Positions 1-32,000 of a stretch of 32,000 nt of DNA are shown here, piece after piece. The stretch covers positions 35,396-67,395 of the forward strand of contig NZ_QLIR01000011.1 of the NCBI RefSeq assembly GCF_003428155.1, in the 5' to 3' direction. The stretch is from Fastidiosibacter lacustris. GTDB lineage: Bacteria; Pseudomonadota; Gammaproteobacteria; Francisellales; Francisellaceae. Within the stretch, counting starts at the first letter, position 1, and each line of letters starts with the position of its first letter. A program made the translations under genes and the position numbers. The notes beneath the pieces are model-generated. The model searched no databases and was not told the DNA's origin. It saw only the letters and a program-made list of their open reading frames with translations.

Positions 1-31
1 GTTATGCTTTGCCAACATTAACAATGTTTAA

Positions 32-1699
<1,668 letters not shown>

Positions 1700-1708
1700 G
1701 GTAACAGG

Positions 1709-1999
1709 TTAAATAAAAACCTGATAAGCTGTAGCATACTTAATTGGATCAAAGCTGTGATAGCTATAGCTAGCAACGTTTTCGATTACAAATGGATCTT
1801 GTTTTATGAGTTGTTTAATTTCATTTAAGTCCCCACTTGCTAAAATAACCCCTCCATTTTTGTCACTGTTTGGACCAGATGCGATAAATAGACCTGCCTC
1901 ATAACCTCGATCCAGAAATTTACGATGTTTTGGACGTATTTCATCAATAATATGGGTAGGTTGAGTGTAAGTAATTATAATAATATGAGTTTGTTTCAT
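1709..1999 (-). CDS. YciI-family small protein
   Basis: 96 aa. The pattern RPKHRKFL ... GGVILASGDLNEIKQLIKQDPF resembles the YciI-like fold family (conserved His/Arg near the N-terminus, C-terminal DPF). Convergent with pyrG, with a 9-nt gap. Confidence 0.65.
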   Translation of the reverse strand: MKQTHIIIITYTQPTHIIDEIRPKHRKFLDRGYEAGLFIASGPNSDKNGGVILASGDLNEIKQLIKQDPFVIENVASYSYHSFDPIKYATAYQVFI

Positions 2000-2245
2000 T
2001 TTGCTTGTGGGTTTATCGTCAAGGTTATATATTGTTGAGAATATACCTTAAGAAGCTGAAAAACCATGGATTTTCTCAGAATTCAATCATGCGAAAATGA
2101 ATGGATTTTATGGTAGTGTTTTTCAATAGATAGCATTACAGCGTTATCCGGTTTCTCAAGCCTATTTGTCCCTTGAGTTACCATATCGTTTAAATTGCAT
2201 ACATTTCTAGTTGCTAATGACTGTTAGGAATACGCTTCTAGTTTT

Positions 2246-5200
2246 TTAATTAACCCACTTGCGTGCATTCATAAACAAGCGCATCCATGGGGAGTATTCA
2301 AGGTCTTTATTGCGCCAATCAGCAGGATACCATGACATTTGGACGAGCCTAAATGCACGTTCAGGATGTGGCATCATAATCGTGACACGCCCATCTTGTG
2401 AGGTAAAACCTGTAAAACCACCTGCAGAACCATTGGGATTTAATGGATAATATTCAGTGGGATTGCTGTGGCTATCAATAAAACGTAAGGTTGTTTGTTT
2501 ATTGACTATCAACGAATTTAAATCATTTTGATGTTGATATTGAGTCCGTCCTTCTCCATGTGAGATGACGATTGGCATTTTTAAGCCTTGCATTTCTTGA
2601 AATATAATAGAAGGTGTTTCCAATACTTCAACCATCGAAAGCCGTGCTTCAAACTGCTCAGATAGGTTTCTAACAAACCTTGGCCAATGCTCGGCACCAG
2701 GGATAATATCTTTTAACTGCGATAGCATTTGACAGCCATTACACATCCCAACTGTGAATGTGTCGCTTCGATTAAAGAAATGTACAAACTGATCGTAGAG
2801 TTTATTATCAAATAGAATTGACTTTGCCCAACCACCACCAGCGCCTAATACATCTCCATAAGAAAAACCACCACAAGTAGCTAAGCCTTTGAATTTATTA
2901 AGGTCAAGTCGATTGTACTGTAAATCACTCATATGGACATCAATTGCATCAAAACCACTCAAAGTGAAAGCAGCAGCCATTTCATTGTGGCTGTTTATGC
3001 CTTGTTCGCGCAAAATCGCAATTTTAGGTTTGATATTTAAATTTAAATAAGGTGCAGCAATATTTTCTTTATGGCTAAAAGGTACTTGGGCAAATAGTCC
3101 ATGATCGGTTAGACCCTTAATGAGTGTGTGTTCTTGATCGGCACATTGAGCATTGTCACGCATACGCTGAATTTGGTATGAAGTTTGTGACCACAGTGCT
3201 TGTAGTTCTGCTCTTGTAGCGCAGAAAATTTCGTCAATATCGTTGTAGATAATAAATTTCGCATCCTCAACTGAAGCATTTGGTTTACCAATTCGATGTG
3301 CTTTTAATTGGAAGCTTGTTAAAAGCTGCATAACGATATCGTGATCAATGTTGCGCGTTTGAATAACTGCACCAAGTTCTTCATTGAATAAAGCCGCATG
3401 TACATCCTCGCCCAAAGCTTCAATATCAATATCAAGTCCACACTTAGCAGCAAACATCATTTCGCAGAGGGTCACAAATAACCCACCATCAGAACGATCG
3501 TGATAAGCAAGAATTTTATCGTCTTTAACAAGCTTATGAATAGCAGCAAAGAAGTTTTGCAAGTGTTTAGGTTCAATGTCAGGTGTTTGTTGTCCAAGTT
3601 CGTTGTAAACTTGTGCAAATGCGGAGCCACCTAAGCGATTTTTACCAATACCTAAGTCGATAAAAATTAAATCAGATTCAAAGGCTAAGCGCAATTGTGG
3701 TGTTAATGTGCGGCGAATATCTTGTACGGGCGCAAAGGCTGTTGCAATTAATGATACAGGAGAGACCACTATTTTATCACCCTCTTCATCCTGCCACTTG
3801 GTTTGCATCGAAAGTGAATCTTTACCAACAGGAATAGTTAAGTCTAGCTGTGGACAAAATTCCATGCCGATGGTTTTAACCATCTCATATAACCTAGCAT
3901 CTTCACCTTTATGTCCACATGCTGCCATCCAATTTGCAGAAAGCTTAACGTCAGAGAGATGATAGATGTATGCTGCTGCAATGTTTGTAATTGCTTCACC
4001 AATTGTCATTCTGGCAGCGGCAGCTGGGTTCATCATCGCAAGTATGGGGCGCTCTCCCATTGCCATAGCCTCACCGTGATAATCAGTAAAACTGGCAGCT
4101 GTAACAGCAACGTCAGCAACAGGTACCTGCCAAGGTCCCACCATTTGATCGCGCTGAGTCATGCCACCAACAGTTCTATCGCCTATAGTGATTAAGAATT
4201 TCTTACTACCAACAGCAGGTAGGCGTAAAATGCGTTTAACTGCTTCATGCAAATTAATGCTAGAATAATCCCAGTTTGTTTTGTAATTTGGAGTTGAGCA
4301 CACATTTTTAAGAGTTTTAGGTGGTTTACCTAATAAAACAGACAGTGGCATATGGATGGGGTCAACAGCAGAAGCGCTGTCTTTTAAAATTAAGATTTGT
4401 TCTTCTATTGCTTCACCAACGATGGTATAAGGACAGCGTTCACGTTTAGCAATTTTGTCAAATAAGCTTAAATCTTTCCTTTCAATGGATAATACATATC
4501 GCTCTTGTGATTCATTGCACCATATTTCAAGTGGAGATAAGCCCTTTTCAGCAACAGTAATTTTATCTAACTCAAACACTGCACCTCGTGCGCAATCTGC
4601 AACCAACTCAGGTAAAGCATTAGAAAGTCCACCAGCACCAACATCATGAATACTGATAATAGGATTATCTATACCCATTGACCAGCAGCTATCAATAACT
4701 TCTTGCACGCGACGTTCCATCTCAGCATTATCACGCTGCACAGAAGCAAAGTCTAATGCCTCATTCGAATGACCTGCATTAACAGAGGAGGCAGCTCCTC
4801 CCCCTAAACCAATCAGCATTCCAGGTCCTCCTAAGACAATGATTTTAGCACCAACTGGAATTTTGCGTTTTTCGATATGTTCCTCTTTGATGTTACCATA
4901 GCCGCCTGCGATCATGATTGGCTTGTGATAACCCCACACATCTCCATTAAAGGATTGCTCAAAGGTGCGAAAATAACCACATAGATTAGGGCGCCCAAAT
5001 TCGTTATTAAATGCAGCTCCACCTAATGGTGCTTCTATCATAATATCTAATGCTGAAGAAATATGTTTAGGTTTGCCGTAAGATTTTTCCCACGGTTGAA
5101 TATCGTTTGGTAACAGAAGATTGGACACGGTGTAACCGGTTAAACCAGCTTTGGGTTTAGCACCACGACCTGTTGCACCTTCGTCACGTATTTCACCTCC

Positions 5201-6133
5201 TGCACCTGTTGCTGCTCCTGGATAAGGTGCAATTGCCGTTGGGTGATTGTGAGTTTCAACTTTTATCTGAATATGGATAGGCTCTCGCTTAAAGTGATAT
5301 AAACCATTTTGATCTTTTTGCAGACGTTCAGCTGCGTACCCGGCAATTACTGCGGCATTATCATGATAAGCGGATAAAATATTTTCTTTGTGGTGATCAT
5401 AAGTATTTTTTATCATCGAAAATAAACCATTTGGTTTTGCTTGACCATCGATGATCCAATCTGCTTTAAAGATCTTATGTCGACAATGCTCAGAGTTAGC
5501 TTGAGCAAACATCATAAGCTCAACATCGGTTGGATTACGACCCAAATTTTCAAAGGCATGAGCTAAATAATTTATCTCGTCTTCCGAGAGTGCTAAACCA
5601 AGTCTATTATTAGTGTCATTTAATGCATTTTTACCGTGTTCTAGAAGAGGGATGATTTTGAGTATCCCTTGACCATGTGTGTTAGCAAATGGATTAATAG
5701 TATTGATGTCAAAACTAAAACTTTGCGTCATCCGATCATGTAATACAGAAGCCATTTTGTTTAAGTTTTCTTTACTTAATATAACATTGGTTTGAAGGTA
5801 ATATACAGTTCCACGTTCGACTCGTTTAAGATCAGTAAAGCCACAGTTATGGAGTATATCTGTTGCTTTGGATGACCAGGGGGAAATTGTTCCTATGCGT
5901 GGAAGGACGATCAATGAAGTCCCAGATTTATCGTTAAGCTTACCTTTATCACCATAGTCTAAAAGTGCTTCAAGTTTCTTTTGCTGTGTATCACTTAAAG
6001 TATTGGCATAATCAATAAAATGAAGATATTCAGCTTGAATATTGGTGATATTAGGTTCAATCGATTGTAATTTCTTAAGCAGTTTTTGTTGGTCAAAAGA
6101 GGATAAGGCATCGTTACCAAACATTTGTAACAT
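2246..6133 (-). CDS. purL: Phosphoribosylformylglycinamidine (FGAM) synthase, large single-chain form
   Basis: 1295 aa, the size of gammaproteobacterial large PurL. Internal AIR-synthase-like repeats ([15 protein letters not shown]). C-terminal glutaminase domain with GMCNGCQML nucleophile and MMPHPERAF. Confidence 0.95.
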
Positions 6134-6239
6134 CTTTGTACTCGTGGATGAAAGCTTAGCATGTCCTTATTTTGATAGATTTACCCCCAATTATAAAGTG
6201 CTAAATGCGATTATTTTTTCTTGTGATTAGAAGCTTTTG

Positions 6240-8126
6240 TTATTGTCCTTCAAACTCAGAAAGCATTTCCCAGAGCTGGTATTTTTCATTTAGCAAGGTT
6301 GTTTTTTCTTCTAGTATCTGCTGGGTTTGTTGAATGTTGACTTTATCTTGTTGGTAAAATTGGGGTTCAGACATTTGTTGTTGCAAAGATTGAATTTCAG
6401 ACTCAAGTTTTTCAATTTCATCAGGTAAGGCAGCAAGTTGTTTTGTTTGTGCATAAGAGAGCTTTTTTGGGGGATTCGCTTTATCTTTTATTGGCTGGAC
6501 TGACTTTGGTTTTGATTTTTCAAGAACTTCAGATGCAAATTGTTTTTGACGCAGCCAGTCGTCATAACCACCGATGTATTCTTCCAACTTTCCATTGCCT
6601 TGAAACACGATTGTGCTAGTAGCTATATTGTTAATAAAGCTTCGATCATGGCTAACGATAAGCACAGTACCGGTATAGTCAAGAATCAAACTTTCTAATA
6701 CTTCTAAAGTTTCAACGTCTAGGTCATTAGTTGGTTCATCAAGTACCAAAATATTACTGGGTTTGGCAAAGAGTTTAGCAAGTAATAGGCGGTTACGTTC
6801 TCCTCCTGAAAGTGAGGAAGCGGGGCTTTGCATGCGTTTTGGGTCAAATAAAAAGTTTTGAAGATAGCCTATAACGTGTACTTTTTGATTATTGATATCA
6901 AGATAATCACTACCTTCCGTTACATTATCAACTAACGATAAGTTGGGATTAATTTGATTTCGAAGCTGGTCAAAATAAGCAATTTGTAGGTTTTCACCGT
7001 GAATAATATTGCCAAAAGAGGGAGGGCGCTTTTTAAGCAAAACCTGTAGCAATGTACTTTTACCACAACCATTCGCACCAAGGATTGCAATTTTATCTCC
7101 ACGTTGTATTTCACATGAGAAATGATTAAAGATTGAGTTGTTTTGATAACTAAAACCAAGGTTTTCAGCTCGAATAACAACTTTGCTGGATTTACTACCT
7201 TGGGATGCACTTAATGATACATTACCTTGTTGTTCTCGCCTTGCACTTCTTTGTTCACGCATGATTTTAAGCGCACGAACGCGCCCTTCGTTACGTGTGC
7301 GCCTGGCTTTAATGCCTTGACGAATCCAAGCTTCTTCTTGCTTAAGTTTTTTATCAAAATTGGTATTTTGCACATCTTCAGCGTGTAAATATGCTTCTTT
7401 TTGTTCTAAGAAGCGTTCATAATTTCCTGGAAAACTAAGAACTTTACCTCGATCAAGTTCCATAATATCAGTGGCAATATTTTGTAAAAAACTACGATCG
7501 TGAGTAATAAATAAAATACTACCTTTAAATTGCAATAAAAAACGTTCAAGGAACTCTATCGATTCGATATCAAGATGGTTAGTTGGCTCATCTAATAGTA
7601 ATAAGTCAGGTGATTTTACAAGCGCCTTAGCTAGTAAAACTCGACGCTTAAGACCTCCAGATAAATCATCAAACGGAGCTTCTTTATCTAGTGATAACTT
7701 AGAGAGCACTTTTTCCACTTCAGTTTGAGCTTCCCAACCATGTGCATCGTCAATTTGTTTTTGTAAGTCGCTTAGTTTAGATAGGTTATCAGGCAAGCTT
7801 AAATCAGTTTGCAGTTGATGTTGATAACTTGTTAATATTTGACCAAGTTCCCCGAAACCCGCTAAAACAACGTCAAAGACCGTGCCTTTAGTATTTTCTG
7901 GTACCTCTTGTTCAAGCCATGCAATTTTGGTGTTATTATGAACAATTCGTTCACCACTATCAGGTAAAATTTGACCTTGTAATACTTTAAAAAGGGAGGA
8001 TTTTCCTGTGCCATTTCGTCCAATTAAACAAATACGTTTATTGGACTCGATGTCTAAAGAAATATTATCAAGGAGTTTATGGTGACCAAAGGCAAGGTCG
8101 GCATTGCGTAAAGAGATAATAGCCAT
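6240..8126 (-). CDS. uup: ABC-F family ATPase (Uup-like), no membrane domain
   Basis: 628 aa with two ABC cassettes. Walker A motifs GRNGTGKSS and GANGCGKST. Signatures LSGGLKRR and LSGGERNR. Walker B motifs LLLDEPTNHLD and LVLDEPTNDLD. Charged inter-domain linker and C-terminal coiled-coil tail (EIEKLESEIQSLQQQ) as in Uup. Confidence 0.85.
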   Translation of the reverse strand: MAIISLRNADLAFGHHKLLDNISLDIESNKRICLIGRNGTGKSSLFKVLQGQILPDSGERIVHNNTKIAWLEQEVPENTKGTVFDVVLAGFGELGQILTSYQHQLQTDLSLPDNLSKLSDLQKQIDDAHGWEAQTEVEKVLSKLSLDKEAPFDDLSGGLKRRVLLAKALVKSPDLLLLDEPTNHLDIESIEFLERFLLQFKGSILFITHDRSFLQNIATDIMELDRGKVLSFPGNYERFLEQKEAYLHAEDVQNTNFDKKLKQEEAWIRQGIKARRTRNEGRVRALKIMREQRSARREQQGNVSLSASQGSKSSKVVIRAENLGFSYQNNSIFNHFSCEIQRGDKIAILGANGCGKSTLLQVLLKKRPPSFGNIIHGENLQIAYFDQLRNQINPNLSLVDNVTEGSDYLDINNQKVHVIGYLQNFLFDPKRMQSPASSLSGGERNRLLLAKLFAKPSNILVLDEPTNDLDVETLEVLESLILDYTGTVLIVSHDRSFINNIATSTIVFQGNGKLEEYIGGYDDWLRQKQFASEVLEKSKPKSVQPIKDKANPPKKLSYAQTKQLAALPDEIEKLESEIQSLQQQMSEPQFYQQDKVNIQQTQQILEEKTTLLNEKYQLWEMLSEFEGQ

Positions 8127-8136
8127 AATGATAAGG

Positions 8137-8727
8137 TTAGATGATTTTATTTAATTCGGCTAAACTGCGTGAACCGAAGTCATGACCAATGCTGGCCCCT
8201 AAGCGTTTAGCAATAAAGCTGGCTGAAATGATTCCACGAATAACAGCGTTACCATGTTTATCATATTCTTGAATAAGCAAATGATCAATTTGCTGATCGT
8301 GCATTAAACGTGCAAGATGTCCAACACGTGCATCTTTTAATACATCGTATTCTAGAACAGGTAGCGCATTGATTTTGGTCATAAGCATTCCACTCGTCAT
8401 TTCTTTAAAGTGAACACCTTCTCGCTGTGCAACTTGTGTTCTATATACACCATGCAAGCGTTTTGCATTGATAAGACCAATGATTTGGTCATCATTATTA
8501 ACAACTAGTAAAGAATGTACTTCAACTTTTTGCATCTTTTGTAAGGCATCGTCAATTAAAGCTTTTACATGGATAGTGTATGGCTTTACGATATGAAAAT
8601 CAGAAAATACGTCTAAAGCTCGTGTTTCAAGCGATATCACATCCATGCTTTCAGGGTGATAATAAGGAATACTTTTTTGTACTGTGTGAGTAATAGTTTC
8701 CAGTAGTTTATAATCTTTAAATGGCAT
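8137..8727 (-). CDS. Stand-alone CBS-pair domain protein
   Basis: Tandem CBS-like segments (HSLLVVNNDDQIIGLINAKRL; IDHLLIQEYDKHGNAVIRGIISASFI). I moved the start to ATG 8727 (MPFKDYK), which follows AAGGACGAG. The ORF-track start at 8796 adds 23 implausible residues. Confidence 0.6.
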   Translation of the reverse strand: MPFKDYKLLETITHTVQKSIPYYHPESMDVISLETRALDVFSDFHIVKPYTIHVKALIDDALQKMQKVEVHSLLVVNNDDQIIGLINAKRLHGVYRTQVAQREGVHFKEMTSGMLMTKINALPVLEYDVLKDARVGHLARLMHDQQIDHLLIQEYDKHGNAVIRGIISASFIAKRLGASIGHDFGSRSLAELNKII

Positions 8728-8979
8728 AAATACTCGTCCTTTAATCTTTAGTGATAAGTCGCACATAAGTCTAATCAGGATTGCGCTACATTGCAAACCT
8801 TGTGAGATGTAAAGTTAACATATGTCTATCAGCTTGCTTGTAAAAACTTTGTAGCGTCAACCAAAATAATAGCCAATTGCCGGCAACAGTATTTTAGTCT
8901 GTTTATTATCTGAGTTTTCTTATGCTTGAAAATATGCTTAAATCAAGCAGCTGTTTGATTATAAATGGAGTTAAATAAC

Positions 8980-10359
8980 ATGGGAATACGTATAGAAACT
9001 GATAGTATAGGTGAGATTGAGGTCAATAGTAACAAGTATTGGGGTGCGCAAACAGAGCGCTCATTGATACATTTTTCAATTGGGAACGATTTAATTCCAC
9101 AGGAAGTCATCAAGGCGATGGCAATATTGAAAAAAGCATCTGCTTTAGCAAATTTTGAGTTAGGGCTTTTAAAAAAAAAATACAAGGATTTAATTGCTCA
9201 AGCAGCTGATGAAGTTATAGATGGCAAGCATGATGATCAATTCCCCTTACATGTGTGGATGACTGGCAGTGGCACACAATCAAATATGAATGTTAATGAA
9301 GTAATTTCAAATCGTGCTATTGAATTAGCAGGTGGGATATTAGGTAGTAAAGATCCTATTCACCCTAACGATCATGTCAACATGTCTCAATCATCAAACG
9401 ATACTTTCCCAACAGCTATGTATATTGCAACAGCAATCAGCGTAAAAAAGAAACTTGTTCCCGCTTTGCAAACGATATATACGGAAATGAATAGTAAAGT
9501 TAAAGAATGGGAAAAAATTGTAAAGATTGGGCGCACTCATATGCAAGATGCAGTGCCTTTAACGTTAGGGCAAGAGTTTTCAGGATATGCTGAGTTATTA
9601 AAGCAAGATATTAGCCGTTTAGAAGCAGCATTAACAGATGTTTATCAACTTGCAATTGGAGGGACAGCAGTTGGGACGGGATTAAATGCACCAAAAGAAT
9701 TTGCACAAAAAGCATGTAAGCATATTGCGAAAATTACGGGATTGCCTTTTATTTCTGCTGAAAATAAGTTCGCAGTACAAGGCTCACACGATGCTTTAGT
9801 AGCAATGATGGCACAAATTAAAGTGTTAGCAAATTCATTATTTAAAATAGCCAATGATATCCGACTGTTAAGCTGTGGACCTCGCGCTGGTTTCCATGAA
9901 CTTTTGTTGCCTGAAAATGAACCTGGTTCTTCTATTATGCCTGGCAAAGTTAACCCTACTCAATGTGAAGCGATGACGATGGCATGTGTGCAGGTTTTTG
10001 GTTATGATCTGGCAGTAACCATTGCAGGCAGTGCGGGTTACTTGGAAATGAACGTTTATAAGCCGCTCATTATCTATAATATTTTGCAATCTATAAATAT
10101 GTTATCGGATAGCTGCATTAATTTTACACGTTTTACGTTAGCGGGCACAAAACCTAATAAAAAGAAAATTGAAGAGTATTTACATAATTCGTTGATGCTT
10201 GTGACAGCATTAAGTCCCGTGATTGGGTATGATAAAGCATCAAAAATAGCGCATTATGCCGATAAACATAACCTATCCTTAAGTGAAGCAAATAAGGCTT
10301 TAGGTTTTTTGCCTGAAGATGAGTTTAATCAGGTGGTCGATCCTTATAAAATGGTTTAA
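8980..10359 (+). CDS. fumC: Fumarate hydratase, class II
   Basis: Class-II fumarase/aspartase signature [16 protein letters not shown], plus [10 protein letters not shown] and [10 protein letters not shown]. Start placed at ATG 8980, 9 nt after GGAG (8967-8970). ATG 8965 is the alternative. Confidence 0.9.
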
Positions 10360-10393
10360 CAATGGATGGTTCTAAGAGTTTGTCGCACAACCC

Positions 10394-11803
10394 TTAGAAG
10401 TTATCATAAAAGATTTTAATCACTTCGTTTTGGAAAATACGTGATTTCACACGTTGACTTTGGGTTAGGTTGTTAAGCATGATTGAAAAGCTAACCAGGT
10501 GATTTTTTTTGGTTAACAGATAACCTGATAGAGTAGACACCCCCGCAAGCGTACCAGTTTTAGCATGGACCTTGCCTTGGAGTTTCCCCACCATTCGATA
10601 AGCAAGTGAACCATCTTCACCTGAGCTAGGCAGTGCATTAAAAAACCGTTTACCAATTATGCTATTGTAAACTTTCGTGAGTAACTCCACCATAAAAATA
10701 GGGGTGACAATATCTAAGTGAGAAAGCCCTGAACCATCTTCCATGTGTAGCTCACCTATATTAACGCCATAGCTTTTTTGAATGATGGATTTGATTGCTT
10801 TGGTTGCACCTTCTGTTGTGCCACTGCCTAACAAGGTGTAACCAACTGTGCGTGCAAAGCTCTCAGCATATAGATTATCGGATTTTAGTAGCATGTGACT
10901 AATCATATCATCGATTGATGCGGAGGTTAGTTTAACAAGCATGGTGAGTGGAGTTTTTATTGGTAGATTACCAAAGGTCACATTTCCTGAATAATGGATG
11001 CCAACTTCACGCAAAAAATCTTTAATGGTGTGTTGCGTTTTAAGTGCTGGATTTGCAACTGCAAGGTTCAAATAAAACTCGGCTTTTTGTGGTAGACACC
11101 CAGATAGGTTAAGCACATTATGATTGGTCATTTGGATATCAAAGGTACAGTTTTTACGCTCACTTGGTGGAGCAAGTCTTGTTGTATTATTGATTGTAAT
11201 ATTACGGGTATTGGAAACCTCTTTAACAGTTGTTTTGTTGCCAGTTGTATTAATAAGCTTGATCACAAAGCAGTTTTTATTCACATTTAGACTTGAAGCA
11301 GGTGCTGCAAAACAGTAAGGAGTATCGCTTTTTGACCAGCCATTTGGAACGTAATCACCTGAGAAGTGATTGGCGATAATAACTGCATCGCCATTTATTT
11401 TTTGTATCCCACGTTGTTTGATCTGTGAGATAAGGTTGTAAAGTTCTGAACCTGTTAAGCTTGGATCACCTGTAAACTCAAGGTAAAGATTGCCATTTAA
11501 GGTACCATTGCTAAATTGTGACTTGTCATATAAGACCGAAGTTGTAAATTGGAAGTTTTTTGGCAAGGCTGTTAATGCAGCAATGACCGTGAAGATTTTA
11601 TTGTTACTTGCCGGAATAAACGGGAGATTTTCAGCGTATTTATAAAGCACTTGTCCAGAGCTCACACGTTGAGCAGCAATACCTATAGAGGCGTCGGATA
11701 AATGATATGTTTTAACCAAAGATTGAATTTCACTTTGTACAGAGCCCATCGTTAGCGTAACGTTGCCAATAGTAAAAAATAAAAATAATGTTAATTTTTT
11801 CAC
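10394..11803 (-). CDS. dacB: D-alanyl-D-alanine carboxypeptidase/endopeptidase, PBP4 (peptidase S13)
   Basis: 469 aa with a signal-peptide-like N-terminus (MKKLTLFLFFTIGNVTLTMG). Penicillin-binding motifs in the right order and spacing: ASNNK (SxxK), KSDN (SxN), AKTGTL (KTG). Confidence 0.85.
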   Translation of the reverse strand: MKKLTLFLFFTIGNVTLTMGSVQSEIQSLVKTYHLSDASIGIAAQRVSSGQVLYKYAENLPFIPASNNKIFTVIAALTALPKNFQFTTSVLYDKSQFSNGTLNGNLYLEFTGDPSLTGSELYNLISQIKQRGIQKINGDAVIIANHFSGDYVPNGWSKSDTPYCFAAPASSLNVNKNCFVIKLINTTGNKTTVKEVSNTRNITINNTTRLAPPSERKNCTFDIQMTNHNVLNLSGCLPQKAEFYLNLAVANPALKTQHTIKDFLREVGIHYSGNVTFGNLPIKTPLTMLVKLTSASIDDMISHMLLKSDNLYAESFARTVGYTLLGSGTTEGATKAIKSIIQKSYGVNIGELHMEDGSGLSHLDIVTPIFMVELLTKVYNSIIGKRFFNALPSSGEDGSLAYRMVGKLQGKVHAKTGTLAGVSTLSGYLLTKKNHLVSFSIMLNNLTQSQRVKSRIFQNEVIKIFYDNF

Positions 11804-11893
11804 AATTATGGATCAGTTTAGACTATCGAATTTGCAGAATGTTGTTGATAATAGCAAGATTTTAAAAACCTTGTCACGTGTGATCTAGCGATT

Positions 11894-12256
11894 ATGTATA
11901 AACTTAAATTAAATGGTATAGCTTTAAATACTTATCTTGGTGTTTATGATTTTGAACAACAACAGATGCAAACCGTTCTAGTTGATGTAATTGTAGAGTT
12001 TAAAAATATTCCCAAAGCCTGCATAAGTGACGCACTTGAAGATACTTTTTGTTACGCGCAAATAAACGAAGTGTTAATGAGAACGGCCGCATCAAAACGT
12101 TATCAACTTATTGAGCATTTAGCGCAGTCTTTGCTAGATGCTTTGGTTTTACACCTTAATCATCCATTAAACGTCTATCTTGAGTTACATAAAACCCCAC
12201 CTCTAGAGAATGTAGTAAATGCAAGTTTTTGTGTGGAGTATATATGCCAAAAGTAG
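11894..12256 (+). CDS. folB: Dihydroneopterin aldolase
   Basis: 120 aa. LGVYDFEQQQ ... VLVDV ... CYAQI matches the FolB core as I recall it for E. coli FolB (GVYDWEQ ... SYADI). Sits directly upstream of folK-folP and overlaps it. Confidence 0.75.
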   Translation: MYKLKLNGIALNTYLGVYDFEQQQMQTVLVDVIVEFKNIPKACISDALEDTFCYAQINEVLMRTAASKRYQLIEHLAQSLLDALVLHLNHPLNVYLELHKTPPLENVVNASFCVEYICQK

Positions 12257-13542
12257 TGTTAGGATTAGGGAGTAATTTAGGTGCTAAGCTTGATTACTTA
12301 CGCAAAGCAGTTGATCTTATTGATAAACGTATAGCTAAAATCATTGCTACTTCAAAGATTTATCAAACATCAGCATTGTTGCCACAAAGTGCACCAGTAA
12401 GTTGGAATATAGATTACTATAATATGGCGCTTCTTATTGAAACAACGCTTGAACCACAAGCTCTTTTATTAGGGATTAAGGCAATTGAAACAGAAATGGG
12501 GCGTGATGCACTACATGCGTTTTGGTCACCTAGAGAAATTGATATTGATATTCTGTGTTATGGAGATGTAACTTTAAGTAGTGATGCTCTTAATATTCCC
12601 CATAAGGCATTATTGGAGCGTAATTTTGCGTTAAAACCTTTGTTAGAGGTTTACCCTAATTGGCGTTATCCAAATAAAGACATAGATTTATATGAATACT
12701 TAAAAAAAATGGAAAAATTGAAGCTTGCCCCTTTTACTTTATCAGCAACTCAAATCATGGCAATTGTAAACTTATCAATAGATTCATTTTCAGCGGAAGA
12801 AGCTCAGCCACCAACTGTCGATGAATTTGCAGGTTATGTTATGAGATTGATTGAAGAAGGAGCGGAAGTCATTGATTTAGGTACAGAGAGTACTAAACCA
12901 CAGGTAAAAGCAAAAACTGCTGAGAAAAATTGGCTCATGCTTCAGCCTTATTTAATTGTCTTAGATGAGTTGATAAAATATACTGGCTTATCAGTTACAC
13001 CTAAAGTGAGCATTGATACCTACCATGCGCAAGTTGTTGAAAATGCCTTGCACTATTCATGTGTGAATATGATTAACGACGTTTATGGTATAGAAGCCCA
13101 AGCTATTGCAAATCTTATTAAAGGCGCTGATATTAAATATGTCTTTATGCACCAATTAGGCAAAGCGGCGACAAACTACCTTGACATTAATCGCGATCCT
13201 GTTTTAGAAGTTATTGAGTATGCGCAACAAAGAATCGCGGATCTTATGTCGTGGGGGATGAAAAAAGAGCAATTAATATTTGATATAGGAATTGGTTTTG
13301 GTAAGCACGATTATCAAGCACGTGCCTTACTTAAGCATGTAGATAAAATTAAATCAGCGTTAGGCGTGGAAATACTGATTGGTCATTCGCGTAAGTCATC
13401 AGTTATGCGAGTGGTTGAAGGCAAAAGCAATTTATACAAAGATATTGCAACGGCAATGATTGCTCATGAGCTTATCCAAAAAAATGTGGATTATCTTCGT
13501 GTCCATAACGTTGATTTAACGAATATGGCAAGGCAGATATAA
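12244..13542 (+). CDS. folKP: Bifunctional HPPK - dihydropteroate synthase (FolK-FolP fusion)
   Basis: N-terminal HPPK motifs: VVLGLGSNLG, WSPREIDIDIL, IPH. C-terminal pterin-binding DHPS motifs in order: IMAIVNLSIDSFS, IDLGTESTKP, VSIDTY, MINDV, FDIGIGFGK, GHSRKS, LRVHNV. Start moved to ATG 12244 (MPKVV), not TTG 12229. It overlaps the folB stop by 13 nt. Confidence 0.85.
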   Translation: MPKVVLGLGSNLGAKLDYLRKAVDLIDKRIAKIIATSKIYQTSALLPQSAPVSWNIDYYNMALLIETTLEPQALLLGIKAIETEMGRDALHAFWSPREIDIDILCYGDVTLSSDALNIPHKALLERNFALKPLLEVYPNWRYPNKDIDLYEYLKKMEKLKLAPFTLSATQIMAIVNLSIDSFSAEEAQPPTVDEFAGYVMRLIEEGAEVIDLGTESTKPQVKAKTAEKNWLMLQPYLIVLDELIKYTGLSVTPKVSIDTYHAQVVENALHYSCVNMINDVYGIEAQAIANLIKGADIKYVFMHQLGKAATNYLDINRDPVLEVIEYAQQRIADLMSWGMKKEQLIFDIGIGFGKHDYQARALLKHVDKIKSALGVEILIGHSRKSSVMRVVEGKSNLYKDIATAMIAHELIQKNVDYLRVHNVDLTNMARQI

Positions 13543-13644
13543 GGCAGTCTAGATTGGTTAAACTAGCATGTTGTTATAGCTTCAAGTTTATAATTTGCTA
13601 CAATGTGTTCATTAGTCTTCAATGAACACTGGATTTTTGTTCTT

Positions 13645-14574
13645 ATGAGCTTTGAAAAAGCATTGTCGTTGGTCAATGTCAACAAAATTTATAAAGGTGG
13701 ATTGCACGCGGTTAAAGATATTAGTTTTGATGTTTATCCAGGTGATTTTTTTGCACTTTTGGGTCCAAATGGTGCTGGTAAATCAACCACCTTAGGCATG
13801 ATTTCATCTTTGGTTAACAAAACAAGTGGCAGCATAGAAGTGTGTGGTTTTGATACGGTAAAAGATGCGTATATGGCGCGTAAACATTTGGGTGTAATGC
13901 CGCAAGAAGTTAATGTAAATGTCTTTGAAACACCTTTACAGATCCTTTTAACCCAATCAGGTTTCTTTGGTATTTCACGTAATGAAACTGTTCCTTATGC
14001 AGAAAAGCTATTAAAAGACATGGCATTATGGGATAAAAAAGACACACAAGTCCGATTTTTATCAGGCGGAATGAAGCGCAGACTTATGGTTGCTCGTGCA
14101 TTAGTTCATAAACCAAAGGTATTGATTTTAGATGAACCGACAGCAGGTGTAGATGTTGAGTTAAGGCAAATATTGTGGCAGCAGATAAAAGCTTTAAATG
14201 ACAGGGGTTTAACCATTATTCTCACTACACATTATTTAGAAGAAGCAGAAAGCATGTGTAATCGTATTGCACTTATTCATAATGGTAAGCTTCATATCAG
14301 TTCAGACATGAAAACTTTTTTGCGTTCGGTTGAAAAAGAAACTTATGTTTTTGATTTAAAGCAACCCATAAGCATGAATAAATTTAGTTGTGAATATGGT
14401 CAATTTACAGTTGTTGACCAGATGACTTTAGAAATTGAAGTAGGTAAAGATGTATCCTTGAATCAATTATTTGCAGGGTTATCCGAGCAAAATATAGAAG
14501 TGATAAGTGTTAAAAGCAAAACGAATAAATTAGAAAAATTATTTATTGATGTTGCTAGAGAAAAAGTGTGGTAG
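13645..14574 (+). CDS. ABC transporter ATP-binding protein (YadG-like, ABC-2 subfamily)
   Basis: Walker A GPNGAGKST, signature LSGGMKRR, Walker B VLILDEPTAGVD, H-loop TTHYLEE. Start moved to ATG 13645 (MSFEKAL). The ORF-track start at 13603 adds a hydrophobic non-homologous leader. Confidence 0.8.
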   Translation: MSFEKALSLVNVNKIYKGGLHAVKDISFDVYPGDFFALLGPNGAGKSTTLGMISSLVNKTSGSIEVCGFDTVKDAYMARKHLGVMPQEVNVNVFETPLQILLTQSGFFGISRNETVPYAEKLLKDMALWDKKDTQVRFLSGGMKRRLMVARALVHKPKVLILDEPTAGVDVELRQILWQQIKALNDRGLTIILTTHYLEEAESMCNRIALIHNGKLHISSDMKTFLRSVEKETYVFDLKQPISMNKFSCEYGQFTVVDQMTLEIEVGKDVSLNQLFAGLSEQNIEVISVKSKTNKLEKLFIDVAREKVW

Positions 14575-15359
14575 AGGACATGACAATTAAAGAATATTGG
14601 ACGATTTATTATACGCTTCTTAGAAAAGAAGTTGTGCGCATATTTAGAATATGGCCACAAACGATTTTACCATCTGCCATTACGATGAGTTTATATTTTT
14701 TAATATTTGGCAAAGTCGTTGGTGCACGTGTTGGAATGATGGATGGCTTTGATTATATGCAGTTTATTACTCCAGGACTTGTTATTATGGCGGTGATTAA
14801 CAACGCCTATGCAAATGTAGTTGGATCTTTTTATGGTGCGCGTTTTAGTCATTCAATCGAAGAATTACTTGTTTCTCCTGCTAATAACCATCTGATTATT
14901 TTGGGATATATTTCGGGTGGGATTGTGCGTGGTGTAATTGTTGGTGTATTGGTAAGTATTGTTGCGGCACTCTTTGGTGGAATATCATTACATTTTCATA
15001 ATCTATTATTGATTATGCTTGCCTTTTTATTGTGTGGGGCGTTATTTTCATTGGGCGGGTTGCTCAATGGGATATTTTCCCAGAGCTTTGATGATACAAC
15101 CATTTTCCCAACTTTTGTATTAACACCACTGATTTACTTAGGGGGTGTATTTTATGGTCTAAGCGTATTGCCGCCATTTTGGCAGCATATTGTTCAATAT
15201 AATCCATTGTTTTATATTGTTGATTTTGTGCGTTTTGCTTTTATTGGATATTCTTCAATGAACCCCACAATTGCTTTTGTTGCAATTATTATCTTTATCG
15301 TTGTTTTATATAGTCTTGCATGGTATTTATTATCGCGTGGTATTCGTCTGAAGTCTTAA
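14568..15359 (+). CDS. ABC-2 type transporter permease (YadH-like)
   Basis: 263 aa with about 6 predicted TM helices. Strong resemblance to E. coli YadH as I recall it (QTLVPP.ITM.LYF.IFG ... YMQFI.PGL.MM ... NAYANV ... IEELLV.P ... PTFVLTPL.YLGGVFY). The start is either GTG 14568 (overlapping the upstream stop) or ATG 14580. Confidence 0.8.
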   Translation: MVEDMTIKEYWTIYYTLLRKEVVRIFRIWPQTILPSAITMSLYFLIFGKVVGARVGMMDGFDYMQFITPGLVIMAVINNAYANVVGSFYGARFSHSIEELLVSPANNHLIILGYISGGIVRGVIVGVLVSIVAALFGGISLHFHNLLLIMLAFLLCGALFSLGGLLNGIFSQSFDDTTIFPTFVLTPLIYLGGVFYGLSVLPPFWQHIVQYNPLFYIVDFVRFAFIGYSSMNPTIAFVAIIIFIVVLYSLAWYLLSRGIRLKS

Positions 15360-15376
15360 ATTGAGTATTTTAATAA

Positions 15377-17026
15377 ATGAAAATTTCCATAGTTCAATTA
15401 AATTACGTTATTGCTGATTTTGACTATAACTTTGAAAAAATAAGTAAAGCAATATATACACATAAAGATTCAGATTTGATCGTTTTTTCTGAACTGTGTA
15501 TTACAGGTTACTATCCATATGATTTGTTAACTTATCCTGAAATTATTGATAGGCAAAATGAAGTAATTCAAAGAATTAAAGATTTAACAAAAAAATTACA
15601 GGTTGCTGTTATAATAGGTGCAGCTACAACAGTTTCAGCGCTTAAAAAGTTTCATAATAGTGCACTTGTAATTGATAAAGGTGAACTTGTATTTAGTTAT
15701 CATAAGCAATTAATTCCAAGTTATGGTGTATTTGATGAAGCACGGCATTTTATTCCAGCTAAAAATAACCCCGTATTTTCATTTAAAGGTCAAAGCATAG
15801 CACTTTTGGTATGTGAAGATATTTGGTATGACAATCATCAAGGCTATGATTATAATCCTATCGACGCTTTATCGTCGATAGGATTAGACGTCACTATTGT
15901 ATTAAATGCCTCACCATCGATGTTAGGCAAATTTCGACAACGCCAACGCATTGTGTCTAATATTGCCAATAAACTAAAGTCACCTATTATTTATAGCTCA
16001 CAAGTTGGTGGTTATGATGAGCTTGTCTATGATGGCGCAAGTTTTATTTGTAATAAAAAGGGCGAGCTTATCGCTCTAGCAAAGCATTTTGAAGAGGATG
16101 TAATTAGTGTTGACTTGGCAAATTTACCTTCTACGATATTGCCTTATCCTTATCAGAATCAGCCATATGCTTTAGTTTTAAAGCAGCTTACCTGTGGGCT
16201 TTATGATTATGTGCATAAATGTGGTTTTAAGGGTGTGGTTGTGGGCTCATCTGGTGGCATTGATAGTGCTTTGACACTTGCTATTGCAACTTTAGCATTA
16301 GGTAAAGAAAATGTAAAAGCCATTACGATGCCATCAGCTTATTCTTCAGCAGGCAGCGTTGATGACTCTGTTAAGCTATGCCACAATCTTGAAATTGAGT
16401 TATTTATCCGTGAGATCAAAGAAGAATTCTTATTAACTTGTCAGAATTTTGAAAAGGCATTTGGGCATCTACCTAAAAAACTCACCCAAGAGAATATGCA
16501 AGCACGCATTCGTGGACGCATTGTGATGGAATATTCTAATGACAGCGGATTTTTGATGCTTACAACAGGTAACAAAAGCGAGTTGGCGGTAGGTTATGCA
16601 ACCCTCTATGGAGATATGTGTGGTGCGTTGAATTGCATAGGTGATTTGTATAAACACGACGTTTATGCGTTAGCTGAATATATCAATCAATGTTATGGTG
16701 AGCTTATCCCCAAAGCGATCATTGATAAAGCCCCATCTGCGGAACTTTCAGAAGGTCAGAAAGATTCGGATAGTTTACCGGATTACTACTATTTAGATGC
16801 TATGCTTAAACTCTATTTAGAACGTGATTTATTGCAAGAAACAGAAATTAAGCATCTACAAAAAATCGTTGATAAAGTGGATATAAAAGAGCAAAAACGC
16901 ATTTATAAAATGGTGGAATTTGCTGAATTTAAACGTAAGCAAGCACCACAAATTCTGTTTATTCAACGTCGACCTTTTGGAATAGGGCGCAGAATGCCAG
17001 TAACAGCAAAATTTCAAAAGCAATAG
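15377..17026 (+). CDS. nadE: Glutamine-dependent NAD+ synthetase
   Basis: 549 aa. N-terminal CN-hydrolase domain with Glu/Lys/Cys contexts FSELCITGY, HKQLIP, LLVCEDIW. C-terminal NAD synthetase domain with PP-loop GSSGGIDSAL. Confidence 0.9.
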   Translation: MKISIVQLNYVIADFDYNFEKISKAIYTHKDSDLIVFSELCITGYYPYDLLTYPEIIDRQNEVIQRIKDLTKKLQVAVIIGAATTVSALKKFHNSALVIDKGELVFSYHKQLIPSYGVFDEARHFIPAKNNPVFSFKGQSIALLVCEDIWYDNHQGYDYNPIDALSSIGLDVTIVLNASPSMLGKFRQRQRIVSNIANKLKSPIIYSSQVGGYDELVYDGASFICNKKGELIALAKHFEEDVISVDLANLPSTILPYPYQNQPYALVLKQLTCGLYDYVHKCGFKGVVVGSSGGIDSALTLAIATLALGKENVKAITMPSAYSSAGSVDDSVKLCHNLEIELFIREIKEEFLLTCQNFEKAFGHLPKKLTQENMQARIRGRIVMEYSNDSGFLMLTTGNKSELAVGYATLYGDMCGALNCIGDLYKHDVYALAEYINQCYGELIPKAIIDKAPSAELSEGQKDSDSLPDYYYLDAMLKLYLERDLLQETEIKHLQKIVDKVDIKEQKRIYKMVEFAEFKRKQAPQILFIQRRPFGIGRRMPVTAKFQKQ

Positions 17027-17368
17027 GAGTTTTAAATGAAAAAGGTAGCTGCGTTTGTATTATCATAAAATATGTTGATCTGTTAGATGAAATTGACAAG
17101 ACCCAATCACTTAAATATTTGAAAAAAGGTTAAATGATAAAGAATACTATAAAATATCAAAATACGATGGATTGGTAAGACAAAATTATATTACTTTATT
17201 TGCGAATATCAGCATTCTTTAAATAAACTTGATAACCTTTTTACTAAAGGTTTAGAAATAACTCACAAAGATAGAAATAAAAAAGGCATCAAAATTTTAT
17301 TGTGACTGTGCTTTATCTCATTTAAGCTTGGAAGCTAAATGATATAAAGATGAAAGTTAGAAACCACT

Positions 17369-18634
17369 ATGTCAGTTGACAAACCAAAATATGCCATGTT
17401 ATTTACTCCAATTTTAAGCATGTGTATTTTAACTATTGGTAATACTTTTTATACAACTTATACCACGCTTGAATTAGAGCGTATGGGGCAGAGTAATTTT
17501 ATTGTGGGTTTGATCTCTGCTGCTTATTTTACTGGAATGGTGCTAGGTTCTTATTTTAGTCAAAAGCTTATTTTGCGAATAGGTTATATTCGAGCATATG
17601 TCCTATTTGCAACTTTGATGGGGTTAGGCGCTATCTCACAGGGTATATTCTATGACGTACCCATTTGGGGAATATCACGTTTTATTTGTGGTTATGCACT
17701 TGCTGGGCTTTTTATCGTTGTTGAAGCATGGTGCTTAGAGGGAGCAGGTAAGAGTCACAAAGGACTTGTATTGTCGATTTATTTGTTTATTTATTATTTT
17801 GTCCAAGCAAGCGGACAATTTTTATTAAATATTCCATTTAACAGCGTGTTGATGACCTTTTGTGTGATTTCCATTTTGGCATCGATATCGATTATCCCAG
17901 TGTGTTTGACACGTTTTGAAATGCCAAAACAGGAGCATCCTAATCTGCTTTCACCTGTTATCCTTTATAAAAAAGCACCACTTGGTATGTGGACAGCGCT
18001 TGTTGCCGGGATGATATTAGGGAGTATTTATACGATTTATCCATTATTTCTAAAACAAGCAAAGATTCCCATTGAAAGCATTTCGTATCTGATGTTTGCC
18101 ATTATTCTTGGTGGTATGTTGCTTCAATTACCAATTGGTAAAATATCTGATTTAGTTGATCGCAGGATTGTGCTTGTATCAATGTTGATAGGCTCGGTGT
18201 TTATTTCCATTTTGATTTGTATCTTTCATAATAATTTTTGGCAACTTGCGATTTTTTCATTTATCCTAGGTGGACTTACTTTTACTTTTTACCCTTTGTC
18301 TATTAGCTATTCTAGCGATTATTTAAGTGCCGATCAGTTGATAGGTATCGTTGGGATTTTAGCACTTTCTTATGGGATGGGATCAATGATAGGACCGCTT
18401 GGTGTGACTTGGCTTATGTCCTTGTTTGGACCGTTTGGATTTTTTATTTATGTTGGTTTTGTTTGTTTATTGCTTATGACTTACACTTTATGGCGTATAC
18501 GTGTGCGTCAAGCACCCAATAATAATGAGAAGGTTGCATTTCAAAGCATGGCTGCTGAAACTTCTGTGGCGATAGAAGTCGTTTATGAACAGCAGTTAAT
18601 GGAAGAAAAAGAAGCCCCTGCTCATAAGCAATAA
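17369..18634 (+). CDS. MFS transporter (YcaD-like), substrate unknown
   Basis: 421 aa with about 12 TM helices. N-terminal half parallels E. coli YcaD as I recall it (S..YFTG...G......RIG..R.Y ... RF..G...A...VV.E.W......... .G..L..Y...YY..Q..GQ.LL). Confidence 0.7.
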   Translation: MSVDKPKYAMLFTPILSMCILTIGNTFYTTYTTLELERMGQSNFIVGLISAAYFTGMVLGSYFSQKLILRIGYIRAYVLFATLMGLGAISQGIFYDVPIWGISRFICGYALAGLFIVVEAWCLEGAGKSHKGLVLSIYLFIYYFVQASGQFLLNIPFNSVLMTFCVISILASISIIPVCLTRFEMPKQEHPNLLSPVILYKKAPLGMWTALVAGMILGSIYTIYPLFLKQAKIPIESISYLMFAIILGGMLLQLPIGKISDLVDRRIVLVSMLIGSVFISILICIFHNNFWQLAIFSFILGGLTFTFYPLSISYSSDYLSADQLIGIVGILALSYGMGSMIGPLGVTWLMSLFGPFGFFIYVGFVCLLLMTYTLWRIRVRQAPNNNEKVAFQSMAAETSVAIEVVYEQQLMEEKEAPAHKQ

Positions 18635-18655
18635 ACTCTGCAAAATGATTTTTGA

Positions 18656-19711
<1,056 letters not shown>

Positions 19712-19758
19712 TAGATAAAAAGATCAAAGAAAATATAAAAAAATAAAAAGGTTTAAAA

Positions 19759-22140
19759 ATGAAATTCAGTCATCAATGGTTGAGCAATTATTTGGATGAA
19801 AGCCCCACAGTGAGTGTGCTTAAGGAAAAACTCACCACAGCAGGATTAGAAGTCGATTCAATTGAGGCGGTCGCACCACCTTTTAGTGGTGTTGTTGTAG
19901 CAGAAATTAAAAGTATTGAAAAACATCGAGCTGCCGATAAGTTAAATATTTGCCAAGTAGATATTGGTGAAGATGAGCTATTGACTATCGTTTGTGGAGC
20001 AGGAAATGTTTACGCCGGAATGAAAGCACCACTGGCAAAAATTGGAGCACGGTTGCCTGGTGATTTTAAAATCAAAAAAAGTGAGCTTAGAGGGCAAGAG
20101 TCTTTTGGTATGTTGTGCTCGGAAAAAGAGCTAGGCATAAGTGAAGAAAGTGAAGGTTTAATGGACTTACCTATTGACGCCCCTATTGGTATAGATATAC
20201 GCCAGTATTTACAGTTGGACGATGATGTTATAGAAGTCGACTTAACGCCAAATCGCGCCGATTGTTTAAGTGTTTATGGTATTGCTAGAGAAGTGTCAGC
20301 CTTAACAAGTTCAAAATTAATAAAATTACCAGTAGTTGAATTACAAGCAACACAAAAAGCATCTAAAACCATAATAAGCCAAGCAAGCACACTTTGTCCG
20401 CGCTATTTTGGACGAATGATTAAAAGCGTTAATACTAAAGCTACAACACCTTTGTGGATGAAAGAGCGGTTACGTCGTTCAGGTTTGCGTTCAATTTCAG
20501 TTATTGTAGATATTACCAATTACGTTCTACTTGAACTTGGTCAGCCGATGCACGCATTTGATGCTGATAAACTAACAGGTAGTGTTTATACACGTATGGC
20601 AAAAGAGGGTGAGAAGATTATTTTGCTAGATGAGACTGAGGTGACTTTAAAAAGCAATACGCTTGTTATTGCTGATGATAACAAAGTGTTGGCAATTGCA
20701 GGTGTGATGGGTGGGCTTTATTCTTCGGTGACGGAAAACAGCAAGACTATATTCTTAGAAAGTGCTTATTTTACACCAGAGGCAATCGCAGGAAAAGCGC
20801 GTCAATATGGACTTCACACCGATTCATCTCATCGATTTGAACGTGGTGTAGATCCTAATCTTTGTGCATATGCAATTGATTATGCAACTTATCTTATTCT
20901 TGATATTGCTGGTGGAGAAATAGAAGATCTAGCAGTTGCAGATCACTATGTTGATGAAAACAAAATAATAACTTTGCGTTTGAGCAAGATTAATTCTATT
21001 TTAGGGATGAATTTTGAGACAAGTTATGTTGAGCAAATACTTCAATCATTGAATATCTCTATCAATAAATTATCACAAGATGCAAATGAAACACTTTGGC
21101 AGGTAATCCCGCCAAGCTATCGTTTTGATATAGCAATTGAAGAAGACTTGATTGAAGAGGTTGGTCGTATTTATGGCTATCAAAACTTACCGATGAGTTT
21201 ACCAGAAGTATCTTTGATACAACAGCAGGTATCTGAACAGGTAGTGGCGCTTAATCGTTTAAAAATAGTTTTGGTTGATCGTGGTTATCATGAGGTAGTG
21301 AATTACAGTTTTATCGACCCTAAACTAGATGCTTTATTTTTTAACCAGGCGGGACTTACATTACAAAACCCAATTTCACAAGATATGTCAGTGATGCGCC
21401 AAGGTCTGATTCCTGGGTTAGTCAGTACTTTTAAGTTCAACTTAAACCGTCAACAGTCACGCATACGCATTTTTGAAGAAGGAGTGTGCTTTCAACCAGC
21501 TGAGCAGCTGGCACATGAATATTTGCATTTTGCAGGTCTTGCTTATGGCAATATCAATCCACTGAATTGGCAAGAAACAACTTTAGCAGACTTCTATTCT
21601 GTTAAAGCCGATGTGGAGGCGTTACTACAACTTAATAAAAAGTCGATTAATTATGTTACATGTGAAGATATCGATTGGTTGCACCCAGGTCAGTCTGCTT
21701 ATATTTACCAAAACGGCGAGCAAGTTGGTGTGATTGGTATTTTGCATCCAAATATTATGAAAGTCATGCAGATTAAGGGGAAATCACCTGTCGTATTTGA
21801 GCTGCAAACTAGCAAAATTTCAAATCGAGATATTGCTAAGTTCATGGCAATTTCAAAATATCCAGCGGTTTCACGTGACATTGCGGTGATTGTTGATCGA
21901 AATACAACAGCTCAAAGGTTAATCGATGCAGTGAATAAAGCAAATGTATCACATTTGAATCAAGTGGATTTATTTGACATCTATCAAGGCGAAAGCTTGC
22001 CTGAAGATAAGAAGAGTGTTGCTTTAAATTTAATATTTCAAGACAATACGCAAACGCTGACTGATGAAATGATGAATGAAGCAATTACTAAAATTCTTAC
22101 CTCTTTAAAAACCCATGTGGATGCGAGTTTGCGTGAATAG
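19759..22140 (+). CDS. pheT: Phenylalanine--tRNA ligase beta subunit
   Basis: 793 aa. N-terminal tRNA-binding (OB) domain, B3/B4 and B5 regions, and a C-terminal FDX-ACB-like domain (ISKYPAVSRDIAVIV). Sits immediately after pheS. Confidence 0.93.
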   Translation: MKFSHQWLSNYLDESPTVSVLKEKLTTAGLEVDSIEAVAPPFSGVVVAEIKSIEKHRAADKLNICQVDIGEDELLTIVCGAGNVYAGMKAPLAKIGARLPGDFKIKKSELRGQESFGMLCSEKELGISEESEGLMDLPIDAPIGIDIRQYLQLDDDVIEVDLTPNRADCLSVYGIAREVSALTSSKLIKLPVVELQATQKASKTIISQASTLCPRYFGRMIKSVNTKATTPLWMKERLRRSGLRSISVIVDITNYVLLELGQPMHAFDADKLTGSVYTRMAKEGEKIILLDETEVTLKSNTLVIADDNKVLAIAGVMGGLYSSVTENSKTIFLESAYFTPEAIAGKARQYGLHTDSSHRFERGVDPNLCAYAIDYATYLILDIAGGEIEDLAVADHYVDENKIITLRLSKINSILGMNFETSYVEQILQSLNISINKLSQDANETLWQVIPPSYRFDIAIEEDLIEEVGRIYGYQNLPMSLPEVSLIQQQVSEQVVALNRLKIVLVDRGYHEVVNYSFIDPKLDALFFNQAGLTLQNPISQDMSVMRQGLIPGLVSTFKFNLNRQQSRIRIFEEGVCFQPAEQLAHEYLHFAGLAYGNINPLNWQETTLADFYSVKADVEALLQLNKKSINYVTCEDIDWLHPGQSAYIYQNGEQVGVIGILHPNIMKVMQIKGKSPVVFELQTSKISNRDIAKFMAISKYPAVSRDIAVIVDRNTTAQRLIDAVNKANVSHLNQVDLFDIYQGESLPEDKKSVALNLIFQDNTQTLTDEMMNEAITKILTSLKTHVDASLRE

Positions 22141-22146
22141 GGTTAG

Positions 22147-22668
22147 TTAATAACAGTACTCAATTGCTTTGAAAATTCCCTGTATGATTTGAACAGGTGA
22201 AGGAGGGCACCCTTTGACAACTACATCCACTGGAATAATCCCTTGAATTCCTCCTTCAACCGCATAACTGTCTTTAAAAACGCCTCCACAATGCGCACAA
22301 TCACCTATAGCTAGAACTAACTTTGGATGAGGCATGGCCTCATAGGTTTTAACAAGCGCATCACGCATATTTTTGGTTATAGGACCTGTCACAAATAACA
22401 TGTCGGCATGACGGGGACTTGCAACAAATCGTATACCATAGCTCTCAAGGTTATAAAAGGGATTGTTAGTTGCATGAACTTCAAGTTCGCAGGCATTACA
22501 AGAGCCGGCATCCACCATACGAATAGCAAGTGCTTTACCAAAACGTTGAGCAATTCTTTTTTCAAGTATCTTGCCAACTATTTCTAGATCATCAATATCA
22601 TTAACTATAGGGTTTATTTTTTCACTTTTAATACCTGTTTTAAGTAACTTTTTTGTAAACTTCCACAT
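22147..22668 (-). CDS. Group-4 hydrogenase small-subunit / NuoB-like [4Fe-4S] protein of the Ehr-type complex
   Basis: 173 aa. Hydrogenase-style cluster motifs GSCNACELE, DMLFVTGPIT, AIGDCAHCGGVF and KGCPPSP give the four Cys of an N2-type cluster. GAGGA Shine-Dalgarno 9 nt upstream of the ATG. Start is 2 nt after the upstream stop. Confidence 0.85.
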   Translation of the reverse strand: MWKFTKKLLKTGIKSEKINPIVNDIDDLEIVGKILEKRIAQRFGKALAIRMVDAGSCNACELEVHATNNPFYNLESYGIRFVASPRHADMLFVTGPITKNMRDALVKTYEAMPHPKLVLAIGDCAHCGGVFKDSYAVEGGIQGIIPVDVVVKGCPPSPVQIIQGIFKAIEYCY

Positions 22669-22670
22669 GA

Positions 22671-24197
22671 TTAGCTGTCCTCACCACTGTAGCTTAAGTT
22701 AAAAGATTTATTAATAAGTGGAAAATCAGCAACGATATTATTCATAACAGCATGACTTAATGCAGGCCAGTTTTGCCATGAAGGATCGTGGAAATGGCAC
22801 CATGAAACTTTAGTATCATGAAGTTGGACTGCAATACATATAGGGCCTCTCCAACTCTCTACGCACATAATACTGATCTTTTCTGTTGAGGATTGATCTA
22901 TGTCAAGTGCTTGTGTACAGTTATTGAATCCTAATTGCAAAAATTGTTCAATCATATCAATGCTTTGTAAGCATTCACGAAAACGCACATATACGCGTGC
23001 AGCGACATCACCTGTTTCTGCCGTTATAGGTGTAAAATCAATTTCAGAATAAGGATAAAGTGTGCAGGATGCCCTGGCATCGATAGCAATGCCAGATGCC
23101 TTTGCGATTATACCTAAAACACCTAAAGATTGAGCAAGAGTATGCGTTAAAATACCGGTTGTTTTCAAGCGATCTTGAAGTCCATGGTGATCATGATAAA
23201 TCTGCTCTAATTGGAACAACTGCTTTTTTACATCATTAAGGTGGTTGAGTAAATCATGTACTATAGATTTATCCCACATAGTCATATACTGTTGTGGGGA
23301 GATGGCATCCATCATATATCGATGATGTGTTAGCAGTTTATTCTCACGTACAAGTTTTTCTTTTAAGATGGAGAATTGCATTGCTAAGCTGATAAAACCG
23401 GTGTCGTTAATAATAGCACCAATATCACCGATGTGGTTAATCAAGCGTTCGCGTTCAAGTAAAATAGCACGTATACATTTTGTTTTAGCATCTATTTCAA
23501 AGCCAAGCTGCTTCTCACAAGCAAGTGCAAAAGCATAAGCATAAGCTACAGTAGTGTCACCACTTACTCTTCCAAGTAAAGAAGCTGCTTCTGACATGCT
23601 TTTATTGATAAGTAAAGAATGAATGCCTTTATGTGTGTATCCCAATCGATCTTCTAGTTTTAAAATTCGCTCACCAACGATAGAAAAACGAAAGTGTCCA
23701 GGTTCGATAATTCCTGCATGCACAGGACCTACTGGAATTTCATGGACTCCTTCTCCTGAGACTTTGTTAAAAACATAATGTAATTTGGCAAAGCGACTTG
23801 ATTTGCTGTAGGGATTTAAAATTCCCATTTTGAAATGACCATGATTTAGCCATGCACGTTTATCTTTTGCTTTTTTTGTTGGAATTTTGGTTAAATCGTG
23901 GATAGCTCTGTGTAATCTCTCATTTATAGGAAAGGCTTCACTTAAATCAATAAGCATTGGTCGTTTTGGATTTAGTCGAGACACAATGCAGAGCCAGTAG
24001 GCTTGATAATAATACAATACATACCAGTTCGTTTCATTTGAAGAGGAGTCAAAAGCAATCCATTCTGTAAGCAAAAGACCATTTTGAGATTTAATTTCTT
24101 TAGCAAGAGGATATTGTAACCTAATATCAACAGATAAATATTGATAAGCCTTGATGTTATTAAAGTGTAAAAGATCATTCAGCATTGTTTTATTCAT
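22671..24197 (-). CDS. HycE/HyfG-like (NuoC-NuoD fusion) large-subunit homolog lacking the [NiFe] cysteine ligands
   Basis: 508 aa. Degenerate NuoC-like N-terminal part, then the group-4 large-subunit core (HEIPVGPVHAGIIEPGHFRF, LEDRLGYTHKGIH). The ligand motifs read RVSGDTTVAY and FNLSYSGEDS-stop instead of RxCGxCxxxH and DPCxxCxxR. No CxxC anywhere. ATGA overlap with the upstream gene. Confidence 0.85.
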   Translation of the reverse strand: MNKTMLNDLLHFNNIKAYQYLSVDIRLQYPLAKEIKSQNGLLLTEWIAFDSSSNETNWYVLYYYQAYWLCIVSRLNPKRPMLIDLSEAFPINERLHRAIHDLTKIPTKKAKDKRAWLNHGHFKMGILNPYSKSSRFAKLHYVFNKVSGEGVHEIPVGPVHAGIIEPGHFRFSIVGERILKLEDRLGYTHKGIHSLLINKSMSEAASLLGRVSGDTTVAYAYAFALACEKQLGFEIDAKTKCIRAILLERERLINHIGDIGAIINDTGFISLAMQFSILKEKLVRENKLLTHHRYMMDAISPQQYMTMWDKSIVHDLLNHLNDVKKQLFQLEQIYHDHHGLQDRLKTTGILTHTLAQSLGVLGIIAKASGIAIDARASCTLYPYSEIDFTPITAETGDVAARVYVRFRECLQSIDMIEQFLQLGFNNCTQALDIDQSSTEKISIMCVESWRGPICIAVQLHDTKVSWCHFHDPSWQNWPALSHAVMNNIVADFPLINKSFNLSYSGEDS

Positions 24198-25654
24198 GAC
24201 TTTCCACCTATGATGGAATATATAGCAGAATCAAGTAAGAAAATAGGCATATAAAGTCCTGCTATGATAACCAATATCAAATGAGCTCCCACTGTCCAGT
24301 AAATATGTTTTGTATTTTTTAAATGAGTGATGGGAGTGTTTAATTGTCCAAAAAACAATGGCTGAGTTTTTAATAGTATGGCTAAAAATGCGAGTATCAG
24401 TCCTACGACAAGCAAAATCATAAGACCAATATTAGCCTCCATTGCTGCTAGAATCAGTAGTAATTCACTTATAAACAATCCCGATGGTGGTAAACCAAGA
24501 ATAGCCAAAAAAGAGATTAAAAATAAACTTGCGGTTATAGGAGATTTTTCAAATAATGCACGAATTTTTTGTAGTACTTGAGTATGAAATTGCTGAATTA
24601 CTGTACCAGATATTAAGAGCAAAGCAGTTTTAACTAAGGCATGTATCCAGATGTGTAGTATCGCTGTAAGTAATGCAAGCCTGTTGCCAATTCCAATTGC
24701 AATGCTGATAAGTCCCATGTGTTCAATTGAAGAGTATGCTAACAAGCGATTAAGTGTTCGTTGGCGAAATAGTGATAGGGCTGCAAAAAATAAGCTGATA
24801 AAGCCAAAGGTTAAGAAAAGGTAACAAGGAAAATTAATTAAGCCTGCGTTGGCAAATAATAGCTTAAACTTGAGCAAGGCAAATAACGCTAAATTAAGCA
24901 AAGCGCCTGATGATAAGGCATTTACCATTGGGTATCCTTCGGCATAGGCATCTGGCAACCAATTGTGTAATGGGACGAATCCGACTTTAGTACCATAACC
25001 AACAAAAAGAAATACAAAGCTGATGCTTAATAATTTGGCAGGAATTTGAGAGATATTTGTCATTAATTTTGTCCATAGTAAGCCTTCTTCTCCCAGACCA
25101 TGAGTATAAGCACCAAAATATAAAATCACAGTACCAAGTAGTGCAAACCCAATACCTACGCCGCATAAAATCAAATATTTCCATGAAGCTTCTAGCGCTT
25201 GTGGGGTTTGTCTTAATCCGACTAATGCAATACTGGAGATAGTAGCAAGTTCCATGGCAATCCACATCATGCCGATATTATTACTGAGTAATACAATCAG
25301 CATGCCTAGCAAGAACAATTGGTAAGTCGTATGATAAAAGCGATAAACTAAAGGATGTAAATGTGTTTTATTTTCATTATCCAGATAGCTAATGCTATAA
25401 AAACTTGTGCTCATTCCAATAAAGCTGCTAAGTATAATAAAAAGGACATTCAGTTTGTCACACATAAACCAGTCTTTGAAAAAAAATAGTGCTGTATCTT
25501 CAACATATATTACATAGCCTAAAATAATGCTTATGATAAAGCTTAAACTGCATAATATAGCATTTACATGAGTCGCATATTTCCTGTTTTCTATCCAAGG
25601 CAATAGGACTAAAGCAATAACAGAAGGCAAGAGTAATAGCGTAATCAAGTTCAT
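24194..25654 (-). CDS. HyfF/HyfD-like antiporter-type membrane subunit (NuoM/N family)
   Basis: 486 aa with about 14 TM helices. Proton-conducting-transporter family pattern (GFVPLHNWLPDAYAEG, LAYSSIEHMG). ATGA overlaps at both ends. Confidence 0.8.
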   Translation of the reverse strand: MNLITLLLLPSVIALVLLPWIENRKYATHVNAILCSLSFIISIILGYVIYVEDTALFFFKDWFMCDKLNVLFIILSSFIGMSTSFYSISYLDNENKTHLHPLVYRFYHTTYQLFLLGMLIVLLSNNIGMMWIAMELATISSIALVGLRQTPQALEASWKYLILCGVGIGFALLGTVILYFGAYTHGLGEEGLLWTKLMTNISQIPAKLLSISFVFLFVGYGTKVGFVPLHNWLPDAYAEGYPMVNALSSGALLNLALFALLKFKLLFANAGLINFPCYLFLTFGFISLFFAALSLFRQRTLNRLLAYSSIEHMGLISIAIGIGNRLALLTAILHIWIHALVKTALLLISGTVIQQFHTQVLQKIRALFEKSPITASLFLISFLAILGLPPSGLFISELLLILAAMEANIGLMILLVVGLILAFLAILLKTQPLFFGQLNTPITHLKNTKHIYWTVGAHLILVIIAGLYMPIFLLDSAIYSIIGGKS

Positions 25655-26304
25655 ATACGCTCCTTTAGTTTCTCAAATAACTGAACTTGGAAGGAACCAT
25701 GCTCTTGCTGTATTCGGATTAAGAATAGTGTGAAAATCATAAAACCCATAAGGATATCAAAACTCATCCCAAGTTCGATTAGCCAAGGGAATCCTGTGCT
25801 TATCGCTGCGGCTAGAATAAAGATACTGTTTTCTAATACTAATAGACCCATTACTTGAGTGACAGTTTTTCTTCTAAAAGTAATGATTAATACAGCTACA
25901 AATGCATTGGCAAGTCCAAGTGAAAATCCTGAAATGTAGCGATGAAGCATACTGTTGACCAACTGCTGTCCTAAAATTAATGCCAAGAGAATAAGCGCAG
26001 ATGCTAGTAACAGTAGACTAGGCTTATTCAGTATTGGTTCAATACGTCCGGAAAGGTGTAAAAATTGAACTAATTTCCATAGTAAAAATGGTAAAAGAAT
26101 AACTTTGATGCCAATGGTAATAATTAAAGAAATAAATACTTCCATGCTTGGTGCATAGATCGTTTCTGTGAGTATGTAACTACTTAAAAGCACATTCTGA
26201 ATAATTAAAAGTTTGATTACATTCGTAATGTAAGATTGGATTAACATTAAACTACTACATAGTAGCATTGAACTTATCAAAAAAAGCAACCAACTATGAA
26301 TCAT
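25651..26304 (-). CDS. HyfE-like small membrane subunit (NuoK-related)
   Basis: 217 aa (E. coli HyfE is about this size) with about 7 TM helices. It occupies the hyfE slot between the HycD-like and HyfF-like genes. ATGA overlaps at both ends. Confidence 0.7.
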   Translation of the reverse strand: MIHSWLLFLISSMLLCSSLMLIQSYITNVIKLLIIQNVLLSSYILTETIYAPSMEVFISLIITIGIKVILLPFLLWKLVQFLHLSGRIEPILNKPSLLLLASALILLALILGQQLVNSMLHRYISGFSLGLANAFVAVLIITFRRKTVTQVMGLLVLENSIFILAAAISTGFPWLIELGMSFDILMGFMIFTLFLIRIQQEHGSFQVQLFEKLKERI

Positions 26305-27263
26305 GCTGTTGTTCCTATTAATTGTGTTAAAAGAATACCCAGAAAAGCAAGGAAAAGTGCTAAACCAAGGTACTCTGGTATTCTAAATATACGCACCTTA
26401 GTTTGTAGTGTTTCTGTAATTGCAAGTAGTGCCAATAATATAATAAGTTTGACTAAGGTTGTGATGAATCCAACTGTAATGGATAATAACGAAGTTTCTA
26501 CCGCTAAACCAAAAGGAAAAAACAAATTGATAAAGATCAATAAAAATAATTCCAACTTTAACGCATTACTCCATTCTATAGCGGCTAAATATCTCCCTGA
26601 ATATTCTAGTACCATTGCTTCATGTATCATGGTCAACTCTAAATGTGTGCTTGGATTATCAAAAGGAAATCGGGAGTTTTCAGCAAGCAAAATGATAGTA
26701 AATGCGCACAAAGAGAAAGCAAGGCTAGGGTACAGCATACTATGTTGGATCAAGCTAAAACTGATATGACCAAGCGTTAACCCATGTGTTATCAAGCCAA
26801 GGTTCAATAATACAAGCAGCAATATAGGTTCAACCAAGCAGGCAATAAACATCTCTCGTCTTGCGCCTAGTGAGCCAAACGCTGATCCAATATCCATGGC
26901 AGCAAGTATCATGCTTATTCGAGCGAGTGCTAATATACCAACTAAAACAATGACGTCTATGATCGATGTAAACAAGCCACGATAGAATATAAAAGGAGTG
27001 CTAAAAGCAAGTATACTTAAAGCACAAAAGTAGATAAAAGGAGTGTATTTAAATAGCCAGGATGCATTGTAAGGCAATATGGGTTCTTTGATTAAGAGCT
27101 TATAAAATACAAAATAAGGTTGAAACAGGGAAGAAGCGGTGCGATTTTGCAGCCAACATTTAAATACTTGTAGAAAACCTATTAGTAAAGGAGAAATTAC
27201 AATAATGAGTATACCTTGTAAAGCAAGTAGCAAAATTGTGGTTATTTCTGTGGTCATATCCAT
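26301..27263 (-). CDS. HycD/HyfC-like membrane subunit (NuoH family)
   Basis: 320 aa with about 8 TM helices. NuoH/HycD hallmark loop ENSRFPFDNPSTHLELTMIHEAMVLEYSG. A second in-frame ATG at 27257 would create an ATGA overlap with the upstream stop, like all other junctions. Confidence 0.82.
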   Translation of the reverse strand: MDMTTEITTILLLALQGILIIVISPLLIGFLQVFKCWLQNRTASSLFQPYFVFYKLLIKEPILPYNASWLFKYTPFIYFCALSILAFSTPFIFYRGLFTSIIDVIVLVGILALARISMILAAMDIGSAFGSLGARREMFIACLVEPILLLVLLNLGLITHGLTLGHISFSLIQHSMLYPSLAFSLCAFTIILLAENSRFPFDNPSTHLELTMIHEAMVLEYSGRYLAAIEWSNALKLELFLLIFINLFFPFGLAVETSLLSITVGFITTLVKLIILLALLAITETLQTKVRIFRIPEYLGLALFLAFLGILLTQLIGTTA

Positions 27264-29191
27264 AATACCAAGATGAGTAAAACAAGTAGCGTTAAGCCAA
27301 CGTAGGTCAAATAAACAGAAATTTTTCCTTGTTGAATCCAGCGTGTTATAAAAACAATCTTCCAGATAGCTTGTGTTATGGGTTTATAAAAAAAAGGCCA
27401 TATTTTTTCGGAAATATAAACAAAATAGTGAGGTTTATCACCATTGATATTGGATATATTAATTTTTACTTGAATCAATTTAGAGAAAATCTGTTTAAAT
27501 GGTTGGGAAAACCCCTCAGCAGAATCTTGCATACGTGAGTTAATGGAATCAAAGCCACATCCCCAGGTGGCATCTCTACGGAAGTGCTTATGGATCAAGG
27601 GGAAAATAAGTAACAAGCTTAAAATCATGATAAATGCTAACAGTAATGGAGCAAAATAATTACTGTTTGCCAAGGTTGAATGTGGAAATGAAATAGTGAA
27701 ACTACCCTTCCAAACAAGAGTGAATTTATCGGATATTGAGTTAATTACTTTTTGAATCATAGAGATAAATGGTGCAGGGTATAAACCAATTACGATCGTC
27801 CATATTGTAAGCCACAGTAGAGACACTCGCTCTAACAAATTGGCTGGTTTAGCATGTATTAGTTGAGACTCTCTGGGTTGACCTAAAAATGCAATGCCAA
27901 AAAACTTTACAGCGACAAAACCTGCTAAGGCAAATACCAACATACTTGTGGCAGCAATGACAATAGATAGTACAGCAAAGTTGAAATGCTCGAATGTTTG
28001 CTGTTTGAAAAAAAGCTGTAAATAAAGCCATTCGGAAATAAATCCACTGAATAATGGTAAGCCTGCCATTGCTAAGCAACCTGTCAATGCGCAAGCACTC
28101 ACCCATGGCATTTTTTGAATAAGCCCACCTAATTTTCCAATATTGCGTTCACCTGTTGCATGTAAAATTGAACCTGTGCAGAGAAAAAGTAAAGATTTAA
28201 ATAGGCTATGGCTTAAGCTATGCAATAAAACAATCAGCAAAGCGACGTTAGATAGCGTGTATTGTTGATATTGATAAAAAACAATAGCAAAACCTAGATT
28301 TAATACAATAAATCCCAAATTCTCTATGGAAGAATAGGCCAATAGTCGTTTCATATCGCTTTGTAGTGCAGCATGGAGGACGCCAATGAGCATGCTAAGT
28401 AATCCAATTGCAATAAATAAAAAACCCCACCATGATTGTTGCCATGGGAGGAGCCAGTAGAAACTAAAGCGAATGAGTCCATAAATCGCCGTTTTTAACA
28501 TAACACCGCTCATCAATGCAGAAATTGGGCTAGGAGCGGCAGGATGTGCTTCTGGTAACCAAATGTGCAATGGAAAAAGACCTGCCTTTGCACCAAATCC
28601 AATTAACATAAGAGTAAATACTAAATTAGCTAGAGGTAGGGCAAAATCACTGTGGTTTAATAGAAAAAAAGCGCTACTGATGCATAAAAAGCCAATATGT
28701 GCAATGCCTAAATATAAAAAACCTGCTTGTCGGACAACTTTAGCTGTGTTGCCGCATACTACTAGAAAATAAGAACTTAAACTCATTATCTCCCAAGCAA
28801 ATAGAAAGGTAAATGTGTTACTTGCACTCAATACCATAAGCATCCCAAGGACGAAAAAAGGGTAAGCTATATGAATAACTCTTTGATGTTTTAAGCTAAA
28901 GTGTCGGAAATAAGCTTGCCCAAACCCCGAAATAGCAACTGTTGACAGTCCTAACAAAAGCACAAAAAAGCGTGATAATTCATCTAGTTGAAATAAGAAA
29001 GTTAGATTTTCAGGTAGCAATGTAATTTCAAATGTTATGCTTATTAATTTCACGTAAAAAATAGCACTCATTATAATCAGTAAAGCGGCAATGATGGTTG
29101 CGTATCTAAAATGACTAAAAAAGCGACTCGGAAGCACAAATGAAAGGCATCCTAGCACAAGCCAAATGAATAATATTATATGTAATATCAT
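27254..29191 (-). CDS. HyfB/HycC-like antiporter-type membrane subunit (NuoL family)
   Basis: 645 aa. Antiporter-like core (GLFPLHIWLPEAHPAAPSPISALMSG, LAYSSIENLG). It also has the HyfB/HycC-specific C-terminal module containing TWGCGFD....MQDSAEGFSQPF. First gene of the operon. Confidence 0.85.
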   Translation of the reverse strand: MILHIILFIWLVLGCLSFVLPSRFFSHFRYATIIAALLIIMSAIFYVKLISITFEITLLPENLTFLFQLDELSRFFVLLLGLSTVAISGFGQAYFRHFSLKHQRVIHIAYPFFVLGMLMVLSASNTFTFLFAWEIMSLSSYFLVVCGNTAKVVRQAGFLYLGIAHIGFLCISSAFFLLNHSDFALPLANLVFTLMLIGFGAKAGLFPLHIWLPEAHPAAPSPISALMSGVMLKTAIYGLIRFSFYWLLPWQQSWWGFLFIAIGLLSMLIGVLHAALQSDMKRLLAYSSIENLGFIVLNLGFAIVFYQYQQYTLSNVALLIVLLHSLSHSLFKSLLFLCTGSILHATGERNIGKLGGLIQKMPWVSACALTGCLAMAGLPLFSGFISEWLYLQLFFKQQTFEHFNFAVLSIVIAATSMLVFALAGFVAVKFFGIAFLGQPRESQLIHAKPANLLERVSLLWLTIWTIVIGLYPAPFISMIQKVINSISDKFTLVWKGSFTISFPHSTLANSNYFAPLLLAFIMILSLLLIFPLIHKHFRRDATWGCGFDSINSRMQDSAEGFSQPFKQIFSKLIQVKINISNINGDKPHYFVYISEKIWPFFYKPITQAIWKIVFITRWIQQGKISVYLTYVGLTLLVLLILVLWI

Positions 29192-29286
29192 TTATGATAT
29201 GAGAAGACCTTAAACACACCGAGGTATTATAAGGTAAGCAGGTTTATTTGTATATTGAAAGTTAATTGAATTTCCCTAGAGCATTG

Positions 29287-30447
29287 CTAAATATGTACTG
29301 TGGATGATAATGTTTCCGCTTTATCAGTCTTTTCCCAGGTAAAATCAATATCCTCTCGACCAAAGTGACCGTAACTTGCAGTTTTTTGGTAAATTGGACG
29401 CAATAAATCTAATTGATGGGTAATTGCATAAGGGCGAAGATCAAAATGCTTAAGTATAAGTTCTTCTATCACATAATCATCCACCTTACCTGTACCAAAA
29501 GTATTAACCATAATAGAAGTAGGCTGTGCAACGCCAATAGCATATGAAACTTGGATTTCACATTTATCGGCCAAACGACTAGCCACAATATTTTTAGCGA
29601 TATATCGTCCCATATAGGCGGCAGAACGATCGACTTTGGAAGGATCCTTCCCAGAAAAAGCGCCTCCTCCATGGTGTGCTGCGCCTCCATAGCTATCAAC
29701 GATAATTTTACGTCCTGTTAAGCCACAATCACCAACAGGTCCTCCAATCACAAATTTTCCAGTAGGATTAATAAGATATTTGGTTTTAGCTGTAATCCAT
29801 TCTTTAGGTAAAATAGGTAGAATAATTTCTTCAATAACGGCTTCTTTAATAGCACTTTGTCCTATATCTGCTGCATGTTGGGTAGAGATAACAACTGTAT
29901 CTACAGCAATTGGTTTACCATCGATATAACGCAATGTGACTTGGCTCTTAGCATCAGGACGAAGCCAAGAGAGGGTTTTGTTTTTGCGCAAAAATGCTTG
30001 TCGTTGCATAAGCTTGTGCGCGTAATAAATTGCTGCAGGCATTAAAGTTGGTGTTTCGTTAGTAGCAAAGCCAAACATAAGTCCTTGATCACCTGCACCT
30101 TGATCAAGTGGATTTTGGCGATCCACACCTTGTGCGATTTCAGGAGATTGTTTGCCAATAGCATTGATAACCGCACAATCATTACCATCAAAGCCAAGCT
30201 CGTCTTTGTCATAGCCAATACCTACGACAACTTTGCGTACGATATCTTCGATATCAACCCAAGCAGAAGTTGTAATCTCGCCAGCAACTAATACCATTCC
30301 AGTTTTAACAAGCGTTTCACATGCAACACGAGCATGTTTGTCTTGCGCTAAAATAGCATCAAGAATTGCATCTGAAATCTGATCAGCAATTTTGTCTGGA
30401 TGACCTTCAGAGACAGACTCAGAGGTGAATAAAAAATCATTTGCCAT
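29287..30447 (-). CDS. metK: S-adenosylmethionine synthetase
   Basis: 386 aa. Motifs [41 protein letters not shown]. Confidence 0.95.
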
Positions 30448-30584
30448 ATTTGTATCCCTTTACTTTGTATTTTATAACAAGCTAAAAGGCTTCTATAAAA
30501 GGAGAATGAAAGTATAGAAACGCTTTAGCGGTGTTATTTTTTTGTCGCCCGCAAGTTGTTGTTAAATCAGCGACAGTGCGCAAT

Positions 30585-30613
30585 ATGTTAAGTTGATGTC
30601 AATAAGCTGTCAA
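30585..30613 (-). promoter_or_regulatory. Candidate sigma-70 promoter for metK
   Basis: On the minus strand: TTGACA (30613-30608), a 17-nt spacer, then TAACAT (30590-30585). This would give a leader of about 130 nt before the metK ATG at 30447. Hexamer matches in AT-rich DNA are weak evidence. Confidence 0.25.
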
Positions 30614-30707
30614 ATGTTTTTCTTCTCATTTGCCAAATATGGGTTGTTAATCTGTAATCTGCAGCGTTTGACTAAGTATTTCTGTAATCGTTTTATAAGC
30701 TGCCGAA

Positions 30708-30767
30708 ATTGATTGCCTCTTGTAGCACACGTAAAAAGTGCTTATCAAAATCACAAGGGCAATCAGT
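30708..30767. repeat. Imperfect inverted repeat / long stem-loop; possible terminator of the LRR gene or a protein-binding site
   Basis: TGATTGCC(T)CTTGT at 30710-30723 pairs with ACAAGGGCAATCA at 30753-30765 (13 bp plus one bulged T, extendable by 2 bp). A nested 5-bp stem pairs AGCAC with GTGCT (30724-30742). On the minus-strand RNA the stem is followed by AAUUUCGG. Confidence 0.55.
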
Positions 30768-30814
30768 AGCATGACTAAATATTTAGAACCAGTCCCTAGT
30801 CAATGAGAAGGCAC

Positions 30815-30830
30815 CCCTTTTTAGAAAGGG
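30815..30830 (-). terminator. Weak candidate intrinsic terminator 16 nt after the LRR gene stop
   Basis: CCCTTT-ttag-AAAGGG, a 6-bp stem with a 4-nt loop. The downstream minus-strand sequence (GUGCCUUCUCAUU) is only moderately U-rich. Confidence 0.2.
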
Positions 30831-30845
30831 ATGTAAATGCCTAGA

Positions 30846-32000
30846 TTATTTTTGACACTCTTGGTGATTTGGATTCCATATAATTTCATCGGTATTAAAA
30901 TTCATAAAGGCTTCCTGATGGAAATCATATGCTGACGAGGGTTCCTTATTACGACAAATAATCACAGACTTAAGTTTAGTAGGATCAATCTGATAAAAAG
31001 CTTGGTTACCAATCGTTGTAACACTATTTGGGATGACCACTGAAGTAAGCGGAGCCGCAGCAAAAGCCTCATCTCCAATAAATGTAACTTTATTAGGTAT
31101 TTTGATTGAAGTTAGGAATTTAGTCGAAAAAGCATAACTTTCAATCCTTTTAACGCTATCAGGTATCTTAACCGAAGCTAGTCTTGTGTTACCAAATAGA
31201 GATGAGCTGATAATTGTAATACCCTCAGGTAAGATAGCTGAAGTTAGCTGTACACCATAGAAAAAAGCAAGAGGTCCAATATCTGTTACACTATTAGGTA
31301 TAATTACTGTGGATAGCGTAGTGTTATAGTAAAAAGCTGCCTGACCAATTTTTCTCACACTCGCTGGGATCACAACAGAGGTTAGTCTATTCTCAAAAGC
31401 AGATGTACTAATTTCTGTTACACCATAGGGAATCACGACATCGGTTAGTGACCCTATATAATTGCTTAGAACGCCATTTTGAATAGTCATACCATCTGTA
31501 TTGTGAACTTGGATAGAAGTATAGAAGTGCTCTACTGTGCCATTTTTATCTTTAACGTCTATTCTAATTTTATGTTCACCCAGCTTAGTATTTGCCGTTG
31601 GTTTAAGTTTTATTGTTATATAGTTTTGATTTTGAGCACTCTCAAGTGTGACCCCAACAGAATTGTTTTGAGTTTCATCCGTTACTGTAATGGTGGGATC
31701 AGTAAAAGAACGGGTATACAGCTTAATCGTTGCTAGTTTAGCAAGATCGTTTACATCTACTGATCTGCCTTGTGTATTATCGATTGTGTCATAATAATAG
31801 ACAACGTCTTTGTATACTACTTCGCCATTACTCTTAATCGTAAAATCAGCAATGCTGTTTGATGCTAATAAATGCATTGAAGAATCCTTAAAACTGATAC
31901 TGCATGGCTCTTGATCAAGTAATGATTGACAGTTCACGCCAGTAAGTTCAGATTCACCTATTGTGAATGTAAGGTTCTCTAAATCACGCCCTGATACATT
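30846..32000 (-). CDS. BspA-type leucine-rich-repeat protein with an upstream Ig-like beta-sandwich region (partial; N-terminus outside the window)
   Basis: Seven or more 22-23-aa repeats of the form L(T/S)SVxIPxSVxxIGxxAF (aa 164-345 of the track ORF, nt about 30903-31448). The reading frame stays open from the GTG at 31937 to the window edge at 32000, so the true start is probably beyond the window. Confidence 0.75.
   Translation of the reverse strand, partial: NVSGRDLENLTFTIGESELTGVNCQSLLDQEPCSISFKDSSMHLLASNSIADFTIKSNGEVVYKDVVYYYDTIDNTQGRSVDVNDLAKLATIKLYTRSFTDPTITVTDETQNNSVGVTLESAQNQNYITIKLKPTANTKLGEHKIRIDVKDKNGTVEHFYTSIQVHNTDGMTIQNGVLSNYIGSLTDVVIPYGVTEISTSAFENRLTSVVIPASVRKIGQAAFYYNTTLSTVIIPNSVTDIGPLAFFYGVQLTSAILPEGITIISSSLFGNTRLASVKIPDSVKRIESYAFSTKFLTSIKIPNKVTFIGDEAFAAAPLTSVVIPNSVTTIGNQAFYQIDPTKLKSVIICRNKEPSSAYDFHQEAFMNFNTDEIIWNPNHQECQK

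Follow-up and report, generated by a model that had tools for sequence, protein, structure and literature searches.

The six minus-strand genes described here encode a real, intact and self-contained membrane complex descended from hydrogenase-4, equivalent to hyfABCDEFGHI without hyfA, hyfD and the part of hyfH that encodes the Fe-S domain. With all four Ni-Fe ligands replaced throughout the family, it is very probably not a [NiFe] hydrogenase but a functional Hyq/Ehr-family complex. Redox-coupled ion translocation is the best overall explanation of its role, with a rough probability of 0.45; that figure reflects the mechanism, and the pump mechanism is itself offered tentatively, at somewhat less than even odds. 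The Ehr/Hyq family was recognized some 15 to 20 years ago, and the operon is a member of this already described, poorly understood group, not a new system. The Ehr label given in the first-pass annotation agrees with published descriptions (PMC6349859, PMC10284858, PMC7894505), with reviews as recent as 2025 still listing the function of Ehr as unknown (PMC12342949).

An intact six-gene operon of hydrogenase-4 descent

The window, the whole 32,000-nucleotide stretch that was analysed, carries the six open reading frames between positions 22147 and 29191, with a promoter-like site 35 nt upstream of the first gene:

29226..29254, minus strand: promoter-like site TATACA-17-TATAAT (weak evidence)
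27254..29191, minus strand: HyfB/HyqB-like antiporter-like subunit, 645 aa, with a fused ND3/NuoA-like C-terminal module (PF00361, NF005086)
26301..27263, minus strand: HycD/HyfC/NuoH-like membrane anchor, 320 aa (PF00146)
25651..26304, minus strand: HyfE-like small membrane subunit, 217 aa (NF008556, weak match)
24194..25654, minus strand: HyfF-like antiporter-like subunit, 486 aa (PF00361, NF005045)
22671..24197, minus strand: large subunit, HyfG/HycE/HyqG-like, a NuoC::NuoD-type fusion of 508 aa (PF00346)
22147..22668, minus strand: small subunit, HycG/HyfI/NuoB-like, 173 aa, with one [4Fe-4S] site (PF01058)

Gene order, lengths and coordinates in the first-pass annotation all match the open reading frame list and the Pfam/NCBIfam assignments, and PF00361, PF00146, PF00346 and PF01058 were all found. 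ATGA overlaps join the genes at three junctions as annotated and at a fourth if the ATG at 27257 is used, while the last junction, between the large- and small-subunit genes, has a 2-nt gap and a GAGGA, exactly as had been described. The promoter-like site matches the consensus at 10/12 positions, although such sites are not enriched relative to shuffles in this AT-rich region. As previously noted, pheT and metK flank the operon and the window holds no electron-donor module; its remainder consists of housekeeping genes. No ferredoxin, hyp, fdh, nickel or hyqR gene was found within the 32 kb, no open stretch of at least 60 aa contains a CxxCxxC motif, and the window has no Rfam element. For each subunit the closest match was its E. 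coli Hyf/Hyc counterpart (24–40% identity), with Nuo more distant; together with the hydrogenase-type CxxC spacing, this upholds descent from hydrogenase-4 and not from nuo.

At least 597 genomes matched the family. We fetched 80 loci, and the B-C-E-F-G-I order is kept in every sufficiently long one, while 55 loci served for a neighbourhood survey. No neighbour gene was recurrent among these 55, the best being metG (18/55). Neither the operon nor the 55 related loci contain a 2x[4Fe-4S] subunit or donor module.

The complex might require a partner encoded elsewhere, such as a formate dehydrogenase with NuoE/F-like subunits. An FDH-Ehr complex of this kind has been proposed for Margulisbacteria and Saganbacteria (PMC6349859), and Geobacter Ehr subunits are more abundant on formate than in H2-containing conditions (PMC7894505). 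We nevertheless regard such a requirement as distinctly unlikely: fdh, hycB or nuoEF-like genes do not recur near the cassette in the 55 loci and are lacking from the window, and the FHL donor module binds via HycF and HycB (PMC9474812), whereas the HycF domain is deleted here.

Loss of the catalytic metal site and of the ferredoxin domain could also point to a functionless, decaying remnant of a hydrogenase operon, particularly as 'Ca. Nebulobacter yamunensis', which is nearly identical to cultivable F. lacustris, lives as an obligate endosymbiont and has 191 predicted pseudogenes (PMC9837558). However, the proteins are identical in that endosymbiont and in free-living F. lacustris, all six reading frames are intact with coupled ATGA junctions, and functional residues are near-invariant in a family of this size. 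This conservation effectively refutes decay.

The remodelled pocket and the truncated electron path

The large subunit found its best PDB sequence match in HycE (7z0s_E, E 2e-31), and 7z0s_E was also the top fold match (TM 0.81) of its AF2 model (pLDDT 80.7). In the AF2 monomer model, the region of the beta1-beta2 loop has pLDDT <50. Alignment to HycE located the remnants of both Ni-Fe motifs:

23550..23570, minus strand: remnant of Ni-Fe motif L1, R210-V-S212-G-D214-T215-T216
22677..22700, minus strand: remnant of Ni-Fe motif L2, N500-L-S502-Y-S-G505-E-D507

Relative to E. coli HycE, RVCGICGF has become RVSGDTTV and DPCYSC has become NLSYSG, so that all four Ni-Fe ligands are lost. At L1, C241 and C244 of HycE correspond to S212 and T215, and I243 to an invariant D214 (120/120); at L2, D529 corresponds to N500 (120/120), C531 to S502 and C534 to G505. 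The large subunit had been called cysteine-less. The replacement of the four ligands holds family-wide, and apart from C467 (72/120), no column is conserved as Cys among 120 members. A cysteine-free polar pocket (S212, D214, T215, T216, N254, N500, S502, Y503) occupies the former Ni-Fe site, and the hydrogenase proton path leading to it (E165, H255, E408, R450) is kept. The C-terminus, DFPLINKSFNLSYSG.D, is nearly invariant in the 120 relatives, at an overall identity of 42%.

The small subunit (best PDB match 7z0s_G, E 3.6e-35) has C57, C60, C124 and C154 with hydrogenase CxxC spacing, conserved in 73, 73, 73 and 72 of 73 relatives, respectively. As judged from this alignment, the near-invariance of the four [4Fe-4S] cysteines across the family is a new observation. 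The first-pass annotation had reported no ferredoxin subunit. While the Fe-S domain is indeed absent, the subunit has left a trace:

22612..22668, minus strand: HycF/HyfH remnant, N-terminal amphipathic helix fused to the small subunit, aa 1-19, MWKFTKKLLKTGIKSEKIN

Residues 1-19 aligned by hhalign to residues 1-19 of HycF with a score of 31.7 (P 1.6e-6), a value reached by 0/300 column shuffles (maximum 15.0), and did not match the N-termini of HycG/HyfI. Additionally, the hydrophobic moment of the helix, 0.64, equals that of HycF. The "missing" HycF/HyfH therefore persists as a 19-residue amphipathic helix on the small subunit, which is likewise a new observation.

Three related Ehr operons (L087, L090 and L091) match this one in pocket and gene order; in them, however, the small subunit is extended by a fused and intact 2x[4Fe-4S] HycF domain. 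Because other Ehr operons carry HycF::HycG fusions, either intact or decaying, the ferredoxin domain was lost inside the family, which has not been described before. The fusion in these three operons forms a three-cluster wire to the same pocket, supporting a redox role.

Coupling residues and a candidate mechanism

The membrane subunits retain the residues expected of an ion translocator. In the HyfB-like subunit (35% identity to E. coli HyfB), E134, K202, K233, H324, H328, K332 and E387 are conserved in 42–53 of 53 relatives. Its C-terminus contains the following feature:

27467..27571, minus strand: ND3-type coupling loop, aa 541-575, TWGCGFD...RMQDSAEGFSQPF, aligning to the W.CG[YF] module of HycC/HyfB

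The family consensus of this loop, W.CG...RMQDTAEGFGQP, is at least 90% conserved. The module is not specific to HyfB, as the first pass had it; it is also present in HycC, whose residues 500-608 are homologous to ND3 (PMC9474812), and represents a fused ND3/NuoA-like module with its coupling loop. The E-channel of the NuoH-like anchor (R115, E137, E145, E195, D202, E209, E215, E220) is invariant or nearly so in 62 relatives, with an invariant histidine (H207) at the position of HycD E201. E158 and E177 of the HyfE-like subunit (24% identity to E. coli HyfE) lie in the membrane, correspond to HyfE E159/E178 and are invariant in 61 relatives. In the HyfF-like subunit (38.5% identity to HyfF), E135, K223, N254 (as in HyfF), H334, H338, K342 and E397 are invariant in 69–70 of 70 relatives. 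At the level of sequence, this strong family-wide conservation of all known ion-translocation and coupling residues is also new. It would fit the first-pass reading, itself plausible, of an ion translocator that is driven or gated by redox chemistry.

The intact antiporter residues would also suit an Mrp-like cation/proton antiporter, in which the peripheral arm undergoes no electron turnover and the cluster is structural or acts as a redox sensor gating ion flux. The ancestral electron path has lost its two ends, the Ni-Fe site at one and the Fe-S domain of HycF at the other, and no donor gene is linked in the 55 loci. A ferredoxin domain that first decays and is then deleted is also the outcome expected if selection on electron input were relaxed. 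However, the cluster cysteines, the proton path and the new invariant residues D214, T216 and N500 match the membrane residues in how tightly they are conserved, in relatives with as little as 40% identity, and Mrp functions without any peripheral arm (PMC7684303). Because conservation of the peripheral arm exceeds the needs of a scaffold, we consider an Mrp-like antiporter unlikely, though a serious candidate.

In the redox-coupled pump that we favor, electrons would be exchanged between a cytoplasmic carrier and the single [4Fe-4S] cluster. Because there is no HycF relay, the carrier would have to dock directly on the surface once covered by HycF. The cluster would then hand electrons to an acceptor in the pocket at the interface of the large and NuoH-like subunits, most plausibly membrane quinone, and the resulting changes in charge or protonation at D214/E165 may drive H+ or Na+ through the E-channel and the HyfB/HyfF subunits; the reverse direction is also possible.

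Several observations count against this mechanism. We know of no complex in the superfamily that functions without a NuoI/HycF-type relay, and to our knowledge direct docking at the proximal cluster is unprecedented. The neighbourhood of the 55 loci suggests no candidate donor, acceptor or ion, and the canonical quinone ligands of complex I are absent, NuoCD Y273 aligning to G213 and H224 to Ile. Additionally, all 120/120 members have Asn for the canopy Asp, which is described as strictly conserved across hydrogenases and complex I and as required to reduce quinone (PMC9474812), and some Ehr hosts reportedly have no identifiable quinone biosynthesis genes (PMC6349859). In support of a redox role, the pocket keeps its proton path, whereas that of MBS has none (PMC7684303), and the phenotypes given by the orthologous Hyq are respiratory and linked to quinone (PMC2650096, PMC2930871, PMC3357923).

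Relation to Azorhizobium Hyq and other known complexes

According to the first-pass annotation, no substrate, partner or role had been demonstrated for the Ehr category. This overlooks the hyqRBCEFGI "endo-hydrogenase" of Azorhizobium caulinodans, which has reported H2 phenotypes and an inferred ubiquinone partner. Genetic work from 2009 to 2012 (Ng 2009, Ciccolella 2010, Sprecher 2012) found NifA-dependent expression and a diazotrophic growth defect and claimed an H2:ubiquinone oxidoreductase; these claims come from genetics and physiology instead of biochemistry, and the catalytic site is speculative in the authors' own view (PMC2650096, PMC2930871, PMC3357923). Nodule H2 recycling was lost in hup hyq double but not single mutants, and ~80% of microaerobic H2 evolution was hyq-dependent (PMC2930871; PMC3357923).

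Hyq of alphaproteobacterial diazotrophs resembles the window complex closely. Both have six structural genes, B-C-E-F-G-I, without hyfA, hyfD or hyfH, a NuoC::D-fusion large subunit of ~504–508 aa lacking both CxxC motifs (504 aa in A. caulinodans) and a short four-Cys small subunit. The pocket signature (I164, E165, S212, D214, N254, H255, E408, R450, N500, S502, Y503, G505, D507) is identical to that of Rhizobium and Azospirillum Hyq, while identity to the R. leguminosarum operon is 23–53% per subunit.

This likeness and the A. caulinodans phenotypes would favor an H2:quinone oxidoreductase, oxidizing or evolving H2 at a non-canonical large-subunit site and exchanging electrons with ubiquinone via the single cluster, but we judge this highly improbable here. 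Beyond the missing Ni-Fe cysteines and the scarcity of other conserved ones, the only residues that might ligate a substitute metal, HyqG C258/C491/C497, conserved in alphaproteobacteria, are I263/I495/L501 in the window and G, I and L in the beta/gamma clade. The window lacks hyp and nickel genes; the operon, between metK and pheT, has neither hyqR nor a nif context, and its host is not reported as a nitrogen fixer. Moreover, the reported activity of Hyq was at no point demonstrated on the purified enzyme, its authors rating a Ni-Fe site "uncertain, if not unlikely", and H2 brings no increase in Nitrospira Ehr expression (PMC12342949). A single cluster would also need to supply an H2 site as well as a quinone site, two sites that in complex I would coincide. 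Hyq-type H2 phenotypes seem less plausible for the window operon.

By published description, the Ehr (energy-converting or Ech hydrogenase-related) complexes of Geobacter sulfurreducens (GSU0739-45), Nitrospira, ammonia-oxidising archaea and M. tuberculosis (Rv0081-87) share a group-4-like large subunit without Ni-Fe ligands, a NuoB-like small subunit, NuoL-like, NuoH-like and HyfE-like membrane subunits, and a function regarded as unknown (PMC7894505, PMC10284858, PMC12342949, PMC10432482, PMC6728331). The Geobacter subunits are made as protein (PMC7894505).

E. coli hydrogenase-4/FHL-2 (hyfABCDEFGHI) and FHL-1 (Hyc; PDB 7z0s) provide the closest characterised homologue of every subunit, give the best sequence and fold matches for the large and small subunits, and share the E-channel, the ND3-like fusion, the Glu of the beta1-beta2 loop and the proton path. 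In contrast, the window complex has no Ni-Fe cysteines, Asn for the canopy Asp, no HyfA/HycB, HyfD or FdhF, and only the 19-residue N-terminal helix of HyfH/HycF, on its small subunit.

The Pyrococcus furiosus MBS/Mbx sulfane reductase (PDB 6u8y) is likewise a group-4 derivative; it functions without a Ni-Fe site and is coupled to ion translocation. MBS, however, uses a three-Cys proximal cluster as catalyst and has a hydrophobic pocket without a proton path, two residual large-subunit cysteines and the NuoI-like subunit MbsN (PMC7684303), whereas in the window complex the four Cys keep hydrogenase spacing, the pocket is polar and retains the proton path, and there is no NuoI-type domain.

Complex I (Nuo) and photosynthetic NDH-1 share the core B, C/D, H, A-like loop, K/J-like and L/M/N-like subunits, a cysteine-less large subunit and quinone as inferred partner. 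Unlike complex I, the window complex lacks the Tyr/His quinone ligands, NuoI, NuoEFG and a third antiporter-like subunit; it has CxxC in place of the adjacent CC at cluster N2, and its antiporter sequences follow HyfB/HycC, not NuoL/M/N.

The six-gene operon and its surroundings

The six minus-strand genes of the cassette (22147-29191) have the coordinates and lengths assigned to them by the first-pass annotation, and its three ATGA overlaps can be read in the sequence, as can the fourth (27254-27257) and the GAGGA ahead of the 2-nt gap. A Pfam check of the six proteins found PF00361, PF00146, PF00346 and PF01058.

Cassette genes in gene order, with family assignments (Pfam and NCBIfam) and identity to E. 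coli MG1655 references
27254-29191, minus strand: HyfB-like, 645 aa; PF00361 (hydrogenase 4 subunit B); HyfB 35%
26301-27263, minus strand: HycD/HyfC/NuoH-like, 320 aa; PF00146; HyfC 30%, HycD 27%
25651-26304, minus strand: HyfE-like, 217 aa; HyfE (weak); HyfE 24%
24194-25654, minus strand: HyfF-like, 486 aa; PF00361 (hydrogenase 4 subunit F); HyfF 38.5%
22671-24197, minus strand: large subunit, 508 aa; PF00346; HyfG 29%, HycE 27%
22147-22668, minus strand: small subunit, 173 aa; PF01058; HyfI 40%, HycG 38.5%

Each of the six proteins is nearest to its Hyf/Hyc counterpart among the MG1655 references, with Nuo clearly more distant, in agreement with the earlier proposal of descent from group-4 [NiFe] hydrogenases and not from a nuo operon. 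Because the nearest counterparts form the Hyf/Hyc set, the operon corresponds to hyfABCDEFGHI minus A, D and H. [quoted passage not shown] NCBI protein names include 'Ni,Fe-hydrogenase III large subunit' and 'NuoB family protein'. The start of the HyfB-like gene is called differently in near-identical genomes: our ORF (27254-29191, minus strand) encodes 645 aa and the RefSeq protein of F. lacustris, WP_157966623.1, has 599 aa.

The first cassette gene follows metK on the same strand after 95 nt (29192-29286), in which no terminator-like hairpin was detected, and read-through from metK into the cassette is possible. Promoter and terminator scans of this AT-rich DNA gave the same counts as shuffled sequence, and an Rfam search of the window returned no element. 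No hyp maturase, endopeptidase, nickel-supply or nif gene is found within the window. The housekeeping genes elsewhere in it are pyrG, purL, an ABC-F protein, fumC, dacB, folB, folK-folP, an ABC transporter, nadE, an MFS transporter, pheS, pheT and metK.

Other features of the window
29254-29226, minus strand: promoter-like TATACA-17-TATAAT (sequence scan; such sites are no commoner than in shuffles)
12229-13542, plus strand: folK-folP fusion, HPPK (PF01288) and pterin-binding domain (PF00809) in one ORF (Pfam)
30846-31937, minus strand: BspA-type LRR protein, 363 aa (PF13306; Pfam)

The analysis assigned the window to contig JAMBMW010000008.1 of 'Candidatus Nebulobacter yamunensis', which lives as an obligate endosymbiont in the ciliate Euplotes aediculatus. 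Its 2.1-Mb genome hardly differs from that of Fastidiosibacter lacustris (Thiotrichales), which can be cultivated (PMC9837558). The BspA-type LRR protein (30846-31937) of this endosymbiont is a candidate host-interaction protein.

A relative is encoded in at least 597 species-level genomes, mostly of aerobic or facultative Beta- and Gammaproteobacteria, and those found include Paraburkholderia, Cupriavidus, Rhizobium and Azospirillum. A tblastn run against plasmids recovered 31 Rhizobium and 16 Azospirillum records of the family, and others from Burkholderia and Cupriavidus, among them the C. metallidurans CH34 megaplasmid. The gene order B-C-E-F-G-I is kept in every sufficiently long locus. 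Neighbor clustering over 55 loci yielded no conserved partner; metG and apbC recur there through lineage synteny only and were rejected. A 59%-identical relative has flanks wholly different from those of the window. The cassette is self-contained. A small DNA-binding gene can precede it, namely an HTH protein at the hyqR position in R. leguminosarum (locus L093, 3250-3639) and an RHH-like ORF about 250 nt upstream in nine betaproteobacterial loci (e.g. L031:4276-4608; Burkholderiales), and cassette regulation seems to be lineage-specific.

The large subunit and the former Ni-Fe pocket

An AlphaFold model of the large subunit, built on a 40-sequence family alignment, reached a pLDDT of 80.7 and a pTM of 0.85. 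In fold comparison HycE ranked top (TM 0.81) and fused NuoCD chains came next, which identifies the large subunit as a NuoC::NuoD-type fusion as in HycE. Alignment with HycE (PDB chain 7z0s_E) places C241, C244, C531 and C534 at S212, T215, S502 and G505, so that all four Ni-Fe ligands are replaced and the cysteine-less large subunit described in the first-pass annotation is confirmed. Across the best 120 matches (more than 120 exist), the first ligand position is Cys in 10 and the other three are always substituted. The codon for S212, the former first ligand, lies at 23562-23564 of the window. The same 120 matches share a near-invariant C-terminal end, DFPLINKSFNLSYSG.D, down to 42% overall identity.

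Residue checks followed the positions that the structural study of FHL singles out (PMC9474812). The Glu of the beta1-beta2 loop (E165, equivalent to HycE E193), the proton path residues H255 and E408 and the canopy Arg R450 are kept and invariant. The second loop acid is replaced by Ile (I164), and between the two former L1 ligands there is now an invariant Asp, D214. The canopy Asp, reported to be strictly conserved across hydrogenases and complex I (PMC9474812), is Asn in 120/120 large subunits. Additionally, the quinone ligands of complex I are missing, NuoCD Y273 corresponding to G213 (119/120) and H224 to I164 (120/120). The absence of these ligands was reportedly an Ehr feature for Marreiros et al. 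in 2013. Apart from C467 (72/120), the 120 members have no conserved Cys column. On these alignments, the former Ni-Fe site has been rebuilt as a polar pocket without cysteine.

[quoted passage not shown] They also occur in Nitrospira, Geobacter and M. tuberculosis, and Ehr subunits of Geobacter have been found as protein (PMC7894505). The first-pass interpretation, an Ehr member suggestive of a redox-driven or redox-gated ion translocator, stands in part; it missed the prior work on Hyq, which is cited next to ehr in PMC4758237. The hyqRBCEFGI operon of Azorhizobium caulinodans encodes six structural proteins in the order seen in the window, with no hyfA or hyfD (PMC2650096). HyqG is a 504-aa NuoC::D fusion without either CxxC, and HyqI has Cys55/58/112/152 (PMC3357923).

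The R. leguminosarum operon consists of an HTH regulator followed by B-C-E-F-G-I, whose products are 36, 42, 23, 41, 41 and 53% identical to those of the window, about the level of betaproteobacterial relatives. Its large subunit of 504 aa ends in DFPLC491NKSFNC497SYSGHDL, matching the description of HyqG. Thirteen pocket signature residues (I164, E165, S212, D214, N254, H255, E408, R450, N500, S502, Y503, G505 and D507) are the same in the window, Rhizobium, Azospirillum and CH34. The window operon belongs to the Hyq/Ehr family; it opens no new category, since Ehr and Hyq have already been described.

Could the window complex then carry out H2 chemistry, as claimed for Hyq? In A. caulinodans, expression of hyq requires NifA, and diazotrophic growth is slower once hyq is deleted (PMC2650096); nodules of hup hyq double mutants evolve H2 and those of single mutants do not (PMC2930871), and about 80% of microaerobic H2 evolution needs hyq (PMC3357923). 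The Hyq authors infer an H2:ubiquinone oxidoreductase, with no purified enzyme, call an Ni-Fe site 'uncertain' to 'unlikely' and regard the catalytic site as speculative (PMC3357923). The HyqG family has three fully conserved Cys (A. caulinodans C258, C491 and C497). Unlike Hyq, where R. leguminosarum has C259, C491 and C497, the window has I263, I495 and L501. Within the beta/gamma clade these positions are G in 85/120, I in 120/120 and L in 119/120, and Azospirillum has C/C/C. The subclade of the window lacks the only residues that could plausibly ligate a substitute metal, and H2 chemistry is unlikely in it.

In several Betaproteobacteria a divergent Ehr-type cassette is present in addition to the first, frequently as its tandem neighbor.

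Second-cassette loci
L031:28-3501
L068:1-4717
L054:11002-13958
L055:11864-13873
L020:16254-21273
L009:1990-4232

Their large subunits share 29-38% identity with the window protein and likewise have no Cys at the Ni-Fe positions. Where the window has I495 they do have Cys, as in alphaproteobacterial HyqG, and the accompanying small subunits possess the HycF-like N-terminus discussed below.

The small subunit and the fate of the ferredoxin domain

C57, C60, C124 and C154 are all present in the small subunit, with the CxxC spacing of hydrogenases versus the adjacent Cys-Cys of complex I. The protein starts with MWKFTKKLLKTGIKSEK (family consensus M[WY]x[IL]LKQIA[KR]TG[IT]xTE..P), and homology to HycG begins only at residue 27. 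When a profile of 62 HycF/HyfH N-termini was compared with Ehr small subunits, residues 1-19 of one paired with residues 1-19 of the other, and this segment is the sole local match between the full-length HycF/HyfH and Ehr small-subunit profiles (P 2.9e-4). The N-terminal segment alone scored 31.7 against HycF (P 1.6e-6), compared with a mean of 8.9 and a maximum of 15.0 in 300 column shuffles, and native HycG/HyfI N-termini did not match the same segment (P 0.23). When about 6,600 ORFs were searched with a 24-residue HMM, neither HyfH (E 1.1) nor HycF (E 3.9) reached significance; the case for a HycF remnant is built on the HycF family profile and the shuffle controls, not on this HMM. Additionally, the helical hydrophobic moment of the small-subunit N-terminus, 0.64, equals that of HycF, versus 0.14-0.26 in HycG/HyfI. 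HycF of FHL begins with a short amphipathic helix that lies at the membrane surface and binds cardiolipin, and such a helix is seen in every structure of the superfamily (PMC9474812).

The earlier statement that the operon has no ferredoxin subunit is thus correct for a gene or motif, none being present in the 32 kb (no CxxCxxC in open stretches of at least 60 aa), and incorrect in that HycF residues 1-19 survive, fused to the small subunit.

A survey with the small subunit as query against 50%-identity representatives recovered many short forms and also natural fusions of HycF with HycG. Both CxxCxxCxxxC motifs are intact in five of these fusions and one motif in six, and twelve retain no more than a CxxCxxC remnant. 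Four fusion genes were placed beside an Ehr-type large subunit, with the same gene order at the first three.

HycF::HycG fusion genes at Ehr-type loci
L087:8001-8912: intact 2x[4Fe-4S], end of an Ehr-type six-gene operon
L090:8001-8900: intact 2x[4Fe-4S], end of an Ehr-type six-gene operon
L091:5263-6006: intact 2x[4Fe-4S], end of an Ehr-type six-gene operon
L089:394-1254: decayed, single CxxCxxC left, Ehr-type large subunit; contig too short for gene order

These genes look like intermediates toward the short form of the window. Because both intact and decayed fusions lie beside Ehr-type large subunits, the ferredoxin domain was lost within the Ehr family. It disappeared from a fused gene by decay and deletion, the membrane-surface helix being the sole part kept. 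In a neighbor-joining tree of small subunits, calculated without bootstrap, the decayed fusions adjoin the short-form clade of the window, a tentative hint at more than one loss. To our knowledge, and leaving aside Coppi 2005 and Marreiros 2013, which founded the Ehr literature, the reduction of the ferredoxin subunit to a helix through surviving intermediates has no earlier report.

Some 'long' small subunits (P0261, P0295 and P0265 of our representative protein library) are gene-call chimeras, with a large-subunit C-terminus or a NuoH-like piece in frame. Such entries are present in the public protein library, and length by itself would misclassify them as fusions.

Ion translocation, mechanism and comparison with known systems

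The residue patterns of both antiporter-like subunits follow HyfB and HyfF. The TM5 Glu, TM7 Lys, TM11 His/His/Lys and TM12 Glu of the HyfF-like subunit are conserved in 69-70 of 70 relatives, and the same positions of the HyfB-like subunit in 53/53, except the first TM11 His (H324, 42/53). R115, E137, E145, E195, D202, E209, E215 and E220 are retained in the NuoH-like subunit, in which the position of HycD E201 is an invariant His, as are both membrane glutamates of the HyfE-like subunit. The C-terminal module previously called HyfB-specific also occurs in HycC and is an ND3/NuoA-like fusion, whose coupling loop is at least 90% conserved in the family. Conservation throughout these subunits indicates that the coupling machinery is intact, in contrast to the rebuilt Ni-Fe site.

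The cassette is predicted to encode an intact, co-translated, complex-I-like assembly of six subunits with a single conserved [4Fe-4S] site and conserved ion-translocation residues, in which all three coupling loops and the proton path lead to the remodelled polar pocket. Such a complex may be a redox-coupled ion translocator. An antiporter, redox-gated or redox-independent, is a serious rival. In the long-form relatives a three-cluster wire ends at the same pocket, an argument that electrons enter or leave there.

If the complex is a redox-coupled translocator, a cytoplasmic partner of the short form would have to contact the proximal cluster itself. On the membrane side, quinone would be the most plausible partner, given the same inference by the Hyq authors and the invariant E165 and D214 near the ligand positions of complex I (each one residue past the His and Tyr, respectively), although neither the canonical ligands nor the canopy Asp is present. 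Tentatively, at roughly three chances in ten, the beta/gamma short form could be the smallest redox-driven pump of the complex I superfamily: six subunits around one [4Fe-4S] cluster, with the NuoI/HycF relay gone and carboxylates (D214/E165) lining a pocket free of metal. It would work either as a ferredoxin/flavodoxin:quinone oxidoreductase or in the reverse direction, making low-potential reductant at the expense of the proton-motive force. The reverse direction, if true, would offer another explanation for the presence of alphaproteobacterial hyq in the nif regulon.

The widespread Ehr/Hyq genes usually carry the annotation 'hydrogenase' or 'NADH dehydrogenase' although their reaction is disputed, and metabolic reconstructions should not count them as hydrogenases. 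Common architecture and pocket residues join the Ehr and Hyq literatures. A large beta/gamma subclade is without even the three Cys able to support the H2 activity claimed for Hyq. The ferredoxin subunit's reduction to a fused 19-residue helix has left intermediates that are still extant. Cultivable or tractable carriers include F. lacustris (2.1-Mb genome), C. metallidurans CH34 and Paraburkholderia.

Unlike group 4 [NiFe] hydrogenases (Hyf/Hyc/Ech/Mbh), the window lacks the four Ni-Fe cysteines (L1 and L2) and, in its 32 kb, a 2x[4Fe-4S] HycF/HyfH/EchF/MbhN subunit. It differs from complex I (Nuo) in having CxxC versus adjacent Cys-Cys at N2 and Gly/Ile at the Tyr/His quinone-ligand positions, and in the absence of a NuoI or NuoEFG gene from the operon. 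In MBS/Mbx, a shortened motif gives a three-Cys proximal cluster, and the pocket is hydrophobic with no proton pathway (PMC7684303). The window small subunit has four invariant Cys with hydrogenase spacing and its pocket is polar, with E165, H255, E408 and R450 kept. MBS-type catalysis by a three-Cys cluster therefore seems unlikely, and we rejected it on these sequence features (four-Cys cluster, polar pocket, retained proton path; PMC7684303). Unlike Hyq, the window has no hyqR, with metK 95 nt upstream and no regulator gene. Like Hyq, it has six genes in the order B-C-E-F-G-I without hyfA, hyfD and hyfH, the layout also seen in R. leguminosarum, a 508-aa large subunit with a predicted HycE/NuoCD-like fold and a small subunit with CxxC and two more Cys.

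Follow-up and report, generated by a model that had tools for sequence, protein, structure and literature searches.

Cysteine-less large subunit of a six-gene Hyq/Ehr operon in Fastidiosibacter lacustris

The Hyq and Ehr families and the Fastidiosibacter operon

The Hyq 'endo-hydrogenase' HyqBCEFGI has been described in diazotrophs of the alpha-proteobacteria, Azorhizobium caulinodans among them (Ng 2009, PMC2650096; Sprecher 2012, PMC3357923). Its genes are ordered B-C-E-F-G-I without homologues of HyfA, HyfD, HyfH or HycF, and the operon is NifA-dependent, its deletion slowing diazotrophic growth (PMC2650096). The large subunit, HyqG, some 504 residues long, is a NuoC::NuoD fusion; Sprecher et al. 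noted that both CxxC motifs are missing, called its Ni,Fe site 'uncertain, if not unlikely' and gave the Cys set of the small subunit HyqI as Cys-55/58/112/152 (PMC3357923). Ehr complexes are defined as group-4-hydrogenase-like membrane complexes with Mrp-like antiporter subunits and a large subunit without Ni/Fe-binding residues (PMC4758237, PMC6349859, PMC10284858); the Ehr of comammox Nitrospira is described as close to group 4f and without CxxC (PMC10284858). Both the Hyq/Ehr family and its cysteine loss are thus known, and its members are often mis-annotated as group 4f or hydrogenase-3/4.

We analysed a stretch of 32,000 nucleotides from Fastidiosibacter lacustris (hereafter the window), in which ORF 22671-24197 codes for the large subunit of HyqB-C-E-F-G-I, a self-contained membrane complex of six subunits. 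The protein, HyqG/EhrL, is identical to WP_116964181.1 (F. lacustris), and its gene lies fifth in a compact, HyfB/C/E/F/G/I-like operon of six genes with the following features.

29226..29254, minus strand: promoter-like site TATACA-17-TATAAT in the 95-nt metK-hyqB spacer (consensus scan, 10/12 matches)
27254..29191, minus strand: HyqB, HyfB-like antiporter-type membrane subunit, 645 aa, operon gene 1 (Pfam Proton_antipo_M, 7.6e-47)
26301..27263, minus strand: HyqC, NuoH/HyfC-like membrane subunit, 320 aa (Pfam NADHdh, 5.3e-29; 10-nt overlap with the upstream gene)
25651..26304, minus strand: HyqE, HyfE-like small membrane subunit, 217 aa (NCBIfam hydrogenase 4 membrane subunit, 1.8e-10; 4-nt overlap)
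24194..25654, minus strand: HyqF, HyfF/NuoM-like antiporter-type subunit, 486 aa (Pfam Proton_antipo_M, 1.2e-45; 4-nt overlap on each side)
22671..24197, minus strand: HyqG/EhrL, fused NuoC-NuoD-like large subunit without [NiFe] cysteines, 508 aa
22147..22668, minus strand: HyqI/EhrS, NuoB/HycG-like small subunit, 173 aa (Pfam Oxidored_q6, 2.5e-31)

Since promoter-like sites in this region do not exceed the shuffled expectation, the first feature is a mere candidate. In public databases, HyqG is annotated as 'Ni,Fe-hydrogenase III large subunit'.

The locus resembles that of Azorhizobium in its gene order, in the absence of HyfA, HyfD, HyfH and HycF homologues, in the size and CxxC-less nature of the large subunit and in the CxxC...C...C set of HyqI (C57, C60, C124 and C154), which matches the published one. 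HyqG is 41-43% identical to its orthologues in Bradyrhizobium, Rhodopseudomonas (R. palustris), Azospirillum and Rhizobium, and it is through these genera, where the same operon is found, as it is in Xanthobacteraceae loci, that orthology with Hyq is drawn. The alpha-proteobacterial orthologues end in DFPLCNKSFNCSYSGxDL, with Cys at 491 and 497 of 504 residues, as published for HyqG. The 'completely conserved' Cys258, Cys491 and Cys497 of the alpha clade correspond, by contrast, to I263, I495 and L501 of the F. lacustris HyqG, and positions 495 and 501 are Ile and Leu throughout the beta/gamma clade, so that the three cysteines are confined to the alpha sub-clade. Also unlike Azorhizobium, the window operon follows metK with neither hyqR nor any other HTH gene and no NifA/sigma-54 context, and its host is a non-rhizobial member of Thiotrichales, in which the H2-recycling role proposed for the diazotroph enzyme has no obvious meaning. 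The complex fits the definition of Ehr; this is, however, a loose class set by an absence, which takes in complexes built differently, such as Geobacter Ehr and Mbx/Mbs, whereas the window family is one six-gene lineage with its own motifs.

Fold, ligand positions and partner subunits

E. coli HycE is the best PDB match of HyqG by sequence (phmmer against PDB chains, 7z0s_E, E=2e-31), by profile (30-sequence family profile, E=1.1e-72, covering nearly the full length) and by fold (Foldseek, TM 0.87 between 7z0s_E and an AlphaFold model of pLDDT 78.5 and pTM 0.84), which gives the protein the fold and the homology of a group 4 large subunit. It shares the fused NuoC-NuoD architecture of HycE (7z0s) and of HyfG from hydrogenase-4, and the Mbs large subunit (6u8y_L) is also detectable as a homologue. 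Three stretches are relevant to the active site region.

23691..23720, minus strand: H-A-G-I-I-E-P-G-H-F, aa 160-169, loop with Glu165, invariant or nearly so in the family
23541..23570, minus strand: R-V-S-G-D-T-T-V-A-Y, aa 210-219, counterpart of the hydrogenase motif RxCGxCxxxH
22674..22706, minus strand: S-F-N-L-S-Y-S-G-E-D-S followed by the stop, aa 498-508, counterpart of the hydrogenase motif DPCxxCxxR

The original prediction, made by eye, was that all four [NiFe] cysteines are substituted, by Ser, Thr, Ser and Gly. In gap-free phmmer alignments, GRVSGDTTVAY of HyqG faces DRVCGICGFAH of HycE, and SFNLSYSGE faces SLDPCYSCT (full HycE motif SLDPCYSCTDR); S212 and T215 occupy the positions of the N-terminal Cys pair, and S502 and G505 those of the C-terminal pair, according to phmmer, to the family profile and to the comparison with Cys-containing sister hydrogenases. 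Neither the two cysteines of the group 4 N-terminal motif RxCGxCxxxH nor those of the C-terminal (D/E)xCxxCxx(R/H) are present. At the C-terminus, the nearest Cys-containing relatives are letter-identical in the flanks, reading DFPLINKSFELCY[SA]CxDR against DFPLINKSFNLSYSGEDS. Because the register is gap-free against HycE and the sister hydrogenases and is the same with the profile, the ligand positions are assigned to S212, T215, S502 and G505. A misalignment of these positions was ruled out by the agreement of pairwise HMMER, the family profile and the sister comparison, and alignment with HycE, MbhL, Nqo4 and the sister hydrogenases fixes where they lie; the four substitutions were all read correctly in the first place. 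The nine cysteines of HyqG, at 70, 227, 241, 378, 409, 427, 445, 454 and 467, form no CxxC anywhere in the 508 residues, again as predicted. The coordinates first given for the N-terminal motif stand, while the 11 C-terminal residues, placed at 22674-22703, run to 22706, one codon further.

The quinone-binding Tyr of complex I (Nqo4 Y87 in RMDYLHS; RLDYVSM in the mitochondrial protein) aligns with G213 by phmmer and by the family profile, in accordance with the Gly anticipated at this place, and Nqo4 His38 aligns with I164, so that neither the Tyr nor the His of complex I is retained. These alignments bear out the earlier view that the pocket is neither a hydrogenase site nor a canonical complex-I quinone site, and leave a hydrogenase fold with neither the [NiFe] site nor the canonical quinone Tyr/His.

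HycE is cleaved during its maturation, losing a C-terminal extension of 32 residues. HyqG residue 506 corresponds to residue 547 of the 581-residue HycE chain, and the protein ends 32 residues before the end of the HycE precursor, at the cleavage point, as had been proposed. Yet the Cys-containing sister hydrogenases end at the same point, so that the missing extension is not diagnostic of the loss of a metal site. HycE differs furthermore by its [NiFe] ligands and by its partners HycF, HycB and FdhF, none of which is encoded in the window operon.

One of the close Cys-containing systems, annotated as a 'group 4f / Ehf' hydrogenase (GCA_000021925.1 / CP001336, which we take to be Desulfitobacterium hafniense DCB-2), has six genes in the same order, the same subunit sizes and likewise no HycF-like subunit. 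At 32-40% identity, the Cys-containing sisters share with HyqG the HAGIIEPGHF loop, the C-terminus DFPLINKSF-L-Y---D and the end residue; unlike HyqG, they keep the four cysteines (R.CG[VA]C..SH and SFELCY[SA]C.DR) and carry Val or Ala at the position of Asp214, and these six-subunit sisters are presumably real hydrogenases. The loop, as HAG[IV]IE[PST]GHF, is found in nearly all of 18 Cys-containing relatives; around Glu165 the AlphaFold confidence is low, as expected for an inter-subunit loop.

Complex I provides a second comparison. NuoD/Nqo4/49-kDa is also hydrogenase-derived, devoid of Ni/Fe ligands, ended at the same C-terminal point and positioned over the NuoB [4Fe-4S] cluster and NuoH. 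In contrast, its quinone Tyr/His are replaced by G213 and I164 in HyqG, and the operon context of complex I (NuoA, NuoJ, NuoK, NuoI and, usually, NuoEFG) is not that of the window operon, which consists of six genes, lacks NuoA, NuoJ and NuoEFG and includes no NuoI/HycF-type ferredoxin subunit. Moreover, while NuoB carries a tandem CC motif, the small subunit of the window has a hydrogenase-type CxxC.

All of the 78 HyqI orthologues carry the [4Fe-4S] ligands Cys57, Cys60 and Cys124, and all but two carry Cys154 (76 of 78). This ligand set establishes one predicted [4Fe-4S] cluster and, with it, a putatively redox-active complex. The membrane subunits are similarly preserved. HyqB (NCBIfam hydrogenase 4 subunit B, 3e-178, under the family cutoff) keeps the TM5 Glu (WE.M), the TM7 Lys (G.KAG..PlH.WLP), the TM8 Lys (H..fKsLLF) and the TM12 Glu (GF.sEWL) in at least 95% of 61 orthologues; HyqF, aligned with MbhH and NuoM, retains the same four residues, conserved in 69 orthologues. 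The HyqC loop AEN.R.P.DNP.THLELTM.HEA..LEYS is conserved in 64 orthologues, and HyqE has conserved membrane Glu residues, for example in G.l..EN..f. All four membrane subunits retain the charged residues with which complex I, Mbh and Mrp translocate protons, and are predicted to be pump-competent.

Conservation and genomic distribution

A survey of orthologues had been proposed as the means of telling decay from selection. Among 120 HyqG homologues of 41-64% identity, the motifs R[VI]SGD[ST]TVAY and DFPLINKSFNLSYSGxD are nearly invariant. For aa 210-219, the columns read R 115, S 110 (C 10), G 119, D 120, S/T 109, T 117, V 116, A 116 and Y 106; at the C-terminus, S498, N500, Y503 and D507 are found in all 120 sequences, S502 and S504 in 116 and G505 in 112. 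Such near invariance of the substituted motifs is not due to chance, and the motifs are not decaying. Asp214 was gained in the Cys-less clade and is nearly invariant there, the true hydrogenases having Val, Ala or Ile instead; it is the strongest sequence signal of a putatively remodelled pocket and a marker of this clade. The pocket varies by sub-clade, position 212 being S, A or C, 215 being S, T, N or E and 504 being S, A or C. The original prediction had missed the weight of Asp214, the fact that the family is described and the C-terminal end common to HyqG and its closest Cys-containing relatives.

The best 150 representatives at 50% identity include about 130 Cys-less ones. Neighbour joining of 129 representatives groups 17 of the 18 Cys-containing sequences in one compact clade, the deep branches being too short to tell a single from a multiple Cys-less origin or to give the ancestral state. 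The six reading frames of the operon are intact in a second strain, 99.8% identical, with 15 nucleotide differences across the operon, seven of them non-synonymous, too few for dN/dS.

Mapping by tblastn with the six window proteins shows an identical six-gene order in every complete locus of about 80 genomes from Proteobacteria, Acidobacteria and Nitrospirae (a Nitrospirae locus belongs to the Hyq family), as well as in the near clade. Clustering of flanking ORFs at 57 loci yielded no recurrent partner or maturation gene, nor did the near clade; the flanks are housekeeping (MetRS) or sporadic (a SulP/STAS transporter and a P-type ATPase at two loci each), and five loci of the alpha type have an HTH_3 gene upstream. 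Most of the hosts are aerobic bacteria that respire with quinones.

Possible functions of the complex

The explanation that we consider the best, and which as a whole we believe and doubt in equal measure, places HyqG/EhrL in a minimal, complex-I-like, redox-coupled ion pump, whose remodelled pocket would have taken another acceptor, most plausibly a quinone. For the Hyq type, we infer the donor, the acceptor, the direction and the pumped ion. Electrons would pass between a soluble carrier, probably ferredoxin or flavodoxin, docked straight on the small subunit, and an acceptor in a pocket at the large/small/NuoH-like interface; this pocket would be lined by S212, D214, T215, S502, E165 and D265, whose clustering is taken from homology with HycE. 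The acceptor would most plausibly be a membrane quinone rather than protons, Asp214 and Glu165 may supply or relay protons, and the reaction in the pocket would drive H+ movement via HyqC/E/F/B. As the Cys-containing sister (GCA_000021925.1) is also devoid of a HycF-like subunit, the partner that gives or takes electrons at the small subunit would be a general carrier in both complexes. The complex may also run in reverse, the proton-motive force then producing low-potential reductant. A reverse mode would fit the nitrogen-fixation phenotype and NifA control of Azorhizobium as well as the acid induction of Methylocystis, in which 'group 4f' genes are upregulated at pH 5 (log2 4.2-4.5) with no H2 detected (bioRxiv 10.1101/2025.08.29.672306); their AARVS motif suggests that they are of the Hyq type.

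Several observations count against this mechanism. Because counterparts of Nqo4 Tyr87 and His38 are absent, quinone binding would need a different geometry, and in the absence of a NuoI/HycF subunit there is no known ferredoxin docking site. The sub-clade variation at 212, 215 and 504 speaks against one rigid substrate-binding geometry. Lastly, the results of the sole genetic work, in Azorhizobium, were read in terms of H2 uptake and evolution and not of ferredoxin/quinone chemistry.

A redox-independent ion transporter, either a cation/proton antiporter of the Mrp type or a device for pH homeostasis, with the hydrophilic subunits as a structural cap or redox-sensing regulator, appears unlikely. 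The intact antiporter-like subunits, the acid induction of the apparent Methylocystis homologue and the fact that neither an electron-input module nor a partner gene was found at the loci examined would suit such a device, which agrees with the earlier idea of HyqG as a coupling element only. But the [4Fe-4S] ligands are invariant or nearly so in the 78 HyqI orthologues, and the pocket motifs and Glu165 loop are among the best-conserved parts of HyqG, beyond what a passive cap would need. Besides, known Mrp antiporters do without homologues of NuoB, NuoD and NuoH.

We are similarly doubtful of a redox pump whose pocket takes an acceptor other than quinone, either a small soluble compound or an inorganic one, as in Pyrococcus Mbs, in which a hydrogenase-derived site reduces polysulfide and whose large subunit is a detectable homologue. 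A pocket remodelled under strong selection, with Asp214 gained and the quinone Tyr and His absent, is what this proposal would lead one to expect, and the differences between sub-clades, including the single Cys at 212 or 504, could reflect substrate diversification. It is weakened by the lack of any substrate-specific accessory gene linked to the operon at the 57 loci and by the mostly aerobic, quinone-respiring hosts, and no sequence feature points to a particular ligand.

That the complex is a real hydrogenase, as the published 'endo-hydrogenase' would be, oxidising or evolving H2 at an unconventional HyqG centre and exchanging electrons with quinone, seems improbable to us. The hyq deletion in Azorhizobium alters the H2 balance along with diazotrophic growth, and high H2 evolution below 1 uM O2 was ascribed to Hyq (PMC2650096, PMC3357923); furthermore, true [NiFe] hydrogenases are its nearest relatives and share its six-gene architecture and HAGIIEPGHF loop. 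Against this stand the loss of all four Ni/Fe ligands, the replacement in HyqG of the three alpha cysteines of Sprecher et al., which the beta/gamma clade does not conserve, and the doubt of these authors themselves about a Ni,Fe site (PMC3357923). No hyp maturation gene was found in the 32-kb window and none is recurrent beside the 57 loci, Methylocystis gave no detected H2 although the genes were strongly induced (bioRxiv 10.1101/2025.08.29.672306), and the Azorhizobium phenotypes may be explained indirectly, for example by an altered supply of nitrogenase reductant. As to the idea that a hydrogenase operon has decayed here to a pseudogene or relic, to which the loss of all catalytic ligands, the fastidious host and a window G+C of 36.6% might have pointed, it has virtually no chance, decay being already refuted by replacement residues nearly invariant in the 120 homologues and about 130 clusters at 50% identity and by six frames that are intact, free of frameshifts and coupled by overlaps, and intact in the second strain too.

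Returning to the redox-coupled pump, a wider joint reading would make the Hyq type a minimal respiratory machine of a class of its own, in which a metal-free, Asp214-centred, proton-coupled pocket replaced the [NiFe] centre to give a reversible ferredoxin/flavodoxin:quinone oxidoreductase, the Azorhizobium phenotypes arising indirectly through the supply of reductant to nitrogenase. Taken in its entirety, we give this reading little credence. If true, aerobes would make low-potential reductant by means of the proton-motive force, a third route beside Rnf and Fix, or, alternatively, would export protons under acid stress.

To the published picture, the survey adds Asp214 as a marker, the restriction of the conserved alpha cysteines to their own clade, the lack of a linked partner gene and the existence of a Cys-containing sister with an identical six-gene architecture. 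A recent study treats what is apparently the same family, with the AARVS motif, as a [NiFe] hydrogenase, and neither 'cysteine' nor 'CxxC' occurs in its text (bioRxiv 10.1101/2025.08.29.672306). Naming the protein a Cys-less Hyq/Ehr subunit keeps H2 metabolism from being wrongly ascribed to Fastidiosibacter and to many aerobic Proteobacteria, Acidobacteria and Nitrospira, and the Hyq family, large and strongly conserved, bears on the evolution from hydrogenases to complex I.

Ligand positions of the large subunit

The ORF at 22671-24197 on the minus strand encodes the 508-residue HyqG/EhrL-type large subunit, whose sole Pfam domain is Complex1_49kDa, with sub-threshold NCBIfam matches to NuoD and FpoD. 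Its top PDB match is E. coli HycE (7z0s_E, E=2e-31), and both motifs align without gaps, GRVSGDTTVAY against DRVCGICGFAH of HycE on the N-terminal side and SFNLSYSGE against SLDPCYSCT on the C-terminal side. A 30-member family profile matches HycE over nearly its full length in the same register (E=1.1e-72) and sets Gly213 opposite the tyrosines of RMDYLHS in Nqo4 and RLDYVSM in the mitochondrial protein, while in the PDB search alignment Ile164 faces Nqo4 His38. The HycE, profile, and Nqo4 alignments bear out the original prediction that the four ligand Cys are replaced (S212, T215, S502, and G505) and that a Gly stands at the quinone Tyr position; the absence of any CxxC pair also holds, none occurring among the nine Cys of the protein. 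The interpretation drawn from this, that the pocket is neither a [NiFe] site nor a canonical complex-I quinone site, is correct, and so are the predicted coordinates, apart from those of the 11 C-terminal residues, which run from 22674 to 22706. The AlphaFold model (pLDDT 78.5, pTM 0.84) finds its best structural match in HycE (TM 0.87), followed by E. coli NuoCD. The HycE chain has 581 residues, and query residue 506 aligns with its residue 547; the window-encoded protein therefore stops 32 residues short of the HycE precursor end, a shortfall equal to the 32-residue extension removed at HycE maturation.

A Hyq-type operon among housekeeping genes

The large-subunit gene is the fifth of a six-gene series on the minus strand, with overlaps of 4-10 nt or a 2-nt gap between adjacent members.

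Genes of the operon
27254-29191, minus strand: HyfB-like, antiporter-type membrane subunit, 645 aa
26301-27263, minus strand: NuoH/HyfC-like membrane subunit, 320 aa
25651-26304, minus strand: HyfE-like small membrane subunit, 217 aa
24194-25654, minus strand: HyfF-like, antiporter-type membrane subunit, 486 aa
22671-24197, minus strand: large subunit, fused NuoC-NuoD-like, 508 aa
22147-22668, minus strand: NuoB/HycG-like small subunit, 173 aa

This operon belongs to the Hyq family, described as hyqRBCEFGI in Azorhizobium caulinodans (Ng et al. 2009, PMC2650096), in which HyqG is a 504-residue NuoC::NuoD fusion and HyqI carries four conserved Cys (Sprecher et al. 2012, PMC3357923). Retrieved orthologues from the genera listed in the latter study end in DFPLCNKSFNCSYSGxDL, with Cys exactly at the published HyqG positions 491 and 497, whereas the three Cys "completely conserved" in the alpha clade correspond to I263, I495, and L501 in the window protein. 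[quoted passage not shown] The Cys loss in the described family has been published since 2012-2013, and what is new here is the organism.

Apart from the operon, the 32-kb window is taken up by housekeeping genes (metK, pheST, nadE, folate genes, purL, pyrG, fumarase), and it holds no HycF/NuoI-type ferredoxin, formate dehydrogenase, or hyp gene. The 95-nt spacer after metK contains a candidate promoter-like hexamer pair, by consensus match only. At the other end, pheT on the plus strand ends at 22140 and the convergent small-subunit gene on the minus strand at 22147; the 6 nt separating the two stops leave no room for a terminator, and the scan was negative. A 157-aa ORF antisense to the HyqC/HyqE genes (26296-26769, plus strand) has no Pfam match and is almost certainly spurious. 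Just beyond metK lies a BspA-type leucine-rich-repeat protein (30846-31937, minus strand, 363 aa; Pfam LRR_5, 1.6e-39). Collinearity with a 99.8%-identical MAG (GCA_024208055.1) extends over 12671-30786; beyond this strain-specific breakpoint, which adjoins a terminator-like hairpin (30812-30833), the MAG carries DUF6812, a TatD fragment, and cysS in place of the window content (30786-32000).

Conservation and cysteine-containing relatives

More than 8000 database proteins match the large subunit at E<=1e-10. Among the best 120 of these (41-64% identical), none has the full four-Cys ligand set and 10 have a single Cys at position 212. The replacement residues are near-invariant, in the N-terminal motif (R210 in 115, S212 in 110, G213 in 119, D214 in 120, S/T215 in 109, T216 in 117) as in the C-terminal one (S498, N500, Y503, and D507 in 120/120, S502 in 116, G505 in 112). 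Scanning a single genome for each species yielded 80 loci, spread over Alpha-, Beta-, and Gammaproteobacteria, Acidobacteria, and Nitrospirae, and all complete ones have the six genes in identical order. The small-subunit residues Cys57, Cys60, Cys124, and Cys154 are kept in 76-78 of 78 orthologues, both antiporter-like subunits retain the TM5 Glu, TM7 Lys, TM8 Lys, and TM12 Glu, and the NuoH-like subunit retains its acidic loop. Sequence comparison thus indicates that the large subunit and its operon are under selection. Decay of the operon can be dismissed with near certainty, ruled out by the near-invariant replacement residues, the conserved operon, and six intact frames in a second strain, 99.8% identical across 18 kb.

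No flanking gene recurs in the 57 loci with enough sequence, and the operons of two closer relatives are also set among housekeeping genes. In two of the 57, a transporter of the SulP family that includes a STAS domain is encoded directly upstream of the operon and on its strand (L028, Rhodocyclaceae, 2622-4760; L074, Thiobacillus, 2594-4717), which may be chance. Two betaproteobacterial loci, from Aquabacterium and Methylibium (L012, 1-3467; L045, 699-2680), have immediately upstream of the Hyq-type operon a second, more divergent F-G-I-like set, whose large subunit shares 29% identity with the window protein; the tandem set may be a paralogue or a true-hydrogenase cluster.

When 1.84 billion representatives were searched exhaustively, 502 matched at E<=1e-30. 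All four Cys are present in 18 of the best 150 (R.CG[VA]C..SH, SFELCY[SA]C.DR), and nearly all others are Cys-less, with [S/A/C]-G-D-[S/T/N/E] and S-F-N-L-S-Y-[S/A/C]-G-x-D. The Cys-containing relatives share with the window protein the HAGIIEPGHF loop, the DFPLINKSF... C-terminus, and the end residue, so the absent C-terminal extension is inherited and not a consequence of metal loss. One of them, in GCA_000021925.1/CP001336 (presumably Desulfitobacterium hafniense DCB-2), has the identical six-gene arrangement without a HycF-like subunit. Position 214 is Asp in the Cys-less proteins and Val or Ala in the Cys-containing ones. A crude neighbour-joining tree places 17 of the 18 in one compact clade and resolves no deep branching order. 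Some Cys-less sub-clades have a single Cys at the position of the first ligand (R.CGDS...) or beside that of the last (SFNLSYCGxDL), among them P0127, P0128, P0130, P0144, and P0208-P0211, and P0249, a member of the Cys-containing clade, has lost three of four; the pocket was therefore remodelled more than once.

Possible function and meaning for the family

The complex retains one Fe-S cluster and intact pump residues, lacks a dedicated electron-input subunit or partner, and has a pocket devoid of metal ligands but strongly conserved, with an Asp gained and the Glu165 loop retained. Our tentative reading, at or a little below even odds, sees in it a redox-coupled proton pump, a minimal relative of complex I. 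The small-subunit cluster would exchange electrons directly with a soluble carrier, which is probably ferredoxin or flavodoxin, and a non-proton acceptor, most plausibly quinone, would be handled in the former NiFe pocket; the reaction may be reversible. A pump using another small acceptor, by analogy with Mbs, seems rather unlikely, and an antiporter that works independently of redox chemistry, its cap serving for regulation, is improbable to a similar degree. The published reading, an unconventional hydrogenase, has a slim chance. A Methylocystis preprint from 2025-26 (bioRxiv 10.1101/2025.08.29.672306) treats an AARVS-motif complex, apparently Hyq-type, as a "group 4f [NiFe]-hydrogenase"; it reports that the complex is induced at pH 5 (log2 4.2-4.5) with H2 undetectable, and both "cysteine" and "CxxC" are absent from its text.

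The identical database entry WP_116964181.1 (Fastidiosibacter lacustris, Thiotrichales) is annotated as "Ni,Fe-hydrogenase III large subunit", and the practical value of this analysis is to correct that hydrogenase annotation. To the comparative picture of the family it adds Asp214 as a hallmark, alpha-clade Cys that are not conserved beyond that clade, the absence of partners, and a Cys-containing sister enzyme with identical architecture.
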